From: a virus
Reading direction: 5' to 3' (one strand)
Virus genome (UHGV): UHGV-0382128
DNA length: 64,000 nucleotides
Positions 1 to 64,000 of this stretch are shown in pieces. The notes below the pieces were generated by a model. It saw only the letters and a list, made by a program, of their open reading frames with translations. It had not been told where the DNA came from and did not search any database. Made by a program: the position numbers and the translations under genes. The stretch's first letter is position 1, and the number at the start of each line of letters is the position of its first letter.

Positions 1-18
1 AAAAAAGAATAAGGATTA

Positions 19-39
19 GGGGTGCTACATAAGCACCCC
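19..39 (-). terminator. rho-independent terminator for the minus-strand block
   Basis: perfect hairpin ggggtgct-acata-agcacccc; A-run on plus strand at 1-18 gives a U-run after the hairpin on the minus transcript. Confidence 0.55.
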
Positions 40-47
40 GTGAACTG

Positions 48-191
48 TTAAATTTTGCAAGCCCCGCCTGAGCAGTTATCGTCTTCCGTAGTTGGGTCAG
101 CACCCTTCTCTACGGTTTCTTCTGGGTCTAAGCCAGGGATTGCAAATTCGTCAGTTTCTTTAACGGTTTCTACTTTAACTTCTTCAGTCAT
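48..191 (-). CDS. small acidic hypothetical protein (47 aa), not in ORF track
   Basis: minus-strand ATG-TAA ORF read manually (MTEEVKVETVKE...); stop directly followed by terminator hairpin; preferred over overlapping plus ORF 55..237. Confidence 0.25.
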   Translation of the reverse strand: MTEEVKVETVKETDEFAIPGLDPEETVEKGADPTTEDDNCSGGACKI

Positions 192-233
192 TTTAGTTCC
201 CAAATTTCTTACAAAGGTGTTAGCAGTTTTGAT

Positions 234-416
234 TTAACGATGGCGAATGTGAGACAGAAGCAGGCCCATCCGTAGTGGAACTGACGCTGTCATTGCCTTT
301 TTATACTGCACAGTGCGTACTTTCGATTTACCAGGTCCCTTACGTACGCGGTTGTAGCCAATAAAATATAGAGTACCTGTAAAGAATCTGAGGTTATGAA
401 AATATGGCTTCTTCAT
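234..416 (-). CDS. small basic hypothetical protein (60 aa)
   Basis: ORF track; start overlaps the stop of the upstream 57-aa paralogue (ATGA coupling); shares K-G-P-x-K basic motif with it. Confidence 0.35.
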   Translation of the reverse strand: MKKPYFHNLRFFTGTLYFIGYNRVRKGPGKSKVRTVQYKKAMTASVPLRMGLLLSHIRHR

Positions 417-586
417 TGTTCCCCCTTCTCGAATGGGTTAGATTCAAGGAACTTGGAATAAGAAAATTGAATTACTTGGAAACGTTTACGTCCTTTACGT
501 GGCCCTTTGCACCAACGTGTAGTAACGGTACGGAATTTCTTCGGTTCGAAATACATTATCGTGAAACTAAGAACATCATCCAACAT
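413..586 (-). CDS. small basic hypothetical protein (57 aa), paralogue of 234..416, not in ORF track
   Basis: manual translation MLDDVLSFTIMYFEPKKFRTVTTRWCKGPRKGRKRF...; AAGGA SD about 7 nt upstream. Confidence 0.3.
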   Translation of the reverse strand: MLDDVLSFTIMYFEPKKFRTVTTRWCKGPRKGRKRFQVIQFSYSKFLESNPFEKGEQ

Positions 587-605
587 AAATTTTCCTTATC
601 GCCAA

Positions 606-1052
606 CTAACCCATTAAATGTATTACGACGTCTTTAGTTACTGAGTTTGCCAGTAAGCGAAAGAACTTCATGTAACGGAAAATGCTAAAGAAAACCCCAG
701 CGTCGTCTACAATAACAAGGCTGTATTTTTCTTTTTCTGTACCCATCTGATAACCAATGATTTGCGTGATATTCTCCGGTAAGTCTTCGAGACCCAAACG
801 GAATAGCACATCGTCCTCTAAGAACCCTTTTGGGTTAACGAATAATACCTTCCCTTTATGGTTCTTAGCTAACTCGACACCGAAGTCTGTAAGTCCTGTC
901 TGCCTGCCTGTACCGTAGCGGATAGTACGAAATTCAGATAAGGCATTGGGACCATAACGATCGGTAAACGGATTATCTTTAGAATCCAGATCGGTTAAAC
1001 CTTTTGATAATTCTTCTACTACGATGTTATAGTTAACATGAGTTTTAGACAT
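606..1052 (-). CDS. hypothetical protein (148 aa)
   Basis: ORF track; tight packing next to thymidylate synthase; no recognisable motif. Confidence 0.5.
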   Translation of the reverse strand: MSKTHVNYNIVVEELSKGLTDLDSKDNPFTDRYGPNALSEFRTIRYGTGRQTGLTDFGVELAKNHKGKVLFVNPKGFLEDDVLFRLGLEDLPENITQIIGYQMGTEKEKYSLVIVDDAGVFFSIFRYMKFFRLLANSVTKDVVIHLMG

Positions 1053-1109
1053 TTCAATGTTCCTTTTAGTTTCGAGGTGGTTCAGATATAGATTGCATGT
1101 GAAACAACT

Positions 1110-1406
1110 TTACTTAAAATCACGTTTGGCCTTGCTAATGATTTGAGATATTCTGCTTGGCGTCACTCCGTGTATTTCGGCCAATTTCTTGTTACTTAGG
1201 CCACCCAATTTACCAACAAGAATATTCAATACACGTAAGTCTTTTAACGTTGCCGAAATCTTCTCTAAGATTTCGATATCAGCTTGATCAAACTTACCTT
1301 TAGTCTGTAATGCTATCCCAGCACGCTCAGTAACAGTTTTTAGCTCAGCTAATCGACTAATGCCGAAAGAAGTTAACTCCACGTACGATTTCTCATTAAT
1401 CATCAT
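1110..1406 (-). CDS. small HTH protein resembling sigma-70 region 4 (possible transcription regulator)
   Basis: C-terminal LSNKKLAEIHGVTPSRISQIISKAKRDFK resembles sigma region 4.2 HTH. Confidence 0.45.
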   Translation of the reverse strand: MMINEKSYVELTSFGISRLAELKTVTERAGIALQTKGKFDQADIEILEKISATLKDLRVLNILVGKLGGLSNKKLAEIHGVTPSRISQIISKAKRDFK

Positions 1407-1413
1407 GTACCCC

Positions 1414-2448
1414 TTAGACAGCTATGGGAGCTTTAATTGTGTCGTGTGATTGATACCCAACCAATTCGAAGTCTTCGTATTTGTAATCGAAGATGGAATC
1501 AGGTTTACGTTTGATAACCAGTTTAGGTAGCGGGTAAGGTTCGCGAGTAAGTTGTAGTTTTGCCTGCTCCAGATGGTTAGAATACAGATGAACGTCTACA
1601 CCACTATAAACCAACTCGTCTGGAACCATGTTCAACTGCTGTGCAATCATGTGAGTTAACAACGCGTACGAAGCGACGTTAAATGGCGCGCCGAGTAGGT
1701 AATCGTTGCTCCGCATCATGTAAAAACATGAAAGCTTCCGACGTGGAATGTCCTCACGATCTAAAATTTCATGAAGTCGCTCTTCATCATCAATATCTTC
1801 GTGATTAATAAGCGGTGCGCTCGCAAATTTTTCCGGTTCGTTTACTTCGTACCAATCCAGTCGTTCAAGCAACGTCATTTCCGTTGTGTAGAATTGGAAA
1901 TAGTTGTGGCATGGGTTAAGTGCCATATCGTCCAGGTCACCTACATTCCAGGCACTAACAATAATACGACGGGAGTCAGGGTCTTCACGAAGTTGCTGGA
2001 TAACTTTACTGATCTGGTCATGTGCTTTTTCATAGACCAAATACGTCGTACCGTCTTCCTTCATATTCCCAATATACTTGTAACCCCGCTGCATTAGTTG
2101 TTGTGTACGTCTTACGTCATGACACTCCACAACTTTACAGTCGCGCCATTCACGCCATTGTTTACCATAAACTGGTCCTAAGTTCCCCTCTTCATCACTC
2201 CATTCGTTCCAAATTTTTACCCCGTTCTCTTGCAGGTACTTCACGTTAGTGTCACCATTTAAGAACCACAGCAGTTCATGAATGATACTTTTCAGGTGAA
2301 CCTTTTTCGTAGTAACTAATGGGAAACCTTCTTTTAGGTCGAAACGTAGTTGGCGACCAAATACAGAAAGTGTCCCTACGCCTGTACGGTCTTTCTTGAC
2401 AACACCGTTATCTAGAATGTCTTGCATTAACGCTAAATACTGTTTCAT
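1414..2448 (-). CDS. thyA: thymidylate synthase (ThyA family) with two in-frame insertions
   Basis: N-terminus [50 protein letters not shown], active-site NPCH, C-terminal [26 protein letters not shown] closely match E. coli ThyA; 344 aa versus about 264 aa. Confidence 0.85.
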
Positions 2449-2762
2449 TTGTTATTCTCCATACGTTTCGTTAAAATGTCTAAATTACGTTGCGCTTGCT
2501 CAGGACTAAAAATAATGTTTTCCTGGCTATACGTTACATGGAAATGTTTTTTGTTAACAATCTCAACCTTAAGGCCACGAACTTCGAATTGCCGTTTAGC
2601 CTCTTCAACCTTTTTTGGTGAGATTCTAAGAAGACCTGGAAATAGTTCGTCTGCAGGAACGTAGTATTTGATTTCCTTAGTTTCGGGAATTAATTCGATC
2701 CTATCTAAACTGACGCTTATGATTTCGTCAATCTTTTTCTTTATATTGTCGTTCACAGTCAT
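2445..2762 (-). CDS. hypothetical protein (105 aa)
   Basis: ORF track; ATGA overlap with thyA start. Confidence 0.5.
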
Positions 2763-3070
2763 CAGATTTTGTCCTTTTCGAGTTCAGTTAAAATTTCAAA
2801 CAGGTCTGCGTTGGACTGCAGTACGATTTCACTGCCTTCTGCTACAACAGTAATTAAAGGCTTCTTACCACGTAGCAAGAACTCCCAACGCATTGTTCTT
2901 ACGTGGCTGTCGAGTAACTGTTTTAATTTGTGGTTAACTTCAACTTCCAATTTGCCCAGTAACTGTGGTGTAATGCTTTCACCTGAGTTTTTGTTATAAA
3001 GTGTACGCACTAAAGAACGTAAAGAATAGCCAATGCACTGCGAAATTGCCCAACCCGAATAGTTTTCCAT
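2762..3070 (-). CDS. hypothetical protein (102 aa)
   Basis: ORF track; 1-nt overlap with downstream gene. Confidence 0.5.
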   Translation of the reverse strand: MENYSGWAISQCIGYSLRSLVRTLYNKNSGESITPQLLGKLEVEVNHKLKQLLDSHVRTMRWEFLLRGKKPLITVVAEGSEIVLQSNADLFEILTELEKDKI

Positions 3071-3071
3071 G

Positions 3072-3617
3072 TTAATCCTTCAAAATGTCTTTAAGTTTTA
3101 GTTTTGTATAGAACGGAGAACTACTTAGTTCTTCTGTCCAACTTATACGTCCGTTCTGTAGAACCCGGTCGAAGATTAGGCCGTTCATCTTTACAATTCT
3201 GGCCAATTGATAAAAGAGTGTCGCGAGATGTAGACGACGCTCCATTTGTGCGCGAGCGGTACAACTTCGTACCGCTTTGATAGCAAGTACCGCTTCTGGC
3301 ATCAACGTAACCGCGATTGACTCAGGATGTTCGTTTTTCCATTTCTTAATGGCTAGTAGTCGGTGTAGTGATTTTTCAAGGGGACGTAAATCCCCGTTAT
3401 TCATCACGTAAACTAGAGCAGCAATATCCCACAAGGCGTTACCCACCGCTTTAGCAACAAACAACCCGTCGTGTGATGTCGTGGATTCACAGACTTTGCC
3501 AATACTTCCATAAACACGTGCAGTCCATGCGTCTGTCTGTTCGCCGGGTTTTATACCCGCGTTATCCAGAAAGTGTTTAAACGCATTAACGTGATCAGTT
3601 AACTGTATTTGTTTCAT
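3072..3617 (-). CDS. hypothetical protein (181 aa)
   Basis: ORF track. Confidence 0.5.
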   Translation of the reverse strand: MKQIQLTDHVNAFKHFLDNAGIKPGEQTDAWTARVYGSIGKVCESTTSHDGLFVAKAVGNALWDIAALVYVMNNGDLRPLEKSLHRLLAIKKWKNEHPESIAVTLMPEAVLAIKAVRSCTARAQMERRLHLATLFYQLARIVKMNGLIFDRVLQNGRISWTEELSSSPFYTKLKLKDILKD

Positions 3618-3631
3618 TTCCGATACCCGAT

Positions 3632-4147
3632 TTAGTCACGAGACTTTATTTTAAGGTACGCAACCGCAGCTCCCACGATTGCAATACCGGCGCCCCAACC
3701 TATCTTTTCTATTACACTCATATCGTCCCATCTTTTCTCTTCGTTACGTCGTTTGGCCTCGTCTGCCCGTTCTCTCCACATCGCTTCGCGTTCCAGACAG
3801 CTGGGATTTATTTCCTCTTCACAACGACGTTTCCGCTCTTCTTCCCTAACCAGTTCTTCTAAATAGAGCCTCGTTTCTTCCACAGCTTGTTCATAGACGT
3901 CTATGCGTTCGGGAAGAATTCTCCTGTGAGCGGCTTTGTTGCGAACGGAAGCAATCATGTGGAGTTTCCGTTCGTATTTTGGTTCGAGAAGATGAGCTAT
4001 GCTTTTGGTCTTCCCATGAAGCCCATGACCGGTACCGCCGAGTTTTTCCACAAGTTCTTCTACAGAAATTGCAAGATCGAGAATATATCCACGCATAATT
4101 GTTTCTCCGCTTAAACGCAGTCTTGGGAGACATAAGTCTGTTCCCAA
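3632..4147 (-). CDS. hypothetical protein with HEPN-like Rx4H motif and C-terminal transmembrane helix
   Basis: motif SVRNKAAHRR (R-x4-H); C-terminal IGWGAGIAIVGAAVAYL hydrophobic helix; true start may be an internal Met. Confidence 0.4.
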   Translation of the reverse strand: MGTDLCLPRLRLSGETIMRGYILDLAISVEELVEKLGGTGHGLHGKTKSIAHLLEPKYERKLHMIASVRNKAAHRRILPERIDVYEQAVEETRLYLEELVREEERKRRCEEEINPSCLEREAMWRERADEAKRRNEEKRWDDMSVIEKIGWGAGIAIVGAAVAYLKIKSRD

Positions 4148-4156
4148 CTGTAAAAA

Positions 4157-4525
4157 TCATTTCAACAAAACAAGATGAATTTGGTATTCGTCATCAGCAG
4201 GAGAAGAATAATCGCCAGCTTCAGGTAACGTTATATCTCCCAGTAGAGCGTGGAAGGGTAATCCACGAGCAGCCTCAACTATTCGTACAAGCGGAAAACC
4301 TGTTCTTTTAATCCAATTGTAATCAACAAACATAACACCACCAGGACTTCCCGAACCTTCCCACACACGAATTTCCACAGTCTTTCCCGAAAAGTTGGCA
4401 AGTACGGTGCGTAGTCCTAATCGCACATAACTGGGAAAGGGTACTTCAATAACTTGTTTTGGTAAAACAAATTCAGGGAATTTAAAACCGAAACCTTTGG
4501 GTGTACTAAAAAACTGAGCTTGCAT
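4157..4525 (-). CDS. hypothetical protein (122 aa)
   Basis: ORF track; AAGGAG SD upstream. Confidence 0.5.
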   Translation of the reverse strand: MQAQFFSTPKGFGFKFPEFVLPKQVIEVPFPSYVRLGLRTVLANFSGKTVEIRVWEGSGSPGGVMFVDYNWIKRTGFPLVRIVEAARGLPFHALLGDITLPEAGDYSSPADDEYQIHLVLLK

Positions 4526-4557
4526 GATAATTCTCCTTTAGGGTAAAAAATGAAAAT

Positions 4558-4581
4558 ACCCTACTCCTGTCTAGGAGTAGG
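4558..4581 (-). terminator. rho-independent terminator (CCCTACTCC-loop-GGAGTAGGG family)
   Basis: hairpin ccctactcc-tgtcta-ggagtaggg with flanking A-run on plus strand; lies after the stop of 4589..5248. Confidence 0.55.
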
Positions 4582-4588
4582 GTAGGTA

Positions 4589-5248
4589 TTACATACGGGT
4601 AACTGAATCCCAGTAATCGCGAAGATATTCTTGATCTTCAGGATCTTTCGGTGTAGCCGGAATGTGGCCGTCAAACTCAAACGGAATTACAGACAGAACA
4701 TCCGCAATCTCGTAACGCTCGACTTCCAGTTCAACTTTCACCCAGTCACCGACGCTGGTACTACTACGCATCTCGGTGAGGAGATCGTTAAAGTCAGCCG
4801 AAACTTCAATTGCAGGGTGTCCGGTGGTGATAGTGAAAATATCAATATCCCAATGCTTAGCGCCTTTATCGGCTAATTCACCCGGTTCTAAGTGGATACG
4901 TTTCACCAGGTGAGCCAAATAACCGTCCTTGTAAAAAGAGAGTGCAGAACTAATACCGATATCCGAATTCTCTTCAACCTTTCCGTCCAGGAATTTACGC
5001 TTAAGCGTTAGCTGTGCTGTACCGTCTTCTTTAATACGGATACGACGACGCCCACCTTCTATCGGCATGAGAATGTCCATGAACATCTTAGTGGACTGTG
5101 CGTGTAGCCAATCCCATCCCGCTTGCGTGGGTTTTACCCAAACGCAATATTCCTTTTCCACTTCACGTTTAATGGATTCGCCTGCAACGCGAATAACTTC
5201 TTCTTCCTGCGCTTTTTCCAATTGCGCAAGGGTATCGAATAATCCCAT
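4589..5248 (-). CDS. hypothetical protein (219 aa)
   Basis: ORF track. Confidence 0.55.
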   Translation of the reverse strand: MGLFDTLAQLEKAQEEEVIRVAGESIKREVEKEYCVWVKPTQAGWDWLHAQSTKMFMDILMPIEGGRRRIRIKEDGTAQLTLKRKFLDGKVEENSDIGISSALSFYKDGYLAHLVKRIHLEPGELADKGAKHWDIDIFTITTGHPAIEVSADFNDLLTEMRSSTSVGDWVKVELEVERYEIADVLSVIPFEFDGHIPATPKDPEDQEYLRDYWDSVTRM

Positions 5249-6090
5249 TAGATTAATCCCATACTTTCACTGACGCTCGTAATGTCGAACGTTGTGTCGT
5301 TAAAGTCGATGTTTTCTACAATAGAAACCACCAGATTAGGAAGCCATTCTGAATGGGGTGGTGTAATAACCCGGCCGTTCATAACGTAGTAATGCAAGAA
5401 CGGTAGTCCCATCGAATGGCAGTACGATAACACATTACCTAAGCAACTTCCGTCAAACTTCAAGAGTCGGAGCTTACGCAGTAATGCGTTTTGAAATGCA
5501 CCGCTTGCGTAATTGCTAAACTCGCCAGGTCGATAATCCGTGCCCCCGTAGATACTCGCCTTTAATCGCCGACCGCGTTGTATACATTCAGCCCCAGTCA
5601 GGGTTCGTAATAAACGAATGTCTGGATATTCAGTTTCCAAACGACCCAAAGCGTTTATTCCGTAGCCCTTGTAGAACAGATAGTCTACGATCCTTAAATA
5701 ATGATAGTAACCTTCCAACGTTAAAAACTGACCGTGAATTGTGTCGAATTTAGCACCGTTAGGTTGCGCGTAGAAGTTACTGATCATTTTCCCTACGGTA
5801 GTACGACCGTTAGAGTAAAGGTTAAGGTGGTTGATACCGTCGGTAAAAGGGAGTTTTTCGGGTAACGCACAAACGTAGCCTAAACGACGAAGGTATAGGA
5901 CATAAACAAAGCGCTCATCAGGAGTAAGCACAATGTTTGACGCGTTAACGTATGTATTAGGATTATTTCGGCCAGGTTGATAACCCAGCGTTAAAGCCAA
6001 TGCTTGATTGTCTTCGCTCTGACTTTTGATCTTCTTTAATACGGAACGCAGTAATTGTGGTTCGGTCATAACCGGCCTCTTAAATTGCAA
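5248..6090 (-). CDS. hypothetical protein (280 aa)
   Basis: ORF track; 1-nt overlap coupling with downstream gene. Confidence 0.55.
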   Translation of the reverse strand: MQFKRPVMTEPQLLRSVLKKIKSQSEDNQALALTLGYQPGRNNPNTYVNASNIVLTPDERFVYVLYLRRLGYVCALPEKLPFTDGINHLNLYSNGRTTVGKMISNFYAQPNGAKFDTIHGQFLTLEGYYHYLRIVDYLFYKGYGINALGRLETEYPDIRLLRTLTGAECIQRGRRLKASIYGGTDYRPGEFSNYASGAFQNALLRKLRLLKFDGSCLGNVLSYCHSMGLPFLHYYVMNGRVITPPHSEWLPNLVVSIVENIDFNDTTFDITSVSESMGLI

Positions 6091-7381
6091 AATAGTCTTC
6101 CACGATTTTATCGGTAGACTGGTAACTTACACTGCCTGCAGCAATCACGTAATTACGTTTCTCAGTGGTCAGTAGTGCCTGAATCGCATTTACGCCCGCG
6201 TAGGTGTAAAGTTTAAGTTCAGTCATCTCCGGCGTGATGTTCTTCGCTTTGTCCCACTTTGCATCTAATCCTTTAAATAGTGTTAATAGGCGAGTACCAT
6301 ACGTTTTGAATCTGACACCAGGTTCAACCCGAAGGTTAGCCATGAGGTTTTGGATAACGGTGGCTGCGATCTGAGTCCCTTGTCCCGGTTGCAGTTTATC
6401 CAGATAGTATTCCGTTGAATCCAGATTACCTGTCGCTGCCGCCTGAATCATCAGCTCGCCGTACAGTACCTCTTTTGCTTGTGTGTCGGTAATCGCTTGA
6501 AGCATCGGCTCAATTTTAGCCGGTAAACCATAACTGTTCAGTTTGGTAGAGAGGCCATAAATCAGCGCCGAAGAGGTATTAATGTCTAACGCGGAGAAAC
6601 TGTTGCTGCCTTTAAAGCTATTAATCAGGTTATCGATGGCTAAGAAGTCATCTAAGTCTTTGTAGCTGTCGAAAGTATGTTGTACGTCATCAACGATCGA
6701 AGTGATTTGATAACGCATACTGTTGACTTCAGACATAAACCCGTTGACTTCTTGACTAACTTCCGAGGGGAGTTTAGCCAGTTGTCCAGCAATGTTCATC
6801 GTCCCTTCGAGACGTTTTTTCACCGAGTTAAAGTCAGTACCGATACCGGATAAAACGGAGTCGGTTAAGCTGCCGATGCTGTCCCACCCTTTACCTAACA
6901 GCTTCCCCATCCCACCTGGACTTAGGTAGTCTAGTGCTTTTAGGCCATCTTCATCCTTTTTCTTAAAGGGTTCAGAAACGTCACGCTTTTGTGGGTCGAG
7001 GACAGGAAGCGTTTCTTTGGTATTAGATGCAAAACCGGGAACCTTTTGTCCTGGCGACACCCCGGAGGCTGAACTCCCCGCAGTCTTAGTTCCCCCAACA
7101 CTGGCGGTATCGCTACCGCCAAAAAGGTTACCAATTTTGCTGGTCAGCTCGTTGCCGCCGCTAATGAGTTTGTTGAAAGTTTCACCAGCGCGGTCTGATA
7201 GTCGGCTGACGCTATCGACCGTGTTCTTAATACCACGCTCCGCATTTTCCACTGTTGTTTGTACGCGGTTTGTGGCGCTCTTTGCCGTATTAACGGAATT
7301 ATCGATTGCCGACTGACCTTTATTTATCTGACTGGTTATTTGGTCGATTTTCATTCTGGTCTCCAATTTGGTATTCGTCAA
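6080..7381 (-). CDS. hypothetical protein (433 aa), Ser/Thr/Gly-rich N-terminal half
   Basis: ORF track. Confidence 0.55.
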   Translation of the reverse strand: MTNTKLETRMKIDQITSQINKGQSAIDNSVNTAKSATNRVQTTVENAERGIKNTVDSVSRLSDRAGETFNKLISGGNELTSKIGNLFGGSDTASVGGTKTAGSSASGVSPGQKVPGFASNTKETLPVLDPQKRDVSEPFKKKDEDGLKALDYLSPGGMGKLLGKGWDSIGSLTDSVLSGIGTDFNSVKKRLEGTMNIAGQLAKLPSEVSQEVNGFMSEVNSMRYQITSIVDDVQHTFDSYKDLDDFLAIDNLINSFKGSNSFSALDINTSSALIYGLSTKLNSYGLPAKIEPMLQAITDTQAKEVLYGELMIQAAATGNLDSTEYYLDKLQPGQGTQIAATVIQNLMANLRVEPGVRFKTYGTRLLTLFKGLDAKWDKAKNITPEMTELKLYTYAGVNAIQALLTTEKRNYVIAAGSVSYQSTDKIVEDYFAI

Positions 7382-8165
7382 GGTTTACCGTGACCTGAAC
7401 TTCGTAGATCTTATTGTCTTTCTGACGCCTTAAGGTCAAAAGGATTTCGAAACTACGAACATCAATTGCCTTGAGTACCCTCATAAACCATTTCCAGGAA
7501 AACTTCTTTTTTAACCTTAGATTGTGCTGCATATTGTGCCGCAAATCATTTCGTTTCGACGGCGTCTGCTCACAGTTAGCGGGATCGTTAACGAAGTTTG
7601 TGGAAAGACGGTACCACCAATCCGCATTCATTTTCATGTTTGCGAAGATAGTCCAAGTTAACCGAGATAACGGATGTACCATCATCTTTGCGGTCTCACC
7701 ACAGTTCTGGAAATAACGGTTCAGTTGCGCCGTTGCAGACTCCTTAGGTCGTTCGTCGTTATCTTCGAACAAATCCCGAGCGAGATCTTCACGCACGCGT
7801 GTGGTAACTTCAGATACGGTTTTTGTTTTGAAGTGTCCTCGGTAAGTGGTTACACAAATCCGCAGTGTTTCCACTCCGGTAATCACCAACCCTTCTGTAA
7901 AACCTCGCCAGGTAAGATCGACAGGTAGTGCAGGGATGTTACCTGAACTCAGCTTCGTGGAGATACGTTGTATTCGATCGTCCATCGTTGCTTTTGAACG
8001 TGTTTTAAATTCTGGAGACAGAATATGTTTGGCGACGGCGAGTTTGTAATCCGAAGGCTTCCATCCGATCAATTCTTTATAATTCCAATAAAGCGTTTGA
8101 AGTGGTCCGCCAGCACGTTCGTCTTCAGCGTCCACGACCACACTTACTTTTTTGCTATCCATCAC
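7320..8165 (-). CDS. hypothetical protein (281 aa)
   Basis: ORF track; 3' end overlaps the start of 6080..7381 by about 60 nt. Confidence 0.5.
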   Translation of the reverse strand: MMDSKKVSVVVDAEDERAGGPLQTLYWNYKELIGWKPSDYKLAVAKHILSPEFKTRSKATMDDRIQRISTKLSSGNIPALPVDLTWRGFTEGLVITGVETLRICVTTYRGHFKTKTVSEVTTRVREDLARDLFEDNDERPKESATAQLNRYFQNCGETAKMMVHPLSRLTWTIFANMKMNADWWYRLSTNFVNDPANCEQTPSKRNDLRHNMQHNLRLKKKFSWKWFMRVLKAIDVRSFEILLTLRRQKDNKIYEVQVTVNLDEYQIGDQNENRPNNQSDK

Positions 8166-8195
8166 ATCACCTTGTTACAAGGGGTTACTGGTTTG

Positions 8196-8744
8196 TTAAA
8201 TAGGGCGTTCTAAAAGGTAGTGTTCGATCAGTGTTTCCAACTCCCGGAATAAATGCGCTGTTTGGTTTACCAACGCTTTGTCTTCGTCGGACTCCGGTTT
8301 AAGGAACGTCGATTCATAAGGTTGAATTAGCGCGAGTAATTTACCCAATTTATAAGCGGCAACCTCAGGACTGGACGTCCCAAAATAAGTGTCTAGCCAT
8401 CGGTATTCTGCCAAGTCGTTTCGTTTATTTAAAGCATCGGGCAATGGTAGCCATTCAATTGAACTCCTGTTAATTGCTCGTTGGTATTCGTTAATGAGAA
8501 ATGCTAAACGTTGATAAAGAATGTCAATGTTATTAACGCGCAATTCGAGGAAACCGCGAAGGCTGGGGCGAAAGGGTTCTTCATTTATGTTTAAAGGCAA
8601 TGTAAGCAATTGTAAGCCGGTAAAGACTCTGACATAGGGGTTGTGGGTGTTCTTATGGAACTCCTGCTTCAAAGACTCTCTGAGGGCTTTTAAACGGTTA
8701 TTCTCTAACCGTTGTTTAAAACGAGTTATTATTCCTGTTAACAT
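8196..8744 (-). CDS. hypothetical protein (182 aa)
   Basis: ORF track; CTAAAGGAG-type SD. Confidence 0.55.
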   Translation of the reverse strand: MLTGIITRFKQRLENNRLKALRESLKQEFHKNTHNPYVRVFTGLQLLTLPLNINEEPFRPSLRGFLELRVNNIDILYQRLAFLINEYQRAINRSSIEWLPLPDALNKRNDLAEYRWLDTYFGTSSPEVAAYKLGKLLALIQPYESTFLKPESDEDKALVNQTAHLFRELETLIEHYLLERPI

Positions 8745-8815
8745 AATTCACTCCTAAAGAATGTCTCACGTAGATAATATCTGTCTGACTTCTTTTTGAA
8801 ATTGAGGTAGTAAGA

Positions 8816-9280
8816 ATGGCTGACGAAGAAGTGAAATATCAGGCGTTTGATGGAGATGTGGACGACGAAGAATCGCTTCTCCGCCAAACGCAACAAGCCC
8901 GTGTACGGATTGTGAACCTCATCTTAGACGATCCACAAGCACACAAAGACTTGAAAACGGTAGACCGTTTAGGGTCTTTGCTTAACGACGTTGATAAACA
9001 AATCATTTCCAAACGTCGTGTCGCCGCTGCACAGAAAAACAGCGAAGCTAACCAAGATTTGGCGAATGCACTTAATAGCATCCTCATGCAACGTGGTAAT
9101 ATCAAAATACGACGTCATGATGAGGAAATCGAAGAAACCCAGGGCTACCAGCCCCCCGTTCCTGCTATTCCGGATGTTGAGGTAACAGAAGGGGAGCTGG
9201 CACCAGTAGGTGAACAAATCGATGTTAAGTCCATTATGATGGCGGCGTTTGCACGTCCTGAACAGGACGAGCAAGACTAA
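8816..9280 (+). CDS. highly acidic hypothetical protein (154 aa)
   Basis: ORF track; strong SD GAGGT 7 nt upstream; about 32 Asp+Glu versus 18 Lys+Arg; only plus-strand gene in a 12-kb minus-strand block. Confidence 0.5.
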   Translation: MADEEVKYQAFDGDVDDEESLLRQTQQARVRIVNLILDDPQAHKDLKTVDRLGSLLNDVDKQIISKRRVAAAQKNSEANQDLANALNSILMQRGNIKIRRHDEEIEETQGYQPPVPAIPDVEVTEGELAPVGEQIDVKSIMMAAFARPEQDEQD

Positions 9281-9956
9281 ATAAAGCAGCATCCCGTGGG
9301 TCGACACCGACCCACTCTGCCATAAACCGGATATGTTCCTTAAACGGGTTAACGCCGTCTTGTTTGATTTGTTCAACCAACACGCCGGTCAATTCTGGTG
9401 TGAGCATGGCAGGGTGTGTGATGGTAAAGCTTGGAATCGGTTTTTTCAAGTGCGAAGCGTTAAGCTTAATCCACTCGAACCAATCGTACATTATCCAGCA
9501 ATCCCACGCCAATGATAATCTCCCCGGTGTGAGGTCTTCTAACGACCAAGACACCAATTCGACTTGTACGTTATTGTAATACATCCGAAACAGATTCAAA
9601 AAGGCTTGAAGTTCTTCGCCTGTTAAATCCGTATAAGGCCATGTATTGATGGTCAGAGTAGGTTTTTCAATTGGCGAATGCATTTCGATTTCAAGCATCA
9701 TACACTCGAATTCGTTTTTCATCGTTGCCAATAATTCAGTAGGCTGCGCATTAATCAAAGCGCGCTTATCCCGCTTCCGCCACTCTTCATCCCATTTTTC
9801 AAACCCGAGTACACCCGCCCATGCTTCTGTATAGCGACGCCGATAAACATCGTAGTCTAGTAAGGCTAAGCTTTCAGGCTTAATGGCTTTTACCCAACCT
9901 AAACGCGTATCAAATAACGTATCAATATCGATTAAGAAACGTCGAGATAATCTCAT
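9234..9956 (-). CDS. hypothetical protein (240 aa)
   Basis: ORF track; convergent 3' overlap with 8816..9280. Confidence 0.55.
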   Translation of the reverse strand: MRLSRRFLIDIDTLFDTRLGWVKAIKPESLALLDYDVYRRRYTEAWAGVLGFEKWDEEWRKRDKRALINAQPTELLATMKNEFECMMLEIEMHSPIEKPTLTINTWPYTDLTGEELQAFLNLFRMYYNNVQVELVSWSLEDLTPGRLSLAWDCWIMYDWFEWIKLNASHLKKPIPSFTITHPAMLTPELTGVLVEQIKQDGVNPFKEHIRFMAEWVGVDPRDAALFSLARPVQDVQTPPS

Positions 9957-10621
9957 GACGGATGGCCTATGTTGTTACCGATATGCATCGCTTTCAGGTA
10001 CGCTGACCACGTACGCGTTGCTTTAGAACTCGTTCGCTCCGCTCCAGGCAAATCAATACGCCCTTTACCGGTTTGGCGCAGTGATTGATAGAAAGCACGT
10101 TGTAGTGCGTCGTTACCACCACGCGCCCACAAGAACTCTTTCAGTGTCCAGTCGTGACCATCGGAATACATGATGTATGCCTCTGGGAAGGACACCCCGG
10201 ATGCTTTGGAAGGCCCGACGACTTGACCGGAGAGCTTATCGCGGACTTTGTCGTTTTTCGCAACCGCCATTTTCTTTTCTTGCATCTGTGTCTGACGACG
10301 GACAGGCAAGCGTAAGACTAAGTGAGGGTAACGAGTACGATGATAAACACCCGTTTTTGGTTCTGTTAGCCACAGTCGTTGCTCCAGGTTTACCCCGAGA
10401 ATTTTACACACCTCGATATTGCGCAGGTGATCAATTTCGACTTTACTTCCCACCGGGTTGTAAATAGGCAAACCGTTACGAAGTCGGTTAAACTGTTCGT
10501 CGGTCATTCGTGCGAAGGCTTTCTTCGCGGCTTCAGCATTAATGCCAGAAGGGTCTACCAACTTTAAGATTTGTAAGGCGTAGGCTTCCGCCTTTTTACG
10601 CCGCGCTGGTTCGAGTTTCAT
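9953..10621 (-). CDS. hypothetical protein (222 aa)
   Basis: ORF track; ATGA overlap with downstream gene. Confidence 0.55.
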   Translation of the reverse strand: MKLEPARRKKAEAYALQILKLVDPSGINAEAAKKAFARMTDEQFNRLRNGLPIYNPVGSKVEIDHLRNIEVCKILGVNLEQRLWLTEPKTGVYHRTRYPHLVLRLPVRRQTQMQEKKMAVAKNDKVRDKLSGQVVGPSKASGVSFPEAYIMYSDGHDWTLKEFLWARGGNDALQRAFYQSLRQTGKGRIDLPGAERTSSKATRTWSAYLKAMHIGNNIGHPS

Positions 10622-10895
10622 TGTCTACCGCCTTACGTAAATTGGATAACGTTTCTGCTTCAAGCAGGTCAATCCAGTAGCTGATAGCTTCCGTGTTTTC
10701 AGGAAGTTCGGAACGTACTGGTGCATACCCGTAACGTACTAATAGATTCGAGTAATACTCAGCGACCTTTAAACAAAAGGATTCCAGATCGGGAAACGGA
10801 AGAGTGAAGGCTTCACGAAATTCGGCCGCTGTTTCTAAATTAACACTTGCCAATCCTTCACTTAAGCGTTCCACAATCTCCGTTTGATAACGCAT
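10596..10895 (-). CDS. hypothetical protein (99 aa)
   Basis: ORF track. Confidence 0.45.
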   Translation of the reverse strand: MRYQTEIVERLSEGLASVNLETAAEFREAFTLPFPDLESFCLKVAEYYSNLLVRYGYAPVRSELPENTEAISYWIDLLEAETLSNLRKAVDNETRTSAA

Positions 10896-10910
10896 GATGA
10901 CTCCTTAGGT

Positions 10911-10932
10911 CGGGTAGGGTTTACCCTACCCG
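10911..10932 (-). other. intergenic hairpin without U-tract (possible RNA stability or processing element)
   Basis: cgggtagggt..accctacccg inverted repeat between recombinase-like gene stop and next gene SD. Confidence 0.3.
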
Positions 10933-10939
10933 ATCCTAT

Positions 10940-12436
10940 TTATTTCTTTTTCGTCAGGAACTTCGGTTCTAGTCCATCGACAGCCATACCCAGAATAGTA
11001 CGTGCAGTCAGTGTACGTTTACCACCTTTGGTTTCCTGGTCTTTAAACATCCAGTATTCTACCGTGTTATCCAGAATTTCATTCCAGTCCCACTTCTCGT
11101 CAATCAGTTTGTAAATCTCACCCATGCTGAGATGATACTTCATTTCAAGACGGTGGTAGTTGTTTTGCATATACGCGATTGCCGCCGTGATTTCTAAAGC
11201 GCGACGTAAGCGTGCGTTATCAGAAATCATATCACGGATTGTCGTACGTTGGAATTTCACACCAGGTAAAATGTCCAGTTCTTTGATAGAACCGCCACTA
11301 CCGCTTGACGTAAAACCAAAGTCTGACTTCTTCAGCGTGTCACTTAAATAGTGCCACAGGCTCAGGTGATATAACAGACCCATTTCCTGAGAGAAGATCA
11401 TCTGGAATTTCACACCGGTGTGACCACCCTTCGCACGATACTGAGTAAAGGTGATAATCTTCAAGTCGTTTACCGAAGCATTCATCGCTTTAGAACGTGA
11501 CGTCGGATAAAGTTCTTCGTTAACACCGGTCTGTGCGTTATAGCTCTGGTCTTTCTTCAACTCCCCTGATTTCGTCGCGACGATAAAAGAGTTTGTTAAA
11601 AAGCTAAGCTGACGGCGAGGAATACCTGCGAATTTTAAATCGTCGTTGGCATCGTCAAGAATTTTCGCATTTGCTTTTTGTGCCTGACGACCACCTGCCA
11701 TCGCTTTCCCAGAGTCATCGGCCATCTGTGCCACGAAACCCATATAGAAACCACCGCGTGCAAACGCAGACGGCCAGCGGCTCATCATGTTCGATTTTTG
11801 CAGTGCATCGTGGGCGTTCAGGATGTTCTGATCAGAATCACCGATATCTGTTTTTGCGTGTTTGTCTTCCAGCGAACTGGAATGCCACTCTGACAAAGAG
11901 TCGATAGAATAAAGCCAGGGGTCCAGGATTTCTTTTAACTTCCGACGAACCGGATCGGGGAACGGCGTTACACGGGTTTTACCAGACATATACTGCTTGA
12001 AGCGTTTTTCAACTTCGTCACGAATATAATCACTGTAATACTGTTCCCCAGGCATTACATCAGAACCGACCAGGTTATAACGACCTTCGTGGATGAGTTC
12101 CAATACGGACGTTCCGTCGTCGATACCGTTGGCGTTCATGGCAGAGATGTACCCAGTTTCTAAACGATCGAGGGCGGCGGACACTTCTGTATCGTACTTA
12201 GAACCCCACTCTGCTTTATAACGTTGCAGGATTTGGAAGATACAGAAATCTAACAAAGTGGATTTAAAGGTGTTACCGCGACCTGCGAAACCCATGATGT
12301 GGGCAAAACCACCGTTAAGGTAGTACAAACCATCTTCACCTTTTTCGTAGTTACCTAAGGCATGATCCATGATGGTGTAAACGTTAAAACGTGGACGAAT
12401 TACTTCACCGATAACTTGCTTAGTTGGGCCTGCCAT
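10940..12436 (-). CDS. UvsX/RecA-like recombinase candidate (498 aa)
   Basis: GGFAHIMGFAGRGNTFKST matches the UvsX P-loop pattern GG..G....AG....FKS(N/T); size larger than T4 UvsX. Confidence 0.5.
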   Translation of the reverse strand: MAGPTKQVIGEVIRPRFNVYTIMDHALGNYEKGEDGLYYLNGGFAHIMGFAGRGNTFKSTLLDFCIFQILQRYKAEWGSKYDTEVSAALDRLETGYISAMNANGIDDGTSVLELIHEGRYNLVGSDVMPGEQYYSDYIRDEVEKRFKQYMSGKTRVTPFPDPVRRKLKEILDPWLYSIDSLSEWHSSSLEDKHAKTDIGDSDQNILNAHDALQKSNMMSRWPSAFARGGFYMGFVAQMADDSGKAMAGGRQAQKANAKILDDANDDLKFAGIPRRQLSFLTNSFIVATKSGELKKDQSYNAQTGVNEELYPTSRSKAMNASVNDLKIITFTQYRAKGGHTGVKFQMIFSQEMGLLYHLSLWHYLSDTLKKSDFGFTSSGSGGSIKELDILPGVKFQRTTIRDMISDNARLRRALEITAAIAYMQNNYHRLEMKYHLSMGEIYKLIDEKWDWNEILDNTVEYWMFKDQETKGGKRTLTARTILGMAVDGLEPKFLTKKK

Positions 12437-12451
12437 TTAGCGCTCCGATAA

Positions 12452-12751
12452 TTAACGATTCTTGGTCGGAAGAAGAAGACGGCGGTTGTGCCAGAATTCA
12501 AAGTAGGTCTCTACCCACTCAGTAACTTCTTCCGCATTTTCAGGATAAGGGTTTTCAATAGACTCGAAACGGCGTTTGTTACGCTCGTCAATTTCCAGTT
12601 CCATAACACGTTTACCGCTCGGGCACGACGTTACGCTCAAGACTTTTCCAACTTGAATAGGCTTACCGTTCTGACCTTTTTTAACAGGGCTCAGATAAAT
12701 TTCCGGTTCTAAACGCGGTGTGGTGTTTCGAGTCAGTAATTTGATTTTCAT
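12452..12751 (-). CDS. hypothetical protein (99 aa)
   Basis: ORF track. Confidence 0.45.
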   Translation of the reverse strand: MKIKLLTRNTTPRLEPEIYLSPVKKGQNGKPIQVGKVLSVTSCPSGKRVMELEIDERNKRRFESIENPYPENAEEVTEWVETYFEFWHNRRLLLPTKNR

Positions 12752-12849
12752 CGAGCTTTACCTTTATGGAATTGTCTCGGTCATAAGGTTTGGGTGAACT
12801 GTAAAAAGACTTTACTATGTAACCCTGACTTATAATCCGAGGTTTTAGA

Positions 12850-13605
12850 ATGAATGTAAATCCACTTGCAGCGTTATCTAGCTTCGCCGCTAAAGCGTCT
12901 GCAATCTTACCGAAAGGCTTTAGTGGCCCTCAACAAGAGATTGCATTAACCACTTATGACGAGATGTCGGACGTTTCCAAGTGGATGCAACAAGAAAAAT
13001 TCCTTCACTTTGCGGGAATGTTGGTTATCGTTCCACCTGGGTTTAATACCTACGTGATGGATCATTTGAACCGCTTAGAATCCGTATGGAGTTCACTGCA
13101 AAACATTTATACGGGTATTCTGTTCCCGGTCGATAAACAACTTTCGGCCCTTACACATGATGTGGGTGTACTGTCATTACCGATTGGTTTCCGTTACAAA
13201 AATGTTAATATACCTTTACGTAACGTTAACCCGAAAGATCTGGTTAACTTGTTAGCGAAATCGTACACTAACAACGTTATTGACCAGCGACCAATCGAGA
13301 AGACGTATCACAGCGCGTCCGAAATTGATGTTGCGTTCAATCGTGCTAAGGCACTGAACGTTGAAATCACAAAACGTCTACGGACAAACATCGACAAGTC
13401 AATCGAGTCTATTCGCACTACGTCAGAAATCTTGTCAGAACAAAACATTCATCCGAATGTAGCAAAAGAACTGACGATGATGTTAGATTTTGCTTCCGAT
13501 TGGGTGGAGCTGTTTGGTTTGTTCATGAAACAGGTTAACGAATTAATCGAATGCCTGAACGTTACTGCCGAACGCTTAAAAGCGCTTAAGGCAAACAAAA
13601 AATAA
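12850..13605 (+). CDS. hypothetical protein (251 aa)
   Basis: ORF track; GAGG SD; TATAAT hexamer at about 12825 upstream. Confidence 0.55.
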   Translation: MNVNPLAALSSFAAKASAILPKGFSGPQQEIALTTYDEMSDVSKWMQQEKFLHFAGMLVIVPPGFNTYVMDHLNRLESVWSSLQNIYTGILFPVDKQLSALTHDVGVLSLPIGFRYKNVNIPLRNVNPKDLVNLLAKSYTNNVIDQRPIEKTYHSASEIDVAFNRAKALNVEITKRLRTNIDKSIESIRTTSEILSEQNIHPNVAKELTMMLDFASDWVELFGLFMKQVNELIECLNVTAERLKALKANKK

Positions 13606-13618
13606 AAAAGTAAAGCTA

Positions 13619-13642
13619 CCCCTAGACCACACGGTCTAGGGG
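13619..13642. terminator. bidirectional rho-independent terminator between convergent genes
   Basis: hairpin cccctagacc-acac-ggtctagggg flanked by A-run upstream and T-rich run downstream. Confidence 0.55.
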
Positions 13643-13650
13643 TAAACTAT

Positions 13651-14550
13651 TTATTTCCCACGATAAAATCCAGAGATGTAGCTTGGCGCTATCCATCGCC
13701 ATTCGCGCCAACGCATTTCTGACATTTTACCACACCATACACGCTTCCAATGAGCACGACGGATATGTGCTGCGCAATAAATCGCCAAACAAACCTCGTG
13801 TCCCTCCTTGCGTTGTTGTTCTATATCTTCCCATTGTACCGGACTTACGTCTAAAACGACCGCTTCACTACGTGGGCGAATCTCTGTATCAGGAACATAA
13901 CGAATGGTCCTCCCGCGAAATTCTTTCTTCTCACGTTCAGTTCGTTTAATTCGCGATGAAAGATATAGTCCGATATAGACGGCGTCGAGTAGTCGTTGAT
14001 TCTCCTTAACCGAAGTAAGGAGCGGCTTTAACTCCACGAAATCATCATTACTTTTATCGATCGTGTAAATCTCAAACTCCATGTATACCGACTCGTCATG
14101 TTCTTCGCATGACATCACAAAGAGAACTTCTTCACCTTCGTAAAGACGTCTTCCGATAAATAACGTGATTGGACATTCGTCGAGATTTACGGTAACCGAG
14201 AAAGTAAATGAAGGGATGGTTTCTATCCAGAAGTACGGGATATTTTTTAGTCTCTCAGTTTTTGCTAAGAGCGCCATCAGTTCTTCATCCGAGATGATTT
14301 CAACAGCAGCGTATTGCCATCCTAGTCCCAGGGACTGCTTAATCAGTCTGGGAATCTGTTCGGTAACGCCATATTCACGATAGGTCGGATCTTTAACTGG
14401 CATAAACGTTACGGGTATTTGTCGTTTATGCTCGTTAATGAACCGAATAAAACGGCACTGATCTAATCCGTGAATTGTTTGGTGTGCTTTTTCTATCTGT
14501 TCGCTCATGCGTCTTAGCGCTTTCCCGTAAAGTCTATTATTCGTTGTCAT
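13651..14550 (-). CDS. hypothetical protein, member of a 2-gene paralogue family with conserved C-terminal AAHIRRAHW motif
   Basis: ORF track, start moved to internal Met (MTTNNRLYG) preceded by AGGAG SD so it no longer overlaps the upstream paralogue; C-terminus AAHIRRAHWKRVWCG. Confidence 0.55.
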   Translation of the reverse strand: MTTNNRLYGKALRRMSEQIEKAHQTIHGLDQCRFIRFINEHKRQIPVTFMPVKDPTYREYGVTEQIPRLIKQSLGLGWQYAAVEIISDEELMALLAKTERLKNIPYFWIETIPSFTFSVTVNLDECPITLFIGRRLYEGEEVLFVMSCEEHDESVYMEFEIYTIDKSNDDFVELKPLLTSVKENQRLLDAVYIGLYLSSRIKRTEREKKEFRGRTIRYVPDTEIRPRSEAVVLDVSPVQWEDIEQQRKEGHEVCLAIYCAAHIRRAHWKRVWCGKMSEMRWREWRWIAPSYISGFYRGK

Positions 14551-14575
14551 TTTAATGCTCCTAAACACTTTTAGC

Positions 14576-15502
14576 TTAATTGTGGGGTACGTAGCCACGG
14601 ACAAATGTAGGTGGAATCCAACAAAGTTTTCTTTTTCTTTCCCCATCTCTTGGACCGACCCAATATCTGCGCCAGTGCGCGCGACGAATATGTGCGGCCT
14701 TGGCGTGTTTGATACCTTCCATGGTTTTCAAGTCGGTGTTAAATCCCTTTAGATATTTCACTTGTTCTGGTGTGATGTCTATTTTAACGTCACGTTCACG
14801 AGGTTTGATTTCGTGACTTATGCTACCATTCTTTTTGATTTCTTTGAACTTAATGTCATTGAAAGACCCTCTGAGATTGGGCGGGATTAGCGTACAGAGA
14901 AATATCAACGATATGGCGGTTTTGGCCAGTGATAACCATAACGTCTTCTCTTGTTCGGTCTGTACGCCAGTTGTATAATCGATTTCAACAAGCCCGTTTC
15001 CAACACTACATATCTCTAACGAGCAGGTGGCGATTGTGGTAACGCCTTCTGTTAACCCGTAATCAGTATTTGTAGCAATTATAATAAACCTTCTATTCCC
15101 ATTTTTTCGATAACCGAGAAAGAAAGTCTCATCTTCTTTACCTACATCGATTGCCACAGTCCAAGTAGGTATAAAGTCCAACCATTCTTCAGGGAATTTA
15201 CTGGGCATCTCAGTCTCGAAAACAAGTTCTCTAAGTGCTCGATCGGATATTAAGGAAGCACCACCGTATAGCCATCCGATCGCCAATGTTTGAGCGTGAA
15301 GGGAACGGGGATCTTTGAGACCTAACTCAGCATCGTAGGGTATAAAGGCATTAGTTAAATGCTTACGATTCTTTTTTATCCATTTCGAGACGGGATTTTC
15401 TTTTGTTTGGTTTTCTTCCATGACATTTTCTAGATGCTGACTCCCCATTTGTCTAAGGCAGTCTTTAATACCTTTTACTTTTTTACTTTTGTACAAATAC
15501 AT
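14576..15502 (-). CDS. hypothetical protein, paralogue of 13651..14550
   Basis: C-terminus AAHIRRAHWRRYWVGP...WIPPTFVRGY parallels the neighbouring gene. Confidence 0.55.
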   Translation of the reverse strand: MYLYKSKKVKGIKDCLRQMGSQHLENVMEENQTKENPVSKWIKKNRKHLTNAFIPYDAELGLKDPRSLHAQTLAIGWLYGGASLISDRALRELVFETEMPSKFPEEWLDFIPTWTVAIDVGKEDETFFLGYRKNGNRRFIIIATNTDYGLTEGVTTIATCSLEICSVGNGLVEIDYTTGVQTEQEKTLWLSLAKTAISLIFLCTLIPPNLRGSFNDIKFKEIKKNGSISHEIKPRERDVKIDITPEQVKYLKGFNTDLKTMEGIKHAKAAHIRRAHWRRYWVGPRDGERKRKLCWIPPTFVRGYVPHN

Positions 15503-15560
15503 GGTATATTCTCCTAAAATGGTTAAAAAAGATAGAGGGACGCTTTAGCGTCCCTCTAAG

Positions 15561-16046
15561 TCAATCATCTTCGGTAAGTTCAGGATGGTGGGTTTTTAAG
15601 TATCCCCATATCTGAATGGCGAGTGGCTCTTGATTTTCTAGAATCATCTGCTTTATTTTAGACTTCGACCCCCCATTCCAAATTTCCTTATAAAGTTTTC
15701 TCCATTCCTCACAAGCATAAAGAACGGTTGTTGTCGGATTTATAGGTAATGAACGATCGTTGTCTAAGAGTTTGACTGTACTATCTAGGATAATGTTAAG
15801 ACATGTTATTATATCTGCTTTTGACACGACAGACTTATCGGAGGGAAAGAAATTAGGCAGATGGCCCATTATAACGCTTTTATAGGTTATCGTAATAAAT
15901 TTACCCACGGCGGTTACCATCCATGGTTCAGCTTTTCTAGATACGTACAAATAAGATGGTAACTGTTTCTCTATTAAATCTATATGGTTTAAAAACAAGT
16001 GAGTAATAGCGCTATTACTCGGCTTAATGATGTTATTTATGTACAT
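15561..16046 (-). CDS. hypothetical protein (161 aa), tandem paralogue A
   Basis: ORF track; shares EEW.K.Y..IW...L..W..LK..P pattern with 16076..16561. Confidence 0.5.
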   Translation of the reverse strand: MYINNIIKPSNSAITHLFLNHIDLIEKQLPSYLYVSRKAEPWMVTAVGKFITITYKSVIMGHLPNFFPSDKSVVSKADIITCLNIILDSTVKLLDNDRSLPINPTTTVLYACEEWRKLYKEIWNGGSKSKIKQMILENQEPLAIQIWGYLKTHHPELTEDD

Positions 16047-16075
16047 AAAGTACTCTCTTATTTTCAGTCTATATT

Positions 16076-16561
16076 CTATAGTGACACGTAAATAGGATAA
16101 TTAGCTTTCAGCCACTCCCATAGCTGTAAGGAAAGTAGGTTTTCATTACGTTCGATGATTTCCATGATTTCGTCCAAGTTAGAATCTTCAACCCAAATCC
16201 GGGTATAAAATTTTTCCCATTCCGGTTCTGTATAAGGGACTAGAGGAGTAGGGAATCGCTCCATGTGGTACGCATCAGAAACTTTCTTTAAGAACTCGTC
16301 GCGACCATGGCGTAGGCGTTGCCGAACGTCTGTTTCTGTTATGCGCTTGCTTGATAGATCGGAGAAGTCAAATAGGCTAAATATGTATTGCGTTAGACAC
16401 CGAGAAGAAAAGTAGGACGCGGCATAAGCCGCCATCCAAGGAGTGTCTGCAACCAACGGAGTCAACTTTTCTTCAATTTCTTTTCTTACACGTGTTTCGT
16501 TATTGAGAAATTCATGTACGATATCGCAGTTACGAATATCGAAGATATGATTTAAGTTCAT
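16076..16561 (-). CDS. hypothetical protein (161 aa), tandem paralogue B
   Basis: ORF track; same length and C-terminal pattern as 15561..16046. Confidence 0.5.
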   Translation of the reverse strand: MNLNHIFDIRNCDIVHEFLNNETRVRKEIEEKLTPLVADTPWMAAYAASYFSSRCLTQYIFSLFDFSDLSSKRITETDVRQRLRHGRDEFLKKVSDAYHMERFPTPLVPYTEPEWEKFYTRIWVEDSNLDEIMEIIERNENLLSLQLWEWLKANYPIYVSL

Positions 16562-16562
16562 T

Positions 16563-17087
16563 TTACTGTCCTAAAATTGGGGTGAGTCTGTCTGCGGTGT
16601 TTAACAATGCTTTTGTAATTTCGTGGTTGGTCTCTTTTAGGATGGCGCAGCAGAGAGTGGTATAAACCTCGATTGCTAAACCGATTTCTTGTTCAGTCAG
16701 ACACGGTTCGGTGCCGCCAATCCCGTAACGCTGCGCTGCATACTCAATTTCAAGTTTCAAACGTTTTCGTAGTGCCTCGTCATCAGTTAAACGCGCGCAC
16801 GCCCGATCGAAACGTCTATTGTAAGCCTCGATCTTGTGGACAATTTCGCGTCGCAGTTGGTCGACCTTTACGTTATCATCAAGAGTGATGGTGACGTTGT
16901 CAACTAAACAGTAATGCACCGCGTGTCGTAAGTTGTGTAATGTGGCGGCAGTAACGACCCGCTCCTGATGGTCGCTAAAGCCGTGGGCACCACAGAGCTT
17001 GCGTGCAACCGCGCCAGAGATTTTCTCCTCTAACGCTATCGGCGTGGCAATGGTTGTTTTCTTACGAAGCTGAATTAAAATATCCAC
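16563..17087 (-). CDS. hypothetical protein (174 aa)
   Basis: ORF track. Confidence 0.5.
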   Translation of the reverse strand: MDILIQLRKKTTIATPIALEEKISGAVARKLCGAHGFSDHQERVVTAATLHNLRHAVHYCLVDNVTITLDDNVKVDQLRREIVHKIEAYNRRFDRACARLTDDEALRKRLKLEIEYAAQRYGIGGTEPCLTEQEIGLAIEVYTTLCCAILKETNHEITKALLNTADRLTPILGQ

Positions 17088-17089
17088 GG

Positions 17090-17632
17090 TTATACTCCTT
17101 TAGGTTGTCCGTATTTTGACGATAGGTAGATGAGTTCAGCATGGCAGATTTTCTCAACTAACCCGAGTGTCTCAAGGAAAATATCCCGGATACGGGACAT
17201 CGTTTCGTTGGTAAGAATATCGCTCCAACATGTTGTGTCTATTATATCCGTCGTTGAAGATTGGCGCTGCAATATTGCGACATACACTTCGTCGAGGCTA
17301 TCTGGTGCATTATTCTGTAAGTAATGGGCGGCATGTAGAAAGGCTTTCTCAAGAATCAGCTGAATATCCGTATCGGGATCAGTTACCCGTACTAAATGCG
17401 GGTATGTCATAGCCGAACTGATTTTTATCACTAACTGCTCAACGAGGTTATTCACCATCGCTTCTGAATCCAGGATAGTAATATCAGCTCCATCGTGTTC
17501 TTCAGAAATCTTATTCTCATGCACTGCTATCGCATCGTGTAATTCAAACGCAACGCGACTTCGCATCTCACTTAACACTTTGTTTAATTTGTCCCGTGAC
17601 TCGCTGAGTGAGAAATCGATAAGTATTTTCAT
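17090..17632 (-). CDS. hypothetical protein (180 aa)
   Basis: ORF track. Confidence 0.5.
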   Translation of the reverse strand: MKILIDFSLSESRDKLNKVLSEMRSRVAFELHDAIAVHENKISEEHDGADITILDSEAMVNNLVEQLVIKISSAMTYPHLVRVTDPDTDIQLILEKAFLHAAHYLQNNAPDSLDEVYVAILQRQSSTTDIIDTTCWSDILTNETMSRIRDIFLETLGLVEKICHAELIYLSSKYGQPKGV

Positions 17633-18375
17633 TATACGTACTCCTGATAAATTGGCCGACCCCGATCTTCTCGAATCTGGCAGTATGTTACAACAATACC
17701 GTTAGGGATTTGTGCGCCGCTGTCTTCAAGGTAAATAACGCCCGTAGCTTCACAGAGATAAAACGACCACAATCGTGAGATACCAAGCCGTGCGTTCTCG
17801 TAGTGACTGAATGGCCAGAAACCACAGTGAATCTCATCATAGTCTCCCCGTTCTATCCCGTAAGCAATCATTTCTTTTTCCCACAACGTACATTCAGCGT
17901 CGTAAGTCGAAAACCAGAAACCAACGAGATTCTTTGTCCGCTTAACGTTCATTAAGTCGTTATAAATGGGAAAGAGTGCTTTATTGAAATTTTCTAACAT
18001 CTCTGGAGAGAATAGAAAATTCATGTAGTATTCTAGCCATTGATAAACGGCTTCCCAGACATCTTCAGAAGAGAAATGTTCGAATACGGCGTCATCGCAA
18101 TCGTAGTTATCGAAGATCCCTGAGAGATCTATTTCGACGACGCCGCGAAGGTCAAAGTTTCTGTTGGTATTGACAGCGTCAATAACCTCAGCGATGAGAC
18201 GAGTAAAGACGATTGTGCAGGCGGTTTGTGCGGTATAAAAGAATTCTCCTTGTACGGTTGACCACTTCGGGTCCTTCAAATGTTCATTGAAGTATTGTGG
18301 CCAAATTTTATAAAAGATTCCCTCGAACAACGAGGGATTGATACGTTGTAATTGAGGGACATAAACTTTTAGCAT
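17632..18375 (-). CDS. hypothetical protein (247 aa)
   Basis: ORF track; 1-nt overlap with downstream gene. Confidence 0.5.
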   Translation of the reverse strand: MLKVYVPQLQRINPSLFEGIFYKIWPQYFNEHLKDPKWSTVQGEFFYTAQTACTIVFTRLIAEVIDAVNTNRNFDLRGVVEIDLSGIFDNYDCDDAVFEHFSSEDVWEAVYQWLEYYMNFLFSPEMLENFNKALFPIYNDLMNVKRTKNLVGFWFSTYDAECTLWEKEMIAYGIERGDYDEIHCGFWPFSHYENARLGISRLWSFYLCEATGVIYLEDSGAQIPNGIVVTYCQIREDRGRPIYQEYV

Positions 18376-18411
18376 TCTAATAACTCCAATGGTGTTACAC
18401 CTGGATAATAT

Positions 18412-19080
18412 CTATCTAAGAATATTTTTAATGAAAAAAGGATCGGCTGTAAACTCCTTCACTTGTGAGTCATAACCCGAATGTATTTGATCGCTACTGA
18501 GCAAATACTGGTCTAGGTCGTGCGGAAGAATCCAAGAATCACCTTGCTTAAAAATACCATAATCTGCTGTTCCTGCGGAAAAAATGATTTCCTCTGGAAA
18601 CGAATAGACACGGCGTAAGGCAAGATCGGATGGCTTTAACACGATTAATCGAACGGGATGTTGACTGACTGCCTCTTTAATAAACTGTTCACGATTAAAC
18701 CAAATTATTTTTTCGGGGTAAGTTTCGAATTCAGCCCATGCCCGCGTGATAACTAATTTGGAAATCTTTCTCAATTCTTCAGAACGCTCTGCGTAGCCGA
18801 TGCACTCCTTGCGTACTTCATGATTTTCTATCGATGTTGTGAATTTTTGGAATAGGTGTTGTTGGAAAAAGCCGTTCTCCGGGATATCACAACCCGCGTT
18901 GTATAGTGCTATGATCTCCCACAACAACGAAAGAGAAAACACAAATGCTAACTTTTCCACAACTTCCCAATCTTCGGAGTAAGGGGCTTTAAAGCCCCAA
19001 TACTGCCGTGCGTTATACATAAAGTGAGTTTGTAAAAACCGAGGGGCTTTTGACAAGACCTCACTATAAACGATCAGCAT
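18412..19080 (-). CDS. hypothetical protein (222 aa)
   Basis: ORF track. Confidence 0.5.
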   Translation of the reverse strand: MLIVYSEVLSKAPRFLQTHFMYNARQYWGFKAPYSEDWEVVEKLAFVFSLSLLWEIIALYNAGCDIPENGFFQQHLFQKFTTSIENHEVRKECIGYAERSEELRKISKLVITRAWAEFETYPEKIIWFNREQFIKEAVSQHPVRLIVLKPSDLALRRVYSFPEEIIFSAGTADYGIFKQGDSWILPHDLDQYLLSSDQIHSGYDSQVKEFTADPFFIKNILR

Positions 19081-20594
19081 TCAAGCTCCTTATCCGTCAA
19101 TATTCGTTTGTTTGAATAATAGCCGCACCACAAACCATGATATTTTTCCCCGATATAAACCAACGCGTATTCGATATACTGCCGTTCTGGACGACGTACA
19201 GCCACGTAAAACCGCCCTTCCGGTTCTTTGATACGGTTGATTTCCGTACGCGTCGGTATGTCGATACCTCGAGTAAGGATAGCTTTAACCTTGTTTTTAC
19301 TACCAGGGATCTTGATGGTTACGTCAAAACCTTTATCTACGTTACGATAAATGTCTTTCTTCGGCTTACCTTTCTCATCGTAAAGTACGTCAGTAATGTC
19401 ATTCAACACTACTGAGTTTTTCCCTTCCATGGCATCGCGTAACCAACCTGCAAGCTCATCACGAATCGCAATACAACGATAAGATAATAGCGCAGGACGA
19501 AGAATTCGTGTAATCGAAAGATCTTCAAACATCCACAGGTTTTTGTCTTCACTAAAATGCATCCGATCGATAGGAATGCCGTTAGCAGCGGCTTCTGCGA
19601 ACTTCTTGCGCTTTACGAATAAGTTAAAAACAACGGCGATTGGATCAAATTGACGTAAACGGGGCACCCCTTCCCACGCTTTCGCAGAATGGGTATTTAC
19701 CAACTCGTATACGTTATCCCACGGTTCTTTGGTAAACATTACGCAGAATTGTGCATCTGGAATGTACTTACCAACGAAGACGATATCATCCTTCTGTTTT
19801 GCGTGGTTTCCACCGAACATGTAATAAAGTTTATTACCGTTAACTGTAACAGTGGGGTGAGGCTCGTTCACCATCGGGTAACAGAACTTCGTAACACAGA
19901 TATCGGGAAAAGTGGACAAATTGACACCCTCACCAACAACTTCCGGTTGCTGTTCTTCCTCAGGCAGTTCGTCTTTTGACCAATACGGTGTATAGTCTAA
20001 CCCCTCCCCTCGGGCAGAGATAATTGAGCCTTTCCGCGCTAACTCGTCTGCGCGTTCGTTTCCATAACGTCCAGAGTGGCCTTTAATTTTAAGGACACGA
20101 ACACCTTTCCCTTCTTTCTTTAAGCGCTGTTTAACCACCCACATCCGTTGGATTAATTCCAGATTCGCAATAGGTGTACCGTCCGCACGACGCCAACCAC
20201 GTGCTGCCCAACCATCAATCCAGTCGTTATACGTGTTGACAACGTAAGATGCGTCGATATAGATAACGTAGTTTTTGGCAACGAAGGGGGCGTGTTCGAA
20301 GACGGTCAGGAAAGCCACGAGTTCTGCAACGTCGGAGTGTGACATTTTTGGTACAGGAACAACTCCGTCAATAAACTCCACGGTTTCTGGTAAAGGCGGA
20401 AGTTTTTCATCTTTGTTTATCTGGCGGTATCCTGACGTCGTAATCCCCTCGGGAATAGTGGGATGGCGGTAAACCCGACCATCCTCAATCGCTTCACGAT
20501 TAAATAAGTATCCATGAATCCCCGCCCCTGTACCGAGCGGGGAGGTCAAATGGCTACCGTCCGTGTAAATTACTGCAACATCAACGTTCTTCAT
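19074..20594 (-). CDS. RNase HI domain protein fused to an approximately 310-aa C-terminal domain of unknown function
   Basis: N-terminal VIYTDGS...GAG, DVAEL, IDASYV, WAARGWRRADG, KIKGHSGRYGNERADELARKG match RNase HI catalytic motifs. Confidence 0.75.
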   Translation of the reverse strand: MKNVDVAVIYTDGSHLTSPLGTGAGIHGYLFNREAIEDGRVYRHPTIPEGITTSGYRQINKDEKLPPLPETVEFIDGVVPVPKMSHSDVAELVAFLTVFEHAPFVAKNYVIYIDASYVVNTYNDWIDGWAARGWRRADGTPIANLELIQRMWVVKQRLKKEGKGVRVLKIKGHSGRYGNERADELARKGSIISARGEGLDYTPYWSKDELPEEEQQPEVVGEGVNLSTFPDICVTKFCYPMVNEPHPTVTVNGNKLYYMFGGNHAKQKDDIVFVGKYIPDAQFCVMFTKEPWDNVYELVNTHSAKAWEGVPRLRQFDPIAVVFNLFVKRKKFAEAAANGIPIDRMHFSEDKNLWMFEDLSITRILRPALLSYRCIAIRDELAGWLRDAMEGKNSVVLNDITDVLYDEKGKPKKDIYRNVDKGFDVTIKIPGSKNKVKAILTRGIDIPTRTEINRIKEPEGRFYVAVRRPERQYIEYALVYIGEKYHGLWCGYYSNKRILTDKELEC

Positions 20595-20596
20595 TC

Positions 20597-21331
20597 TTAA
20601 TCCCTGGTTAATTGATCACGAATCTGCGGCGCAACATACTCGCCAGTTTTCAGTTCTTCGTGACAGGCTTTGGCGCGTTCAAACCCGTATTGGTGTGTGA
20701 CCAAAGCGAGGTGGTAAATACGTGCCGTGGTGTAGGCTTCTTTTGCTGCATCCCACATTGCGTGGTGCTCAAAAGCGGGCTTACCGCGTGTCCAATAAAC
20801 TTGCTCTACCGTTAAGTCGGGTTCGAAACCAAACGCAAAGGCTAAACGTTCTGCGGTGCGATCGCTATCCAGCGCACTAAATTTACGGAACTTCCCGGGC
20901 GGAATATCGCATTGTGCGAAAGCGTTCATGAAAATCGGCGCATCGAAGTCGGGACCGCGCATGGTAATAACAAACTCATGTTTTGCGGTGATCTCCCCGA
21001 GCCATTTTTGCATCGCCCACAGAGCATCAGGCAATGCTGTTGTTCCACCCCATGCTTCCGCATAGGCTTCACGAGACGGCGCGTATTCAGGTTCGCCTTT
21101 ACCTTCCCACCATCCCACCGTTTGTGGGTCTTCGTGGAAAATAGCTTTTGCTTTAGGGTCATTAGGATCGATACGGATGTATGAGGAACCAACCATTTTC
21201 AAGGTAGGGACGTCAAACGCCACTAAACCTGCACTCAACAGATAAGCGTCGGGACGTAACGATTTGGTTTCTGCATCGGCACCAATAACCAACGTCGGTG
21301 TGTACGGGGTGATAATTTTTGGGTAGGTCAT
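20597..21331 (-). CDS. DEDDh-type 3'-5' exonuclease candidate (244 aa)
   Basis: Exo I-like VIGADAETKS, Exo III-like HHAMWDAAKEAY; adjacent to the RNase H gene. Confidence 0.6.
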   Translation of the reverse strand: MTYPKIITPYTPTLVIGADAETKSLRPDAYLLSAGLVAFDVPTLKMVGSSYIRIDPNDPKAKAIFHEDPQTVGWWEGKGEPEYAPSREAYAEAWGGTTALPDALWAMQKWLGEITAKHEFVITMRGPDFDAPIFMNAFAQCDIPPGKFRKFSALDSDRTAERLAFAFGFEPDLTVEQVYWTRGKPAFEHHAMWDAAKEAYTTARIYHLALVTHQYGFERAKACHEELKTGEYVAPQIRDQLTRD

Positions 21332-21420
21332 GTTGAATTCTCCTGTTAGTCTACATTAAAATAGTCGTAAACGTTAAAAAGAAAGGCCCTCCTGTACCTC
21401 GAAGGGTACAGGAGGGAGTG

Positions 21421-21879
21421 TCAGTACAAACACGATGTCAAGTATTGGTTATACGAATCGAGCAGTGCCTGACGGTCGGAACGGTAATTCCACAACAAAT
21501 TATTGAGTTTACGCGATAAATCACGGCTAATCTCCTGGGCCGTTAAAGAGCTCTCATCAAGAAACATGCGCTCAGGTACAACGTGTAATTTCGGTAACTC
21601 ATAGCGTTCACAAAGTGGAGCCAACATTGGTGGACTCCAGCCACGTTTAGCGGCTTGCTGGTTTAAATTTCGTGTGTAGACATAAACGTAATAAGCATAG
21701 GTGTTGACATCTGCAACATACTCACGCATTGCATTCTTGTCAATTTTCCAATTCACCATTATTGGCGGTTCAGGAGGAAGTTCCAGTGGTCTATAAGCTG
21801 GACGTTTAACTTCGTCACCGTAGCTATTACTCACCAACCCCACGAACACTACCATGATGAATAATAGCATTTTCATCAA
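21421..21879 (-). CDS. secreted Pro-rich protein with Sec signal peptide
   Basis: N-terminus MMKMLLFIMVVFVGLVSNSYG then PLELPPEPP; no lipobox Cys. Confidence 0.5.
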   Translation of the reverse strand: MMKMLLFIMVVFVGLVSNSYGDEVKRPAYRPLELPPEPPIMVNWKIDKNAMREYVADVNTYAYYVYVYTRNLNQQAAKRGWSPPMLAPLCERYELPKLHVVPERMFLDESSLTAQEISRDLSRKLNNLLWNYRSDRQALLDSYNQYLTSCLY

Positions 21880-22383
21880 TCACTCCTTAGAAGACGATAG
21901 CGTCTTTATGATCTCCTGTCGAAAACTGTTCGCGTTTAAATTACCAACAGGTCTCGCCGAAGCCTCTTTACGTTGTTCTGGTGTTGAAGCCGGATTAACA
22001 GGAGTTTCTGGTTTTGCCGAGGACAGATCCTTCGTCGTACCGCTCGCTTTCGATGAATTAAACGTGCTTTCATATGGCGGTTTCTGGCCGAGGCAAACGA
22101 AGAGTCTGTCGTATAACTTATCATTATCTTCTTTTAGTTTATCTCGATCTTGTTTCATCTCTTGGTAAGACTGTGACATATAAGTGTCATGAGACTGCAC
22201 TGCAACGAGCGCGTGAAACTGTTGTACATAGGCGTAGGAGACGAAGCCAGAATACGACAACAAGATCGTGATGATTAAAGTCATTATCTTGCTTGCTCTT
22301 GATACGTTTTCTCCTTCTCCTGGTTTAAATGCTTCCATTAACATCTGAAGGAAGAACGGAAGCACTTTAAAAAATGAACCCAT
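21880..22383 (-). CDS. membrane-anchored coiled-coil protein
   Basis: TM helix IMTLIITILLSYSGFVSYAYV followed by charged coiled-coil; immediately upstream of the secreted Pro-rich protein. Confidence 0.5.
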   Translation of the reverse strand: MGSFFKVLPFFLQMLMEAFKPGEGENVSRASKIMTLIITILLSYSGFVSYAYVQQFHALVAVQSHDTYMSQSYQEMKQDRDKLKEDNDKLYDRLFVCLGQKPPYESTFNSSKASGTTKDLSSAKPETPVNPASTPEQRKEASARPVGNLNANSFRQEIIKTLSSSKE

Positions 22384-22408
22384 TGCTCACCTCGGAGTAT
22401 TTTTAATT

Positions 22409-23782
22409 ATGTTAGACTTACAAGGTTTTATTCAGATACCGGCACTGTTTGACAATCAGGACGGCGTCACCGCTCCGGTGGGCGAGCTGTCGGATTTGAC
22501 ACTCTCGTACGCGAAGAGTAAACAGACGTTTACCAAAACCAATTTGCAAGTTCAATTGGTGACTTTTACGTCTAAACGAGAAAAACAGACGGTTGTTGTA
22601 CCAGCCGAATTTTCTGATCATATTCTAACCGTTTCTCAATGGATATACCAGCAAGCCATCTTGGGGAATCTGAGAAATGACGAACTTGAATTCCAGCGCC
22701 TGTTACTAGGACAATTCCAATCAACCATTTCTGGCGTTCAGTCCGGTGCGATGATTCAGACGAACAGTAATTGGTTCCCACGCTGGGTGAGCTGGAAATA
22801 TGAAGCAACAGCAGATCAAGTACAAGATGACACTGATGTAGATAATCAGATCATTGTTTGGTTCTCGGATGAAGACTTCGATCAAGATTACACAGGGTTC
22901 GAAATCGAAGTGCAGATGCCGATTTCACCAATCGACACATTTTTGTCGACCAAGTCAGTCGTTGAAAAGGCGATGGAAGGGTTTAACCTTACCGAACACC
23001 ATAAGAAAATCAATGAGTTAATGGCAGGATTTCCTTACACCGCTATCCAAACCAACTACTATACTTGGCACGATAAAGAAAACTACGAGTCCACCCTAGT
23101 TGTCCCAATGTCGGTTATTATTTACGGCCGCGCGGGAAAAAACCCAACGAAAATAAAGCAAGCATTGCGAGAACATATTCTTGCCAATTCTAGCTTTACT
23201 GTCCCCGTCGGGGTAAAGGTATTTCCTGAAATTTTCACTACCACGAAATTTACAATTGTTCCTGGATGGAAAATTCGTGGAATACCTAATGAGGAAGACG
23301 TAGCGGCGCTTTATTCCCCTATCCTTCCATATGATTTCTGGGTCAAAGCTATCAGTCGGTTTGGAGAATGGGCAGACCTGACGGTAGCGGAAAGAAATAC
23401 TAAAACGATCAGTAAGCCTACGACAGATGTAACTGACTTACCAACCGTTTATAAATCATTAAACTGTGTTGTAATCAGTGGGCCGGAAAATGATACGCGG
23501 AAAGCGACCTTACACGAAACTATCCCGGATTATGCGTTAATTGCGACGACTAACCCTGATATTGCGCGTATGTCGAAAACAACGACCGAATGGTTGGCGT
23601 TATTCTTCCAGGCACTTATTGCTGCGGAAGAATACCACCCGTATCAAACCAGCTTAGATGTTGTAAAACTGGTCGATGAGGCTGACCCTGATAACTACTT
23701 CTGGGTGTTTGAATACGACAACGTAGAATATCGTATCCTGTCTCGGAAAGCGAAATGGTACACCGAGTTAGACGAGGAGTAA
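22409..23782 (+). CDS. hypothetical protein (457 aa)
   Basis: ORF track; divergent from the 21880..22383 gene. Confidence 0.6.
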   Translation: MLDLQGFIQIPALFDNQDGVTAPVGELSDLTLSYAKSKQTFTKTNLQVQLVTFTSKREKQTVVVPAEFSDHILTVSQWIYQQAILGNLRNDELEFQRLLLGQFQSTISGVQSGAMIQTNSNWFPRWVSWKYEATADQVQDDTDVDNQIIVWFSDEDFDQDYTGFEIEVQMPISPIDTFLSTKSVVEKAMEGFNLTEHHKKINELMAGFPYTAIQTNYYTWHDKENYESTLVVPMSVIIYGRAGKNPTKIKQALREHILANSSFTVPVGVKVFPEIFTTTKFTIVPGWKIRGIPNEEDVAALYSPILPYDFWVKAISRFGEWADLTVAERNTKTISKPTTDVTDLPTVYKSLNCVVISGPENDTRKATLHETIPDYALIATTNPDIARMSKTTTEWLALFFQALIAAEEYHPYQTSLDVVKLVDEADPDNYFWVFEYDNVEYRILSRKAKWYTELDEE

Positions 23783-23785
23783 TGA

Positions 23786-24409
23786 ATGGCTACGCGTTTA
23801 CCACTCCAGGTACCAGTCAACACCACGGGACTGTTTAAAGTAAAAACACCATTTACTTTGGCCGAGACCGTCATTTATACGGTAGAAGCGTCACGTACCT
23901 TCCCAGATTTAGTACGTCAGAATATTGACGTTTATAACTCGTATTACCAGCCAGTAGGGCTAGGACGTGAAGAATATTTAGCAGATGCGAATGTTAGCGC
24001 GTCGATTCTGACATTTAAATCTCGTGATGGTCAAGTTGTATACATACCTGACACCTACCTGGAATCATACCCAGGTTTATCCGGGATCACGTATCAACGA
24101 AATGTGTTAGTGGTAGATTTGGCACTGGTACCGGATTACGTGAAAGTGTCGTCTATAACAAAAGACGTTTCAGATATTCTCACGCATACACTAGGGATTG
24201 AGCCGAAAGTTGAAATTACAACGCTCGAGTATGAGGGGAAGGTAACGGAGGAACAACACTTGCAGATGGAAGCGGCACGAAAAAATAAAATTCGTGAATC
24301 TATTCCATTAGGTGAGAAAGTTGCTGCGTTGACAGAAGAGAACAAAAAATTAAAAGAGTTAAACAACCAAATGTTAGAGATTCTTAAAGCTAACGGGTTA
24401 GTTAACTAA
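23786..24409 (+). CDS. hypothetical protein (207 aa) with C-terminal coiled-coil
   Basis: ORF track; 3-nt spacing from upstream gene. Confidence 0.55.
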   Translation: MATRLPLQVPVNTTGLFKVKTPFTLAETVIYTVEASRTFPDLVRQNIDVYNSYYQPVGLGREEYLADANVSASILTFKSRDGQVVYIPDTYLESYPGLSGITYQRNVLVVDLALVPDYVKVSSITKDVSDILTHTLGIEPKVEITTLEYEGKVTEEQHLQMEAARKNKIRESIPLGEKVAALTEENKKLKELNNQMLEILKANGLVN

Positions 24410-24418
24410 AAAAGATTA

Positions 24419-24440
24419 CCCTACTCCTTCGGGAGTAGGG
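24419..24440. terminator. bidirectional rho-independent terminator (CCCTACTCC family)
   Basis: hairpin ccctactcc-ttcg-ggagtaggg between convergent genes, A-run upstream and T-run downstream. Confidence 0.6.
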
Positions 24441-24451
24441 TAGCTTTTATT

Positions 24452-25000
24452 TTAAATGTCAACTTCTAGTTTACGGTAATCGATGACACCTTGAGCAATC
24501 ATAGCAGCAACATCGTTCCAAGTACGAAAAATGAAGTAAACTGTGTCTCCGTTTAAAAAGATGTTAGATTCTTTATCCGGGAAATCGTCTTCACTGAGGT
24601 AGTAGTAGGGTTTGTCGAATGGGAAGTCGCGCTCATCAGAGGAACCAAGTACCGCATAACGATTGCCACAATCAAACAGAATCTTCCAACCAGACATTTC
24701 ACTATTAGCGTCAATACGATCGACGATTTCAACGGTAATAGGAGAATGATCAAGAAAACTGATTGTAATATCTCCGTTATAACGCTTGAATCGCCAAATA
24801 TCTGTAGGTACGATTTCAGATGCCGCTATAAGGGAATAAAGTTGTGTTGATGTGATCTTTTTGTAAACGTTAGTTCCATCTCCAAAATGGTTATATAAGA
24901 AATTAGCCAGGAAATTTATATCCTTTAAACGTGTGCGGAAAACAGAACCACGACGAATACCGTAAGCCAGATGAGTTAAATATTCAGATGATGGAAACAT
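24452..25000 (-). CDS. hypothetical protein (182 aa), N-terminal paralogue of 25062..26006
   Basis: ORF track; N-termini MFPSSEYLTHLAYGIRR / MTFPSEVIYTLANIFRR align. Confidence 0.5.
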   Translation of the reverse strand: MFPSSEYLTHLAYGIRRGSVFRTRLKDINFLANFLYNHFGDGTNVYKKITSTQLYSLIAASEIVPTDIWRFKRYNGDITISFLDHSPITVEIVDRIDANSEMSGWKILFDCGNRYAVLGSSDERDFPFDKPYYYLSEDDFPDKESNIFLNGDTVYFIFRTWNDVAAMIAQGVIDYRKLEVDI

Positions 25001-25031
25001 TTTAATACTCCTAAGATGGAAAAAGAATTAA

Positions 25032-25053
25032 CCCTACTCCCGGAGGAGTAGGG
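25032..25053 (-). terminator. rho-independent terminator (CCCTACTCC family)
   Basis: hairpin ccctactcc-cgga-ggagtaggg with T-rich run on minus strand. Confidence 0.5.
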
Positions 25054-25061
25054 GACTTAAA

Positions 25062-26006
25062 TTATTTTTTGGTTTGGCCCAGCTTTTCAAGAACCAGTTC
25101 ACGAATGTACTTTTGAGTACGTTTCTTCGGCGGTAAAGCCATAAGGGTGTCAACGATTTCCTGGCCGCTGATAACCTTGCTGACGAGTTGCTGAACTTGG
25201 AAGAGTTCTGCTTCTTCGTCGCTAATTTCGTTAGCTTGGTCTTTCTGACACAACGCTTCTACCAGATCAGCTACGGATATTTCATTTTCGTCACCGGGGA
25301 AATCCAGGTTTAACGATTCGAAAACATCACGTTTAACGAGTACAGATTTCAGATCATCGTAGTTTTCACAAACGGCGACTTCTGTACCAGGTACCGTCGG
25401 TTCATTGTACTCAGCAAACAAATCTTCCATTACTTTCTGATCGTGCTCTACTTTCAAAGCGTGGAAGGTGTTGGAAGCCTTGGTTAAGACGTAACCAATT
25501 TGCTGCCAGCTACTCAGAATGAAGCAAAGCGTTTTTCCAGTTAGACCGATATTGCCCTGACGTGCGTCAAAAAAGATTTCTTCGGTGCGAGAAATCTGAC
25601 CCAGTTCGAAAAAGGTTTCTTTTTTGGCCGCGACGACTTCATACCGATTCTTACCCTGTTCTACAACAATTAACCAGTTACCAAGAATTTCGTGTTGGTA
25701 GTTTGATAGGGAGAGAGACTCGTTACCCACGAGTGGTTTAATGTCAATGGACGCCCGGCGCATACCCATTGAGAAGTTGAACTTAACCCCATTGTTATAC
25801 GCTGAGGCGTACTCGATCGGGATAATTTCTGAGACACGTTCAATATCCATAATTGTTTCCTGCGTAACACATGCAGGATCGGTACCAATTAGGTAATTAA
25901 ACAGAAAGTCGGCTGTAACGTCTGCCGATTTCCGAAAGATTGGGAAATTATGGCTGCGGCGGAAAATATTAGCCAGTGTATAGATTACTTCAGATGGAAA
26001 AGTCAT
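25062..26006 (-). CDS. hypothetical protein (314 aa) with acidic C-terminal extension
   Basis: ORF track. Confidence 0.55.
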   Translation of the reverse strand: MTFPSEVIYTLANIFRRSHNFPIFRKSADVTADFLFNYLIGTDPACVTQETIMDIERVSEIIPIEYASAYNNGVKFNFSMGMRRASIDIKPLVGNESLSLSNYQHEILGNWLIVVEQGKNRYEVVAAKKETFFELGQISRTEEIFFDARQGNIGLTGKTLCFILSSWQQIGYVLTKASNTFHALKVEHDQKVMEDLFAEYNEPTVPGTEVAVCENYDDLKSVLVKRDVFESLNLDFPGDENEISVADLVEALCQKDQANEISDEEAELFQVQQLVSKVISGQEIVDTLMALPPKKRTQKYIRELVLEKLGQTKK

Positions 26007-26059
26007 TTTAATAGTCCTCTTTTAGGTTTGTTCAAATCAACTAAGGGTTATGTAAAAAG

Positions 26060-26539
26060 TTAAAATAAAGGCAAGTTACGCCATTGTCCTACCGAGTAAA
26101 AAGCTTTTGGATGTTTACGGATATACGCTTTCGCTTCTTCTGGCAACCAACGGTCACCTACCAGTTTTTGTTGTGCAACAATTACTGCCATCAACAAATA
26201 CGGGTTTTTCGCACCGGGAAACTTTGCATTGGTTTCTAGCGCAATATCCAACATTGACGACCAGCCCAGTAATTTATGTTGCGCCGGTAAACGTTCTTCA
26301 ATATACATCAGCCACTTCATGATTTGTTTAGGCTTATACGGACAGGTATAATTCGCCCAACAGACCATGACGAACTTAATAGCCTTCGCAATCACCCATA
26401 CAGGGACAGTCACGAAAAGGCAGAAAATAGCCAACTGCGAGGCGGGCGCTTCGACAAAAGTAACCGCTACAAGAACCATACACAGTTCAAGTACCACAAA
26501 CCAAAAACGTGTCGGATAACGCCAAATGAATTTTATCAT
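26060..26539 (-). CDS. membrane protein with two N-terminal TM helices (holin-like candidate)
   Basis: FWFVVLELCMVLVAVTFV and LAIFCLFVTVPVWVIAKAI hydrophobic segments; about 600 nt from the lytic transglycosylase. Confidence 0.45.
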   Translation of the reverse strand: MIKFIWRYPTRFWFVVLELCMVLVAVTFVEAPASQLAIFCLFVTVPVWVIAKAIKFVMVCWANYTCPYKPKQIMKWLMYIEERLPAQHKLLGWSSMLDIALETNAKFPGAKNPYLLMAVIVAQQKLVGDRWLPEEAKAYIRKHPKAFYSVGQWRNLPLF

Positions 26540-26572
26540 AACTCTGCTCCTTTAGGGAATGAAAATAAAAGT

Positions 26573-26600
26573 ACCCCTTACTCCGTATAGGGTAAGGGGT
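26573..26600 (-). terminator. rho-independent terminator
   Basis: hairpin accccttac..gtaaggggt preceded on plus strand by A-rich run. Confidence 0.45.
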
Positions 26601-26605
26601 AGAGG

Positions 26606-27115
26606 TTAGAAGAACGGCTGGTTTGGAATGACAGCGTACTCTAAAATGAACATGTGTTCTGGGGCGTCTTCTTTACGCCAGACTTTGTGTGTCGACACAA
26701 GTTTTTCCAGAATCGTTAAGAAACTGCGCTGGCAGTATGTGTTTTCACCAAGCAGTAGATTTTGAAGTTCTACAGTAGCGTCCATATACGCCTGTTTAAA
26801 GACTAAATTACGGTTATACTGCCCGGTAAAATTCCAAAGCAAGACTTTCCCTTCTTCGGTTTCTTTTACCGTTGGTCGTAAACCACAAATCCACAGTAAG
26901 GCAAGGTTGACGTTCCAGTCAAACTCTAAACCTTCTTCTTCGTCATCACCGAATGCTGTGGGTAAAGCATCGTAAAATTCGTGTTTCTCTGCGAATTCTT
27001 CATCCGACTTAATCTCGTCTTCGATACTGCTTCGGACGATACTGTAAACGTCTTTCGCGGTCAATTGTGCGGCTTTTGTAATGCCTTTATACCAATCGGT
27101 TACTACGATGCTCAA
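26606..27115 (-). CDS. hypothetical protein (169 aa)
   Basis: ORF track; ATGA overlap with upstream gene. Confidence 0.5.
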   Translation of the reverse strand: MSIVVTDWYKGITKAAQLTAKDVYSIVRSSIEDEIKSDEEFAEKHEFYDALPTAFGDDEEEGLEFDWNVNLALLWICGLRPTVKETEEGKVLLWNFTGQYNRNLVFKQAYMDATVELQNLLLGENTYCQRSFLTILEKLVSTHKVWRKEDAPEHMFILEYAVIPNQPFF

Positions 27116-27810
27116 AGGGTAACTCCTCTATTGATTGGAAAACTCGTGTTTATCGTATCCCAAATTCTACTAACTTCCGCCAGTTGAATCTGACGTGGTG
27201 TTTTCTTCGCAAACGCAAGCTGACGTGGGGCCGAGCCCACAACAACAGGCACATCGATTTTCGCGCTATAGAACGCGGCGTCTTTCATAAAGCCTGCCAT
27301 TTCTCGTTGTGCTGCTCGAGATTTGCTTTTGATTCGCGTGTGAGCGCCACTTTCACCCCAGTGGTAAGCTAACGCAATTTCAGCCATGGTGGGCTTGCGT
27401 TTGAGTCGTTTGGTTAACCCCCTCTCAAGATGTTTAACATACGCGGCAGCCAGCAAAACAGCATTACGCGGATTATATAAATCGGCGTTCTGACTAAGAC
27501 CTAATTCTTTTCCATAAAGCCTTAGCAGATTACGCTTGGTACTTGGAAGCATCTGTACCAGGCTGTGTGCTCGTGAGCTTTTGTTGTAAGCCTTGGGATC
27601 AAAACGTGATTCGCGATAAATCAGCGTAATCATCAGCTTAGGATCAACGCCTTGCTTTCGTGAGATTTCCACAATTAACGGGCTGACTTTTTCGAACCGA
27701 TGTTGGATTTGTGCAAACTCACGCTGATGCTTAGAATGTGGCGTTGACGTTGACGCCTGTGCGTTAAACGCGAAAAGTGTTACCAGTAAAAGAAAGAAGA
27801 TACGAAACAT
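27112..27810 (-). CDS. lytic transglycosylase (SLT domain) with Sec signal peptide; candidate endolysin
   Basis: start moved to MFRIFFLLLVTLFAFNAQAS (GGAG SD upstream); SLT catalytic region YRESRFDPKAYNKSSRAHSLVQMLPST. Confidence 0.7.
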   Translation of the reverse strand: MFRIFFLLLVTLFAFNAQASTSTPHSKHQREFAQIQHRFEKVSPLIVEISRKQGVDPKLMITLIYRESRFDPKAYNKSSRAHSLVQMLPSTKRNLLRLYGKELGLSQNADLYNPRNAVLLAAAYVKHLERGLTKRLKRKPTMAEIALAYHWGESGAHTRIKSKSRAAQREMAGFMKDAAFYSAKIDVPVVVGSAPRQLAFAKKTPRQIQLAEVSRIWDTINTSFPINRGVTL

Positions 27811-27910
27811 TTTGTTTCTCCAGTTGGATTTATACATTTCCGTATTCCGTAAGACGAAATGACGGCGCGGACAGCTAATACTCCTTTGTTGTGTGCCCTA
27901 ATGATAATAT

Positions 27911-28471
27911 CTATTTAAAAGAGTTTGGAATTAATGACTCTGCTTCTTGGTACAACTTATCAGGTAAGTATAACGTGTAGCACTGCCTCCTCGGTTCAAG
28001 TTTTTTGTAAAGCCACAAAAAGATTTCTTGTCTTTCCCAGGAATCTAACCACCCATTTGCCATTCCCAGTGGAGGGATAGCAACGCTGGTATTCAGATCC
28101 TCAGCACAGTCTGCTAGTGCGCTAATGCCCGCAGTAACATAAGAAACCTGTGACTTTAAACGCCAATGGGTTTTCGTGGGGAGCAAGATACACTTTTCAT
28201 CAGAGTAAACGTAAACGCTTCCAATCTTAATTTCGTCTTCACGACACCGCTTACGATAATCCTGATAAAGGTTGGGGTAGCGTTCACGGCACGCCAGTGC
28301 AATACCGCGACCCATCGCTCCTACGCAGTTAATGGTAACGACTTTATAGTCTTCGGGTGCATTAAAAAGATCGTTACCAATTTCAGATTCTTTACGTACC
28401 GTTAACATAACGAAACGTCCGGAGTTGGTGTGTAGTATTAAAACGTGTACCGCCGATTGATAGCTCGACAA
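27911..28471 (-). CDS. macro-domain-like protein (186 aa)
   Basis: VVTINCVGAMGRGIALA and SVAIPPLGMANGW resemble macro-domain VVNAAN..GGGV..AI and SIAFPAISTGVYG motifs. Confidence 0.45.
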   Translation of the reverse strand: MSSYQSAVHVLILHTNSGRFVMLTVRKESEIGNDLFNAPEDYKVVTINCVGAMGRGIALACRERYPNLYQDYRKRCREDEIKIGSVYVYSDEKCILLPTKTHWRLKSQVSYVTAGISALADCAEDLNTSVAIPPLGMANGWLDSWERQEIFLWLYKKLEPRRQCYTLYLPDKLYQEAESLIPNSFK

Positions 28472-28495
28472 GTATAGCGATATATGTTTTACCCA

Positions 28496-28864
28496 TTATC
28501 GATTTTTCGTAATCCATTGCTTGACCGCCGCTTCTAAACCTTCGTGTTGTAAGCCCAGGCGTTGCATAGTCAGTGCCAGGTTGAGCGTGTGTACAACCTG
28601 TTCACGGAACTGATGATCGTTCATACGGTCCCAGACCTTCTCTACTGAAATGTTGTGTTTCCAGAGCAAATAAGCTTCGCGACACGATGCGCGACGAACC
28701 AAGCTGGGTTTAACAAAAGGCAACTCGATTTCAGGCAAGTAACCTAAAAGCTTAACTAGCGGCGTTACTTGCGTCTTACCGAAGTCACCGCACTGATAAC
28801 AAATTTGCAGAATATCAATTTCATTCAACGGTATACCGTAAATTGATGGGTTCTCTGTGAACAT
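28496..28864 (-). CDS. hypothetical protein (122 aa)
   Basis: ORF track. Confidence 0.45.
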   Translation of the reverse strand: MFTENPSIYGIPLNEIDILQICYQCGDFGKTQVTPLVKLLGYLPEIELPFVKPSLVRRASCREAYLLWKHNISVEKVWDRMNDHQFREQVVHTLNLALTMQRLGLQHEGLEAAVKQWITKNR

Positions 28865-29132
28865 TCATATTCTCCTCAGGCTCGAAATGTGATTCGGGTG
28901 GCAATGTCCCTAAAGCCCCTTGGATACAAGCCGTCAGCGTAGGTTTGCCAAAACAGACCTTACCTATTGTCCCCACATTGGGATGTTGTAAGAACGCTTT
29001 TGCACGTTCGTATTCCTTCCAACAAATACTCGTATCCAAACCACCCACTCCGTACGATTTTAACATAATTAGCTCTCCTGACGTAAATTTCTCACACTCA
29101 TAGTGAGGTACGTCAGGAGAGCTTGATTGTTT

Positions 29133-29582
29133 TTAGAATGTTTTGCTAAAATCGACCCACTCACGATCGTGCGAGTAAACCGCCTGATAGCCGCGTCGGA
29201 TGAAATACTCTTTTGCTTCTTTACATTTCGCATACATGCCAGTAACAATCTCACCGAAAACTTCATCAGCTGCAATTGCTTTGAAAATCTCTTTCATTAC
29301 ACCCCGTTGACGATAGTCTGGGAGCACGTATACCGAACGTATCTTAAGTGAACCGTTACGATTCCGATAACTACAGTATCCTACCGCGACATCATCCTGA
29401 TACACCAGAACTATGCAGTTACCTTCGATCAGCTGTCGCGCATTTAACTTCGGCACCGACGTTTTGATTTTCAGTAACGTGGCCTGGTGGTCTAAGTAAC
29501 GGTAGTGTAGTTTGAGTAAATCGGCAGCTTGTCGCTCACCGACTTTAGAAGATGCGTTCAACAAATAAATTTCCATTTGCAA
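29133..29582 (-). CDS. GNAT-family acetyltransferase candidate (149 aa)
   Basis: VLPDYRQRGVMKEIFKAI resembles GNAT motif A. Confidence 0.5.
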   Translation of the reverse strand: MQMEIYLLNASSKVGERQAADLLKLHYRYLDHQATLLKIKTSVPKLNARQLIEGNCIVLVYQDDVAVGYCSYRNRNGSLKIRSVYVLPDYRQRGVMKEIFKAIAADEVFGEIVTGMYAKCKEAKEYFIRRGYQAVYSHDREWVDFSKTF

Positions 29583-29608
29583 ACCTTAGAGACGCAAAAA
29601 AAGTAAAA

Positions 29609-29737
29609 TTAAAACCAACGCGCGATGACGAATGCCGCAGCGGCTAATATGGCCGTGGTGATTATTAATCCACCCCATGAAAGTTCCGCATCGTATAATG
29701 CGGATATCGCTACATTCGTAGTGTTTATCGAGGTCAT
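29609..29737 (-). CDS. small single-TM peptide (about 42 aa), not in ORF track
   Basis: manual translation MTSINTTNVAISALYDAELSWGGLIITTAILAAAAFVIARWF; AGGAG SD 5-6 nt upstream. Confidence 0.3.
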   Translation of the reverse strand: MTSINTTNVAISALYDAELSWGGLIITTAILAAAAFVIARWF

Positions 29738-29794
29738 TTTCTGCTCCTAGTAATACCCTCACGCCGGAGGGTATCTTCTGGATTATTTGGGTGG

Positions 29795-29893
29795 TTAATC
29801 TTCGAACGCCCAACGGTGTCGTTTAATCAGCCAGTTTAAACCTTTACCAATTAACCACAACGAGCCAAGTGTTAACAGAACCCCTACAACCAT
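29795..29893 (-). CDS. small single-TM peptide (32 aa), not in ORF track
   Basis: manual translation MVVGVLLTLGSLWLIGKGLNWLIKRHRWAFED; SD AGGAGAGGG upstream. Confidence 0.3.
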   Translation of the reverse strand: MVVGVLLTLGSLWLIGKGLNWLIKRHRWAFED

Positions 29894-29903
29894 ATTCCCT
29901 CTC

Positions 29904-30089
29904 CTAATTCCGCCATTCGCATTCGCGTTGACGCCAAATTGAACCCCACGATAGTTTAATCAGATAAGATGAAACTACCCATAAAATCATCACCACACAA
30001 AACATGACATAAAGAACCGCTAGAATGGACATGAAGCCAAACCCTGCCGCATCCACAATACGACGGAACCAATCAGTTTGCATAAACAA
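29904..30089 (-). CDS. small membrane protein (61 aa)
   Basis: ORF track; hydrophobic core FGFMSILAVLYVMFCVVMILWVV; start overlaps end of the Rad50-like gene. Confidence 0.3.
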   Translation of the reverse strand: MFMQTDWFRRIVDAAGFGFMSILAVLYVMFCVVMILWVVSSYLIKLSWGSIWRQRECEWRN

Positions 30090-32577
30090 TTTTTACTCCT
30101 TCGTTATACACCGCAGGCAATGTCACTCCTTCCGGTTCGATGACACAGTACGATGCTTCATTAAGTTTAGAATGGACCTCAGCTTCGTGGGAAACTACCA
30201 AGAGTTGTGAAAATTCTCCCGAGTTTGCTAACGTTTTAATAAAGCCGACCAGGTTATTACGGTGTTCCTCGTCCATGCCTTCCGAAGGCTCATCCAAAAG
30301 CAACGGAAACTGATGCAACTTCAGCGCTTTGTACGCAGTCAGTCTGAACATCAGATTAAATATAGCACGCTGTGCCTTAGACCCTTTACGCACGTCAGGA
30401 ACAGGCTCAGGGTGCGTTTTTAGCTGGACAGGAAAAGTATAATCCAAATCGCCGTCAGTGAGATCACAGGGCATAACACGCATGGGGTACGTCCAGACCT
30501 GTTCGATATAACGCGTCATTAACTCTGTGATTCTAACGATAGCGTTGTAAAAATACTTTCTAAGTACACCCTTTTCTGGCGAGAAGGCTTGAATCATCAG
30601 TTTGTTATTGAACTGCTGGGCTTGTAAGTCAGCAAGTTCACGTTCCAAACTGTTGAGTTGGTTCAATTCATTTTCCATCTGACGATAACGCTCGCGTGCG
30701 GTTGTAAAAGCATCCAGCTTCCCTTCCCGCACTCGTAAGAGTTCCTCGACGACCGTATTTGTCAACGTAACCTTAACATCACTCTCTAACCGTTCGAATA
30801 ACGCACTGAAATCATCTACAGCACGTTTAACATTCACTAGATAGGTAAGTGTCGTGTTAGCCAGTTCGTGCTCTCTACGACGCATTGAGAGCATCTCTGT
30901 GGCTTTACCTAATCGCGACTGTTGGAAGGCGATTTTCTGTTGTAAAGCACCATCGACGTTACCAACGGCCGCTACGGCATCCTGCCATTCTTTTTCCGCT
31001 TTCACTAACCGTTGTCGGGTTTCATGGTACTCAATAGCAGAGTACAATTCACCGTCAAACGCTGCACATAGACTCCCGAACTGCTCGCGAGATTCTGTGA
31101 AAACGTTACGTTCTTGCAAACGCTTAAAGAACATGCTCAATATCGGGTCCTTTGAATACGTCAGCACAATCTCACGAACCTGCCGCATATAAGTTACATC
31201 AGATTCTAATTCAACACGATCGCGTAATAAGGTCTCTAGCTGTGTTTGAAGTTCCGTCCGTTGCTGCTGTTGACCACGAATCGATGACTCGAGTTCAGGT
31301 AAAGAACGCGTAACACCTGGCCGAAACTTAAACCGACACTGCGGACAATCCACTTCTGCCGTTTCTAAGTAGTGGTTACGTTCGTGATTTAAATTCTGTA
31401 AAACGTTCTCCACTCGCTGGAGTCTATCCCGTAATCCTGCGGTTTTTTGATCCATCACCAGAAGACGTTCTTCCAAAACATTGAGTTTCTCGGTTGAATG
31501 AATAGCGTCCAGTGTTGTTCCCAACCGTTGTCCCCAAACACGCGCATCGGTAGCCGCACGAAGTTGGTCTAAATTAACGTTATCGTTAAATAAACCTGGA
31601 AAGAGATGTTCGGTGTCCCACTTGGTAAGTAACTCACGTAAACGTGCCAGTGTGTTCTTGAGACCTTCGTGGTTCCGCATCAGGTAGTCTTGTCGTGTTG
31701 ACTCATCCATCAATAGCGATAAATCTTTATTCAACATCGATACCTCTGTTTCGGTAGAAACGACGGCTTCGCGGGCTGTCGCTTCATTTTGTCGGGCGGC
31801 CAGTATCTGTTCATCAGTAGGCAACCCACCACGATGTTGTAATATTGCGTCGATGGTTGGACCCAAACCGTTTAATAACGCTTGGATTGTTTCGATCGTG
31901 ACAGCACGATTTAATCCTGGCAACTGTTCGATTTCTCGGTTCAGTTCACGTAAATCCGATTCCAAACCTTTTAATCTCGTTGCTAATTGTTGTCGTTCTT
32001 CCTCGTTCTCAATAACGCGCGTCCGTAATTCGGCAATCTTACGACTGGTGATTTCAATACCTCCATTTAAGGCGGTAAGGTTTTTACGCAAACGTTGATA
32101 AAACCCTAACGCGTATGTGAGATCAGAGGTACTTAAACGGTAAAACCATTTACGGCGTAATTCGGTTCCCGCTTCGGTTAACAAAACCTCACCATTTAAT
32201 AGTTCTTTAATTTCTTTCGTAATACCCGTGATTTCTTCAACACGAGAGTTGTAGACCTTCGCATTACCTTGCTCGACGATCTTTGCTCCCGTGGTCAGAT
32301 TTTCAATATCGCAAACCAAAGAGTTACCTTTACGGGCAACTTTGAATCGATACCGTTGATCACCAACTAAACAGTAGTTCGTGTAAGAACCGCCGTCTCT
32401 GAATTCAGTTTTAGCCGGTGCTAAGGGTAAGAATACAGACAGTAGACTGGTTTTCCCGCAACCGTTCCCACCTAGGATAATTGTTGTTGGAGACTGGATA
32501 GTGAAATCGAAAGTTTCAATTTCATGTAATCCCATCCCCGTAAAACCTTTGAGTATAATGCGTTCAACTTTTAGCAT
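30073..32577 (-). CDS. Rad50/SbcC-like SMC-family ATPase (T4 gp46-like) with CPxC zinc hook
   Basis: Walker A GGNGCGKTSLL, central coiled-coil with VDCPQCRF hook, Walker B LLLDEPSEGMD, H-loop VVSHEAEV; start moved to MLKVERI with GGAGGTGGGT SD. Confidence 0.65.
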   Translation of the reverse strand: MLKVERIILKGFTGMGLHEIETFDFTIQSPTTIILGGNGCGKTSLLSVFLPLAPAKTEFRDGGSYTNYCLVGDQRYRFKVARKGNSLVCDIENLTTGAKIVEQGNAKVYNSRVEEITGITKEIKELLNGEVLLTEAGTELRRKWFYRLSTSDLTYALGFYQRLRKNLTALNGGIEITSRKIAELRTRVIENEEERQQLATRLKGLESDLRELNREIEQLPGLNRAVTIETIQALLNGLGPTIDAILQHRGGLPTDEQILAARQNEATAREAVVSTETEVSMLNKDLSLLMDESTRQDYLMRNHEGLKNTLARLRELLTKWDTEHLFPGLFNDNVNLDQLRAATDARVWGQRLGTTLDAIHSTEKLNVLEERLLVMDQKTAGLRDRLQRVENVLQNLNHERNHYLETAEVDCPQCRFKFRPGVTRSLPELESSIRGQQQQRTELQTQLETLLRDRVELESDVTYMRQVREIVLTYSKDPILSMFFKRLQERNVFTESREQFGSLCAAFDGELYSAIEYHETRQRLVKAEKEWQDAVAAVGNVDGALQQKIAFQQSRLGKATEMLSMRRREHELANTTLTYLVNVKRAVDDFSALFERLESDVKVTLTNTVVEELLRVREGKLDAFTTARERYRQMENELNQLNSLERELADLQAQQFNNKLMIQAFSPEKGVLRKYFYNAIVRITELMTRYIEQVWTYPMRVMPCDLTDGDLDYTFPVQLKTHPEPVPDVRKGSKAQRAIFNLMFRLTAYKALKLHQFPLLLDEPSEGMDEEHRNNLVGFIKTLANSGEFSQLLVVSHEAEVHSKLNEASYCVIEPEGVTLPAVYNEGVKIVYAN

Positions 32578-32630
32578 ACCCACCTCCATAAAGACGGAGT
32601 GTGGTGTAAAAAGAAAAAAAAATAGAGAAA

Positions 32631-32652
32631 GGGAGAACCCGAAGGTTCTCCC
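32631..32652 (-). terminator. rho-independent terminator
   Basis: hairpin gggagaacc-cgaa-ggttctccc preceded on plus strand by A10 run. Confidence 0.55.
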
Positions 32653-32657
32653 AAACG

Positions 32658-33266
32658 TTATTTGGTATATGGGTGATAACCCATTGAAGTCCAATAATCG
32701 ATGTTCTTTGTGTTTTCTACCCAAACCTGTCCCGCTTTTGTGGCCAAGACTTCCATTGTCAGTGCACAGATCAGGTTTGTTACCGGAATGCAATTTCCTG
32801 GCGTAACGTCGTCCAGATAAACCGGGTATAAAAACGGTGATTTAATGGATTGGTACGGATAAGAATAGTGATTGCCGACCTTCCACCCTTCCTCTACAGG
32901 ACAGAGATTAAACGTACGTGTTTCTGGAACTGCGTTTTCAGAGATCCAGTTAACAACATCGGCTTTAATTCGGTCGTGGTCGATATAGTAGAACACGACA
33001 CGTTGTGGGATACTTGTGGTACCAGCCGGGTCTAAAGCCTCCAACGCCTTGAAAGGCGTCGTTAACAATGTTGAACTGTTCTCAAGTGCGTAAACCAATT
33101 TTTCGTAAGCAGTCGGCGTTTTACGTTTAAAATACTCCCGTAAGCGTGGATACGCCAGGAAGCCCTCTACTTCCTCTTCCATTAAGTCGATGAATAAAGG
33201 CGTATGCGAAAAACGCTCTGCATTTTGCATCGCTTCAAGAAAACGAACTAATGTAATTTCGTTCAT
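32658..33266 (-). CDS. hypothetical protein (202 aa)
   Basis: ORF track. Confidence 0.5.
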   Translation of the reverse strand: MNEITLVRFLEAMQNAERFSHTPLFIDLMEEEVEGFLAYPRLREYFKRKTPTAYEKLVYALENSSTLLTTPFKALEALDPAGTTSIPQRVVFYYIDHDRIKADVVNWISENAVPETRTFNLCPVEEGWKVGNHYSYPYQSIKSPFLYPVYLDDVTPGNCIPVTNLICALTMEVLATKAGQVWVENTKNIDYWTSMGYHPYTK

Positions 33267-33296
33267 CTGGTCTTTCCTTTTAGATCAAAAAAAGAA

Positions 33297-33315
33297 GCCC
33301 CGAATAAACGGGGCC
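33297..33315 (-). terminator. rho-independent terminator
   Basis: hairpin gcccc-gaataaa-cggggc preceded on plus strand by A-run. Confidence 0.5.
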
Positions 33316-33322
33316 GGGCTAA

Positions 33323-33799
33323 TTATAGCCCTAAGTGCGTGAGTGATAAAATAGGCTGTGTTTCACCTTTAATCGTCGCGAAGGAACGATACATTTCTGC
33401 GTTACTTGAAAAAACTTCGTTAGCAACGATACATTCACCCGTCTCTAAAGAAAGGAGATAAATGTAGTCGCTCCATACGCTTTGTACCAATACCCATTCG
33501 AGCGCGGTGTCATTTTCGCGTGTTGTCCGCAGGTGGTGAAAGTAAGGCCGGATTGCGTCAACCGCCGCATTAAAACGACGATGATAAATTCGGGTTAAAT
33601 CAAATGTCCAGATTGTTTCCAGGTCAACTGGATGTAATGTGCGCACAGTGTCGATAATCGTCGACTGATCGTTAAGGCGTGCGGCCTCTGCGATACGCAG
33701 CAGTTTCCAGGCCACCGTTAAGTTGTGGCGAATTTGTTCAGGTTTAGCCGACAGGTCATGATGAAATTGCGCAGCTTGATAGACGTTAGATAATTGCAT
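33323..33799 (-). CDS. hypothetical protein (158 aa)
   Basis: ORF track; CTAAAGGAG-type SD. Confidence 0.5.
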   Translation of the reverse strand: MQLSNVYQAAQFHHDLSAKPEQIRHNLTVAWKLLRIAEAARLNDQSTIIDTVRTLHPVDLETIWTFDLTRIYHRRFNAAVDAIRPYFHHLRTTRENDTALEWVLVQSVWSDYIYLLSLETGECIVANEVFSSNAEMYRSFATIKGETQPILSLTHLGL

Positions 33800-33837
33800 T
33801 TTAATACTCCTTTAGGTAAAACATGTCGTAAAAAGGA

Positions 33838-33854
33838 CCCCGGACGTTCCGGGG
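33838..33854 (-). terminator. rho-independent terminator
   Basis: hairpin ccccgga-cgt-tccgggg preceded on plus strand by AAAAAGGA. Confidence 0.5.
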
Positions 33855-33866
33855 CCAAGACTACAC

Positions 33867-34256
33867 TCAATGTTCTAATTCGATAGCGCCAGCCATCTTG
33901 CCCCGTTCTTCGATAACGATCAGATAACGGTCGCGAGATTTGCTTTTAGCGAGAGTTAAGACAACAGTAGGGTCGCACGTTTTCGTGGTGATAGGAAGAA
34001 CCTCTCTTGCAACGGAATCGAGTAGAAAGTAATAACCTGCGGGACACATTGTGCCGCCATCAGCTTTTACCAGAATATAGCGCCCGTCTGCGCCGACTTC
34101 TTGGCAGATTGTTTCACCGACTTCACAAACTTCAAACCCCGGGGGATTGTACTGATAATCGGTATTGTTGTTTGAGGTTAGCAGTAAATCATTAACCTGG
34201 GTAGATGCCGCTACACTCAGGGAGAAGAAGAATGCTAAAGCGCAGATGAGACGCAT
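33867..34256 (-). CDS. secreted small Cys-containing protein (129 aa), secreted-array member 1
   Basis: signal peptide MRLICALAFFFSLSVAAS; shares Cys pattern and YILVKADGG/YVFIVEQGG core with 34267..34677. Confidence 0.5.
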   Translation of the reverse strand: MRLICALAFFFSLSVAASTQVNDLLLTSNNNTDYQYNPPGFEVCEVGETICQEVGADGRYILVKADGGTMCPAGYYFLLDSVAREVLPITTKTCDPTVVLTLAKSKSRDRYLIVIEERGKMAGAIELEH

Positions 34257-34266
34257 GAGTTACTCC

Positions 34267-34677
34267 TTAAATTTTAAGTTTATCCATAGCTACAACGATA
34301 GGTTTTTCCGAAGTGTCTAATATCCCTACCATCGGTACACCATTTTTGATTTCGAAGAACGGTTTGTTATTGCCAGAGCACAAACGTTTGTCGTTGTATT
34401 CGAGACGTTGTGCCTTCCACGTTTCGAGGTTGAGTACGGACATAGGGCTGTCGTAGCACCAGGCCCCACCCTGCTCAACGATGAACACGTATCTGCTACC
34501 TTTGTATTTAAACAGGCTCTTCGCCTGACAGTACAGACCGTCAATTTCTGTACAGTAGAAATCGTCGGTACTATTGACGTACTTAATTCCAGCTGGCAAT
34601 TGTGTTATTTTTGCTGATACGTTAACAGAGAACAGAATAGCAATTGCAATGAGAAGAGTGTTGATGATAGTTTTCAT
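34267..34677 (-). CDS. secreted small Cys-containing protein (136 aa), secreted-array member 2
   Basis: signal peptide MKTIINTLLIAIAILFSVNVSA. Confidence 0.5.
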   Translation of the reverse strand: MKTIINTLLIAIAILFSVNVSAKITQLPAGIKYVNSTDDFYCTEIDGLYCQAKSLFKYKGSRYVFIVEQGGAWCYDSPMSVLNLETWKAQRLEYNDKRLCSGNNKPFFEIKNGVPMVGILDTSEKPIVVAMDKLKI

Positions 34678-34687
34678 GATAAACTCC

Positions 34688-35173
34688 TTAGTATTTAGAT
34701 TGTTCTACGTACTTCTTAACCAGATAACCGAATTCAGCAACGCCGATTTCGCCGAACCAAACCAGATAACCGGGGTCGATGTTGTAGTAATAACCGACGA
34801 GTTTCTTGGTGTGTGGGTTGTATAGCGTTACGATATATTCCCAGCCACAAGCGTTAGCTTTACAGCCACCACTTTCAATCCAGATTTTGTTGTTGATATT
34901 TACCGGATACATGTTACCGCCAGGGCCATCCATGTAACCTTTAGAGCCGAACATTCCATCCAGCCCCACCGGATCTAGTGTTTTATCAACAACACCTTTA
35001 AATGACTTATCGGTATCGTACAAGTCGTTGATGTTTGGACACGCATTTGGCTGACCTTCCCGAGCGTTCCCATCGCAGGTAAGTAATTCGTCTACGGAGG
35101 CCGCATCTACAGTAGGTGTGGCACCGATAAACAAGAAAACCAGAAAGAACATCAGTGTATGTAAACGTTTCAT
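34688..35173 (-). CDS. secreted protein (161 aa), secreted-array member 3
   Basis: signal peptide MKRLHTLMFFLVFLFIGATPTVDA. Confidence 0.5.
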   Translation of the reverse strand: MKRLHTLMFFLVFLFIGATPTVDAASVDELLTCDGNAREGQPNACPNINDLYDTDKSFKGVVDKTLDPVGLDGMFGSKGYMDGPGGNMYPVNINNKIWIESGGCKANACGWEYIVTLYNPHTKKLVGYYYNIDPGYLVWFGEIGVAEFGYLVKKYVEQSKY

Positions 35174-35191
35174 TGTGACTACTCCTTTAGA

Positions 35192-35584
35192 TTATTCAGC
35201 AGGACGATTTAAAGTAACTCGGCCAATTAATTCGGAGTTATGAAAGAAGTCCACAGCGGTATAGTTACCAACTGATAACGGATGTATGCTAACCGACATG
35301 ACTTTTGGTTGTTCACAGGCGATATCGGTCAAACGTTGGTAGACTTGTGCACGGGTGTCAGCAATGAGTAATCCTGTACATGTTTCACCACGTACTAAAC
35401 GATAAACTTGCAGTTTACCGAAACTGCGCATTAACGTAGGTGTCTCATCCGGGTTGATAATCGGTGAGTCAGGAGCGGGTTCGTAATGGTTGACATCCGA
35501 ACCGCCGAAAGCGTAAGTGCCAGTAATGCCGATTGCACAGAAAACAATGATAGTATAAAGTATAGTTCTAATATTCATTTTCAC
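35192..35584 (-). CDS. secreted protein (130 aa), secreted-array member 4
   Basis: signal peptide MKMNIRTILYTIIVFCAIGITGTYA. Confidence 0.5.
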   Translation of the reverse strand: MKMNIRTILYTIIVFCAIGITGTYAFGGSDVNHYEPAPDSPIINPDETPTLMRSFGKLQVYRLVRGETCTGLLIADTRAQVYQRLTDIACEQPKVMSVSIHPLSVGNYTAVDFFHNSELIGRVTLNRPAE

Positions 35585-35606
35585 GCACTCTAAAAAAGAT
35601 TAATAC

Positions 35607-36068
35607 TTATTTGTTAGGACGGGTGTGTCCACAGTTCTGGAAGAAAGTTTCAGATAGACGTTCGCCTTCTACGGTAAAGTTAGCGGCGTCATTACCATTG
35701 ATACTCACGCTGAAATTTTTGGCATTACCGATAGCATTAACGAAAGCAACCCAAGCGAGTTCTGCTTTGTCACTACCATCCACGGTAGGGATGTTATAGG
35801 TTTTGCCGTTTACGACAATATCCATCGTGTTATCTTCAGCGTTAGTTGCACCTACAGGTTCCCCGTAATACCAAACCATGCGACCGTAAAATTTGCGATT
35901 CGCGGTTTCAGTGTCACAGTTGATAGACAGTCCGTTTCCGGTGGTGTCTTCGATTTCGTAAACTGCCTGACCAGGGTTCTGTATTTGTTCCCAGCTGTTG
36001 ATAGCGGCGTGTGCAGTATTGAATCCGAAAGTTAAAATGGTTACTAAGAACGCGATAAAAGTTTTCAT
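35607..36068 (-). CDS. secreted protein (153 aa), secreted-array member 5
   Basis: start moved to MKTFIAFLVTILTFGFNTAHA (AAGGAG SD upstream). Confidence 0.5.
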   Translation of the reverse strand: MKTFIAFLVTILTFGFNTAHAAINSWEQIQNPGQAVYEIEDTTGNGLSINCDTETANRKFYGRMVWYYGEPVGATNAEDNTMDIVVNGKTYNIPTVDGSDKAELAWVAFVNAIGNAKNFSVSINGNDAANFTVEGERLSETFFQNCGHTRPNK

Positions 36069-36114
36069 TGAAATGCTCCTTCGGGTTATGGGAAAGTTCC
36101 CACAAATCATGAAA

Positions 36115-36486
36115 TTAAATGAGAAAGTGGGCAACTCTTTTAATCTGTCTATAACTATCATCGATACCTCTTATTATTTCCAGACGTTCTTCTGAAGAAA
36201 GGCATTGGTTAATGTCTTTGTCAAGATTGAACAATGTCATGAGTTTTGCAATCGAAACTGCCAGGTTGTCCGATAGCTCGTTGTTTTTACGCCATTCTTC
36301 GTTACGGAAAATACAGATAAGGTCTTTCACCTGGTTTTCAGCGAGCGGTTTGGCTAACTGTGCGTCGCGCTGTTCGAGAAGGTATGCTTCGTTGGTAAGT
36401 AATTGTTTCAGGTCTTCTGGGTAAAGGGCAGCGCGAGTAACGATCAGTAATACAACAAACGGGTCTTTGAACAATTCGTTTTTCAT
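36115..36486 (-). CDS. hypothetical protein (123 aa)
   Basis: start moved to MKNELFKDPF with AGGAGAACTAAAG SD; the annotated longer ORF runs into an upstream hairpin. Confidence 0.45.
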   Translation of the reverse strand: MKNELFKDPFVVLLIVTRAALYPEDLKQLLTNEAYLLEQRDAQLAKPLAENQVKDLICIFRNEEWRKNNELSDNLAVSIAKLMTLFNLDKDINQCLSSEERLEIIRGIDDSYRQIKRVAHFLI

Positions 36487-36515
36487 CTTTAGTTCTCCTA
36501 AAATGGTTTCGTTAA

Positions 36516-36537
36516 GTGAGAGTAACTGAACTCTCAC
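36516..36537. other. hairpin immediately preceding 21-nt conserved element copy 1
   Basis: gtgagag-taactgaa-ctctcac inverted repeat. Confidence 0.4.
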
Positions 36538-36538
36538 C

Positions 36539-36559
36539 TAAGTAATATATATCTGAAAT
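36539..36559. repeat. 21-nt AT-rich conserved element copy 1 (taagtaatatatatctgaaat)
   Basis: identical 21-mer also at 40921..40941, same orientation, both directly downstream of a hairpin. Confidence 0.6.
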
Positions 36560-36590
36560 TATTTTTAATGTTGACGAACAAAAAATAAAA

Positions 36591-36610
36591 GGTGGGGGTA
36601 AACCCCCACC
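36591..36610 (-). terminator. rho-independent terminator
   Basis: hairpin ggtgggggt-aaa-cccccacc preceded on plus strand by AAAAAATAAAA. Confidence 0.55.
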
Positions 36611-36614
36611 GACG

Positions 36615-37193
36615 TTATACATCGAACCGATACTGCCGGGAGTTAATGAGGAACTCAGTATTCAGCTCAATCCATTCGAGTAAATCCCCCAACGGTAATC
36701 GGTTTGGGTTTTCTAACTCGATAGATGCAACCGGATAAGAGTTTACTAATTCCGTAATCGCCTCAATGCCCTCTTGCGTTCCATCGTCTTCTAAGGTGAT
36801 TGTAAACGGCATATCGGTACGTTCCGCATTAGGATTGTACAAACTGACTTTCGTTGCTTGCACAAACGCAGTCAGGTCGTCTCGCATAATGCGAATATCT
36901 GGCGCTAGAACTACCCAGAGATGTTGCCCTGGCTGGAGTTTACGTTTTGCGTAGTTTACGAAAGGACTTGCCGTCAAGTTATCTAAACCACAACAGATGT
37001 TACGTAAACGAATTCCGCGCGGATCTTTGTAATCCACGTCGAAAATCCCCACAGGTTCATTCGCTGCCCGCTTTATCAGAAAGGCTAATACCGTGTCCGC
37101 TCTTTCTGGTAAGGAAAGCTCTATTCCCTCAAGCTCCCCATCGACGAGATTTTCTAACCAAACGTCTTTTCGCATTTCTATTAATCGGTACAC
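36615..37193 (-). CDS. hypothetical protein (192 aa)
   Basis: ORF track. Confidence 0.5.
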   Translation of the reverse strand: MYRLIEMRKDVWLENLVDGELEGIELSLPERADTVLAFLIKRAANEPVGIFDVDYKDPRGIRLRNICCGLDNLTASPFVNYAKRKLQPGQHLWVVLAPDIRIMRDDLTAFVQATKVSLYNPNAERTDMPFTITLEDDGTQEGIEAITELVNSYPVASIELENPNRLPLGDLLEWIELNTEFLINSRQYRFDV

Positions 37194-37205
37194 GGTTCCA
37201 CCTCA

Positions 37206-37979
37206 CTAATAATTAAGTTTTACATCGGCAATAAACAGCAACTGTTTACCGTGTTGCTGCACTTCTTTCCAACCTAGTTTCATAGCAGCGTCAACAACAT
37301 CTATCATGCTGTAACGAGACATCAACGCGGTTGATTTTGTTCCTGACATTAAGTAAAGCGGCTCGTTGGGGCAACGGTCGCGTGCATCAGGAAGTTCCCG
37401 AGAGACTGCTGAGCCTTCGGGTACGGTAACAACATGAATCACGGTAAATGGTCTTTTGTGGGTTAAATAAATACGAAACCCAACGTGTTCAGACTCATGA
37501 AAGACTTTCTTTACAACCACATCTTTTAGTGTCGTCTGAACATCAATCCCAGGTAATATCGTGGATTCGCGAGAAACAAAACAACGACTATTTTCAACCA
37601 TGGAGAAATAATTACGTATCGGTAAACTGGCGTTATGATCGCGCAGTTTTTTGCTCAGTAGATCGAAGTTCAGTTCTTTAACTTTCTCTAGCCATTCTTT
37701 GGCTTGTTGTATGTAATAACTACCAACGGTGCGATAAGTCAATACCTTACCTGTGCTTACTTTCCAAAGTTTAACGCTTAGTGAATTCGGCTTATAGCGA
37801 CGATACTCACCCCGCGTATAGTTGATGCGCTCGTAACGCTCTACATCGTCAACGGGCGCAGATTCGATCGATTGTAATTGCAACGTACGATCTAATCTAT
37901 CGGCGAATAGTAGTGATGTTAGCGGACCTTCGATCAAATACGGTTCGGTTTTAAAGATATCATCTAGATGGATTTTCAT
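37206..37979 (-). CDS. hypothetical protein, 4-gene paralogue family member (C-terminal GW..V...G.QLLF.A motif)
   Basis: C-terminus LGWKEVQQHGKQLLFIADV. Confidence 0.55.
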   Translation of the reverse strand: MKIHLDDIFKTEPYLIEGPLTSLLFADRLDRTLQLQSIESAPVDDVERYERINYTRGEYRRYKPNSLSVKLWKVSTGKVLTYRTVGSYYIQQAKEWLEKVKELNFDLLSKKLRDHNASLPIRNYFSMVENSRCFVSRESTILPGIDVQTTLKDVVVKKVFHESEHVGFRIYLTHKRPFTVIHVVTVPEGSAVSRELPDARDRCPNEPLYLMSGTKSTALMSRYSMIDVVDAAMKLGWKEVQQHGKQLLFIADVKLNY

Positions 37980-38046
37980 TTCTATTTCCTTCTTAACAAA
38001 AGCCGCGACTAAAGCGCGGCAGTTAGAGAAAGTCTATTTTTACTTA

Positions 38047-39198
38047 TTAGAGGTCAGCAACAAACAACAGCTGGCAGCCGTACTTTTGTACGTCCGCCCA
38101 ACCGTAGTCTTTTCCGATTATAGGTAGATGTAAAAAATCCAGCTTCTCGTCTTTCGCTTTTAGTTTCGCCATTAACGTATTGGACTCCTCAGCACTGAGC
38201 AGTAATGCGGGCTCTTTTTCAGTACGTCCTTCTGCGGTTGGGAAGAAATTGTAATAGCTGCGAGTAGGTAAATCGACAGAAAAACTACGATTGCCTATTC
38301 TGGCGATGAACGCAACTCCTTCACAGTTAGCATCTACACTACACGACCATCCCGCCTCCGTTAAAAGGTCTTTTAACAGACACCACACTTTAAGTTGGTT
38401 CTTAGAAACTGTACGGTAAATAGCAAGATGTTCAGGAAGTAAATGTACGCCCATAACCACGTTTTCAGATTTCTCGTCAAGCAACTCTGGATGCTGTATC
38501 GGGAACAATAATTCAGTGATACCCACGTTATCAATTTTGTTAACAAAATCAGTTAATTCATCTTTTAAGGTACACACGGATTTTTCTCCTTTGTCTTCAA
38601 TAATCAGGTGGGGTTCGCCGCTAATTAAAATGTGGTAAACGAGATCGTCAGTAGAACGGTAAGTGAGCTTGATTGCTTTATCACTTAATATTTCGTAGCG
38701 GAAGAAACTTTCGTACCAACTTGAGCCGAAATCGTTTTGTGTGAGTTCCTGCTCAACTTTGATGGTTTTTGCTTCAAAGCCGATTAACTCGCTTAATAAC
38801 GCGAGTTCTTGTTTAGTTAAAATAGCTACACCGTGAAAGGGCACTTGTTCAAGCTGAAAACATAACTTAGTGACTTCACCATTTGGGAAGACCTTAAACA
38901 TAATCTTCCGGTTGCTACTCTTTTCCCTAACAACGAGTTTACGGTAATTTAGTCCACAATTTGTGTAAGCCGCGAACTGGTAACCTTCAATTTCTTCATC
39001 GGAAGTACAGACATCGACAGGCGCGATAATCTCATCGTATTCACTAAGTACACAGCAGCCCAATTTATAACCAAACAACGTATGTTGTAAAAAATAGTCG
39101 AGGGTTAAGCTTGGTAGTGGCCAAGCCCGATTATAGCATCTGTCCATCAGTTCTTTTAGGTACTTGGCATGTCTTGGTTTAGAAATAATATTTCGCAT
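38047..39198 (-). CDS. hypothetical protein, paralogue family member (383 aa)
   Basis: C-terminus DYGWADVQKYGCQLLFVADL. Confidence 0.55.
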   Translation of the reverse strand: MRNIISKPRHAKYLKELMDRCYNRAWPLPSLTLDYFLQHTLFGYKLGCCVLSEYDEIIAPVDVCTSDEEIEGYQFAAYTNCGLNYRKLVVREKSSNRKIMFKVFPNGEVTKLCFQLEQVPFHGVAILTKQELALLSELIGFEAKTIKVEQELTQNDFGSSWYESFFRYEILSDKAIKLTYRSTDDLVYHILISGEPHLIIEDKGEKSVCTLKDELTDFVNKIDNVGITELLFPIQHPELLDEKSENVVMGVHLLPEHLAIYRTVSKNQLKVWCLLKDLLTEAGWSCSVDANCEGVAFIARIGNRSFSVDLPTRSYYNFFPTAEGRTEKEPALLLSAEESNTLMAKLKAKDEKLDFLHLPIIGKDYGWADVQKYGCQLLFVADL

Positions 39199-39229
39199 TT
39201 TTACTCTCCTTTAGGGGTTTTTTCGTTAC

Positions 39230-39784
39230 TTAAGCAGGGCAAGCTAAGAACAACAACTGCTGACCGATTTTACGTACGGTATACCAACCGTGGGCTTTAG
39301 CGACCGCGATCAACGTTTCCCAGTCATCAACATCACATTGCTCGTTCCGAAGTTTTGTAAAGAGTGCTTCGGCTTCGTCTTGGTTTAATAACTTACCTGG
39401 ATTATCAGGGGTGGTGCCAGAAGGGGTTGGAAAGAAATCGTATTGACGCGCTAAGAGAAAATCAACCAGATACTTGGTGTTCTCTTTATAAACCAGCGTG
39501 GAAGTCTTCCCTTCGTGGAAGAAGCTGCCTGTTTTCCAAACGCTATCTTTCAGTAAGCTCTGAAGGTAATCTGTAAAGCCCGTTCTAAATGGGATATGCG
39601 TTTTACGCGTGATGTTGCGACGCAGCGGGGTTTCCTCTACAGCTTGTACACTTACCCCTACTATCATCGCACCTGGCTGGATAATGGTATTGGTCAGTAC
39701 GGTATAAGGACGGACAAAGAAATGTTCGCCTACGCCTTTTTCAAGGGTTTGGATAATTTCATTTTTCAGTTCAGTTTGAAACAT
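39230..39784 (-). CDS. hypothetical protein, paralogue family member (184 aa)
   Basis: C-terminus AHGWYTVRKIGQQLLFLACPA. Confidence 0.55.
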   Translation of the reverse strand: MFQTELKNEIIQTLEKGVGEHFFVRPYTVLTNTIIQPGAMIVGVSVQAVEETPLRRNITRKTHIPFRTGFTDYLQSLLKDSVWKTGSFFHEGKTSTLVYKENTKYLVDFLLARQYDFFPTPSGTTPDNPGKLLNQDEAEALFTKLRNEQCDVDDWETLIAVAKAHGWYTVRKIGQQLLFLACPA

Positions 39785-39810
39785 GGTATATTCTCCTTTT
39801 AGGTTTTTAC

Positions 39811-40545
39811 TTACGCGGTTTTAATTAGCAGCAGATAGCCCTTCGTAATCTCAGCACAACTCCACCCTTTTACGGCAGCGACACCACGAAGGTAATTTTC
39901 TGTGTGATACTGTAAAAACGGATCGTCTGGATTAATCTCAACTAGGTGAGTGGCTTTAGAAATCGTTTCCGCCTCTGGGATTTGTTTTGTTAAGCCTGAT
40001 GCAATCAGTTCAATAACGCGGTATCCCTCTAACCAAGAAACATAGATACGTAAACCGTATAACTTACCGTTATCTTTTAAGGGATAAAGACTGATGTCCC
40101 GGCCGAGCAACGTTAATTCTACATCAGTGGGAAGGTTTTCTACATGCTTGATTAACCCTACCCCATGTCTAAACAGTGGGAAGTAAGAGTATAGCGTCAG
40201 CATACTGCTTCCTCCAATAAACGTAACATCGGAAACGGTAGGCGTGCTGGCAATGAGGCGAACATGTTCCGCTACGACTTCAAGTTCGGCGTCACTGATC
40301 AATTTATAGAATAAAATGACGCTGGTTTCGGTATTAAGAACAAAGAAGAACCGGTTGGCGTGACTGCTTATCGTGTATTCGTCAACCATGCTGTCGATAA
40401 CGTCACTGTCTGGATAATCTTCGGGTTTAATTGTTTCAGCAGAGACTAACTTAGCAGGTTGGGATTGCCCTATTAGTTCATTAACCACCGTAGAAGAAAG
40501 TTCTAAACTGGTGTTAGTAAAGATATCGTCTAATAATTCTCTCAT
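39811..40545 (-). CDS. hypothetical protein, divergent paralogue family member (244 aa)
   Basis: C-terminus AAVKGWSCAEITKGYLLLIKTA. Confidence 0.5.
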   Translation of the reverse strand: MRELLDDIFTNTSLELSSTVVNELIGQSQPAKLVSAETIKPEDYPDSDVIDSMVDEYTISSHANRFFFVLNTETSVILFYKLISDAELEVVAEHVRLIASTPTVSDVTFIGGSSMLTLYSYFPLFRHGVGLIKHVENLPTDVELTLLGRDISLYPLKDNGKLYGLRIYVSWLEGYRVIELIASGLTKQIPEAETISKATHLVEINPDDPFLQYHTENYLRGVAAVKGWSCAEITKGYLLLIKTA

Positions 40546-40752
40546 GATTTACTCGCTAATCTCAATAAAGGGGAGTCTATTATTATGGATTGTAAAAGAG
40601 GTATAAGGAAGTCACTACGTTCCTCTGGGAAGAGTATGTCGGTATACTACGTATACCTCCGCTATTTATATCCGTATACATAATGCCCCCTACCCCCTAC
40701 CGGTATCCCGAGTAGCAGAATAAAGGGGCAGACTGTAAAATTTTAGTACCTG

Positions 40753-40833
40753 TTATCGGAAGGTACTAAATGGAGTGTAGTCTTTAAGCCGTTTGAGCAG
40801 CTCATTGAGACTTTCTTTCTTTTTAGTAGACAT
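40753..40833 (-). CDS. possible small basic peptide (26 aa), not in ORF track
   Basis: MSTKKKESLNELLKRLKDYTPFSTFR with GGGGAGA SD 6 nt upstream; lies in the 420-nt strand-switch region. Confidence 0.2.
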   Translation of the reverse strand: MSTKKKESLNELLKRLKDYTPFSTFR

Positions 40834-40886
40834 GATCTGTCTCCCCAAATGGTTTAATCAATCCGTTTCGAATGAAACGTGTCCGT

Positions 40887-40911
40887 AGGGGCTGAACTGG
40901 CACTTCAGCCC
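40887..40911. other. hairpin immediately preceding 21-nt conserved element copy 2
   Basis: ggggctgaa-ctggcac-ttcagcccc (9-bp stem). Confidence 0.45.
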
Positions 40912-40920
40912 CTATTCACT

Positions 40921-40941
40921 TAAGTAATATATATCTGAAAT
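40921..40941 (+). promoter_or_regulatory. 21-nt AT-rich conserved element copy 2, candidate promoter or 5' UTR element for 40967..41932
   Basis: identical to 36539..36559; 25 nt upstream of the ATG of the first plus-strand gene after the long minus block. Confidence 0.4.
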
Positions 40942-40966
40942 CAATTCCGATCTAAGGAACGTCCCG

Positions 40967-41932
40967 ATGGAGAAATCCAGTGTTGATTTTTTCTCAATTG
41001 GTATCGTCGCGGAAGACAAACCCCGTGGTACAGATCGGGTAAAAGTGATACCAATTGAAACCAACTTTGCTAACCCTACCGTGGTGCAATCTGTTTCTTC
41101 AGCAACTGAAAAGACGCATGAAACATCTGGTGCAACAGATAACCTAACCATTAAGACGGGTAACACGATAACAGCAAAGTGGTGGAAGTTTAACTCCAAC
41201 CGAATTAATTCCCCTGACGTTAAACGAGAAGATTACGTTATCTTGTTACGTTTGGGGAAAACCGATATTTATTTTTGGATTGATCTGAACTTCGCTAACG
41301 TTAAGCGATTAGAGGATGCGGTTTACGCGTGGTCTGCTGACCCTGAAAACCAGATGGCGGATGACCTGTCCAATGCGTATGTGTTGAATATCTCGACGAT
41401 TGACAAACATATCACGCTAAGAACAAGTATGGTGAACGGTGAGAAAGCGGCGTGGTTGTTTCAGTTTGATAATGCAAACGGTACGTGGCAGTGTGTTGAC
41501 CATAAAGGAAACAAGTATTACATTAACTCGGTTGAAGATGATCTCGGGTTTGAGAATGCGATGCTTTCAAAAGTGAACATCAACAAAGAAGATGCGTTCA
41601 TTTATTCAAAGCGTTCTATTAACCTGGAAACGAAAACAATTAATGAAAAATGCGAAGTTCGCAATACGGAAGCAGCGAAATCCGTTACGTTTAAAACGCA
41701 AACCTGGTTAACGGAAGCAGGGAGTTCGACAACATTTAAAACGCCGAACTTTAAACAAGAAGGGAATGAAGCGATGTTCACCGGTAATCTGGAAATCGCT
41801 AAGAACTTCAAATACGGTGGTACGGGCAAAGGCGTCGGTGTCTTTACGGTTAAAGATGCCGTTATTTCTGGTATTACCTTTAGCGTTCACATTCACCAAG
41901 GTAAACATGGCCCGACATCACCTCCACAGTAA
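40967..41932 (+). CDS. hypothetical protein (321 aa), possibly structural
   Basis: ORF track; AAGGA SD; beta-rich Thr/Asn/Lys composition. Confidence 0.55.
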   Translation: MEKSSVDFFSIGIVAEDKPRGTDRVKVIPIETNFANPTVVQSVSSATEKTHETSGATDNLTIKTGNTITAKWWKFNSNRINSPDVKREDYVILLRLGKTDIYFWIDLNFANVKRLEDAVYAWSADPENQMADDLSNAYVLNISTIDKHITLRTSMVNGEKAAWLFQFDNANGTWQCVDHKGNKYYINSVEDDLGFENAMLSKVNINKEDAFIYSKRSINLETKTINEKCEVRNTEAAKSVTFKTQTWLTEAGSSTTFKTPNFKQEGNEAMFTGNLEIAKNFKYGGTGKGVGVFTVKDAVISGITFSVHIHQGKHGPTSPPQ

Positions 41933-42050
41933 TTCCCCTTTTTCTTACGTTGTTTTTATATATTGTGACCTGACGTTGGTAAAACTTTTTATCAACACTT
42001 TTCTTAAACCCATCGTTTAGTTAAGCAGGCCACTTTTTTCGCGCACTCTA

Positions 42051-42070
42051 CTCCTCCCTACGGGGAGGAG
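42051..42070 (+). terminator. hairpin, weak terminator or attenuator candidate
   Basis: ctcctccc-tacg-gggaggag followed by a weak U-stretch. Confidence 0.3.
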
Positions 42071-42138
42071 CTATCTTATGCTTCGGTTGTAACACACGTC
42101 GGTCTTAGACCACTAACCTTTTGAAATGGAGAGCTGTT

Positions 42139-42348
42139 ATGTCTATTAAAGAGTTCTCTTCTGCTGAGCATATTCCAGAAGAGTTTAAGAAAATCGGTAA
42201 CGTCAGCGCTTTCGGCGATACCGTTGATCATGTAACTGGTAAACTGGCTGCTGAAGCCGAAAAAATTGGTGGTGACGCATTCAAAGTTATCGGTATTTCC
42301 GGCAACAACAAACTGCACGGTAACGCGATTGTCTACAAAAAAGACTAA
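42139..42348 (+). CDS. DUF1471 (YhcN/BhsA/YdgH-like) domain protein without signal peptide (69 aa)
   Basis: GNVSAFGDTVDHVTGKLAAEAEKIGGDAFKVIGISGNNKLHGNAIVYKK matches the enterobacterial DUF1471 pattern; start at Met 7 of the ORF (GGAGAG SD). Confidence 0.55.
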   Translation: MSIKEFSSAEHIPEEFKKIGNVSAFGDTVDHVTGKLAAEAEKIGGDAFKVIGISGNNKLHGNAIVYKKD

Positions 42349-42367
42349 GCGAAAAAAAAACGTGCTA

Positions 42368-42392
42368 CTCCTACCCTCTAAGAGGGTAGGAG
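42368..42392. terminator. bidirectional rho-independent terminator
   Basis: hairpin ctcctaccctct-a-agagggtaggag with A9 run upstream and T7 run downstream, between convergent genes. Confidence 0.65.
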
Positions 42393-42398
42393 GTTACT

Positions 42399-43661
42399 TT
42401 ATTTTTTTCGTGCTCTAAAGCGATGCATTTCTAAATACACTTTTTCCCAGGGACCGAATGGACCAACGATTGCTTGAGCATCGTTAATCTTCTTCTGATT
42501 ATACCACCGGGCTTCACGAAAGACGTAGTTTTGACTGTCGAATTCGGTAGTGTTAAATACCCACTCACCTTCCTCCCACGTAGGCCAATAACCTACCGTC
42601 TTTCCAAATCGATTATTTAAGTACCCTAATGGTTTTTCAGAATCAGGATCGTTGGGGTCCTTGAGATAACAGCGTCCCCAAACGGCGTTATGCGAAACAC
42701 CCACAACTTCTTCTTCTAAATACGGATTATCTACCGTAAAGATAAAAGAGGATTCGTGGAGTAAAAGTGCTTTTAGTGTTTCAGGGTTACGAATACGTTG
42801 AACGTTGGTAGGCGATGATAAATCCCCTACACCGATGCTATCCCAGTCGTAATAACGGCGGGTTTCCAGAACGGTCCGTGCAAGATCAAAATTCGGTAAA
42901 GAAATCATGATCGCACGGTCAGAGAAATAACCGTCCGGTGGCAACCAACGTAGCAATCCGCCTATGACGAAACCCACGGTTTTTCCCGTAATAGACTCAG
43001 GCAGCGATATCATTAACGTGGAGTAATAGTCGCGCGTAGTGTCGAGCTTGTTTAGCGTAAGGTTGGCGATTGGGTAAGTTTTAACATTCCCTAGCTGACC
43101 AAAAACCATACAGCCAATATCTGGTGTACATGCTCTCCGTACGATTTTACCGGCCCCAGGCAATCGCACACCTACGGTATCCGTCTGGTGTGGTACCCAT
43201 TGGCCGTTAATGTTGTACAGTACACTATTACGGTATTTGTCTTTCCACTTGTCCTCACAAACGACGACAACGTCATCAGCATCGTCTAGGCTGAAATCTT
43301 GACTGTGGTGGTACCCTGGTGGACACAGATATGTTTCGACAGGTACATCGGCATTAATTGATTGGTAATGTGCCCAACTGAATTCCAGTTTCGGCAATCC
43401 AGCCTTTAGAGTGGGAATGACGTTTCCGGCCTTTTCGTTTAACCAATCTTGTAAAGTGTCTGTTCGGTTTTGTAGTTCGGCAAGATGGTATTGACTGACT
43501 AACGTATAGTCTTTACCAAGTGCACTTAAACCGATCTCAAAGGTGTGGTAGTCTGAACACAACGTAGTTAAAGGTTGCGTGACATCGATGGCTCCCCAGG
43601 TACGGGACTCTCGAGAGAAGCCAAAAGCGCTGTCGGGCCGCACTTGATAAGCAGTAGTCAC
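42399..43661 (-). CDS. hypothetical protein (420 aa), divergent from the tail-fibre operon
   Basis: ORF track; apparent GTG start. Confidence 0.55.
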   Translation of the reverse strand: MTTAYQVRPDSAFGFSRESRTWGAIDVTQPLTTLCSDYHTFEIGLSALGKDYTLVSQYHLAELQNRTDTLQDWLNEKAGNVIPTLKAGLPKLEFSWAHYQSINADVPVETYLCPPGYHHSQDFSLDDADDVVVVCEDKWKDKYRNSVLYNINGQWVPHQTDTVGVRLPGAGKIVRRACTPDIGCMVFGQLGNVKTYPIANLTLNKLDTTRDYYSTLMISLPESITGKTVGFVIGGLLRWLPPDGYFSDRAIMISLPNFDLARTVLETRRYYDWDSIGVGDLSSPTNVQRIRNPETLKALLLHESSFIFTVDNPYLEEEVVGVSHNAVWGRCYLKDPNDPDSEKPLGYLNNRFGKTVGYWPTWEEGEWVFNTTEFDSQNYVFREARWYNQKKINDAQAIVGPFGPWEKVYLEMHRFRARKK

Positions 43662-43730
43662 AGCTCTTTTTCCTCTATAGATTCAAGTCATAGTATGAAC
43701 TTCGACGCCCACGGACTATAGGAGTAGATA

Positions 43731-46700
43731 ATGGCTGTCGTCTTAGACCCACACTTCAAAAAACCGGGGAATAAAATAACCGGTGAAGCGGTCGCCGTCA
43801 TTGGTACGAAATACCGAATGTTGGTACCTGCCCACGCCCCTTTTTTCACCACATCCCTGGTGGTCAAGAGCGGCGGCAAAATACTGACCTTAGGCGACGA
43901 TTACGTTATTACACACTCGTACGAGACTGGTATGTTGCGCACAGCCTATCTCATTCACGGGATGATTTGGATTGTTAATGACAAATACAAATCGAACTTT
44001 ACTGTAGATTACCATGCTGTTGGTTGTGGTGAAGCAACCCAAGAGCAGATTACCGCAGAGCGCGAGCTTAATAAAGGTAAATACCCCTCCGCGTGTCAGT
44101 GGGACACCGTTATCGGAGACGTTTACTTTCCACCGGTCGATATCCAGTTCGATTGGGAGAATTGGAAAGGTGAACTGGAGCTAATGCAGGCCATTGCTGG
44201 GGTAGGCGATTCGTTAGGGGAAGTCGTGAGTCGTCTTAACCCAATCGCACGCAATACACTGGATTTGGAATATCGTGCTAATAGCAAGGTTATCACTTCC
44301 GAGCAGTATGCTGCGTACGATAATAAAGGCGGTTTCACCTACAACACAGCTCGCCACCGTTATAGCCTGAGTTATAAAGCGACAACCTTTAACAACTATT
44401 CCCTGTCGGTGAAACACAGAATTCCTGCTATTCTGCCAGACATGACAAAGTTGAATCCGAACGAACAGATCGATTGGATGCTCTGTTATGCCAACGGCGG
44501 TGCAAGTATTCTACGGTTACAGCTAAAACAGCGCAAAATCTCACTGGTCTTAACTGTCGCTATTGGCAGTGGTTCAACAAACTACGATTATACTTTAATC
44601 AACGGTTTAACTGACGATGAGTTAAAAAACGATATCGATTTTAGTGTAACCCGACAACCCGGAAACGGCGTTTACGTAATCGTAGTAAAAACAAATAAAC
44701 AGACCATGGATTATACGTTCAACGTAGATACGCCGCCTGATGAGTTCTCGGCAGGGTATTCGAAAACGGATGTAGCCAAATGGTTGAAGTCTAAAACGAA
44801 CATTAACCTGAACTGGTATGCGGCTGAAAACGATTATGTTCAAATTCGTTCTTTACCCGGCGCGCCGGAGCCTGACGTCGATAACGATGTTTACCAGTTA
44901 ATAGTTAAGTATCATCAGTTGGTTGAGCAGCTGTATCGTAATGCGCCTGCGCACGAACACATCACACGTAAGGACAACCCACACACAGATACGTGGGGTC
45001 CGATCCGTGCGTTAGAGTTGAACGGTATTGCGTCGGATGCAGCATTAGCTTACGGAAAAACGAAGCCGCAGTTAACGGATTATGTTAATGCTAAGTATCC
45101 AACACAAGCGACGCTGACAGCACAAAAGAAACTATTGCGCACGTCAGCTACGAAAACGGCTAACGGAACTATTGGAACGCTGCCCGGTTTTACTTCGTTC
45201 ACGACGGAAGTTGACCCGGTGTCAATGTCGAAATACGTGAGTCCTCGTTTTAGCGAAAGCTACGTTAGTAATGGTCACAGGTATCACGGTGCGCTTCGTT
45301 ACACAGGAACGAAGAGTGGATTCGCCACTTCTTTTAATGCGGTACCTGCTAACCTGCAAGATATTGACTTTATTGTTACCGGACGTAAAACAGCGTCTGG
45401 TAATGAAGCTGTCGGTACGGTTAGCCTACGTTTCTATCAGAAACCTGGTACTAACTCTGGAAAATTTATCCAGCTTACAGGTGAAATTTCTGCGGGTAAA
45501 GTCGGCGTTAAGTTGGAACTGAACGGTTTTTCGAATCCCACACCGGAAGTTCAGTATCTTTCCCAAGCTCCTAATCCAGCAATACCGGATGGGGATTTTA
45601 CGCTGCGTTTTCAACTGAAACGCACAGGGAACGTGTTTGATGTCGTTATTACCATAAACGGCAAGACATACAGTGCACGTGTTAACTTCACTAACATGGA
45701 CGCTGCACTAGAAGCATTGGAGAATAGCCACCACTTTAAATCATTGATCAGTAATGTTGCTGACAACGTCACTATTAGCTCGGGGAATAAAGGTAACACG
45801 GTTACCATTAAGAAAGCGCCCGACGTCGTTGACGGGACCCGTTTAGGTGCCCAGTTTGTCGTTGACCCGAAATCCATTAAGTTTATTGGACAAGGTTCAA
45901 CCGAGGTTAATGTGGGGAATAACCCGGTAACGTTTCAAGCAGGTATTAACCAGCTTATATTGTATCCTGATGATCGTGGATTACAGTGGCGTGGTAAGAA
46001 ACTCTTAGACCCCACTACCGTGGCTCCGTATCTGCCAGGCAATACCGCGGGCGGTACGGGATTATTCTACGGTACATCTACAACCACGGTAGAGCTTACC
46101 GGTAGCGGGATAAAAGCATCGCCGTTCGTAGCGACTTTTATTCTCCCTACCGCGACAGATACAACAGCCCTGGCAGCTTGGCAGTTGACTGATGAGTTTG
46201 GTACCGCTGAAAACCTTGCAGCAACGCCAGCACTGATTGAAAAACTCGATGCGGAGTTCACCGGTAAATTAGTTGCGGTTAAATCGTACATTAACGATAT
46301 GCAACTTACCAGCTCGGTCACTATCGACAAAATTACCTTTGGTTTAGGTAACGTTGCGAATACACCCGATGTCAATTTACCGATTTCTACAGCACAACGT
46401 GCGGAGTTAGATAAATACTCGCCTAAAGTTCACCAACACCCGTTTACCGCTTTTGGTACTGGGAACGCAACCACAGCGAAACGTGGTCTGATTAAATTTG
46501 GTCTGGATGTGGATGATGCGACTTTAGCACTCGATGGGAGTGTGGTAATGGCGCAGACCTCCCAGATTGAAAAATTGGAAAATGCTGTCGGTGGCGTTGA
46601 CTCGGGTGCTCGCGTTGACATTATTCGTTTCGGCAAGTCTGGTGACGACTTAATTAACGTTACGGTTAAAGACAAAATTCTGGCTATGCTCCCCGCTTCA

Positions 46701-48053
46701 ACGTACTTTGTTGGTGGTGAGACGTATGACGTACCGTTAATGTCGGTTAACGTCACTGAACGTTTCCCGAATCCGAAAACGTTGATCTACGCAGGAATTT
46801 TTGTTGATATTGTTGACAACAAAGCGAAGTATGTTATCCACGACAGCTACAATCAGGCTGAAACGGATACCATGACGCGCGTGGGAAGACTCGTTGTCAA
46901 TGAGCTTTCCGAAGTGGACGTAGTGGAATTGCGTAACGTGACACGATTAGGCGAATTCCACGAGCTGAAAGACCACATCGCTAATGACAACGCACACATT
47001 CAACGTTCTGCTTCGCGTGCAGTATTGGGGTTAAGTGATTTAACAGTAGGTGCACCTTGCTGGGCTTCTGGACTCCAGGCAGTAGTGCGTGGTGAAGCAG
47101 ATTGGCGTTATGTTGTTCGTGGACAGTATAAAGCCTTAGACGGGGTGAAATACGACCAGATCGCATCAAAGTGGATTTTCGATGCGAAAGGGGTAAGTGA
47201 CAACGTTCACGGGTTTATTCACAACTTATTCCCGACTTTCAAAAACGCAGGAATGCGGGTAAGTTGGGAAACAGAAAGCAACGCAAAAACCGGAACAGTG
47301 TTAGAAACTGTTTTAGGTTGTTGGAAGAACAACGACGGCGAGTTTATGCGGTTGTCATTACTTATCACTCGCGGTTATCGTTTAACTGACAGTAACGGTG
47401 AATATTGTTACGCAGGGTTCGGTTTGAACTTCGGTAGCGGGAAATCGGTAGTGGTAGGTTTCACACCAACGAAGCGTGTTACGCCTGCACCGTGGAGTTC
47501 ATTACGACCTGACGTAACGTTTACCCACACCCGTGGTGCAAACAACGCAATAACGTTTAATGCATCGCTGACTTTAGCTGGCACTGTGTATACTATCGTG
47601 GTGTTTTTATCCGCGACAGATAAATACGTAAGCTGTACGGCGGCAGGGGGAACTACGCAGAAAATCCCATTAGCCGACCGTTTAACCGGGTTCAATATCG
47701 AACCTATCGTTAATGATCCGTATACCCCTATTTACTACGGTTTAGGGGGACTTTATGAGGATGAGGTTCGTGCCAACATCCGCTCTACAGCAGACAGCGC
47801 AACTGCGAACAAAGTCTACGGTACGTTGTTGGACTATGTTAGCAACTATTCCTCATTAAATCGAGTACGCGTCATGGAATTGTCCGGTGTCAGCTCAGAC
47901 CCCGAAACGCTTAATGCGTTAGTGGCAACTGAATTTAATAACAACCTGGCAGATTACGCTGCGTTACCGATACCTCCTTATCTTAACAAGGAGCGCGTAA
48001 TGTCGTTTATCGACACCGACAATAAAGTGCAGGCGGTAATCATTCGCGATTAA
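43731..48053 (+). CDS. tail fibre protein 1 (1440 aa)
   Basis: very large Gly/Thr/Ser/Asn-rich protein; ATTAKRGLIKFG-type fibre repeat; N-terminal region paralogous to the next three genes. Confidence 0.6.
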   Translation: MAVVLDPHFKKPGNKITGEAVAVIGTKYRMLVPAHAPFFTTSLVVKSGGKILTLGDDYVITHSYETGMLRTAYLIHGMIWIVNDKYKSNFTVDYHAVGCGEATQEQITAERELNKGKYPSACQWDTVIGDVYFPPVDIQFDWENWKGELELMQAIAGVGDSLGEVVSRLNPIARNTLDLEYRANSKVITSEQYAAYDNKGGFTYNTARHRYSLSYKATTFNNYSLSVKHRIPAILPDMTKLNPNEQIDWMLCYANGGASILRLQLKQRKISLVLTVAIGSGSTNYDYTLINGLTDDELKNDIDFSVTRQPGNGVYVIVVKTNKQTMDYTFNVDTPPDEFSAGYSKTDVAKWLKSKTNINLNWYAAENDYVQIRSLPGAPEPDVDNDVYQLIVKYHQLVEQLYRNAPAHEHITRKDNPHTDTWGPIRALELNGIASDAALAYGKTKPQLTDYVNAKYPTQATLTAQKKLLRTSATKTANGTIGTLPGFTSFTTEVDPVSMSKYVSPRFSESYVSNGHRYHGALRYTGTKSGFATSFNAVPANLQDIDFIVTGRKTASGNEAVGTVSLRFYQKPGTNSGKFIQLTGEISAGKVGVKLELNGFSNPTPEVQYLSQAPNPAIPDGDFTLRFQLKRTGNVFDVVITINGKTYSARVNFTNMDAALEALENSHHFKSLISNVADNVTISSGNKGNTVTIKKAPDVVDGTRLGAQFVVDPKSIKFIGQGSTEVNVGNNPVTFQAGINQLILYPDDRGLQWRGKKLLDPTTVAPYLPGNTAGGTGLFYGTSTTTVELTGSGIKASPFVATFILPTATDTTALAAWQLTDEFGTAENLAATPALIEKLDAEFTGKLVAVKSYINDMQLTSSVTIDKITFGLGNVANTPDVNLPISTAQRAELDKYSPKVHQHPFTAFGTGNATTAKRGLIKFGLDVDDATLALDGSVVMAQTSQIEKLENAVGGVDSGARVDIIRFGKSGDDLINVTVKDKILAMLPASTYFVGGETYDVPLMSVNVTERFPNPKTLIYAGIFVDIVDNKAKYVIHDSYNQAETDTMTRVGRLVVNELSEVDVVELRNVTRLGEFHELKDHIANDNAHIQRSASRAVLGLSDLTVGAPCWASGLQAVVRGEADWRYVVRGQYKALDGVKYDQIASKWIFDAKGVSDNVHGFIHNLFPTFKNAGMRVSWETESNAKTGTVLETVLGCWKNNDGEFMRLSLLITRGYRLTDSNGEYCYAGFGLNFGSGKSVVVGFTPTKRVTPAPWSSLRPDVTFTHTRGANNAITFNASLTLAGTVYTIVVFLSATDKYVSCTAAGGTTQKIPLADRLTGFNIEPIVNDPYTPIYYGLGGLYEDEVRANIRSTADSATANKVYGTLLDYVSNYSSLNRVRVMELSGVSSDPETLNALVATEFNNNLADYAALPIPPYLNKERVMSFIDTDNKVQAVIIRD

Positions 48054-48063
48054 GGAGAATTTT

Positions 48064-51000
48064 TTGATGAAAGCGTATCCTTACGATCCTCGGGGGACGA
48101 AAACCGAGAATCACTTCTTAGAGGAGCGTATCATCGGGTCAGAAAACAACAACGATCGGGTGGTGATTTTAGACCATCGCCCGTTCTTTGAAGATTTAGT
48201 CGTCAGACAACCAGGTTCAACCACCCCACTGAGTCGTGGGGTGGACTACGAACTGCAATATCAGCTGACGGAACTGGATGACTCGGTAGCAGCCAACGTG
48301 TATTGTGGGGTACACCTTATCAACCCTTCCATCAAAGGCATCGTAACCTTTGAAGGACAAATGCTCGGCGGTACGTTCTACGACCCGTTTGTTGATATTC
48401 TCGATGAGCTGGTGAAATATTTGAATAACCCAGTCAGCGCTGACTGGCTGTTATTAGACGGTAGACCGTCGTTATATCCAGCGACGCCTGCGGCAACGTC
48501 TTGGGCGGATTTGCTAAACAAAAAATATTTAGCGTCGGCAGTCCACGATGTTGAATTGAAAACCGATGACGCTAACCAGTTAATTAAAGATAAATTAGCC
48601 GAAGTTAAAGCGTTAGTCGCCGCGCTGGGTAAAGAAATCGAGGCATTTAACTACCCGGCACACATCGCGGAAACCAACCCGCACCAAACTACTTCTGCAC
48701 AGATTAGCGCACATCCTGTTAACTTGAAAACACCCGACACCTTTATGGCGTACGGGTTAAAGTTGAAAGCACTGACGGATGAACTGAAAGCGTTTCGTTT
48801 ACCACAGTCAGTTATCGACACGTATATCTCTCACTGGATTTCTTCGGAAGTACGGGGTGTGTTTAACTGCACGGTGTCAGGAAACCGTGCACAGTTCCGC
48901 TCAAAAAACGGTGAGTCAGAAATCATTTTTGCGAATGATGGCTTTACGTTAAAATCCAACGGTTCTGTAGTGTTAGCGGTAGGGCATCTGGAAGGAACGG
49001 GTGCAGGACGTTACATTAACTGGCGTGCTGGTAAAAACACGTTACGCATCGAGTCAACGGGCGATGCTTTAGGGATGAACAAACTTACCCTAAACGGTAA
49101 CCCGTTACTGACCACCACAGCATTGATGGAATACCAACAGGACCCGGATGCTGGCGGGAGCGGTGGCGGTGACCCTGACGACTCAAAGGTGTACATCGAA
49201 GGCCGTAATGGGATTAGCTTCACCGGTAAAGGCTCTCGGACCGATCCTATCGTGGGTACTATCGAACCGACGAAAGCGACAACCACCGAAAAAGGTGTTG
49301 TTAAGCTTAAAACTGGTAAAGGTACAGAAATCGTTGGGGTTGCAGCAACTCCGGCTTCGTTAGCGCCATATGCGACCGACCTATCGGGGTATGTGGCTAA
49401 AACGACCATGATTAACGGTAAGCCGATGAATGACGGCTCCAGGACAATCACGAAAGCTGACCTGGGGTTAGGGCAAGCGGATAATACCGCAGATCTTGAC
49501 AAACCGTTGTCAACCAAGTTAACTGAGGCGGTTAGCGGTCTAGCAGATGTGGGCCATCATCACGATTGGTCGGAGTTAGGTATTTATAAAGCCTCTCAAT
49601 CTGTTTACGGTATCGGTCGTTATGCAACTAACCAGAACGGTTTGGTTGAAAACCGTGCAGTGGTACCGAACATCCTAAAAGAGCTTTCGGCACGTTTAAG
49701 TGTGGTCGCTGCGGCAATTGCAAATGCGAAAGAAGGAACAGTCACGGATTTCGCTGCTGTAAAAGGCGCAGACTGGCGATTTAATAGCCAGGGTACGGCA
49801 ATCTCCGTTCAGGATTTGAAATATTTCTATTTGCTGGACGGCACGAAAGGTGACAGCACCGTTACCGGTGCGATTGACCTGCAAACCACTCCGATGTTTA
49901 ACTGGTTCTCACCGAACAACCAACTTGAGCTGACTTGGCCTACGGGTAAGGTGAGTAAAGGTACCGGGATTAGTTGGGATGGAATTGTTGATCCCCCAAC
50001 AATGGGGTTTCAGTCAGTTCCGGTAGGTAAAAGCGCCACCCAGATGGGCGTTCAGTCCGTTGTATCGGTACTGGCTAAAACGCGCGTCAAAGCTCGTCAG
50101 AAAAGGCTGTTTGTTTATGCCGCTGGCGGTGGGACAATAACCGTTTATGTAAATGGTGTTGTAGCCGCTACTGGTGCGTCGCCATTGTTAATGAACTATG
50201 GAACGTCTCCAGATGTTGAAAACTACACAATTGCTGTTAAAGCAGAGTGTAGTGACACGGCTAAATCTGCAGCGGTACAGTTCGAAGTTTACGATGGTGA
50301 CTACCCCGTTTATTTCAGTGGTCCTGAAACGCGTGTAGATCTTCTCCAGGAGTTTGTCACAACGCATGTAGGTATTCGTCATTATTTGTACGTTAACATG
50401 CTCACAGGCTCTCTGTATTCGCGTGCTGAACCAGTTCAAGGATTTGAGGTCGATCCAGAACGCGGATATATCGGTTATGTTGATATCGTTCCTGGTCAGT
50501 CTTACGCGAATAAAACCGTGGGATTTGAAACCACGTTTGATTTCGGGAAAAGTGCGGAAGTTAGCGAGCATAATAGTATTCGTAAGGCACACGGTCTCAA
50601 CGCTGCGGACTGGTCACTGACGGATAACCCACGGTTGCCGTTATTAAACCGTGCTATTGCCGAACCAAGAGCGTGTATCTTTAGGAAACCGTTAGCAACC
50701 GCTACAGGGGATGTTTTCCATCTTGTCAGTCGTGGCCTTTATACCTACGCACACAACCAAAACGTGAAGTCGAGTCTTCAATACGTTGTGATACCTGAAG
50801 GTGCTACGCCGTATTGTTGGTTTACACCATTTAACCCGAAAGAAAACAACGCACCGACATTCGAAGGCTCGTTTGCGTTCGATGTTGACGATGTTGGTGG
50901 AACGCAAGCCCTTGCTGCTGCGCCGGATTTGGTTCTATGCACGTCAACGCAAGGTAGCAGCGTTAAACGTCGCTATCTACGCATTGACCTAACTACCAAA

Positions 51001-52248
51001 GCCTGTAGGCTGGGGATTGGTTCCCGTTCAGATTCTGCCGTTACAGATATTCCGTTAGTGATGGAGGAGTCTGGGGAAACGGCGGTGGTCGCAACGTTTA
51101 AGGATGTGTTGTTCAACGGCGAGGAAACCAACCCCGCGGCACTCGACTTGATAGGTTGGGGTGCCAGCCGAGATAAAATTTCTGCAAACCATGCACCTCG
51201 TGGCATGATTCGCTATCGTTACAACGTAAACACTCGGGTATTACGTTTAGCACTGTCGTTCTCACAGTTCGGAACGACAACAGTTAAACATCGACAGCTG
51301 GAGATTCAATTCCCGTTCGATTTAGTGGATTATTTCACTGGCGACGGTGTGGGATTGTCGTTTAAAGAACTGTCTGCGAAATGCCGTGTAACGATTAGTC
51401 ATGCACTGATTGATCCGGCTACGAGTAACGTCGACATTGATAAGTACCATTACTTACGTTCGTTGTTCGAATCGTATCTGGATTCGTCCGTTGGGTATTT
51501 GGCTGATACCAAAGACGTTGATTTTAGTCAGTCTGTGATTGACCCTGCGACTTACGAGGTTAGTCAAAAATACCGCGTTACAGAAAGCATCGCGCTGCCA
51601 ACCGGCCAGGGAAGTGTTGCTGTTTCCCATGACGGCCAGTTGCCTGCGCAGTTCTTTGACCGTAAGCTGTCTCGTGGTGCCTTGATGGCCAAGAAAGGTG
51701 AACTCAACACTTCCTGGAATAATGAGTGGAGCACGACTAAAGCTGCTGCGAGTCGTTATCGCCATAAACTCATTCTACGCTTTGCACAAGGTGCTGATAA
51801 ACAGCAGTATCGCGTTGCAAAAGTGGCCGGGACGGTGAAGTCTAACTGGCCGGGTAAAGTGATTATCGGTGATGCCGGGAAGGACCCGTATGTATCGGCT
51901 ATTGATAGCGTATCTTTTGCGCTTTCGACCGCCTCTGATACAGGTAAAGCGATTACTCTTACGCCAAAGGACTTACGTGTAGGTCAGGACATTTATATTG
52001 TCTTAGAACCACCCGGCAATAATCCAGAAGGTTATGAACTTAACTTCACTTGTTCGTTAGATGTCACTGACGAGAAAAGTGTCCGTCAAGATCAACTCAA
52101 TGCACAGAGTTTCGAACTCCGTAGCGGCGAAAGTCAGTTCTTAATGGAGAAACGCAACCCGTACCACATCACGAGTAAAGCGTGGAAGTGGATTCTGGCT
52201 GTACTGAAACGAGAACTTAACGGGAAGCAGTTAGGGGATCGTACTTAG
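48064..52248 (+). CDS. tail fibre protein 2 (1394 aa)
   Basis: TTTEKGVVKLKTGKGTEIVGVAATPASL resembles the T4 gp12/gp34-type fibre repeat; HHHD metal-site-like motif. Confidence 0.65.
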   Translation: MMKAYPYDPRGTKTENHFLEERIIGSENNNDRVVILDHRPFFEDLVVRQPGSTTPLSRGVDYELQYQLTELDDSVAANVYCGVHLINPSIKGIVTFEGQMLGGTFYDPFVDILDELVKYLNNPVSADWLLLDGRPSLYPATPAATSWADLLNKKYLASAVHDVELKTDDANQLIKDKLAEVKALVAALGKEIEAFNYPAHIAETNPHQTTSAQISAHPVNLKTPDTFMAYGLKLKALTDELKAFRLPQSVIDTYISHWISSEVRGVFNCTVSGNRAQFRSKNGESEIIFANDGFTLKSNGSVVLAVGHLEGTGAGRYINWRAGKNTLRIESTGDALGMNKLTLNGNPLLTTTALMEYQQDPDAGGSGGGDPDDSKVYIEGRNGISFTGKGSRTDPIVGTIEPTKATTTEKGVVKLKTGKGTEIVGVAATPASLAPYATDLSGYVAKTTMINGKPMNDGSRTITKADLGLGQADNTADLDKPLSTKLTEAVSGLADVGHHHDWSELGIYKASQSVYGIGRYATNQNGLVENRAVVPNILKELSARLSVVAAAIANAKEGTVTDFAAVKGADWRFNSQGTAISVQDLKYFYLLDGTKGDSTVTGAIDLQTTPMFNWFSPNNQLELTWPTGKVSKGTGISWDGIVDPPTMGFQSVPVGKSATQMGVQSVVSVLAKTRVKARQKRLFVYAAGGGTITVYVNGVVAATGASPLLMNYGTSPDVENYTIAVKAECSDTAKSAAVQFEVYDGDYPVYFSGPETRVDLLQEFVTTHVGIRHYLYVNMLTGSLYSRAEPVQGFEVDPERGYIGYVDIVPGQSYANKTVGFETTFDFGKSAEVSEHNSIRKAHGLNAADWSLTDNPRLPLLNRAIAEPRACIFRKPLATATGDVFHLVSRGLYTYAHNQNVKSSLQYVVIPEGATPYCWFTPFNPKENNAPTFEGSFAFDVDDVGGTQALAAAPDLVLCTSTQGSSVKRRYLRIDLTTKACRLGIGSRSDSAVTDIPLVMEESGETAVVATFKDVLFNGEETNPAALDLIGWGASRDKISANHAPRGMIRYRYNVNTRVLRLALSFSQFGTTTVKHRQLEIQFPFDLVDYFTGDGVGLSFKELSAKCRVTISHALIDPATSNVDIDKYHYLRSLFESYLDSSVGYLADTKDVDFSQSVIDPATYEVSQKYRVTESIALPTGQGSVAVSHDGQLPAQFFDRKLSRGALMAKKGELNTSWNNEWSTTKAAASRYRHKLILRFAQGADKQQYRVAKVAGTVKSNWPGKVIIGDAGKDPYVSAIDSVSFALSTASDTGKAITLTPKDLRVGQDIYIVLEPPGNNPEGYELNFTCSLDVTDEKSVRQDQLNAQSFELRSGESQFLMEKRNPYHITSKAWKWILAVLKRELNGKQLGDRT

Positions 52249-52286
52249 GACAGACTGCCTGCGGGCAGTTGTGTGTCCGTAGGTAA

Positions 52287-52309
52287 CCCCTCCCTGTAAT
52301 GGGGAGGGG
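52287..52309 (+). terminator. rho-independent terminator inside the tail-fibre operon
   Basis: hairpin cccctccc-tgtaat-ggggagggg followed by tatccattttattt. Confidence 0.55.
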
Positions 52310-52342
52310 TATCCATTTTATTTAAAAGTAGGAGTCTTTACG

Positions 52343-55300
52343 ATGCCGAGAGAAGACGCGGCGCAGTTTAACGGTACGCTAAGCACAACGACGTACCCTA
52401 ACCGATTTAACGTGGTCATTCCGCCTGAAGGACCTTTTTATCGTATCGGATTAAAACTCACAGTAGCCGACGATACCGCGCCTAACGGACGTCGTACTCT
52501 GATTGAGGGGTTGGACTACTATTTAGGCTATTACTTTAAAGAACTCGCAGAAGCTGAACAAGATCAGATTTATGGCGGGTTTATGTTGCTTACTGCAACA
52601 GAAATCGAATATGAGATTTTAGGGGTAGCACGTCAATACCGTGTACCGCAATCTGAAATCGGTAAGTTCTTAGTTCGTACTGACCTGAAAGACCCACGTA
52701 ACGTGGACTGGTCGGAGTTAATGGCGTACGCGCCGGTTATTCAACCAATCGACCCCCCTGCTAACTTAGAAGAAGCTATTCTGAGGGACGAGGTCGTTAA
52801 AGCGTTGAACGATATCCGCAAGAAAATCATTCAGCGTTCAACAGAGTTAGATGCGGCCTTCACCGAAGTCACTAACCTGATTTACGAGAACGGTAAAAAG
52901 ATTTTCGATGAAGAACTATACCAACACCACCTTAATCCTAACGCTCACCAGTATACGACCAATGACGTTGGGGCCCTTCCGGTTTTAGGACGTGCTGTTG
53001 ACGCTACAAAAGCGTTTGGGTTGACAATTGACCAACTGGCTACGCTGATGGGTTCGGCGGGCATTGAGCAATCAGACGTTGAACAGCTAATGGGTGAAGC
53101 CCTCGGTACCGTTTACGGTCGTTGGGGCACCACGAACGGTAACGAACTAACGTTTAAAACACCGGGTGGACACATCATCAGCATCCGTGGTGATAAGTGG
53201 TTAATTACCTCCCCGCAACCGTTAGTGATTAAAGCAGACCAAGACAACAACGAATCCGGTTTGGCGGTTGAGTTTAGTGCGGGACTGAATACGCTTTGGG
53301 TACACTCTGGGTCAGAACAGGATGTATTAGCACCGGTCTATAACTCTGTGTATCTCGTTACACCAGAAATGGTGAACATGTACCTGACGTCTGTAACGTT
53401 ACTTGAAGCGAATGCCTATTTCAAACCGTCAGACACCGTAAAACCGTACGGTACAGCGAAGCAGTCTAACCCACTAACGTTGAACGCGAATATTCCCACA
53501 GCAACCGAGTCGGTTTATGGGGTGTTTTCGATTACGAATATCGCAACCTCTGTAGCGCTAGGCACTGCTATTTCCCAAAAGGCTGTGACCGAGTTAAAAA
53601 ACCGGTTGGACTTGTACGTTGACGACGACTACACGGTTAACGGTAAAGGGTTTGTTAAGACAGGCGACAACATGGTGTTAACCTTAACGAAGGCCGATTT
53701 CGGTATCGATAAGATGAATAACACCGCACCCATCGCTAAACCGGTAACAAAAGCATTAGCGAACGTGCTGAAAAATAAAAGTTTGAAGGTTCACACGCAC
53801 ACTACCGCTGATTTGGATAATGTCCCGATTGGTAGCGCAACAGTGGACGGTATCTTACAGCTGTGGGATGCGATTGATACCACGAATGATAAAGCCGTCA
53901 CATCACGCCAAGGGTGGCTGTTCGCAAAAGAGATTAAGAAGGTCTCTGATAAACTGAATACCCTCTTGCCCGCATGGACAACGGCCGGGAGCAAATATAC
54001 CAACAATTCGATATTGCCGATCTTGTCGATGGGTAATTACGAAGGTTATGGTAAAAACATGGATGCGCTCCAGATGGTTATAGGGGTACAACAAGGTAAG
54101 CTTTATGCTTTAATTAGCTCTAAATCCGCCCTTCCGGGAACTGAGGGTATTTATTACGCTGTTGCTGGGTTAAAAAACGACAAAAGTCTCGGTGAAATTT
54201 ACAAAACAACTTTCCGTTATAAGCCGAAAGGGTTAGAGACGAATTATCCGGGGGTGGAACTAAAAGAAATTACCGTTACTGGTACCGAAGCATTTATAGC
54301 GAAGGGCAGCGACGATAATTATTATTTAGTTAAACTGAACGGTTCAATGGATTACACCAAACATACCGATGTCAGGTTGGTAACTTTCTCAGAATTTGTT
54401 TCAGAAACAACATGGGAATTTGTGCCGAATATGTTCATGGATCGTGTGGTCATAGCCGATAACGGCGTCTATGTTTTGCGTACGATGCTAATGGCCGATC
54501 TGAAAAACAATACTCTGGTGGACTACATTAAGGATACCCCACAACCCATGTTCCGTGTTGGCTTATTGCGGCTTAATAAAACCGATCGGTTTGAACAGGT
54601 TGATTTAAGGTCTACACGAAAAATCGGTAAGTGTGCCGATTTGGTTGAACCTGGCGCGTTCGATGTAGATAATCCGAATACGAAGCGTCTTGCCTACTTC
54701 ACTGCGGAAGGCAAAGCGTTGTGGACAGTGAACTTACAATTAACTAGAGGGTCGTCAAGATGGATAACGCCCGTTGTTAAGGACGGTCACTTGTTAACCG
54801 TCGGCGTGTCTGGTGTTTGTCTTGGTTTTTCTTCAACGAAAGGTACCACATTCGGGCCATGGAATGGTGCTTATCGTCTTGACCTATTAACCGGGGAGGT
54901 TGGGTTAGAGACAACTAACGTCTTCCCAATTAAAATCGATACTACAGGTTGTTACTTAAAAGACGGAACAAAAATAGAGCTGAAATGGAAATGGGCTACT
55001 CGAAGTTCTGGCTATATGGCCGACAATAGAATCTGTGTCGGTGATATGGTTTATTCTTGCTGCTGTTCGACAGAAAAACAACTTGCACCATCTCTCCATT
55101 ACCAGAAACTCCCAGAAGGAGTTAGTTATCTGGACTATGTTAAGTTGAGTGTGGGGTATGAGGGGCAATCTACGTTTGAAAATCGGATAAACCCTGTGGT
55201 GGGTTCGGTGTGGAAACCGTCTATGACCTTCCCATTGTTCTTCCCAGGAACAAACAAAGTATGGCTTAAACATCAAAAATCGGCTTATTTCATTGAAGCC

Positions 55301-57529
55301 GAATATGATAAAAATACGACCTATGGTTATCCTGGATACGGTGGTTTTGGACCAACATCCCGCCGTGTTGAAAAAACAGCGAACGAATACGGCATATTGA
55401 CAAATATACCGCTGGTTGTTACGCCAGAAATACCGAACGGCCTACTAGAAGGGGCTTATTTTATCGGTGCCGAAAGTAAACCGTGTACAGTTGTTTACGG
55501 TACCACTACGGTGGGTAGTGATCGGTTGTCTATCGATGCGGCAGAATGGGCGAAGCTGACTAATATTGTTCAGTCCAGCCAGTTCTCCGGGGCATCTAAC
55601 GGCAACGCCTATGAGCGGATTAGCGTAGCTAAGACCAAAAAGAACAACTACAGTTTGTCCTTTTGGGTGCTTGGTCAAACGATGTCTGGTGGTCCGCTTT
55701 GTATCGCGATAGTGAGTCTTATCTATAAAGACACTGACGGGGTAAATAAGTTTGCTTTTTACTTCTTTCAGGTAAAACCGACTATAACCAACGGGGTCAT
55801 AAGGTTCGTTAGTTCGGAAGCGAGATTGATGACGTTTAGGGAAAAAGTGGCCAGTAACGCCATTAATCTCTCACCCACAGCTTTTAATGGTGAACTTAAA
55901 CAACGCTCCGGTCAAGTTTTCCTTTATTCGCAAGACGGACAAAAGTTCAGATTCTCAATACATAACCTGGTTGGTGGGAATCTTGTAGGATCAGAGATTT
56001 CTTTTGCTTTTGGGATAAACTTGACTAAAAAAGGCGAATGGTTTACCGGCGAAATTCATCGGGCGTGGGGCTATACGTATACGCTGAATAATACATCTGA
56101 AGTCTATATACCCGATCTCTCGGGCATCGCGCTATTGACTTGTAACTCGGAAGATTTAAACGAGTTGTATCTCGGTGGCGAACAGTATAGAATCTCTGAT
56201 TTGTTTAACAAAAAATATACTGTTATCGATAAGATTATTATTGGCGGCGTACAAACACAGAGCGGTTGGAATTTCTATCTGACGGAGGAAACCGAGTTAA
56301 GTTTTGGAAATAAAAGATATACCGTTCCAAGATGGTCCGTTGATTTAAGCGATGAATTCCCGACTAATCATGCTAACCAGACGTTCTACGTTTATGCTGA
56401 AGTGGTCGGTTCTACTGCCCAATACCGCATCGGTTTAGAGCAGTTAGCTGATACCTCGTCGAGACTGTTTGTTGGGACTGTAACCACTGATTCGAACCGT
56501 ATTACGGATATCAGTATCGATAAAGTAAAACGGTTAGGTCGCGTAAAAGAGCTGGAAAATCATGCCTCGATTGTTGATCAACACGATGTGGCGCAGGCAT
56601 TCGACAGGAAAACTGGCCCACTATTAACGCTGGTTAATAAACCCGTTAAAGTCGTTACAGCATCTGCGAGCAAGGGTGCTGGGTATGTCGATGGTCAGAA
56701 ATGGAATACGTTGTCCGGGATTACAACACGTTCCAGGTTGCCGGTACAGGAAACCTATTCAGGTTATAAAAGTATCAGCAGGGTGGCGTATGAGAACTGC
56801 GCTGACCAGTTCTGGCAGAAAGCGGTTGCTGCGAACGTTGCAGCGGCTACTGCTTCTGAGAACAAACAAGCAGCAACCGCGAACATGAAGTGGTTGGGCG
56901 CGTATACGAAACCGACTGTCGGTGCGAATGTGTGTCTGGTATTGAGTCTACGTGTTAAAGTGCCTGGTAATCCCGGCACCGCTAATCGTAAACTAAAAAT
57001 CAGATTCGCGGCTCCGACAGGTATAACTGATGTTAGTTACGGGCTAAATCAGTCTGGCGGTTCGATGGCTGAACAGACAGTAACGCTAACTGCTAACAGT
57101 TATCTGGAAAAAGAACATGCCGGATTTAAGCCAGCCGAAGAAGTCCGTCTTCATGCTACGTTTTACATTCCAACAAATGAATACGATAGTTACCGTACGA
57201 AGTTCGGTGCTGTTCAGCTGATTGACGTTGAGACGAACACTGTCATTAAACAGACAGATATCGACACACCGTTTATCGTGTACACCGCCACAGAGCAAGC
57301 GGCACAATCTGGTTTGGTCTATAAAGCGGTTAAGAGTCAGTTTCGTCAACTCCCGGCTCAACCTGTCGTCATTGTAACTGATGGACAGACAGGGACTACA
57401 CCACCGGTGAAAACCGCGTATTCTGACGGCACGTTAACGGTCTATGTGGCAACCACGTACGATGCGGTTAACCCAGCACAAACTCGCGATATCGATAAAC
57501 TCCAGTTCAATCTTATGTTTACATCTTAA
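52343..57529 (+). CDS. tail fibre protein 3 (1728 aa)
   Basis: TESVYGVFSITNIATSVALGTAISQKAVTEL fibre repeat; shared N-terminal domain (PEGPFY...GLDYYL). Confidence 0.65.
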   Translation: MPREDAAQFNGTLSTTTYPNRFNVVIPPEGPFYRIGLKLTVADDTAPNGRRTLIEGLDYYLGYYFKELAEAEQDQIYGGFMLLTATEIEYEILGVARQYRVPQSEIGKFLVRTDLKDPRNVDWSELMAYAPVIQPIDPPANLEEAILRDEVVKALNDIRKKIIQRSTELDAAFTEVTNLIYENGKKIFDEELYQHHLNPNAHQYTTNDVGALPVLGRAVDATKAFGLTIDQLATLMGSAGIEQSDVEQLMGEALGTVYGRWGTTNGNELTFKTPGGHIISIRGDKWLITSPQPLVIKADQDNNESGLAVEFSAGLNTLWVHSGSEQDVLAPVYNSVYLVTPEMVNMYLTSVTLLEANAYFKPSDTVKPYGTAKQSNPLTLNANIPTATESVYGVFSITNIATSVALGTAISQKAVTELKNRLDLYVDDDYTVNGKGFVKTGDNMVLTLTKADFGIDKMNNTAPIAKPVTKALANVLKNKSLKVHTHTTADLDNVPIGSATVDGILQLWDAIDTTNDKAVTSRQGWLFAKEIKKVSDKLNTLLPAWTTAGSKYTNNSILPILSMGNYEGYGKNMDALQMVIGVQQGKLYALISSKSALPGTEGIYYAVAGLKNDKSLGEIYKTTFRYKPKGLETNYPGVELKEITVTGTEAFIAKGSDDNYYLVKLNGSMDYTKHTDVRLVTFSEFVSETTWEFVPNMFMDRVVIADNGVYVLRTMLMADLKNNTLVDYIKDTPQPMFRVGLLRLNKTDRFEQVDLRSTRKIGKCADLVEPGAFDVDNPNTKRLAYFTAEGKALWTVNLQLTRGSSRWITPVVKDGHLLTVGVSGVCLGFSSTKGTTFGPWNGAYRLDLLTGEVGLETTNVFPIKIDTTGCYLKDGTKIELKWKWATRSSGYMADNRICVGDMVYSCCCSTEKQLAPSLHYQKLPEGVSYLDYVKLSVGYEGQSTFENRINPVVGSVWKPSMTFPLFFPGTNKVWLKHQKSAYFIEAEYDKNTTYGYPGYGGFGPTSRRVEKTANEYGILTNIPLVVTPEIPNGLLEGAYFIGAESKPCTVVYGTTTVGSDRLSIDAAEWAKLTNIVQSSQFSGASNGNAYERISVAKTKKNNYSLSFWVLGQTMSGGPLCIAIVSLIYKDTDGVNKFAFYFFQVKPTITNGVIRFVSSEARLMTFREKVASNAINLSPTAFNGELKQRSGQVFLYSQDGQKFRFSIHNLVGGNLVGSEISFAFGINLTKKGEWFTGEIHRAWGYTYTLNNTSEVYIPDLSGIALLTCNSEDLNELYLGGEQYRISDLFNKKYTVIDKIIIGGVQTQSGWNFYLTEETELSFGNKRYTVPRWSVDLSDEFPTNHANQTFYVYAEVVGSTAQYRIGLEQLADTSSRLFVGTVTTDSNRITDISIDKVKRLGRVKELENHASIVDQHDVAQAFDRKTGPLLTLVNKPVKVVTASASKGAGYVDGQKWNTLSGITTRSRLPVQETYSGYKSISRVAYENCADQFWQKAVAANVAAATASENKQAATANMKWLGAYTKPTVGANVCLVLSLRVKVPGNPGTANRKLKIRFAAPTGITDVSYGLNQSGGSMAEQTVTLTANSYLEKEHAGFKPAEEVRLHATFYIPTNEYDSYRTKFGAVQLIDVETNTVIKQTDIDTPFIVYTATEQAAQSGLVYKAVKSQFRQLPAQPVVIVTDGQTGTTPPVKTAYSDGTLTVYVATTYDAVNPAQTRDIDKLQFNLMFTS

Positions 57530-57569
57530 CGCCACGAGACAAGGACGTCTCGGATTAAGGAGAGTGGCC

Positions 57570-58769
57570 ATGGCCTCCATTGTATACCAATACCCTTTAG
57601 ATTTAACGGGAACCCTAACCTCTAACGCCGTGGAGCGTCAGATTACGTTAGGTACAGGCAAAGTTAACCGTGCGTTTGCTTTCCCTGATGGTCCGTTTTA
57701 TGCCGATACGTTCCGCTTGCGGGTTGCCAATCGACCTGGAGCGACATATGAGCGTGGAACGGACTATGAACTGATTTTTGCACACCCGGCTTATGAGAAA
57801 TTGACGAAGAACCGGGAAGTGGTAATGGCGGTTGTTGTAACGAACACCGCGATTCCGACCGATATCACGGTATCGGCGCAAGTAGTTGGTGGTCCTCAGT
57901 CTGCAAATGTGACCGCGATTGAGCAAGCGATTGCCGAGTTGAAACTCGATAATCGAACTGTTGGCTTTAAAGACTTGCGAAATGTGCCGGACACGTTTCC
58001 TTCAGCACCAACGTATAAAGACGTCGGTGATATTTACGGCTTCGAATATATCATTACAGTGCTCGCTGGCATTAAAGATGCGATAACTGCGGGTGATGCT
58101 GTACAGCTTGAGAACATCAAAGCGATTCTCGATAGCCTGAAAAACGATTTCCTGGACGCGCTGAACGCGCACATTAACTCTACTGGTAATGTCCACCATC
58201 TGGATATTCATCAGGTTAACGGGTTAACGGAAACGGAGATCCGCGCTTTAATTCGCAGTGTTCAGACAGCCATTGATGCAACGATTGCCGATATCAATGC
58301 ATTGAAGAAAGCGGACGAAGCGTTAGGAAAACGTATTGATGCTGTTGTCAAATCTCTGGAAGCGTGGAACGACCAACTTAACGTCGTTGCACAAAACTAT
58401 CAGAAAATGGCACTGGCGCTGGCGAACCTAAACTCGTTAGTGTTACAGTTACAGAAAAATATCAACGATCTGAACACCAAACTCAACCAAGCGATTCAGC
58501 GCATTGCTGCGTTAGAACAGCGGGGTAATGAGACCGATCAGAAAATTGATAATCTGCAACAAAACTTGGATGCGCTTAAACAACAGGTTGCGAATAACAC
58601 GAACGCAATCAGTCAGGCGAATCAGAACCTACAAAACCATATTGCGGCAGATAACCCACACACAGGTTATCTCCACAAGAAATACGGTGGTGTGGTTCAG
58701 GCTTCAGTACACGTTAACGCTAACCTGACGTCCCGTGATGACGTTCAGGCAGAAGCAGGTACGAAATAA
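57570..58769 (+). CDS. fibre-like protein with shared N-terminal domain and C-terminal coiled-coil (400 aa)
   Basis: start moved to MASIVYQYPL (TAAGGAGAG SD); PDGPFY...GTDYEL N-domain; long heptad-repeat segment. Confidence 0.5.
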   Translation: MASIVYQYPLDLTGTLTSNAVERQITLGTGKVNRAFAFPDGPFYADTFRLRVANRPGATYERGTDYELIFAHPAYEKLTKNREVVMAVVVTNTAIPTDITVSAQVVGGPQSANVTAIEQAIAELKLDNRTVGFKDLRNVPDTFPSAPTYKDVGDIYGFEYIITVLAGIKDAITAGDAVQLENIKAILDSLKNDFLDALNAHINSTGNVHHLDIHQVNGLTETEIRALIRSVQTAIDATIADINALKKADEALGKRIDAVVKSLEAWNDQLNVVAQNYQKMALALANLNSLVLQLQKNINDLNTKLNQAIQRIAALEQRGNETDQKIDNLQQNLDALKQQVANNTNAISQANQNLQNHIAADNPHTGYLHKKYGGVVQASVHVNANLTSRDDVQAEAGTK

Positions 58770-58779
58770 TTTAATTACA

Positions 58780-58810
58780 GGAGGAACTATGTTTATGGAC
58801 GTAGTCCTCC
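58780..58810 (+). terminator. rho-independent terminator after the fibre operon
   Basis: hairpin ggaggaact..agtcctcc followed by attcttttttatttt. Confidence 0.55.
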
Positions 58811-58833
58811 ATTCTTTTTTATTTTAAGGATAC

Positions 58834-59229
58834 GTGATGGCGATCAGTGTTAAAAATGTGCGTGACCGAATCACCAACGTAGAGAACCAAATGGCAACTG
58901 GCCCACGTGTTGATCCGCAAGTTGCGTCGAAAGCACATAATGCTGCTGATTCATTTTCAGGTTGGACACCCGGTCGATTAGATTGTGGAGGTAGCTGTAG
59001 CTGGACGTGCTCAAACGGTTGTACGCATGGTTGTACGAGTTGTTCAGGTACATGTACATCGGTGTGCGTAGGAAGCTGTTCCTCTGCGTGTGGTAATCAA
59101 TGCAGTGGTTGTAGCGGAACGTGTTCTGGTGGTTGTTCAGGATGTAGCGGGACTTGTAGTGGGGGATGTGCTGGACGTTGTTCCTCGGGGTGTAGCGGTT
59201 CTTGTGCAGGTGGTTGTTCTAACCCATAA
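58834..59229 (+). CDS. Cys/Gly/Ser-rich protein 1 with leader-like N-terminus (131 aa); candidate radical-SAM substrate
   Basis: N-terminus MAISVKNVRDRI..., then about 21 Cys at roughly 4-residue periodicity starting DCGGSCSWTCS. Confidence 0.6.
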   Translation: MMAISVKNVRDRITNVENQMATGPRVDPQVASKAHNAADSFSGWTPGRLDCGGSCSWTCSNGCTHGCTSCSGTCTSVCVGSCSSACGNQCSGCSGTCSGGCSGCSGTCSGGCAGRCSSGCSGSCAGGCSNP

Positions 59230-59248
59230 AAAATAAGGATCAATTCGA

Positions 59249-60163
59249 ATGGAAGAACTTACTAGACCGACGGTATCCGATAAGCTCTACAGTAATCCGA
59301 GAACGTTAAACGTGATTACAACATCCAAATGTAATCTGGACTGTAGCTTCTGCGGCGGAGCCTATTACATGCATAGAGAGGATACAACCGCAGAAGTACA
59401 AAAGGAAAGTATTATCGAGGCGCTGGAAAATAACCCGACTATCACAAATATCCAATGGTCAGGGGGCGAACCATTACTTGCCACGCGTAAAATTGATACC
59501 CTTATAGAAGAGATAAGGGAGAAGTATCCTCGTTGCGAACATTACCTGTATACCAATGGTTTAAAAATGCGTAAATCGCATCTACCGTTGTTAAAGGGTT
59601 TTGATAGTATCTTTTTTAGCATGGATGGATTCAAAGAATCAGAGCGTCCGTTCATGCGGATTATCGAAGAAAAACAATACGAGGTTTTGGAGACAATTTA
59701 CGAATTGAAAAATATTCGTACTTGGGCGGTTTTGACGCGCGAGCGTATTGGGGATAAACGTTGGTACGAAGATATAATTGCGTTACATAACCACATTTAC
59801 CATTATGGTTTTTGTGAGATGTCGCTGGTTTTGGACAAAAACATGCCAAAACCGTTATCTCCCGATCACGTTATGAACTTTATTTACGGGTATTTTAGAA
59901 TTCAGGAGAATATAGAAAGACTGAATTCGTCCAATCGAAGCGAATGTGCGTTTACGCTAAATGCGTTATTTGATGAACCCTGTAACACATGTAGTCGTTG
60001 TTTTCGCATTGAGTCTGACGGTGCCCAGAACCAAGTAAAGAACGTTGAAATCGTAACGCAACACGGCTGTAGTGACTTGGCCAGAAAGGTTGGATTAGAT
60101 GCTTACGACTATATACGTCGTGTGGTAGGGGCTAAGAATAGAGTCTCAGAAAAACTACGATAA
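59249..60163 (+). CDS. radical SAM enzyme 1 (304 aa)
   Basis: CNLDCSFCGG (CxxxCxxC), GGEPLL, C-terminal CNTCSRC and GC auxiliary-cluster-like cysteines. Confidence 0.75.
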   Translation: MEELTRPTVSDKLYSNPRTLNVITTSKCNLDCSFCGGAYYMHREDTTAEVQKESIIEALENNPTITNIQWSGGEPLLATRKIDTLIEEIREKYPRCEHYLYTNGLKMRKSHLPLLKGFDSIFFSMDGFKESERPFMRIIEEKQYEVLETIYELKNIRTWAVLTRERIGDKRWYEDIIALHNHIYHYGFCEMSLVLDKNMPKPLSPDHVMNFIYGYFRIQENIERLNSSNRSECAFTLNALFDEPCNTCSRCFRIESDGAQNQVKNVEIVTQHGCSDLARKVGLDAYDYIRRVVGAKNRVSEKLR

Positions 60164-60221
60164 TTTTACAGAAAGTGAATTATAATGTGTCCTAGGGGGC
60201 ACTAAACCAGTAGGTATTAAA

Positions 60222-60620
60222 ATGGCGATTGGTTTATCTTCTTTAAAGGCCCGGCTAGATAACATAGACTCTACTGCATTAAAAAATACAGGTGCGGTGC
60301 AGAACTATATTCGTGGTAAAGCCACTAATAATAGCGATCTGTTTGGAGGACAGCCGAGAAATCACTATGACTGCGGAGGTAGCTGTAGCTGGACGTGCTC
60401 AAGTTGTTCGGGCGGCTGTACCGGCAACGCCTCCGGCGGCTGCGGTTCTTCCTGTTCAGCGAACTGTGTTTCAGGATGTAGTACAGGTTGCACAGGTTGT
60501 AGCAGTACCTGCTCAGGAGGGTGCACAGGTAATTGCTCGGGCGGTTGTTCAAGTAGTTGCACCGGAACATGTTCAGGTTCATGTCGAGGCGGATGTCAGC
60601 AATCGTGTACTGGAAGATAA
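60222..60620 (+). CDS. Cys/Gly/Ser-rich protein 2 with leader-like N-terminus (132 aa)
   Basis: N-terminus MAIGLSSLKARL...; core begins YDCGGSCSWTCSS with about 22 Cys. Confidence 0.6.
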   Translation: MAIGLSSLKARLDNIDSTALKNTGAVQNYIRGKATNNSDLFGGQPRNHYDCGGSCSWTCSSCSGGCTGNASGGCGSSCSANCVSGCSTGCTGCSSTCSGGCTGNCSGGCSSSCTGTCSGSCRGGCQQSCTGR

Positions 60621-60623
60621 GAA

Positions 60624-61290
60624 ATGATAAGTCTTAAAAACATACGCGACAGATTAGTGACGGCGGAGGGATATATCACCACCGCTAATGCAAACAACTA
60701 TATTGCAAACCAAGGAACGGTTTCCTCAACCAACAATCTCGCAGGATTACCTTTAAGTCATTATAATTGTAATGGCGGATGTAGTTGGTCGTGCAGCGGT
60801 AGCTGTAGTAAGGGGGCGGGGGGGGGTAAGTAAGCCCTCTAGCGGTGGTTCTACGCCAACCCCTTCAAGACCAACCTACGACAACAAAGCCGTTGTTTAT
60901 GTTGAGTCTAAGCTACACGCTAAAGATACTGTTCGTATCAATTTCTCTACTGGGGCTGTCTTTATTCAATGCGTAACGTCAACCGGTAGAGAGAAACCGA
61001 TAAGGGTCTTTAAATCGTTACTGTCTGGAAAGTCCTACGCCTACCCTCAAGTTGCAATGGGTAATGGTATCACTGTTAATTTTACAGACGCGGCTAGTTT
61101 TAAGATAGACTCTATCGGTAATGCATCTTCTGCTTCTATCTCATTAGAAGTATTAAGTAATTCCGGCGGAAGCATGGCGATTACGCAGCAACCGAGTAAA
61201 TCAAACGGCTTTACTGCAGAATTTGAAGTTACCGGCAGGCAATGGCGTGGCGGGTTCTATACCTTGAACGTCAGATTGACCGTAAAATAA
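60624..61290 (+). pseudogene. Cys-rich protein 3 interrupted at a G9 tract; both frames (60624..60833 and 60772..61290) look coding and a 1-nt change would fuse leader plus short Cys core to a 150-aa C-terminal domain
   Basis: frame A ends ...CNGGCSWSCSGSCSKGAGGGK; frame B continues through the same G-run as RGRGGVSKPSSGGSTPTPSRPTYDNK... (Ser/Pro/Thr linker then beta-rich domain). Confidence 0.4.
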
Positions 61291-61302
61291 TTGGAGTAAT
61301 CA

Positions 61303-62190
61303 ATGAAAAACGATTTGCATTTAGCCTATAAAACAATTTTCAACCACCCACTTCATATTTCTTCCCCCGATTCAATACGCGCTCATTTGGAAGATAAAGT
61401 TCGTTTGTTAACCCAGTTACCTGGCGAATGGCCCAAAGTGCGTGGTCGTTTTTTTACCGATCGCAATAACTATTCAGTAGAAAACACTTTTAAAATACGC
61501 GATCTGACAGCAGAAAGCGTAGTGGTGTTTACCGGTGATTCAGATTTACGCGGTAAATTGGTTGACGGTAAATATTTCTTTAGTGACGGTATTCTGAATA
61601 ATTCTGTAGATTTGGAATTGTTCTTTACGCCATTTAAAGAGTTGAATGCGAAGCCTGTAGCACGACGTTGGTGGTCTCCAGACTATCTTGGTTCATTCCC
61701 GTACTTTTATGCCCTGGTTCCTGTAGAAACAAAAAACTATGTTGATACTGAACCGTATATTGAAATAGAAGGTTACGAGGAACTTGGCATCAACTGTTTA
61801 GCAGATCTGATGGCGTACAGTTACAAATTTATGTGGGATCGTGAACGTTCAGTATGGGTTGCCCTTACAGATGAACATGAAATCACAAAACGTATTCGTA
61901 AACCATGGATGCAGCATTTAATTCAAACACGTATTGGTGAACATCCGTCATCGGAAGCAGATTTAGCGAAACTTGTTAGTTTCTTAATGACGAAAGTCAC
62001 GTTAACTGATGAAGAAAAAGCGGCAGTGTCGGCGGTATTGGAACGTAACGTAACGTTAGCGGATCTAGAACGTTTAAACGTGCGTTATAAAGACCTTAAT
62101 CGTATTATTGAGGCTTACAATTCACCGTTTGTATTAAAACCTGGAGTTAACGCTTACGACGATCCTTTGTTATCCATTGGCTATATTTAA
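61303..62190 (+). CDS. hypothetical protein (295 aa) inside the radical-SAM cluster
   Basis: ORF track; GGAG SD. Confidence 0.55.
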   Translation: MKNDLHLAYKTIFNHPLHISSPDSIRAHLEDKVRLLTQLPGEWPKVRGRFFTDRNNYSVENTFKIRDLTAESVVVFTGDSDLRGKLVDGKYFFSDGILNNSVDLELFFTPFKELNAKPVARRWWSPDYLGSFPYFYALVPVETKNYVDTEPYIEIEGYEELGINCLADLMAYSYKFMWDRERSVWVALTDEHEITKRIRKPWMQHLIQTRIGEHPSSEADLAKLVSFLMTKVTLTDEEKAAVSAVLERNVTLADLERLNVRYKDLNRIIEAYNSPFVLKPGVNAYDDPLLSIGYI

Positions 62191-62196
62191 AAATAG

Positions 62197-63135
62197 ATGG
62201 ACTCACCTGCAATGACAACCGACGTAGAGCCAAGGTTATCGAATCGTTTATACAATAAACCCACCGTATTGTCCGTAGTTGCTACATCCAAATGTAATCT
62301 GGACTGTAGCTTCTGCGGCGGAGCCTATTACATGCATCGTGAAGATTCTCCGCGAGAGTTTCAACGTGAACGAATTTTGAAAGCGTTGGCGTCTAACCCA
62401 ACCATTACTGAAATTCAGTGGACTGGCGGTGAACCGCTACTGGCAACTCGAAAGATTGAGGCGTTTGTCGACGAATTAAAAACGATCCGTCCTGAACTCA
62501 AACACCAGATGTTCACGAACGGTTTAAAAATGCGTAAATCGCATCTACCGTTGTTAAAACAATTCGATGGTATATATGTTAGCATCGATGGGTTTAATCT
62601 TTCTGAACGGCCTTTTAAGCGCTTTATTGATGATAATTGTCATGAAGCGTTAGAAGTAATTTACAGCTTGAATAATGTTAACACCTGGGCTGTTGTTACG
62701 AGGGAGAATTTATCCAATAAAAGATGGCATGAAGATATCATTCAATTACATACTGCTATCTATCATTACGGTTTTCGTTCCATGTCCTTATTACTAGATA
62801 AAAACATGCCAAAACCGTTATCTCCCGATCACGTTATGAACTTTATTTACGGGTATTTTAGAATTCAGGAGAATATAGAAAGATTAAACGTTCTAAATTC
62901 TAGAGACTGCGGTTTTATTGTAAACAGATTCTTCGATCATGCTTGTAATGTCTGTAGCGAAAGTCTCAGGATAGACGCGGACGGGGAAGAAAACCAACTT
63001 AAAAATGTACCAATAACTACAAAAGCAGGGTGTAACCAACTAGCCTCCTCAATAGGTGTAGAAGCTTACGAGTACATTCGTCGTGTAGTGATGGCAGAGC
63101 GTAATAGAGGGGCGGAAAATGAGTCAAGAAAATAG
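62197..63135 (+). CDS. radical SAM enzyme 2 (312 aa), paralogue of 59249..60163
   Basis: CNLDCSFCGG motif; several blocks of perfect nucleotide identity with radical SAM enzyme 1. Confidence 0.75.
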   Translation: MDSPAMTTDVEPRLSNRLYNKPTVLSVVATSKCNLDCSFCGGAYYMHREDSPREFQRERILKALASNPTITEIQWTGGEPLLATRKIEAFVDELKTIRPELKHQMFTNGLKMRKSHLPLLKQFDGIYVSIDGFNLSERPFKRFIDDNCHEALEVIYSLNNVNTWAVVTRENLSNKRWHEDIIQLHTAIYHYGFRSMSLLLDKNMPKPLSPDHVMNFIYGYFRIQENIERLNVLNSRDCGFIVNRFFDHACNVCSESLRIDADGEENQLKNVPITTKAGCNQLASSIGVEAYEYIRRVVMAERNRGAENESRK

Positions 63136-64000
63136 TTATCCTAAACAACTGACTTATCAAATTGTTACAAATTTATCGTGTAACTTGGACTGTGAGTATT
63201 GTTACGAACGTAAGTATCCCCGTAATAACAAAGCGGCGGATATTGTTGATTTTCTACACGCTTGTTTTGAACGAGATAAAGATCTGACAAACATCGAGGT
63301 CGTTATCGATATCATCGGTGGTGAGCCGTTTATGCAGCCTAAACTATTAAAGGCGGCATTTGAAACCGCAGAAGAGTTATGCGAAAAACATAATCGGCCG
63401 TTTATGTTTAGCATCTCTACTAACGGAACGTTGTTAGATAGACCTTTGAATAGAGAAATTATTGAACGTTGGAAAGACAGGCTTTCTATCGGCGTGTCTA
63501 TTGATGGATTGCCCGAATCGCACGATAAGTACCGGATTTTTACAACAACTCGTGAAGGATCTTACGAGGCCGCTGTGCGGGGCTATAACTACTTAAAAGA
63601 AGTCGGTATTGCAGAACTTGGTGTAAAAGCGACCTTTACGTTGGAAACGTTACCGTTCTATGCTGCTGGAATGAAATCATTAATTGATATTACTGGCGGC
63701 GGAACTATTTCTGGCAACGTAACCTTCGAAGACATTATGCCACGGAGCATGGCTACTTCAATCGCATTGCAGATGATGGACGTGGTAGATTATTGGGTTG
63801 AGAAGGGCTTACACACCAACCCACGTAACACTTTGTCGCACATCATTCCAGACGGGTTAGATTTTGATACTATCTGGGAACCAAACTGGCGTGATCAGTT
63901 ATTGTATAACGATACTGTACGTTTGAATCCAGAACGTTTACGCCCGTTCTGCGGTACGTTAACACACATGACATGCTTAGGATTTGATCGTAAGATCTTC
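63119..64000 (+). CDS. radical SAM enzyme 3 (partial, runs off the window end), SPASM/anSME-like
   Basis: manual translation MSQENSYPKQLTYQIVTNLSCNLDCEYCYE..GGEPFMQP..ISTNGTLL; no stop before position 64000; overlaps the stop of the upstream gene. Confidence 0.7.
   Translation, partial: MSQENSYPKQLTYQIVTNLSCNLDCEYCYERKYPRNNKAADIVDFLHACFERDKDLTNIEVVIDIIGGEPFMQPKLLKAAFETAEELCEKHNRPFMFSISTNGTLLDRPLNREIIERWKDRLSIGVSIDGLPESHDKYRIFTTTREGSYEAAVRGYNYLKEVGIAELGVKATFTLETLPFYAAGMKSLIDITGGGTISGNVTFEDIMPRSMATSIALQMMDVVDYWVEKGLHTNPRNTLSHIIPDGLDFDTIWEPNWRDQLLYNDTVRLNPERLRPFCGTLTHMTCLGFDRKIF

What the first reader, a model, noticed from the sequence alone, without database searches (positions are those of the whole stretch)
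42139..42348. DUF1471-like gene flanked by terminators, lacking a signal peptide
The 69-aa product matches the enterobacterial YhcN/BhsA/YdgH (DUF1471) pattern (LAAEAEKIGGDAFKVIGISGNNKLHGNAIVYKK), a family of secreted stress and biofilm proteins, but here the N-terminus (MSIKEFSSAEH) has no signal peptide. The gene has a hairpin upstream and a strong bidirectional terminator downstream, a moron-like layout. This looks like a host-derived domain repurposed by the phage, possibly acting in the cytoplasm.
Basis: partly seen in the sequence, partly recalled or inferred. Interest (0 to 1): 0.5.

Follow-up and report, generated by a model that had tools for sequence, protein, structure and literature searches.

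The report
Signal-less DUF1471 protein in jumbo-phage baseplate module
A real 69-residue gene in a giant enterobacterial phage encodes a copy of a bacterial periplasmic "stress/biofilm" domain without its export signal; it is the counterpart of a known small protein found in SPN3US virus particles and lies among the tail-tip genes, so it is more likely a minor particle component than a cytoplasmic factor.

Summary
ORF 42139-42348 (+) encodes 69 aa, passes Pfam PF07338 (DUF1471/YdgH-BhsA; 38.2 bits, cut-off 27), and models with the DUF1471 fold (pLDDT 89; TM 0.73-0.78 to YdgH, SrfN, YahO). It has no hydrophobic N-terminus and is colinear with the mature bacterial protein. A covarying bidirectional terminator hairpin follows it and a weaker hairpin precedes it.

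The window comes from an SPN3US-like jumbo phage. The gene is the ortholog of SPN3US gp172 (PHROG 8068). It sits in the same slot in four phage genera, between the central tail spike (phiKZ gp164 homolog) and a baseplate protein (phiKZ gp130 homolog). Public records already annotate it as DUF1471 or "BhsA". Published mass spectrometry found gp172 in purified SPN3US virions, and did not mark it as a head protein.

The nearest Vibrio-phage relative has an empty slot, so this is an old, host-derived, monocistronic cassette, under purifying selection and possibly exchanged between lineages.

My best reading is a low-copy tail or baseplate-associated protein that needs no export signal because virions assemble in the cytoplasm. 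It is not a BhsA equivalog. I rate it a new member of a known kind, of modest interest.

The parts
42139..42348 (+). 69-aa DUF1471-fold protein without a signal peptide; ortholog of SPN3US gp172 (PHROG 8068)
   Evidence: Pfam PF07338 at 38.2 bits against GA 27. PHROG 8068 E=4.5e-32 over the full length. AF2 model and Foldseek matches to DUF1471 structures. Hydrophobicity. Purifying selection.
42128..42131 (+). Shine-Dalgarno GGAG, 7 nt upstream of the ATG
   Evidence: Read from the sequence. (A/T)TGGAGA before the ATG is shared by the window and five relatives; the Derbicusvirus group has CTGAGGA.
42368..42392 (.). Bidirectional intrinsic-terminator hairpin shared by the DUF1471 gene and the convergent 420-aa gene. 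A-run at 42352-42360 and T-rich tract at 42398-42409 flank it.
   Evidence: Terminator scan. z=-6.3 and -6.2 on the two strands. 8 of 11 pairs covary across 8 phages.
42051..42070 (+). Upstream 8-bp GC-rich hairpin with a weak T tail. Likely a partial terminator of the spike transcript.
   Evidence: z=-2.3. The equivalent position in Asesino holds an 11-bp hairpin followed by TTCTTTTTT. SPN3US has none.
42077..42080 (+). TATG motif, 59 nt before the ATG. Candidate phiKZ-type late promoter/TSS; weak evidence.
   Evidence: A TATG follows the hairpin in all 9 aligned phages. The phiKZ late promoter is T(-3)ATG(+1) (PMC7598289). However, TATG is not enriched upstream of genes in this window.
42029..42045 (+). 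Conserved non-coding box GCCACTTTTTTCGCGCA; function unknown
   Evidence: CCACTTTTTTC is shared with SPN3US, SPAsTU, Asesino, phiEaH2 and Wellington. It occurs once in the window.
40967..41932 (+). Neighbour: central tail spike / cell-puncturing protein (SPN3US gp173 ortholog)
   Evidence: phmmer hits phiKZ gp164 (6ORJ) at E=1.6e-21. The C-terminus matches the Mu gp45 spike C-terminal domain (3VTN, 9KI1). PHROG 3216 'baseplate assembly protein'.
42399..43661 (-). Neighbour: convergent 420-aa baseplate protein (SPN3US gp171 ortholog; phiKZ gp130 homolog)
   Evidence: phmmer hits PHIKZ130 (9XQD) at E=2.6e-8. PHROG 3337. gp171 is essential and tail-associated in SPN3US (PMC5105663).

Best explanation
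The gene encodes a small DUF1471-fold protein that is a low-copy virion component, most likely attached to the baseplate or tail-fibre complex.

Proposed history (inferred). An ancestor of the SPN3US-like jumbo phages of Enterobacterales captured a host periplasmic DUF1471 gene. The gene landed between the convergent spike and gp130-like baseplate genes. It lost the Sec signal, so the product stays in the cytoplasm where tails assemble. It became a fixed, separately terminated one-gene unit.

Proposed action (inferred). The protein is made with the structural genes and joins the tail. It reaches the cell envelope from outside when the baseplate docks. The envelope is the compartment where this fold normally works, and bacterial DUF1471 proteins are linked to outer-membrane function and to polysaccharide binding (SrfN). 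I therefore propose a role in baseplate or fibre stabilisation, or in contact with the envelope.

Shown here: the fold, the missing signal peptide, synteny, purifying selection and the terminators.
Shown in the literature for the ortholog: presence in virions.
Inferred: location on the tail, time of expression and molecular function.
For: - DUF1471 membership and fold.
- No signal peptide; colinear with the mature bacterial domain.
- The same slot between spike and gp171-like genes in four genera and about 60 phage records.
- The neighbours are the phiKZ gp164 spike homolog and the phiKZ gp130 baseplate homolog. In phiKZ, fibres attach beneath gp130 (PMC13250141).
- SPN3US gp172 was found in purified virions with 4 unique peptides, 81% coverage and SC/M 0.86. 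It is not flagged 'Head'. For comparison, gp171 has SC/M 0.74 and the 12-copy portal 0.93. The contiguous genes gp167-173 are all virion proteins not flagged 'Head' (PMC5694885).
- Purifying selection.
- No sigma-70-like promoter upstream.
- GC content equals that of the phage.
Against: - The virion evidence rests on one study with 6 spectra. The authors call gp172 low-abundance, note its absence from 47(am1) particles and say its status needs more work.
- gp172 is only 44% identical to the window protein.
- 'Not flagged Head' is not positive evidence for a tail location.
- No solved jumbo-phage baseplate contains a DUF1471 subunit: Foldseek found no phage structural chain among the top PDB matches, and the phiKZ passages read describe none.
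- The gene's divergence is uncoupled from spike and gp171, which is not what a tightly bound structural partner predicts.
- Promoter class and expression timing are not established.
Confidence: 0.55

Rival explanations
1. Cytoplasmic, non-structural accessory ('moron') protein. A host DUF1471 domain stripped of its export signal acts inside the infected cell on host stress or envelope pathways or on phage development. Its detection in virions is carry-over.
For: - One-gene unit bounded by hairpins.
- Absent from the Vibrio-phage outgroup.
- Its phylogeny disagrees with its flanks, suggesting a mobile cassette.
- Only 6 spectra in virions, and none in one mutant preparation.
- Wellington carries a second copy with a disordered acidic tail, which is unusual for a structural subunit.
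Against: - 81% sequence coverage in CsCl-purified virions, with SC/M equal to known 12-copy proteins.
- Embedded in a run of virion, non-head genes (gp167-173).
- Conserved in place across four genera.
- No known cytoplasmic activity of the DUF1471 fold; Eletsky et al. say most DUF1471 sequences carry signal sequences targeting the periplasm (PMC4092069).
- No hit to anti-defence models.
Confidence: 0.2
2. Assembly factor or chaperone for the baseplate or the large tail fibres (gp168-170 paralogs). It acts in the cytoplasm during tail morphogenesis and is only partly retained in finished particles.
For: - Small protein encoded inside the baseplate/fibre module.
- Low and variable abundance in particles.
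- By general knowledge, many phage fibre chaperones are small proteins encoded next to the genes they serve.
Against: - It is not adjacent to the fibre genes; gp171 lies between them.
- No similarity to known fibre chaperone families.
- SPN3US-type and window-type alleles differ by about 55% while the flanking proteins stay 65-85% identical. A dedicated chaperone would be expected to co-evolve with its client.
Confidence: 0.12
3. Spike-associated cargo or effector. The protein rides on or near the central spike and is released into the periplasm when the tail punctures the outer membrane. There it mimics or competes with host DUF1471 or RcsF-like proteins, for example to damp envelope-stress signalling or to alter outer-membrane permeability.
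For: - The gene lies immediately downstream of the spike gene, on the same strand.
- In phiKZ the gene next to the spike gene encodes the spike-tip protein gp163.1.
- The fold belongs to a periplasmic family and also superposes on RcsF (2Y1B, TM 0.85). Eletsky et al. noted the same similarity.
- Virion delivery would explain why no signal peptide is needed.
Against: - The spike C-terminus matches the Mu gp45 spike C-terminal domain and carries an HIH motif, so a separate tip protein may not be needed (the apex interpretation is mine).
- SC/M resembles 12-copy proteins rather than the 3-copy spike gp173, which scores 0.23.
- By Eletsky et al., RcsF differs from DUF1471 proteins in having redox-active disulfide bonds. 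The window protein has no cysteine.
- There is no direct evidence of ejection.
Confidence: 0.08

Closest known systems
SPN3US gp172 (SPN3US_0172, YP_009153466) and its orthologs, PHROG 8068
   Same: Same length (69 aa), same DUF1471 domain and no signal peptide. Same position between gp173 (spike) and gp171, with the same downstream bidirectional terminator. gp172 is a published virion protein, the smallest one in SPN3US (PMC5694885).
   Different: Only 44% identical to gp172 itself. The window protein belongs to the other allele group, shared with SPAsTU (80%), Asesino (72%) and phiEaH2 (71%). SPN3US lacks the upstream hairpin.
Enterobacterial DUF1471 / YhcN-BhsA-McbA family (PF07338): BhsA/YcfR, YbiJ, YahO, McbA, YhcN, SrfN, YdgH
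   Same: Passes the Pfam threshold and has the same beta-alpha-beta-beta core fold. It keeps the C-terminal G-x-A-x-x-Y-K motif (HGNAIVYKK). Its length equals the mature single-domain proteins.
   Different: No Sec signal peptide. It is encoded by a virulent jumbo phage inside the tail module. Its ortholog is found in virions, not in the periplasm. It falls far below every NCBIfam equivalog cut-off; the best is BhsA at 46.8 bits against 90. The 'multiple stress resistance protein BhsA' label in some phage records is therefore an over-annotation.
phiKZ gp163.1 / T4 gp5.4 (spike-tip protein encoded next to the central spike gene)
   Same: A small virion protein encoded beside the gp164-type spike gene.
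   Different: The paper calls gp163.1 homologous to T4 gp5.4, which by general knowledge is a PAAR-repeat protein. The window protein has a DUF1471 fold. The spike C-terminus matches the Mu gp45 spike C-terminal domain, so no tip protein may be needed. No sequence or structural similarity to gp163.1 was tested or found.
Phage morons (lambda/HK97 type)
   Same: A one-gene insert between two conserved genes, with its own terminator; host-derived; absent from an outgroup at the same locus.
   Different: No sigma-70 promoter. The phage is lytic with its own RNA polymerases, so there is no lysogen to benefit. GC content is not atypical. The insert is fixed across four genera and its product is apparently built into the virion.

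Membership tests
DUF1471 / YdgH_BhsA-like (PF07338) | Scores above the Pfam gathering threshold over the whole domain | tested here: met
   38.2 bits against 27; residues 17-67 cover profile positions 2-55 of 55.
DUF1471 / YdgH_BhsA-like (PF07338) | Common DUF1471 fold as in the solved SrfN, YahO and YdgH domains | tested here: met
   AF2 model with pLDDT 89.4. Foldseek: 4EVU TM 0.75, 2M2J 0.78, 2MA8 0.74, 2JNA 0.73, 2NOC 0.73. This is a predicted structure, not an experimental one.
DUF1471 / YdgH_BhsA-like (PF07338) | N-terminal Sec signal peptide and periplasmic location (true of most members, PMC4092069) | tested here: not met
   Maximum hydrophobicity 0.4 against about 2-3 in most full-length bacterial homologs. 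The protein starts at the position of the mature N-terminus. SignalP itself was not available.
DUF1471 / YdgH_BhsA-like (PF07338) | Restricted to Enterobacteriaceae/Enterobacterales | tested here: inconclusive
   The gene is viral, not bacterial. All phages carrying it infect Salmonella, Escherichia, Erwinia, Cronobacter or Proteus. The Vibrio-phage relative lacks it.
BhsA/YcfR equivalog (NCBIfam NF047859) | Score of at least 90 bits over the full-length model, signal peptide included | tested here: not met
   46.8 bits, matching only model positions 30-85.
SPN3US gp172 orthologs (PHROG 8068) | Full-length match to the family profile | tested here: met
   E=4.5e-32, residues 1-69 against profile positions 1-70 of 70.
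SPN3US gp172 orthologs (PHROG 8068) | Conserved position between the spike (gp173) and the gp171-like baseplate gene | tested here: met
   Same order and strands in SPN3US, SPAsTU, Asesino, phiEaH2, Phobos, CR5 and Derbicus. Wellington has an extra paralog.
SPN3US gp172 orthologs (PHROG 8068) | Presence in the virion | not testable with these tools
   Known only for SPN3US gp172, from MS of purified particles (PMC5694885).
Moron | Own terminator | tested here: met
   A covarying bidirectional terminator lies downstream.
Moron | Own promoter | tested here: inconclusive
   No sigma-70-like site was found. A TATG is conserved at this locus, but the motif is not enriched upstream of genes across the window.
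Moron | Present or absent between otherwise collinear relatives; atypical base composition | tested here: inconclusive
   Absent at the same junction in Vibrio phage pVp-JHP1101, but present in every close relative. GC is 41.9% against 44.2 +/- 3.9% for the window.

The most novel reading that the evidence does not exclude
A phage has turned a host periplasmic-family domain into virion cargo. The signal-less DUF1471 protein is carried on the baseplate or spike and is placed into the periplasm from outside at infection. There it mimics or antagonises host DUF1471 or RcsF-type envelope proteins, for example blunting Rcs or outer-membrane stress responses. This route to the periplasm would bypass Sec export altogether.
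Probability: 0.08. Interest if true: 0.7.

Novelty: new member of a known kind. Interest (0 to 1): 0.3.

Why it matters
The gene is a further ortholog of an already annotated protein that has been detected in virions, so on its face it is ordinary. Its modest value lies in three points:
- It corrects the 'BhsA stress-resistance protein' label that some phage records carry.
- It shows that the missing signal peptide fits a virion protein and is not evidence of a cytoplasmic role.
- It places a domain from a poorly understood envelope family, DUF1471, on a phage tail next to the membrane-piercing spike.

If the protein does act at or in the envelope during infection, it could give a handle on what DUF1471 domains bind. 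That question is still open for the bacterial paralogs.

Tried and rejected
- Phage-clade monophyly. An NJ tree on the 54-residue domain gave only 28 of 200 bootstraps, because the domain is too short. A single acquisition is argued from synteny instead.
- phiKZ-type TATG late promoter. It is conserved at this locus in 9 phages. Across the window, TATG is no more frequent upstream of genes on the sense strand than on the antisense strand (7 against 8 of 27 regions), so it remains only a candidate.
- 5' UTR structure. Not significant, z=+0.99.
- Rfam scan of 41900-42450. Only sub-threshold chance hits.
- PADLOC defence models. None.
- Word-indexed protein search. It returned only 7 close phage-type hits. 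The exhaustive profile search was needed to reach the bacterial homologs.
- Literature searches for SPN3US+DUF1471, jumbo+BhsA+phage and DUF1471+phage. None turned up a paper on the phage protein, judging by title and abstract for the third search. The SPN3US infection-proteomics paper PMC6384053 is not held, so expression timing could not be checked.
- Spike-tip (PAAR-like) role. Considered because phiKZ encodes its tip next to gp164. Down-weighted because the spike C-terminus matches the Mu gp45 spike C-terminal domain and the abundance does not fit 1-3 copies.
- Antisense ORF 42076-42318 (-), 80 aa. Treated as spurious, since the homology and the purifying selection belong to the + frame.

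Full report
**What is there.**
The + strand carries an ORF from ATG 42139 to TAA 42346-42348, encoding 69 aa. A GGAG sits 7 nt upstream of the start.
- Pfam PF07338 (YdgH/BhsA/McbA-like, DUF1471) matches at E=1.4e-9 and 38.2 bits, above the gathering score of 27. The match spans essentially the whole 55-position model.
- A profile of the phage family finds solved YahO (2MA4/2NOC) at E about 1e-6.
- An AlphaFold2 model has pLDDT 89.4 and pTM 0.74, with strands at 4-6, 16-26, 47-54 and 59-68 and a helix at 29-42.
- Its best PDB matches are the solved DUF1471 domains: YdgH-C 4EVU, YdgH-N 2M2J, SrfN 2MA8, STM0082 2JNA and YahO 2NOC, at TM 0.73-0.78. RcsF also matches (2Y1B, TM 0.85), a similarity Eletsky et al. 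had already noted.

**No signal peptide.**
I searched 1.84 billion representative proteins exhaustively with a profile and found 91 hits at E<=1e-3. The four best are 68-78 aa and align from residue 1. Most of the others are 80-90 aa, with the domain starting at about residue 30.

Maximum Kyte-Doolittle hydrophobicity over the first 30 residues is 0.4 for the window protein and at most 1.3 for the other phage-type sequences. It is about 2-3 for most full-length bacterial homologs. In a joint alignment the phage proteins begin where the bacterial AxA cleavage region ends. They are therefore colinear with the mature periplasmic protein. SignalP was not available, but the result is unambiguous.

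**Whose gene it is.**
The window comes from a jumbo phage related to SPN3US, SPAsTU, phiEaH2 and Asesino, at about 73% nucleotide identity. tblastn finds the protein in 60 phage records, all jumbo phages of Salmonella, E. coli, Proteus, Erwinia and Cronobacter.

In SPN3US, SPAsTU, Asesino, phiEaH2, Phobos, CR5 and Derbicus the gene has the same neighbours in the same orientation. These phages span Seoulvirus, Erskinevirus and Derbicusvirus. Wellington (Wellingtonvirus) has extra genes in the slot.

The family is PHROG 8068, 'unknown function' (E=4.5e-32). Public records already label it 'DUF1471 domain-containing protein' (RefSeq SPN3US gp094 = SPN3US_0172 = gp172) or 'multiple stress resistance protein BhsA' (SPAsTU, Stratton, Kwan, Wellington). 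The BhsA label is not justified: the NCBIfam BhsA equivalog scores 46.8 bits against a cut-off of 90, and only over the mature part of the model.

**The neighbours.**
- The upstream 321-aa gene (40967-41932) is homologous to the phiKZ central spike gp164 (6ORJ, E=1.6e-21). Its last ~50 residues match the Mu gp45 spike C-terminal domain, and they include an HIH motif.
- The convergent downstream 420-aa gene (42399-43661) is homologous to phiKZ gp130 (9XQD, E=2.6e-8).
- In the phiKZ atlas, gp130 links the star lobes of the outer baseplate at two copies per lobe, and fibres attach beneath it (PMC13250141).
- In SPN3US, gp171 is essential and tail-associated (PMC5105663).
- The next genes (43731 onwards; 1440, 1394 and 1728 aa) probably correspond to the SPN3US gp170-168 baseplate/fibre paralogs, judging from their position and size.

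The DUF1471 gene is therefore embedded in the tail-tip module.

**Experimental evidence from the literature.**
Ali et al. 2017 (PMC5694885) detected gp172 in CsCl-purified SPN3US virions and called it the smallest virion protein, at 7 kDa. Their Supplementary Table 1 lists 4 unique peptides, 6 spectra, 81% coverage and SC/M 0.86. [quoted passage not shown]

For scale, gp171 has SC/M 0.74, the 12-copy portal 0.93, gp168-170 have 1.0-1.4 and the spike gp173 has 0.23. A copy number of roughly a dozen is thus a loose inference.

The authors also note that gp172 was missing from 47(am1) particles, and that its status needs further work. I found no paper that discusses the DUF1471 identity or the missing signal peptide.

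**Origin and evolution.**
The nearest outgroup with both flanking genes is Vibrio phage pVp-JHP1101, with a spike 42% identical. There the two genes are convergent, separated by a 319-bp gap. The gap has no DUF1471 ORF and no profile hit in any frame. E. coli phage Goslar also lacks the gene.

Eletsky et al. describe DUF1471 as occurring exclusively in Enterobacteriaceae. Capture from a host by the ancestor of this phage group is therefore the simplest history. A tree on the short domain cannot confirm a single origin (28 of 200 bootstraps).

The gene's GC content (41.9%) matches the window (44.2 +/- 3.9%). It is under purifying selection: against SPAsTU, pN is 0.13 while synonymous sites are saturated, and dN/dS is 0.03-0.09 among closer pairs.

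Its divergence does not track its flanks:

| Pair | DUF1471 identity | Spike identity | gp171 identity |
|---|---|---|---|
| SPN3US vs SPAsTU | 43% | 75% | 85% |
| SPAsTU vs Asesino | 90% | 70% | 79% |

This points to cassette exchange between lineages or to episodic fast evolution. Wellington has a second, 186-aa DUF1471 protein immediately downstream. It also lacks a signal peptide and has a long acidic low-complexity tail.

**Transcription signals.**
- *Downstream hairpin.* The 42368-42392 hairpin has 11 bp and lies between an A-run and a T-rich tract. It is highly stable on both strands (z=-6.3 and -6.2). Across eight phages, 8 of 11 pairs change on both sides while pairing is kept. I read it as a genuine bidirectional terminator shared with the convergent gene.
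- *Upstream hairpin.* The 42051-42070 hairpin is weaker (z=-2.3, poor T tail). Asesino has a clear terminator at the same place, and SPN3US has none.
- *Not special to this gene.* Such hairpins, many built on CCCTAC...GTAGGG stems, recur in intergenic regions across the window.
- *Promoter.* No sigma-70-like promoter is present, as expected for a phage with its own RNA polymerases. All nine aligned phages have a TATG after the hairpin (42077-42080 here), which matches the phiKZ late-promoter motif T(-3)ATG(+1). TATG is not enriched upstream of genes in this window, so the promoter assignment stays tentative.
- *Conserved box.* GCCACTTTTTTCGC at 42029-42045 is unexplained.
- *Known RNA families.* Rfam finds nothing.

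**Interpretation.**
The idea of a host-derived, cassette-like gene is reasonable as evolutionary history. The functional suggestion of a cytoplasmic role is the weakest part, for three reasons:
- A phage particle protein is made and assembled in the cytoplasm, so it needs no signal peptide.
- The ortholog is found in virions.
- The genomic context is spike and baseplate.

I therefore favour a low-copy tail or baseplate-associated protein (confidence about 0.55). Its molecular role, whether stabilising the baseplate or fibre network or contacting envelope components, is inferred and not shown.

The rivals are a cytoplasmic accessory protein (0.2), an assembly factor partly retained in particles (0.12) and a spike-linked cargo released into the periplasm (0.08). 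The last is the most novel reading that the data do not exclude. It is down-weighted because the spike C-terminus matches the Mu gp45 spike C-terminal domain, and because the abundance resembles 12-copy proteins more than the 3-copy spike.

**Verdict.**
This is a real gene, a new ortholog of a known and already annotated family. It is of modest interest, mainly as a corrected annotation and as a possible experimental handle on the poorly understood DUF1471 fold.

Noticed in passing
window 4557-4584, 10910-10933, 13617-13644, 24417-24442, 25032-25053, 40886-40914, 42051-42070, 42368-42392, 52286-52310: Intergenic GC-rich hairpins recur across the window, and many share CCCTAC(TCC)...(GGA)GTAGGG-type stems. 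They look like a phage-wide terminator family, not something specific to the DUF1471 gene.
   Followed up: partly
window 42029-42045: The box GCCACTTTTTTCGCGCA lies upstream of the gene. Its CCACTTTTTTC core is conserved in SPN3US, SPAsTU, Asesino, phiEaH2 and Wellington, and it occurs once in the 64-kb window. Its function is unknown.
   Followed up: partly
L006 (Erwinia phage Wellington) 1787-2347: A second DUF1471-domain protein (186 aa, gp189) is encoded directly after the 73-aa one. It also lacks a signal peptide and has a ~120-residue acidic, low-complexity tail. It looks like a lineage-specific duplication.
   Followed up: partly
window 42139-42348 compared with L001, L002, L004: The DUF1471 gene's divergence disagrees with its flanks. 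SPN3US vs SPAsTU: 43% identity, with flanks at 75-85%. SPAsTU vs Asesino: 90%, with flanks at 70-79%. This suggests cassette exchange or rapid evolution.
   Followed up: partly
window 40967-41932: The protein annotated 'baseplate assembly protein' is a central-spike homolog. Its N-terminal ~260 residues match phiKZ gp164. Its last ~50 residues match the Mu gp45 spike C-terminal domain and include an HIH motif. This spike may therefore not need the separate tip protein that phiKZ uses.
   Followed up: partly
L009 (Erwinia phage Derbicus) 1441-1683: The annotated GTG start gives an 80-aa product. Comparison with Phobos and CR5 suggests the true start is the internal ATG 12 codons downstream (MQQFAKG...).
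   Followed up: no
window 40546-40966: A 421-bp intergenic region lies between two divergent genes. It contains a small ORF (40753-40848, - strand; the sequence from its internal Met reads MSTKKKESLNELLKRLKDYTPFSTFR) and an 11-bp hairpin at 40886-40914.
   Followed up: no
window 28472-30072 and 33800-34687: Two stretches of 1.6 kb and 0.9 kb have no ORF of 150 aa or more in an otherwise tightly packed region. They may hold small genes or RNAs.
   Followed up: no
window 43662-43730: A 69-bp divergent intergenic region lies between the gp171-like gene and the first large fibre-like gene. It carries TATG on both strands, 31 and 37 nt from the respective start codons, within a near-palindrome CATAGTATGA.
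   Followed up: no

What the first reader, a model, noticed from the sequence alone, without database searches (positions are those of the whole stretch)
58834..64000. Tail-fibre-adjacent cluster of three radical-SAM enzymes interleaved with three leader-bearing Cys-rich proteins
Three genes (58834, 60222, 60624) encode proteins with a shared N-terminal segment ((I)S(V/L)KN(V/I)RDR(I/L)) followed by a conserved junction (D/N)C(G/N)GGCSW(T/S)CS and, in two of them, an 80-residue core with about 21 Cys spaced every fourth residue (C-S/T-G-x repeats). Each sits next to a radical-SAM gene: two short paralogues carrying CNLDCSFCGG plus C-terminal cysteines, and a third, canonical SPASM/anSME-like enzyme (CNLDCEYC, GGEPF, TNGTLL) that continues past the window. 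This leader plus Cys-rich core plus radical-SAM maturase layout is the architecture of RiPP-type systems (sactipeptide, ranthipeptide or SCIFF-like thioether formation), yet the cluster lies directly downstream of a phage tail-fibre operon and after its terminator. The products could be cross-linked or metal-binding fibre-tip or virion components, or a phage-made modified peptide acting on the host. I do not recognise this as a described phage module. Alternative roles for the short radical-SAM genes (QueE-like deazapurine synthesis, NrdG-like activase) are less likely because no queC/queD/folE or nrdD partner is seen in the window.
Basis: partly seen in the sequence, partly recalled or inferred. 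Interest (0 to 1): 0.9.

Follow-up and report, generated by a model that had tools for sequence, protein, structure and literature searches.

The report
Radical-SAM-matured cysteine-ladder tail-fibre proteins
A giant Salmonella-type phage encodes, next to its tail-fibre genes, small proteins with a cysteine at every fourth residue plus three radical-SAM enzymes that most likely cross-link them; the same pairing recurs in the tail-fibre regions of unrelated phages and I found no published description of it.

Summary
Window 58837-64000 (+ strand) encodes three paralogous Cys-rich proteins: CysA (21 Cys), CysB (20 Cys) and CysC (4 Cys). It also encodes two short radical-SAM paralogues, the start of a SPASM-type radical-SAM enzyme, a 295-aa orphan protein and a 154-codon ORF. 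CysA and CysB reach the cut-off of TIGR04114 (CXXX-repeat rSAM target). The long enzyme's best family is TIGR04115 (CXXX-repeat-target maturase) but it scores below cut-off, followed by PapB; CteB is the closest solved structure. QueE and NrdG are excluded. The module is conserved, always after the baseplate-fibre genes, in all SPN3US-like jumbo phages examined. In SPN3US RefSeq, CysA and CysC are unannotated and CysB is called in the wrong frame. CXXX protein plus rSAM pairs also lie inside tail-fibre clusters of a T7-like podophage and of gut phages. Among 86 distant homologues, the named PHROG families that co-occur are nearly all tail or tail-fibre families. Best reading: structural fibre modules stapled in the cytoplasm by phage rSAM enzymes, probably through thioethers. 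The chemistry and virion location are untested. In addition, CysC ends in a G9 tract, the only such run in the window. An exchangeable domain continues from it in the +1 frame in 8 independent assemblies, which suggests programmed frameshifting or slippage. Verdict: a new variant of a known kind.

The parts
52343..57529 (+). 1728-aa baseplate-periphery/fibre protein. It is the orthologue of SPN3US gp168 and the last of three giant paralogues (43731-57529).
   Evidence: phrog_7449 over its full length; shares the phrog_2163 N-terminal domain with its neighbours. SPN3US gp168 is a tail protein similar to phiKZ gp131 (PMC5105663).
57564..58769 (+). About 400-aa virion structural protein with a coiled-coil C-terminal half (SPN3US gp167 orthologue).
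   Evidence: phrog_2163, E 1e-103. Annotated 'virion structural protein 20' in JN03 and SPN3US. Only coiled-coil Pfam noise.
58780..58825 (+). Terminator-like hairpin followed by a U-run, between the fibre genes and CysA.
   Evidence: RNA fold dG -19.4 kcal/mol, z -4.48, 0 of 200 shuffles fold as well.
58837..59229 (+). CysA: 130 aa. About 50 N-terminal residues, the junction DCGGSCSWTCS, then an 80-residue CXXX ladder with 21 Cys.
   Evidence: TIGR04114 20.1 bits (cut-off 20). phrog_6085 E 3e-40. Conserved with 21 Cys in all relatives. Purifying selection.
59249..60163 (+). Short radical-SAM enzyme S1 (304 aa), an extra paralogue specific to this sub-lineage.
   Evidence: PF04055 and Fer4_12. 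CX3CX2C, GGEP, TNG and 3 conserved C-terminal Cys. phrog_1802. 61% identical to S2 and 95% to S1 of L022. Absent from SPN3US, L019, L021 and L024-L031.
60222..60620 (+). CysB: 132 aa, 20 Cys, same architecture as CysA.
   Evidence: TIGR04114 22.3 bits. phrog_6085 E 3e-39. Orthologues in all relatives.
60624..60833 (+). CysC: 69 aa. Same N-terminal segment and junction (NCNGGCSWSCSGSCS) but no long ladder; ends ...KGAGGGK*.
   Evidence: phrog_6085 E 8e-25, matching profile positions 2-66. Orthologues in relatives.
60818..60826 (+). G9 homopolymer at the end of CysC: candidate frameshift or slippage site.
   Evidence: The only G/C run of 8 or more in the 64 kb window. Tracts of G9, G10 or G11 keep the same frame relation in 7 other assemblies. 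The tract is interrupted wherever domain X has decayed.
60826..61290 (+). Domain X: 154 codons in the +1 frame relative to CysC, predicted all-beta. Probably expressed as a CysC-X fusion.
   Evidence: Homologues P0065-P0067 are conserved from exactly the G tract onward. The upstream ATG is not conserved (ACG in L036). A different domain Y sits in the same position and frame in L016-L018. No Pfam, PHROG or phage hits. AF2 model pLDDT 49.
61303..62190 (+). 295-aa accessory protein of unknown fold (phrog_8030; SPN3US gp165 orthologue).
   Evidence: phrog_8030 E 2e-138. Present in the module even in distant contigs L008/L009. AF2 pLDDT 86. No fold match.
62197..63135 (+). Short radical-SAM enzyme S2 (312 aa; orthologue of SPN3US gp164).
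   Evidence: PF04055. Alignment. 64-80% identical to the single short enzyme of relatives.
63119..64000 (+). First 294 codons of the long rSAM/SPASM enzyme (orthologue of SPN3US gp163), cut by the window end.
   Evidence: Translation. Best NCBIfam hit TIGR04115, 100 bits, then PapB. Full-length relatives of 440-442 aa carry the SPASM cysteines. CteB 5WGG is the closest solved structure.

Best explanation
This is a tail-fibre maturation module.

Proposed mechanism:
- CysA, CysB and CysC are small fibre-associated structural proteins. Each has a roughly 50-residue N-terminal segment, a conserved junction C-x-G-x-C-S-W-x-C-S and, in CysA and CysB, a ladder of about 20 Cys-Ser/Thr-Gly-x repeats.
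- They are made late in infection, with the fibre genes, in the reducing cytoplasm where disulfides cannot form.
- The phage's own radical-SAM enzymes staple the ladder covalently. The long SPASM enzyme (a relative of CteB and PapB, nearest the CXXX-repeat-target family) most likely forms Cys-S-to-carbon thioether links.
- The short enzymes carry a 3-Cys auxiliary motif. They may add a second type or set of links, with S1 possibly dedicated to CysA.
- The 295-aa protein and the downstream phrog_7988 protein would be accessory factors.
- The product is a rigid, reduction-resistant stalk or tip joined to the baseplate fibre network.
- CysC acts as an adaptor. A +1 frameshift or slippage at its terminal poly-G tract would append an exchangeable beta-rich domain (X).

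Status of each step:
- Shown here: gene content, family assignments, conservation, and recurrent tail-fibre context and fusion.
- Inferred: the enzyme-substrate pairing, the thioether chemistry, virion incorporation and the frameshift.
For: Family assignment:
- CysA and CysB reach the TIGR04114 cut-off.
- The long enzyme's best family is TIGR04115, then PapB. CteB is the closest solved structure.
- The short and long enzymes fall in one PHROG, phrog_1802.

Conservation:
- Seven SPN3US-like reference phages read here, from five genera, plus 11 IMG/VR genomes keep the order fibre, structural protein, CysA, CysB, (CysC), phrog_8030, short rSAM, long rSAM. CysA and CysB keep 20-23 Cys. tblastn finds CysA in 60 phage records and the full-length long enzyme in 64.
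- dN is far below dS.

Independent lineages pairing a CXXX protein with an rSAM gene:
- A T7-like podophage, directly after the T7 tail-fibre N-terminal gene. There the 'leader' is internal to a protein with a tail-fibre-like N-terminus.
- Gut phages L013/L014, where the enzyme is a true TIGR04115 member (378.6 bits against a cut-off of 350) and lies near Phage_fiber_2 and a glycine-rich-domain protein.
- Gut phage MT835573, where the pair lies between fibre proteins.
- All six independent contexts examined have an rSAM gene within three genes of the CXXX protein.

Domain fusions:
- Of 86 distant homologues, 77 match phrog_6085. Apart from one 'lipase' family, the co-occurring PHROG families that carry a name in the listed top 25 are all tail fibre, tail collar fibre, tail, minor tail or virion structural.
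- Co-occurring Pfam domains are discoidin, GDSL esterase and the T7 tail-fibre N-terminal domain.

Other:
- No protease, transporter or RRE was found in the module.
- The ladder contains no Asp or Glu and is 25% Cys, 28% Ser and 25% Gly.
- Poly-G and domain X evidence.
Against: - There is no proteomic or structural evidence that CysA, CysB or CysC are in virions. They were absent from the SPN3US gene models used for mass spectrometry.
- The window's long enzyme scores only 100-135 bits against the TIGR04115 cut-off of 350.
- In contigs L008/L009 and L010 the module is not next to recognisable fibre genes.
- The chemistry of CXXX-repeat systems has, to my knowledge, never been determined.
- The ladder lacks the Asp acceptor used by PapB.
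- The 295-aa protein gave no functional clue.
- The frameshift rests only on assembled DNA.
Confidence: 0.55

Rival explanations
1. A true RiPP. The N-terminal 50 residues are a leader, the rSAM enzymes modify the core, the leader is removed, and the free Cys-rich peptide acts on the host or on competitors as a toxin, signal, metal chelator or anti-defence factor. It would not be part of the virion.
For: - The architecture of leader-like segment, repeat core and SPASM rSAM matches RiPP systems.
- NCBIfam names related families 'rSAM-modified Cys-rich RiPP'.
- The terminator-like hairpin separates the cluster from the fibre genes.
- In L008-L010 the module is not beside identifiable fibre genes.
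Against: - No peptidase, transporter or RRE was found in the conserved module.
- The homologous 'leader + junction + CXXX' unit is embedded in, or fused to, tail and tail-fibre proteins.
- The position next to fibre genes is conserved in four unrelated phage lineages.
- CysC appears to carry a C-terminal domain extension.
- An 80-residue core is large for a RiPP.
Confidence: 0.2
2. The Cys-rich proteins are metal- or Fe-S-binding proteins, metallothionein-like or cluster scaffolds and donors. They would serve the three Fe-S-dependent rSAM enzymes, whose real substrate is something else, for example the fibre proteins, a cofactor or a nucleotide.
For: - 25% Cys with regular spacing could chelate metals.
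- rSAM enzymes need [4Fe-4S] clusters.
- The short enzymes give only generic hits such as MoaA and AF0577.
Against: - The curated TIGR04114/TIGR04115 pairing treats the CXXX protein as the target.
- CXXX domains occur as parts of large tail proteins, which is unexpected for a cluster donor.
- The invariant junction motif with Trp and the restriction of the X positions to Ser, Gly and Thr suggest a defined fold or substrate rather than a chelator.
- QueE, NrdG and MoaA scores are far below their cut-offs.
Confidence: 0.08
3. For the CysC/X junction only: X is an ordinary overlapping gene with its own start inside CysC (ATG 60772). Alternatively the poly-G is a DNA-level phase-variation switch or a recurrent assembly error, not a programmed frameshift.
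For: - An ATG at 60772 gives a 172-aa ORF.
- Gene callers predict 172-173-aa proteins in relatives.
- G homopolymers are error-prone and mutable.
Against: - The ATG is replaced by ACG in L036, and there is no Shine-Dalgarno sequence upstream.
- Conservation of X starts exactly at the tract.
- Eight assemblies from different projects all show the same 0/+1 relation. This holds although tract lengths are 9, 10 and 11 with compensating changes.
- The tract is broken only where X has decayed.
- A different domain Y uses the same junction and frame.
Confidence: 0.3

Closest known systems
CXXX-repeat peptide modification system (NCBIfam/TIGRFAM TIGR04114 target with TIGR04115 rSAM/SPASM maturase; Pfam PF27846)
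   Same: - Tandem Cys-X-X-X repeats next to an rSAM/SPASM enzyme.
- CysA and CysB reach the TIGR04114 cut-off.
- TIGR04115 is the best family for the long enzyme.
- A gut-phage relative of the module contains a bona fide TIGR04115 enzyme.
   Different: - The window's enzyme scores 100-135 bits against a cut-off of 350.
- The module has one or two additional short rSAM paralogues and two orphan proteins (phrog_8030, phrog_7988), and no TIGR04116-like partner was detected.
- The targets carry a conserved N-terminal segment and a C-x-G-x-C-S-W-x-C-S junction.
- The setting is phage tail-fibre clusters.
- To my knowledge the family is defined only bioinformatically and its chemistry is not established.
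Ranthipeptide/SCIFF thioether maturases (CteB, PDB 5WGG; PapB of freyrasin)
   Same: - rSAM core plus SPASM auxiliary clusters.
- CteB is the closest solved structure (E 1.6e-12).
- PapB is the second-best family, aligned over almost its full length.
- The substrates are Cys-rich with short regular spacing; PapA has CX3D repeats (own knowledge).
   Different: - There is no N-terminal RRE domain; the alignment starts at CteB residue 105.
- The substrate has no Asp or Glu at all.
- The substrate is a 130-aa protein with about 20 repeats, and no leader protease or exporter is present.
- Scores are below both family cut-offs.
Glycine-rich tail-fibre adhesins and disulfide-tethered fibres (S16/T-even gp38; cyanophage Pam3 gp24)
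   Same: - A small fibre-tip protein with an N-terminal helical attachment domain followed by a low-complexity lattice of small residues.
- Covalent Cys chemistry is used to fix Pam3 fibres to the baseplate (PMC9942802).
- In both cases the genes lie within tail-fibre clusters.
   Different: - Those domains are polyglycine-II lattices with no enzymatic cross-linking, and the Pam3 links are spontaneous disulfides.
- Here the repeat period is 4, Cys is invariant, and dedicated rSAM enzymes are encoded.
- No sequence or fold relationship was shown.
Programmed frameshift extensions of phage structural proteins (lambda G/GT; Listeria phage PSA +1 shifts; Ig-like domains appended by frameshift) - from own knowledge
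   Same: - A short major product, plus a C-terminally extended minor product carrying an extra beta-rich domain.
- A conserved slippery site at the junction.
   Different: - The site is a G9-G11 homopolymer followed by TAAGTRAG, not a known heptanucleotide, and the shift needed is +1 or -2.
- Slippage could be transcriptional.
- There is no experimental evidence.

Membership tests
CXXX-repeat rSAM target (TIGR04114 / PF27846) | Tandem Cys-X-X-X repeat scoring at or above the curated cut-off (20 bits) | tested here: met
   CysA 20.1 bits and CysB 22.3 bits. CysC scores 13.7, below the cut-off. PF27846 is precomputed on distant homologues.
CXXX-repeat-target rSAM maturase (TIGR04115) | Whole-protein score at or above the curated cut-off (350 bits) | tested here: not met
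   TIGR04115 is the best-scoring family, but the scores are low: window fragment 100.1, full-length relative L016 118.9, JN03 125.6, L008 134.9. Only the gut-phage enzyme of L013 passes, at 378.6.
rSAM/SPASM peptide maturases | CX3CX2C SAM-cluster motif plus a C-terminal 7-Cys SPASM motif | tested here: inconclusive
   CNLDCEYC is present at the start of the window's long enzyme. The SPASM region lies beyond base 64000. It is present in full-length relatives such as L016, whose flanking DNA is about 95% identical to the window. The short enzymes have only 3 conserved C-terminal Cys.
RiPP (ranthipeptide/sactipeptide) biosynthetic cluster | A leader recognised by an RRE domain, plus a leader peptidase and/or exporter in the cluster | tested here: not met
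   The enzymes lack an N-terminal RRE extension. No peptidase or transporter family was found in any module gene. The 295-aa protein has no PqqD-like fold match.
RiPP (ranthipeptide/sactipeptide) biosynthetic cluster | Cys-to-carbon thioether bonds formed in the core | not testable with these tools
   Needs mass spectrometry or NMR of co-expressed proteins.
   QueE 38.6 bits against 260, NrdG2 36 against 131, NrdG 30 against 126. None of the other module genes matched a deazapurine-synthesis or NrdD family.
Phage tail-fibre / tail proteins | Encoded in the tail module; homologous domain found within recognised tail proteins | tested here: met
   Position after the gp168/gp167 orthologues. Tail-fibre contexts in three other lineages. 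Co-occurring named PHROGs are nearly all tail or tail-fibre families.
Phage tail-fibre / tail proteins | Physical presence in the virion | not testable with these tools
   CysA and CysC are unannotated and CysB is mis-framed in SPN3US, so the SPN3US gene models contain none of the three correctly; I take it that published proteomes could not have found them.
Programmed frameshift / slippage-extended structural protein | A conserved slip site, with a downstream ORF in another frame that lacks its own conserved start | tested here: met
   G9-G11 tract followed by TAAGTRAG, with the same 0/+1 relation in 8 assemblies. The ATG is not conserved. The tract is lost where X has decayed.
Programmed frameshift / slippage-extended structural protein | Detection of the trans-frame product | not testable with these tools
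   Needs a junction peptide by mass spectrometry, a Western blot, or cDNA sequencing.

The most novel reading that the evidence does not exclude
Many phages may build part of their receptor-binding fibres from a cysteine-ladder module that their own radical-SAM enzymes cross-link in the host cytoplasm. This would be the first case of radical-SAM (RiPP-type) chemistry used to mature a virion structural protein. It would also imply that many 'CXXX-repeat RiPP' clusters in bacterial genomes may be prophage tail-fibre modules. In this lineage the smallest paralogue would in addition use a poly-G +1 frameshift or slippage site to display exchangeable binding domains.
Probability: 0.4. Interest if true: 0.9.

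Novelty: new variant of a known kind. Interest (0 to 1): 0.75.

Why it matters
- It would link two fields that have not met: RiPP-type radical-SAM peptide chemistry and phage receptor-binding machinery.
- It offers a rationale for how a phage could obtain covalently stapled, reduction-proof extracellular fibres while assembling in a reducing cytoplasm.
- It gives a testable function to two 'radical SAM superfamily' genes and to several unannotated or mis-framed genes in the genetic model phage SPN3US and in more than 60 sequenced relatives.
- It suggests re-reading the curated CXXX-repeat RiPP families as possible phage structural modules.
- It points to a poly-G-controlled, cassette-like fibre extension that may bear on host range and on phage engineering.

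Tried and rejected
- **QueE, NrdG or MoaA roles for the short enzymes:** rejected, because scores are far below the family cut-offs and the enzymes share phrog_1802 with the long enzyme.
- **Domain X:** no Pfam, PHROG or phage tblastn hit. The AF2 model had pLDDT 49, so no fold search was run.
- **The search for related loci with the family alignment:** failed because no conserved stretch was available. A single-protein query returned only the same phage clade.
- **tblastn of distant CXXX proteins against GenBank phages:** only crAss-like N-terminal matches and one unannotated gut phage.
- **Literature:** nine searches found no description of the module. The SPN3US paper covers only gp168.
- **P0002** (CysA-like N-terminus joined to a solute-binding protein) was judged a chimeric 1.5-kb contig and ignored.

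Full report
**1. What is in the window**

The + strand from 52343 to 64000 carries the following features in order:
- a 1728-aa protein;
- a roughly 400-aa protein;
- a hairpin plus U-run;
- CysA (58837-59229; 130 aa, 21 Cys);
- short radical-SAM enzyme S1 (59249-60163);
- CysB (60222-60620; 132 aa, 20 Cys);
- CysC (60624-60833; 69 aa, 4 Cys);
- a 154-codon ORF in the +1 frame (60826-61290);
- a 295-aa protein (61303-62190);
- short radical-SAM enzyme S2 (62197-63135);
- the first 294 codons of a longer radical-SAM enzyme (from 63119).

Cys spacing in CysA and CysB is almost always 4, and occasionally 3 or 8. Their Cys content (16% and 15%) is far outside the window's ORF distribution, whose median is 1.2%.

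- the CysA start is the ATG at 58837;
- CysB has a divergent version of the N-terminal motif;
- only CysA directly abuts an enzyme gene;
- two genes in the interval were not described;
- the SPASM motif of the third enzyme lies beyond the window.

The hairpin after the fibre genes is significant (dG -19.4 kcal/mol, z -4.5).

**2. Whose genome**

The only nucleotide match in GenBank phages is 74.7% identity to the radical-SAM gene of Salmonella phage JN03, a Seoulvirus related to SPN3US. The window is thus an undescribed relative of the phiKZ-like jumbo phage SPN3US. Close relatives occur in IMG/VR genomes of about 225 kb. They also occur in Salmonella Enteritidis isolate assemblies, which suggests a Salmonella host.

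The upstream giant proteins form a paralogous family of virion structural proteins. The SPN3US orthologue gp168 is a tail protein resembling phiKZ gp131, which sits at the baseplate periphery and fibres (PMC5105663).

**3. Are the Cys-rich ORFs genes?**

Yes.
- Orthologues of CysA and CysB with 20-23 Cys, and usually of CysC, are present in every SPN3US-like genus examined. These are Seoulvirus, Machinavirus, Erskinevirus, Wellingtonvirus and Derbicusvirus (including Cronobacter phage CR5), plus 11 IMG/VR genomes.
- Against these orthologues dN is 0.22-0.66 while dS is saturated. All Cys columns are conserved, and the X positions are restricted to Ser, Gly, Thr, Ala and Asn.
- All three proteins belong to phrog_6085, 'unknown function'.
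- In the SPN3US and JN03 records CysA and CysC are not annotated. CysB is represented by a CDS in the wrong frame, an Ala/Val/Arg-rich translation.

**4. What the proteins are**

*Cys-rich proteins.* In NCBIfam, CysA and CysB reach the cut-off of TIGR04114, the Cys-X-X-X repeat of radical-SAM targets (20.1 and 22.3 bits against 20). They have weaker hits to the related families TIGR04117 and TIGR04118. The Pfam counterpart PF27846 (tSAM_targ_Cxxx_rpt) is precomputed on distant homologues.

*Long enzyme.* Its best family is TIGR04115, 'radical SAM peptide maturase, CXXX-repeat target family'. The score is 100 bits for the window fragment and 119-135 for full-length relatives, against a cut-off of 350, so formal membership is not met. 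The PapB ranthipeptide maturase comes next. The closest solved structure is the SCIFF thioether maturase CteB, aligned from its residue 105, so the N-terminal RRE is absent.

*Short enzymes.* They have CX3CX2C, GGEP, TNG and three conserved C-terminal Cys (CX2C...C). They give only generic hits to AF0577, MoaA, the tungsten-cofactor maturase and PapB, but they share phrog_1802 with the long enzyme. QueE and NrdG scores are far below their cut-offs.

*S1.* S1 is a separate, older paralogue. It is 61% identical to S2 and 95% to S1 of L022. It occurs only in the window's sub-lineage.

*The 295-aa protein.* This protein (phrog_8030) folds confidently (pLDDT 86) but matches nothing.

**5. Evidence from elsewhere**

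Distant homologues of CysA were traced to their contigs.
- **A T7-like podophage.** The gene order is connector, capsid, tube, nozzle, T7 tail-fibre N-terminal domain, a collagen-like fibre fragment, a 213-aa CXXX protein, then a 270-aa rSAM enzyme. The N-terminus of the CXXX protein hits tail-fibre PHROGs, and its 'leader'-homologous segment is internal, at residues 96-145.
- **Gut-phage contigs L013/L014.** A CXXX protein and a 447-aa enzyme lie near Phage_fiber_2 and a glycine-rich-domain protein. That enzyme is a bona fide TIGR04115 member at 378.6 bits.
- **Gut phage MT835573.** A CXXX protein, a 202-aa protein and a SPASM enzyme lie between a 369-aa fibre protein and collagen-like fibre proteins.
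- **Jumbo-like contigs L008/L009.** The whole five-family module is conserved: phrog_6085 (two or three copies), phrog_8030, short rSAM, long rSAM and phrog_7988. Here it is not beside recognisable fibre genes.
- **Contig L010.** It pairs a 430-aa rSAM enzyme with a CXXX protein among non-structural genes.

A profile search of 1.84 billion representatives found 778 families at E of 0.001 or better. Of 86 hits that include the N-terminal segment or junction, 77 match phrog_6085. Apart from one 'lipase' family, every co-occurring PHROG family with a name in the listed top 25 is a tail fibre, tail collar fibre, tail, minor tail or virion structural family. The co-occurring Pfam domains are discoidin, GDSL esterase, Hint and the T7 tail-fibre N-terminal domain. 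In several long proteins the CXXX unit is followed by further domains.

**6. Interpretation**

The rSAM-to-CXXX link is robust: all six independent contexts have an rSAM gene within three genes of the CXXX protein, and a curated family pairing exists. The recurrent tail-fibre position and the domain fusions argue that the CXXX unit is a structural fibre module rather than a released peptide. The absence of a protease, exporter or RRE points the same way.

The most economical mechanism is enzymatic covalent stapling of a Cys ladder in the reducing cytoplasm. The links would most likely be thioethers, by analogy with CteB and PapB. The acceptor would have to be Ser, Thr, Gly or Ala, because the ladder has no acidic residue.

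This chemistry, the division of labour among the two or three enzymes, and virion incorporation are all inferences.

Pam3 and S16 provide functional analogies: helical attachment domains, lattices of small residues, and Cys-based covalent tethering of fibres.

**7. The poly-G junction**

CysC ends ...AGT AAG GGG GCG GGG GGG GGT AAG TAA. The G9 tract (60818-60826) is the only G/C homopolymer of 8 or more in the 64 kb window. From the tract the +1 frame stays open for 154 codons (domain X).

The same layout is seen in seven other independent assemblies:
- G9 in L017, L032 and L036;
- G10 plus a 32-nt insertion in L016 (the short contig L018 carries the same G10 junction but begins at the tract);
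- GCA followed by G11 in L033/L034.

In every case frame 0 stops and the +1 frame continues. The remaining evidence is as follows.
- X is conserved from exactly the tract onward, down to 60% identity.
- The upstream ATG is not conserved.
- L016-L018 carry a different, weakly related domain Y at the same junction and frame.
- Where X has decayed or is missing, the tract is interrupted (L019, L021, L024, L025) or there is no downstream domain (L022, L023, SPN3US).

This pattern fits programmed +1 (or -2) frameshifting or transcriptional slippage producing CysC and a CysC-X fusion. A plain overlapping gene, phase variation or a systematic homopolymer error cannot be excluded without reads or protein data. 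X is predicted to be all-beta, but at low confidence.

**8. Novelty and verdict**

The pairing of CXXX-repeat proteins with rSAM/SPASM enzymes is a curated, bioinformatically defined kind. Several aspects appear undescribed in the literature I could search:
- its presence as a conserved module of a whole jumbo-phage clade, including a genetic model phage;
- its recurrent embedding in tail-fibre clusters of unrelated phages;
- the fusion of the unit to tail proteins;
- the extra short rSAM paralogues and orphan partners;
- the poly-G-linked extension.

I rate it a new variant of a known kind, with interest 0.75.

Noticed in passing
window 60818-61290; also L016, L017, L018, L032, L033, L034, L036: A G9 tract at the stop of CysC, with an exchangeable roughly 150-aa domain (X, or Y in L016-L018) continuing in the +1 frame. 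The tract is intact only where the domain is intact. This is a candidate programmed frameshift or slippage site.
   Followed up: yes
L007/L015 (SPN3US NC_027402 / JN641803, record about 143.2-144.3 kb); L001 9067-10096 (JN03): In the model phage SPN3US and in JN03, CysA and CysC are unannotated. The CDS SPN3US_0166 / ACQ60_gp100 is the off-frame reading of CysB. In SPN3US the short rSAM gene gp164 is also annotated about 40 codons short; in JN03 it is annotated at its full 304 codons.
   Followed up: partly
window 43731-58769: Three consecutive giant proteins (1440, 1394 and 1728 aa) and the following roughly 400-aa protein share an N-terminal domain (phrog_2163). They form a paralogous fibre/baseplate family resembling phiKZ gp131.
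   Followed up: partly
L033 / L034 (SRR1968191; GCA_008107045.1, Salmonella Enteritidis): Contigs of 114-133 kb from a close relative of this phage sit in Salmonella enterica isolate assemblies. This suggests the host, and possibly a carrier state or contamination.
   Followed up: no
L010 6693-8600: The rSAM and CXXX genes of this metagenomic phage contig contain in-frame stop codons under table 11, and the gene does not translate to the database protein. This suggests a stop-codon-recoded phage.
   Followed up: no
L008 / L009 2651-3835 and 7600-7821: The distant jumbo-like contigs that carry the module also encode an RlmN/Cfr-like radical-SAM methyltransferase, an Acb2/Tad1-hairpin (anti-CBASS/Thoeris-type) protein and a GroEL-like chaperonin.
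   Followed up: no
P0069-P0074, P0078, P0112 (representative library): Proteins of 1500-1800 aa contain 9-12 separate blocks matching the CXXX ladder. Their origin and context are unknown.
   Followed up: no
alignment A6 members: A few CXXX-domain proteins also carry Hint/intein-type domains, discoidin (F5/8 type C) domains or GDSL esterase domains.
   Followed up: no
beyond the window end; L016 4617-5839, L001 13148-14439: Two genes always follow the long enzyme, the first overlapping its 3' end by about 37 nt: phrog_7988 (about 190 aa) and a DUF4376-containing protein (about 224 aa). phrog_7988 travels with the module even in L008.
   Followed up: partly

What the first reader, a model, noticed from the sequence alone, without database searches (positions are those of the whole stretch)
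60624..61290. G9 homopolymer at the frame junction of Cys-rich protein 3
ORF 60624..60833 ends just after a run of nine G (about 60817-60826) and ORF 60772..61290 reads through the same G-run in the neighbouring frame into a Ser/Pro/Thr linker (SKPSSGGSTPTPSRPTY) and a 150-aa beta-rich domain. Removing one G (or adding two) fuses leader, short Cys core, linker and C-terminal domain into one protein of about 225 aa. This is either a homopolymer sequencing error, or a slipped-strand or translational frameshift site producing two isoforms (short Cys-rich protein versus domain-bearing fusion).
Basis: seen in the sequence. Interest (0 to 1): 0.6.

Follow-up and report, generated by a model that had tools for sequence, protein, structure and literature searches.

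The report
PolyG switch on swappable phage domain
In a giant SPN3US-like Salmonella/E. coli phage, a conserved run of 9-11 G joins a small cysteine-rich peptide gene to an exchangeable C-terminal domain, and its length differs between otherwise identical genomes, so it most likely acts as a slippage switch between a short and a long protein and is not a one-off sequencing error.

Summary
G9 lies at 60818..60826 and is the only G/C homopolymer of 7 or more in the 64 kb window. It is followed by TAAGTAA, which closes two reading frames. The third frame runs through a linker and a 154-aa all-beta domain that has no start codon downstream of the tract.

It is not a one-off error. The same junction recurs in dozens of independent assemblies. 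Among contigs fetched through the neighbouring gene, ten places showed G9 four times, G10 four times, G4AG5 once and G11 once; G11 is a natural 222-aa fusion. Contigs with no SNP differences over 2.3 kb still differ in tract length.

The out-of-frame domain is under purifying selection (dN/dS 0.07-0.19). It behaves as a horizontally exchanged cassette whose left edge is the tract. At least three unrelated cassette types occur between 94-99% identical flanks.

Where the tract is interrupted in the OFF frame, the cassette is deleted or carries stops. Where it is interrupted in frame, the fusion is intact. SPN3US itself has neither tract nor domain.

Best reading: a contingency-type polyG slippage site toggling a short CXXX-repeat peptide and a domain-bearing fusion, in the baseplate/tail-fibre region. 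RNA-level slippage or ribosomal frameshifting cannot be excluded. An intergenic A9 control also varies, so read-level data are needed.

The parts
60624..60833 (+). Short isoform ORF (69 aa): conserved N-terminal 48-aa region, short CXXX-repeat core, then the tail KGAGGGK*. It is the orthologue of the unannotated 68-aa ORF of SPN3US.
   Evidence: (phrog_6085, E 1.2e-24).
60768..60809 (+). CXXX-repeat core CNGG-CSWS-CSGS-CS, shared with the paralogues at 58834..59229 and 60222..60620. The ATG at 60772 is a by-product of the Asn-Gly codons AAT GGC and has no Shine-Dalgarno sequence upstream.
   Evidence: In L005 and L007 the Asn codon is AAC, so no ATG is present.
60812..60826 (+). G-rich tract G5-C-G9. 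The slippage-prone homopolymer is G9 at 60818..60826.
   Evidence: Length polymorphism G9/G10/G11 among near-identical contigs, with the only indel columns in 2308 aligned columns falling here.
60827..60833 (+). Double stop TAAGTAA. TAA at 60827-29 closes frame 2 (used in the G10 state, product ...GGG*). TAA at 60831-33 closes frame 0 (G9 state, product ...GGGK*). Only the third frame continues.
   Evidence: TAAGTAA is conserved in type A cassettes and TAAATAA in type C.
60826..60879 (+). Ser/Pro/Thr/Gly linker VSKPSSGGSTPTPSRPTY, in frame +1 relative to the short ORF.
60880..61290 (+). C-terminal all-beta domain (cassette type A) plus its stop codon. No ATG, GTG or TTG occurs in frame until codon Met78 of the 154-aa stretch. 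Under purifying selection.
   Evidence: (dN/dS 0.07-0.19). Cassette mosaicism.
61303..62190 (+). Conserved 295-aa gene (phrog_8030). It marks the right boundary of the variable cassette.
58834..59229 (+). Cys-rich CXXX-repeat paralogue 1.
   Evidence: TIGR04114, 20.1 bits against a cut-off of 20.
60222..60620 (+). Cys-rich CXXX-repeat paralogue 2.
   Evidence: TIGR04114, 22.3 bits against a cut-off of 20.
59249..60163 (+). Radical SAM protein (304 aa). This is an extra copy specific to the window's lineage.
62197..63135 (+). Radical SAM protein (312 aa). In relatives it is followed by a 444-aa radical SAM peptide-maturase-like gene, which the window end cuts off here.

Best explanation
The G tract is a real, selectively maintained slippage site. 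It sits exactly where the gene for the third CXXX-repeat peptide (similar to radical-SAM maturase targets) meets a horizontally exchangeable C-terminal beta-domain cassette. The locus lies in the baseplate/tail-fibre region of an SPN3US-like jumbo phage.

Tract length sets the product:
- G9 or G10 gives only the short peptide, ending GGGK* or GGG*. This resembles the complete 68-aa protein of relatives that have no cassette.
- G8 or G11 gives a fusion of about 221-222 aa: N-terminal region, Cys core, linker and domain.

The most likely mechanism is slipped-strand mispairing during DNA replication, so each phage population holds a mixture of genotypes making the short or the long form. This is a contingency locus.

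Shown here: the tract, its between-genome length polymorphism, the frame consequences, natural fusions, selection on the domain, cassette exchange, and decay of the cassette when the tract is locked OFF.

Inferred: that the polymorphism is biological and reversible within populations, that the fusion protein is made, and that the domain serves host interaction.
For: 1. The same junction appears in many independent assemblies from different projects and assemblers.
2. Ten places fetched through the neighbouring gene, so unbiased with respect to the tract, showed G9 four times, G10 four times, G4AG5 once and G11 once.
3. In a 2308-column alignment of 20 contigs with 195 SNP columns, the only indel columns lie in the tract. 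Pairs with 0 SNP differences have different tract lengths, for example L015 (G10) against L017, L022 and L026 (G9), and L018 (G10) against L024, L025 and L033 (G9).
4. Domain dN/dS is 0.07-0.19, although the domain is out of frame in most consensus sequences and has no start downstream of the tract.
5. In-frame fusions exist for all three cassette types: type A (L021; P0034, P0035, P0041, P0042, P0044), type B (P0004, P0050) and type C (P0006, P0061, P0067). Out-of-frame states exist for all three too.
6. The tract stays a pure run of G between lineages whose leader and neighbouring gene are saturated at synonymous sites (pS 0.8-1.0). GGG makes up only 20% of Gly codons.
7. There is a natural experiment. 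Tracts interrupted in the OFF frame (G6AAGG) are followed by deleted or stop-containing cassette remnants. A tract interrupted in the ON frame (GGC GGA GGG GGA GGG) is followed by an intact fusion. SPN3US has no tract and no cassette.
8. The cassette is mosaic. Flanks are 94-99% identical around unrelated cassettes, while the window and L003 share an 86% identical cassette inside 57-73% identical flanks.
9. No + strand terminator-like site lies within the gene cluster.
10. There is precedent: Fletchervirus phages carry polyG tracts of 7-11 in receptor-binding protein genes, as cited in PMC12633550.
Against: 1. The intergenic A9 control (42352..42360) also varies: A9 in five shown contigs, A8 in one and A10 in one. 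Long homopolymers are therefore generally unstable in these assemblies, technically or biologically, and consensus length differences alone do not prove a specialised switch.
2. No reads were available, so within-population heterogeneity and reversibility were not shown.
3. In-frame states of cassette A are rare: 1 of 10 shown places, and only a few of the listed cluster members. This fits a design in which a minority of fusion product arises from RNA-level or ribosomal slippage at least as well as it fits DNA phase variation.
4. The function of the domain is unknown. The structure models were poor (pLDDT 49 and 32) and no family or solved-structure match was found.
Confidence: 0.6

Rival explanations
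1. Programmed recoding at the RNA level. The phage RNA polymerase slips on the G run, or ribosomes shift +1 on G9 or -1 on G10. A genome with an OFF tract would then always make mostly short peptide plus a fixed minority of fusion protein, as with T7 10A/10B, lambda G/GT or the Listeria phage PSA structural proteins. DNA-level length changes would be incidental.
For: Both common genotypes, G9 and G10, are out of frame, and in-frame genotypes of cassette A are rare. Yet the domain shows strong purifying selection, which is easiest to explain if it is expressed from every genome. Both OFF frames stop within 0-2 codons, giving clean short products. A run of 9-11 identical bases allows perfect re-pairing after a shift of one base.
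Against: The frame relation is not conserved. G9 needs a +1 shift, G10 needs -1 and G11 needs none, all among near-identical genomes, unlike classical programmed frameshift sites. No conserved downstream RNA structure was found: consensus energy -10.6 kcal/mol, covariation term +0.97, and 1 compensatory pair of 22. From general knowledge rather than a test here, documented bacterial transcriptional slippage involves A or T runs, not G runs. Hard-wired in-frame fusions (type B) show that making 100% fusion is viable.
Confidence: 0.22
2. Technical or neutral homopolymer instability with no switching role. The domain would be translated on its own from ATG 60772, in the overlapping frame, as the 172-aa protein that gene callers predict.
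For: Gene callers predict 171-173-aa ORFs in many assemblies. An intergenic A9 run also varies among assemblies.
Against: ATG 60772 has no Shine-Dalgarno sequence. It exists only because of the Asn-Gly codons AAT GG and is absent where Asn is AAC. The independent ORF would be broken in the G10 and G11 genomes, which make up about half of the sample. Natural in-frame fusions exist for every cassette type, including a hard-wired one. A neutral model does not predict that the tract stays pure at saturated synonymous divergence, nor that it decays together with the cassette.
Confidence: 0.08
3. The downstream domain is a decaying pseudogene: a former fusion disabled by a frameshift in the G run, on its way to being lost as in SPN3US-like relatives.
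For: Several lineages carry deleted or stop-containing remnants of the same cassette. SPN3US has none. Most consensus sequences are out of frame.
Against: The 154 codons are intact in every pure-tract genome examined. dN/dS is 0.07-0.19, with dS from 0.1 up to saturation. The cassette has moved recently between diverged lineages. Decay is seen only where the tract itself is interrupted.
Confidence: 0.05

Closest known systems
Hypermutable polyG tracts in receptor-binding protein genes of Campylobacter Fletchervirus phages (Sorensen et al. 2021, Cell Rep 35:109214, as cited in PMC12633550)
   Same: Both have a G run of 7-11 inside a phage structural or host-interaction gene region. In both, length variation shifts the frame and creates subpopulations with different proteins.
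   Different: The host and phage group differ: here an enterobacterial SPN3US-like jumbo phage. The tract sits at a domain junction, so the OFF product is a complete, ancestral-type short peptide and not a truncated receptor-binding protein. Both OFF frames are closed by an adjacent double stop. The tract is also the left boundary of an exchangeable cassette. No phenotype has been shown here.
Contingency loci in coliphages T2 and T4 (Gomez, Barrick and Waters 2025, PMC12633550)
   Same: Homopolymer slippage gives reversible frameshifts and population heterogeneity in phage genes.
   Different: Those loci are shorter runs (scanned at 6 or more bases) that inactivate and restore genes such as agt and rIIA. 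That paper reports such repeats as under-represented in tail-fibre and infection proteins. The tract here is longer, made of G, conserved across diverged lineages, and toggles between two isoforms.
C-terminally extended structural proteins made by programmed frameshifting (T7 10A/10B, lambda G/GT, Listeria phage PSA capsid and tail proteins). This comparison comes from general knowledge.
   Same: One gene yields a short major product and a longer product that carries an extra C-terminal domain read in another frame.
   Different: Those sites have a fixed frame relation and defined slippery motifs. Here the frame relation varies between near-identical genomes and no stimulatory structure is conserved.
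Invertible tail-fibre segments of Mu (G segment) and P1 (C segment). This comparison comes from general knowledge.
   Same: A constant N-terminal part is joined to alternative variable C-terminal parts, giving switchable host-interaction proteins.
   Different: Switching there is by site-specific inversion between two resident cassettes. Here there is one resident cassette, switched on or off by tract length, and different cassettes are exchanged between genomes.
CXXX-repeat peptide and radical SAM maturase systems (NCBIfam TIGR04114 and TIGR04115)
   Same: Cys-rich CXXX-repeat proteins lie next to radical SAM genes. The 444-aa enzyme of relatives has TIGR04115 as its best hit (E 5.6e-36), and paralogues 1 and 2 reach the TIGR04114 cut-off.
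   Different: The maturase score (124.8) is far below the family cut-off (350). The system is phage-encoded and sits in a baseplate/fibre gene block. The third peptide has only about 3.5 repeats and can carry a folded C-terminal domain. No chemistry has been shown.

Membership tests
Phage contingency locus (hypermutable homopolymer, Fletchervirus polyG type) | A homopolymeric tract of 7 or more bases inside coding sequence | tested here: met
   G9 at 60818..60826 lies inside ORF 60624..60833. Relatives carry G9 to G11.
Phage contingency locus (hypermutable homopolymer, Fletchervirus polyG type) | Tract length changes faster than the flanking sequence among close relatives | tested here: met
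   The tract holds the only indel columns in 2308 aligned columns. Contigs with 0 SNP differences carry G9 or G10. Caveat: an intergenic A9 control also varies, in 2 of 7 shown contigs, so a technical contribution is not excluded.
Phage contingency locus (hypermutable homopolymer, Fletchervirus polyG type) | Length changes switch between alternative protein products | tested here: met
   G9 gives a 69-aa product, G10 a 68-aa product and G11 a 222-aa fusion.
Phage contingency locus (hypermutable homopolymer, Fletchervirus polyG type) | Heterogeneity and reversibility within a single phage population | not testable with these tools
   No reads were available. An assembly break exactly at the tract in a Shigella flexneri assembly (P0010 and P0011) is only suggestive.
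Phage contingency locus (hypermutable homopolymer, Fletchervirus polyG type) | The gene product mediates host interaction, and switching changes the phenotype | tested here: inconclusive
   The locus lies next to homologues of SPN3US gp168-type baseplate/tail-fibre candidates, and the cassette shows the mosaic exchange pattern typical of host-range modules. The domain has no recognisable family or fold.
Programmed ribosomal frameshift site | A frame relation between the two ORFs that is conserved among homologues | tested here: not met
   G9 (needing +1), G10 (needing -1) and G11 (in frame) coexist among near-identical genomes.
Programmed ribosomal frameshift site | A conserved stimulatory element, such as a downstream structure | tested here: not met
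   The window sequence folds with z = -2.3. The alignment consensus is weak, at -10.6 kcal/mol with a covariation term of +0.97.
Programmed ribosomal frameshift site | Two protein products made from one mRNA sequence | not testable with these tools
   This needs proteomics or reporter assays.
Transcriptional slippage site | A long homopolymer (9 or more bases) in the template, and mRNA length heterogeneity exceeding that of the DNA | not testable with these tools
   The homopolymer is present. RNA heterogeneity cannot be assessed. Known bacterial examples use A or T runs (general knowledge).
CXXX-repeat peptide / radical SAM maturase system (TIGR04114 / TIGR04115) | A radical SAM peptide maturase of the CXXX-repeat target family | tested here: not met
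   TIGR04115 is the best hit for the 444-aa enzyme of L003 (E 5.6e-36, 124.8 bits), but the family cut-off is 350. The enzyme is related but is not a member by the curated threshold.
CXXX-repeat peptide / radical SAM maturase system (TIGR04114 / TIGR04115) | An adjacent Cys-rich CXXX-repeat substrate protein | tested here: met
   Paralogues 1 and 2 score 20.1 and 22.3 bits against TIGR04114, whose cut-off is 20. Protein 3 shares phrog_6085 and the motif CNGG-CSWS-CSGS-CS.
CXXX-repeat peptide / radical SAM maturase system (TIGR04114 / TIGR04115) | Post-translational cross-links installed on the Cys-rich core | not testable with these tools
   This needs mass spectrometry of the peptides.

The most novel reading that the evidence does not exclude
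The polyG tract may be a recoding device and not only a mutational switch. Slippage by the jumbo phage's own multisubunit RNA polymerase, or by ribosomes, on G9 or G10 would set a fixed low ratio of long to short isoforms. On this reading a radical-SAM cross-linked CXXX-repeat peptide is a structural building block of the baseplate/fibre apparatus, and a few copies per virion carry a horizontally swappable receptor-binding domain. That would describe a RiPP-like modified peptide used as the anchor of a modular host-range determinant.
Probability: 0.15. Interest if true: 0.85.

Novelty: new variant of a known kind. Interest (0 to 1): 0.62.

Why it matters
If it is real, SPN3US-like jumbo phages of Salmonella, E. 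coli and Shigella carry a built-in switch in their baseplate/tail-fibre gene block. The switch toggles a conserved, probably radical-SAM-modified, cysteine-rich peptide between a bare form and a form carrying one of several exchangeable beta domains.

This would extend polyG contingency switching from Campylobacter phages to enterobacterial jumbo phages. These phages are candidates for phage therapy and biocontrol, where hidden host-range heterogeneity matters.

It also flags a locus that annotation pipelines handle badly. They call a 172-aa overlapping ORF, or internal-Met fragments, or read the Cys-rich genes in the wrong frame.

Finally, it gives a concrete experimental handle on the function of the unstudied phage CXXX-repeat / radical SAM module, through locked-ON and locked-OFF tract mutants and cassette swaps.

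Tried and rejected
- Megablast of the locus against GenBank phages, plasmids and complete E. coli genomes found nothing at 85% identity or above. No isolated phage of this lineage was available for comparison. Only SPN3US-like relatives at about 68-71% identity were found.
- Pfam and NCBIfam gave no family for the C-terminal domain, for cassette types B and C, or for the 295-aa neighbour.
- An exhaustive HMMER search of 1.84 billion representatives found only close relatives plus two bacterial repeat proteins, P0071 and P0072, which share a QQPxxxNGFTA motif (E 8e-6 and 2.5e-5). They have no annotation.
- AlphaFold models were of low confidence (pLDDT 49 for the domain with a 4-sequence alignment, 32 for P0006). 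The Foldseek PDB search was meaningless, with TM about 0.16.
- Sequence searches of the PDB found nothing relevant for the domain, the 441-aa fibre-region protein, the 295-aa protein or Cys-rich protein 1.
- Profile comparison of cassette A with types C and B gave only weak similarity at the C terminus (E 0.014 and 0.099). Common ancestry of the cassettes remains undecided.
- The downstream RNA structure, tested as a possible frameshift stimulator, is not conserved.
- Exact-pattern scans of IMG/VR with the window's own junction found nothing. Degenerate scans of IMG/VR and the JGI metagenomes returned mainly the interrupted-tract remnant lineage. The genome-contig scan found no relative.
Their DNA was reached only indirectly, through window-encoded proteins.
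- The A9 control was meant to show that the G tract is unusually variable. It did not: 2 of 7 shown contigs differ at A9, against 6 of 10 places that differ from G9 at the G tract, and the sample is too small to separate them.

Full report
**1. The observation**

The sequence reads ...AGT AAG GGG GCG GGG GGG GGT AAG TAA G.... The G9 run is 60818..60826. It is preceded by GGGGG-C at 60812..60817 and followed by TAAGTAA.

ORF 60624..60833 (69 aa) ends KGAGGGK*. ORF 60772..61290 (172 aa) lies one base to the right and reads RGRGGVSKPSSGGSTPTPSRPTY..., followed by about 135 further residues. Deleting one G gives a 221-aa fusion and adding two gives 222 aa.

G9 is the only G or C homopolymer of 7 or more in the window, where 0.065 are expected. 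GGG makes up 20% of Gly codons, and none of 49 Gly-Gly dipeptides in the long ORFs is encoded GGGGGG.

**2. Context**

The window comes from an SPN3US-like (Seoulvirus-related) jumbo phage. The neighbouring 295-aa protein is 72-74% identical to those of SPN3US and its relatives. No isolate phage in GenBank is 85% or more identical at the DNA level.

The gene order in the window is:
- three very large proteins, the last being 52343..57529 (1728 aa, phrog_7449);
- a 441-aa virion structural protein (phrog_2163);
- Cys-rich protein 1;
- a radical SAM protein;
- Cys-rich protein 2;
- Cys-rich protein 3, which is the finding;
- a 295-aa protein (phrog_8030);
- a second radical SAM protein.

In relatives a 444-aa radical SAM protein and a DUF4376 protein follow. 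SPN3US gp168 (188 kDa) and its paralogues are virion proteins described as baseplate/tail-fibre candidates (PMC5105663 and PMC5694885).

The 444-aa enzyme has TIGR04115 (radical SAM peptide maturase, CXXX-repeat target family) as its best hit, but scores below the curated cut-off. Cys-rich proteins 1 and 2 just reach the TIGR04114 cut-off. Protein 3 shares the N-terminal region and the first CXXX repeats (CNGG-CSWS-CSGS-CS) with these paralogues. No + strand terminator-like site lies inside the cluster.

**3. Homologues that end at this point, and homologues that do not**

SPN3US and Erwinia phage pEa_SNUABM_29 encode a 68-aa orthologue ending (R/H)GAGNR*. The 295-aa gene follows about 25 nt later, and these phages have no G tract and no domain. 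The short ORF is therefore a complete, ancestral-type gene and not a truncation.

A search of 5.8 billion proteins with the conceptual fusion found three things:
- the same domain called in the same shifted frame (P0001 95%, P0002 91% and P0003 60% identical);
- in-frame fusions of the same leader and core to two unrelated C-terminal domains (P0004, 226 aa, type B; P0006, 210 aa, type C);
- two mis-called read-throughs from upstream frames.

The cluster members include natural in-frame fusions of cassette A (P0034, P0035, P0041, P0042, P0044; 221-222 aa). They also include a 69-aa ...GGGK* form listed on 37 contigs, a 68-aa ...GGG* form on 38 contigs, and out-of-frame calls for types B and C.

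**4. Tract length polymorphism**

I fetched contigs through the identical neighbouring 295-aa protein, which does not bias the sample with respect to the tract. The ten places shown carried G9 (L017, L022, L023, L024), G10 (L015, L018, L019, L020), G4AG5 (L016) and G11 (L021, called as one 222-aa gene).

I aligned 20 contigs over 2308 columns with 195 SNP columns. The only indel columns are in the tract. Contigs with zero SNP differences carry different tract lengths: L015 against L017, L022 and L026, and L018 against L024, L025 and L033. More distant lineages have G9 (L004, L008), GCA plus G11 (L003, same frame relation as the window) and G11 in frame (L007, type C).

As a control I examined an intergenic A9 run (42352..42360) in contigs fetched through its neighbouring gene. 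It was A9 in five shown places, A8 in one and A10 in one. Long homopolymers in general vary between these assemblies, so length polymorphism alone cannot separate biology from homopolymer error. The argument has to rest on the evolutionary evidence below.

**5. Evidence that the tract and the fusion are functional**

(a) The domain is under purifying selection in its own frame. dN/dS is 0.09 (window against L003), 0.07 (L004), 0.19 (L008) and 0.20 (L027). All 154 codons are intact in every pure-tract genome examined.

(b) The domain has no start of its own. No ATG, GTG or TTG lies in frame between the tract and an internal Met78. The upstream ATG at 60772 is formed by the Asn-Gly codons AAT GGC of the Cys core, has no Shine-Dalgarno sequence, and is missing where Asn is AAC. 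An ORF starting there would be broken in G10 and G11 genomes.

(c) The tract stays a pure run of G between lineages whose leader and 295-aa gene are saturated at synonymous sites (pS 0.8-1.0). Codon usage alone would give GCG GGG GGG GGx with a probability of about 0.012.

(d) There is a natural experiment:
- Lineages with the tract interrupted in an OFF frame (GCG GGG GGA AGG TAA) carry only remnants of cassette A. At least three different deletion forms occur, some with internal stops (L009/L041, L046-L048, L011/L043/L044, L012/L042).
- The lineage with the tract interrupted in frame (GGC GGA GGG GGA GGG GTA; L005, L006) has an intact fusion.
- Pure-tract genomes keep the cassette whatever the current frame.

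(e) Both non-fusion frames are closed immediately after the tract, by TAAGTAA in type A and TAAATAA in type C. OFF genomes therefore make a clean short peptide ending GGG* or GGGK*.

**6. The domain is an exchangeable cassette**

L003, L004, L005 and L007 have 94-99% identical flanks, measured over 600 nt upstream, the 295-aa gene and 600 nt downstream; the leader is 89-98% identical. Their cassettes are unrelated (about 49% nucleotide identity, which is random level) or only 63% identical (A1 against A2).

Conversely, the window and L003 share an 86% identical cassette inside flanks that are only 57-73% identical. The left boundary of the mosaic is the G tract and the right boundary is the start of the 295-aa gene.

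This is the pattern expected of a host-interaction module under diversifying selection. The biochemical function of the domain is still unknown:
- No Pfam, NCBIfam or PDB relatives were found.
- Two unannotated bacterial repeat proteins share a QQPxxxNGFTA motif.
- The AlphaFold models are all-beta but unreliable.
- The fold search was uninformative.
- Cassettes B and C share only a weak C-terminal resemblance with cassette A.

**7. Mechanism**

DNA-level slipped-strand mispairing is the simplest reading, because consensus genomes with identical flanks differ only in tract length and all three frame states are observed. It matches the precedent of polyG tracts of 7-11 in receptor-binding protein genes of Fletchervirus phages, and the recent description of contingency loci in T2 and T4 (PMC12633550).

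A classical programmed ribosomal frameshift is not supported. The frame relation is not conserved and the downstream structure seen in the window (z = -2.3) is not conserved.

RNA-level slippage or ribosomal shifting on the G run cannot be excluded. It is favoured by one observation: in-frame genotypes of cassette A are rare (1 of 10 shown places) although the domain is strongly constrained.

My weights are about 0.6 for a DNA-level contingency switch, 0.2 for RNA or translational recoding as the main route to the fusion, and about 0.1 together for artefact, an independent ORF or a pseudogene.

**8. Comparison with what is known, and novelty**

The kind of element, a hypermutable polyG tract in a phage structural or host-interaction gene, is known. 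Several things are different here:
- the phage group (enterobacterial SPN3US-like jumbo phages);
- the placement of the tract at a domain junction, so that the OFF state yields a complete ancestral short protein;
- the double stop that closes both OFF frames;
- the coincidence of the tract with a cassette-exchange boundary;
- the partner protein, a CXXX-repeat peptide of a radical SAM cluster.

I rate it a new variant of a known kind, of moderate to high interest. Read-level and proteomic confirmation are still required.

**9. Verdict**

Its 'sequencing error' option is rejected for this window as a one-off error. Its 'slippage site producing two isoforms' option is supported by comparative evidence. 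Its 'translational frameshift' option remains possible but is not favoured.

Noticed in passing
window 59249..60163: The window's lineage has an extra radical SAM gene (304 aa), a paralogue of 62197..63135, inserted between Cys-rich proteins 1 and 2. SPN3US and the L003 lineage have no gene there.
   Followed up: partly
L001 (SPN3US NC_027402) 4081..4707: RefSeq annotates gp100 (L001 4154..4489) in the wrong reading frame across Cys-rich protein 2, whose true ORF is 4081..4485. The third Cys-rich ORF (4501..4707, 68 aa) is not annotated at all. Several other phage records show the same problem.
   Followed up: partly
window 32614..32622 and 42352..42360: Two intergenic A9 runs each lie next to a GC-rich hairpin that looks like a terminator. 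The second run varies from A8 to A10 among otherwise similar contigs.
   Followed up: partly
L009/L041, L046-L048, L011/L043/L044, L012/L042: A common related lineage has the interrupted tract GGGGGGAAGG followed by remnants of cassette A, of 86-167 nt measured from the end of the Cys core to the next gene. The deletions join the linker SGGS to the C-terminal QQPSKSNGFT... segment, and some remnants contain stop codons. The 68-aa product ...GAGGR* is listed on 43 contigs.
   Followed up: yes
Proteins P0010 and P0011 (Shigella flexneri assembly DQB62): Two partial proteins end and begin on either side of the tract, at contig ends (...CSGSC and SGGSTPTPS...). This isolate assembly therefore breaks exactly at the polyG tract.
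   Followed up: no
Cluster members listed: This roughly 225-kb phage lineage turns up in many Salmonella enterica, E. coli and Shigella isolate assemblies and in gut or environmental metagenomes. No isolate phage genome of the lineage is in the GenBank phage collection searched. That may point to carrier-state or contaminating jumbo phage in bacterial cultures.
   Followed up: no
P0071 and P0072 (bacterial proteins of about 550 aa): These have signal-peptide-like N-terminal sequences and four or five repeats of a roughly 100-aa unit ending ...QQPxxxNGFTAxxEIxDP...Y.L..DW. The repeats resemble the C-terminal 45 residues of cassette A. They match no Pfam family.
   Followed up: partly
window 57444..58769: The listed 441-aa ORF overlaps the end of the 1728-aa gene by 86 nt. 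Relatives are called at 399-412 aa, starting near MA(S/E)I.YQYPLDL, so the true start is probably internal, near residue 42.
   Followed up: no
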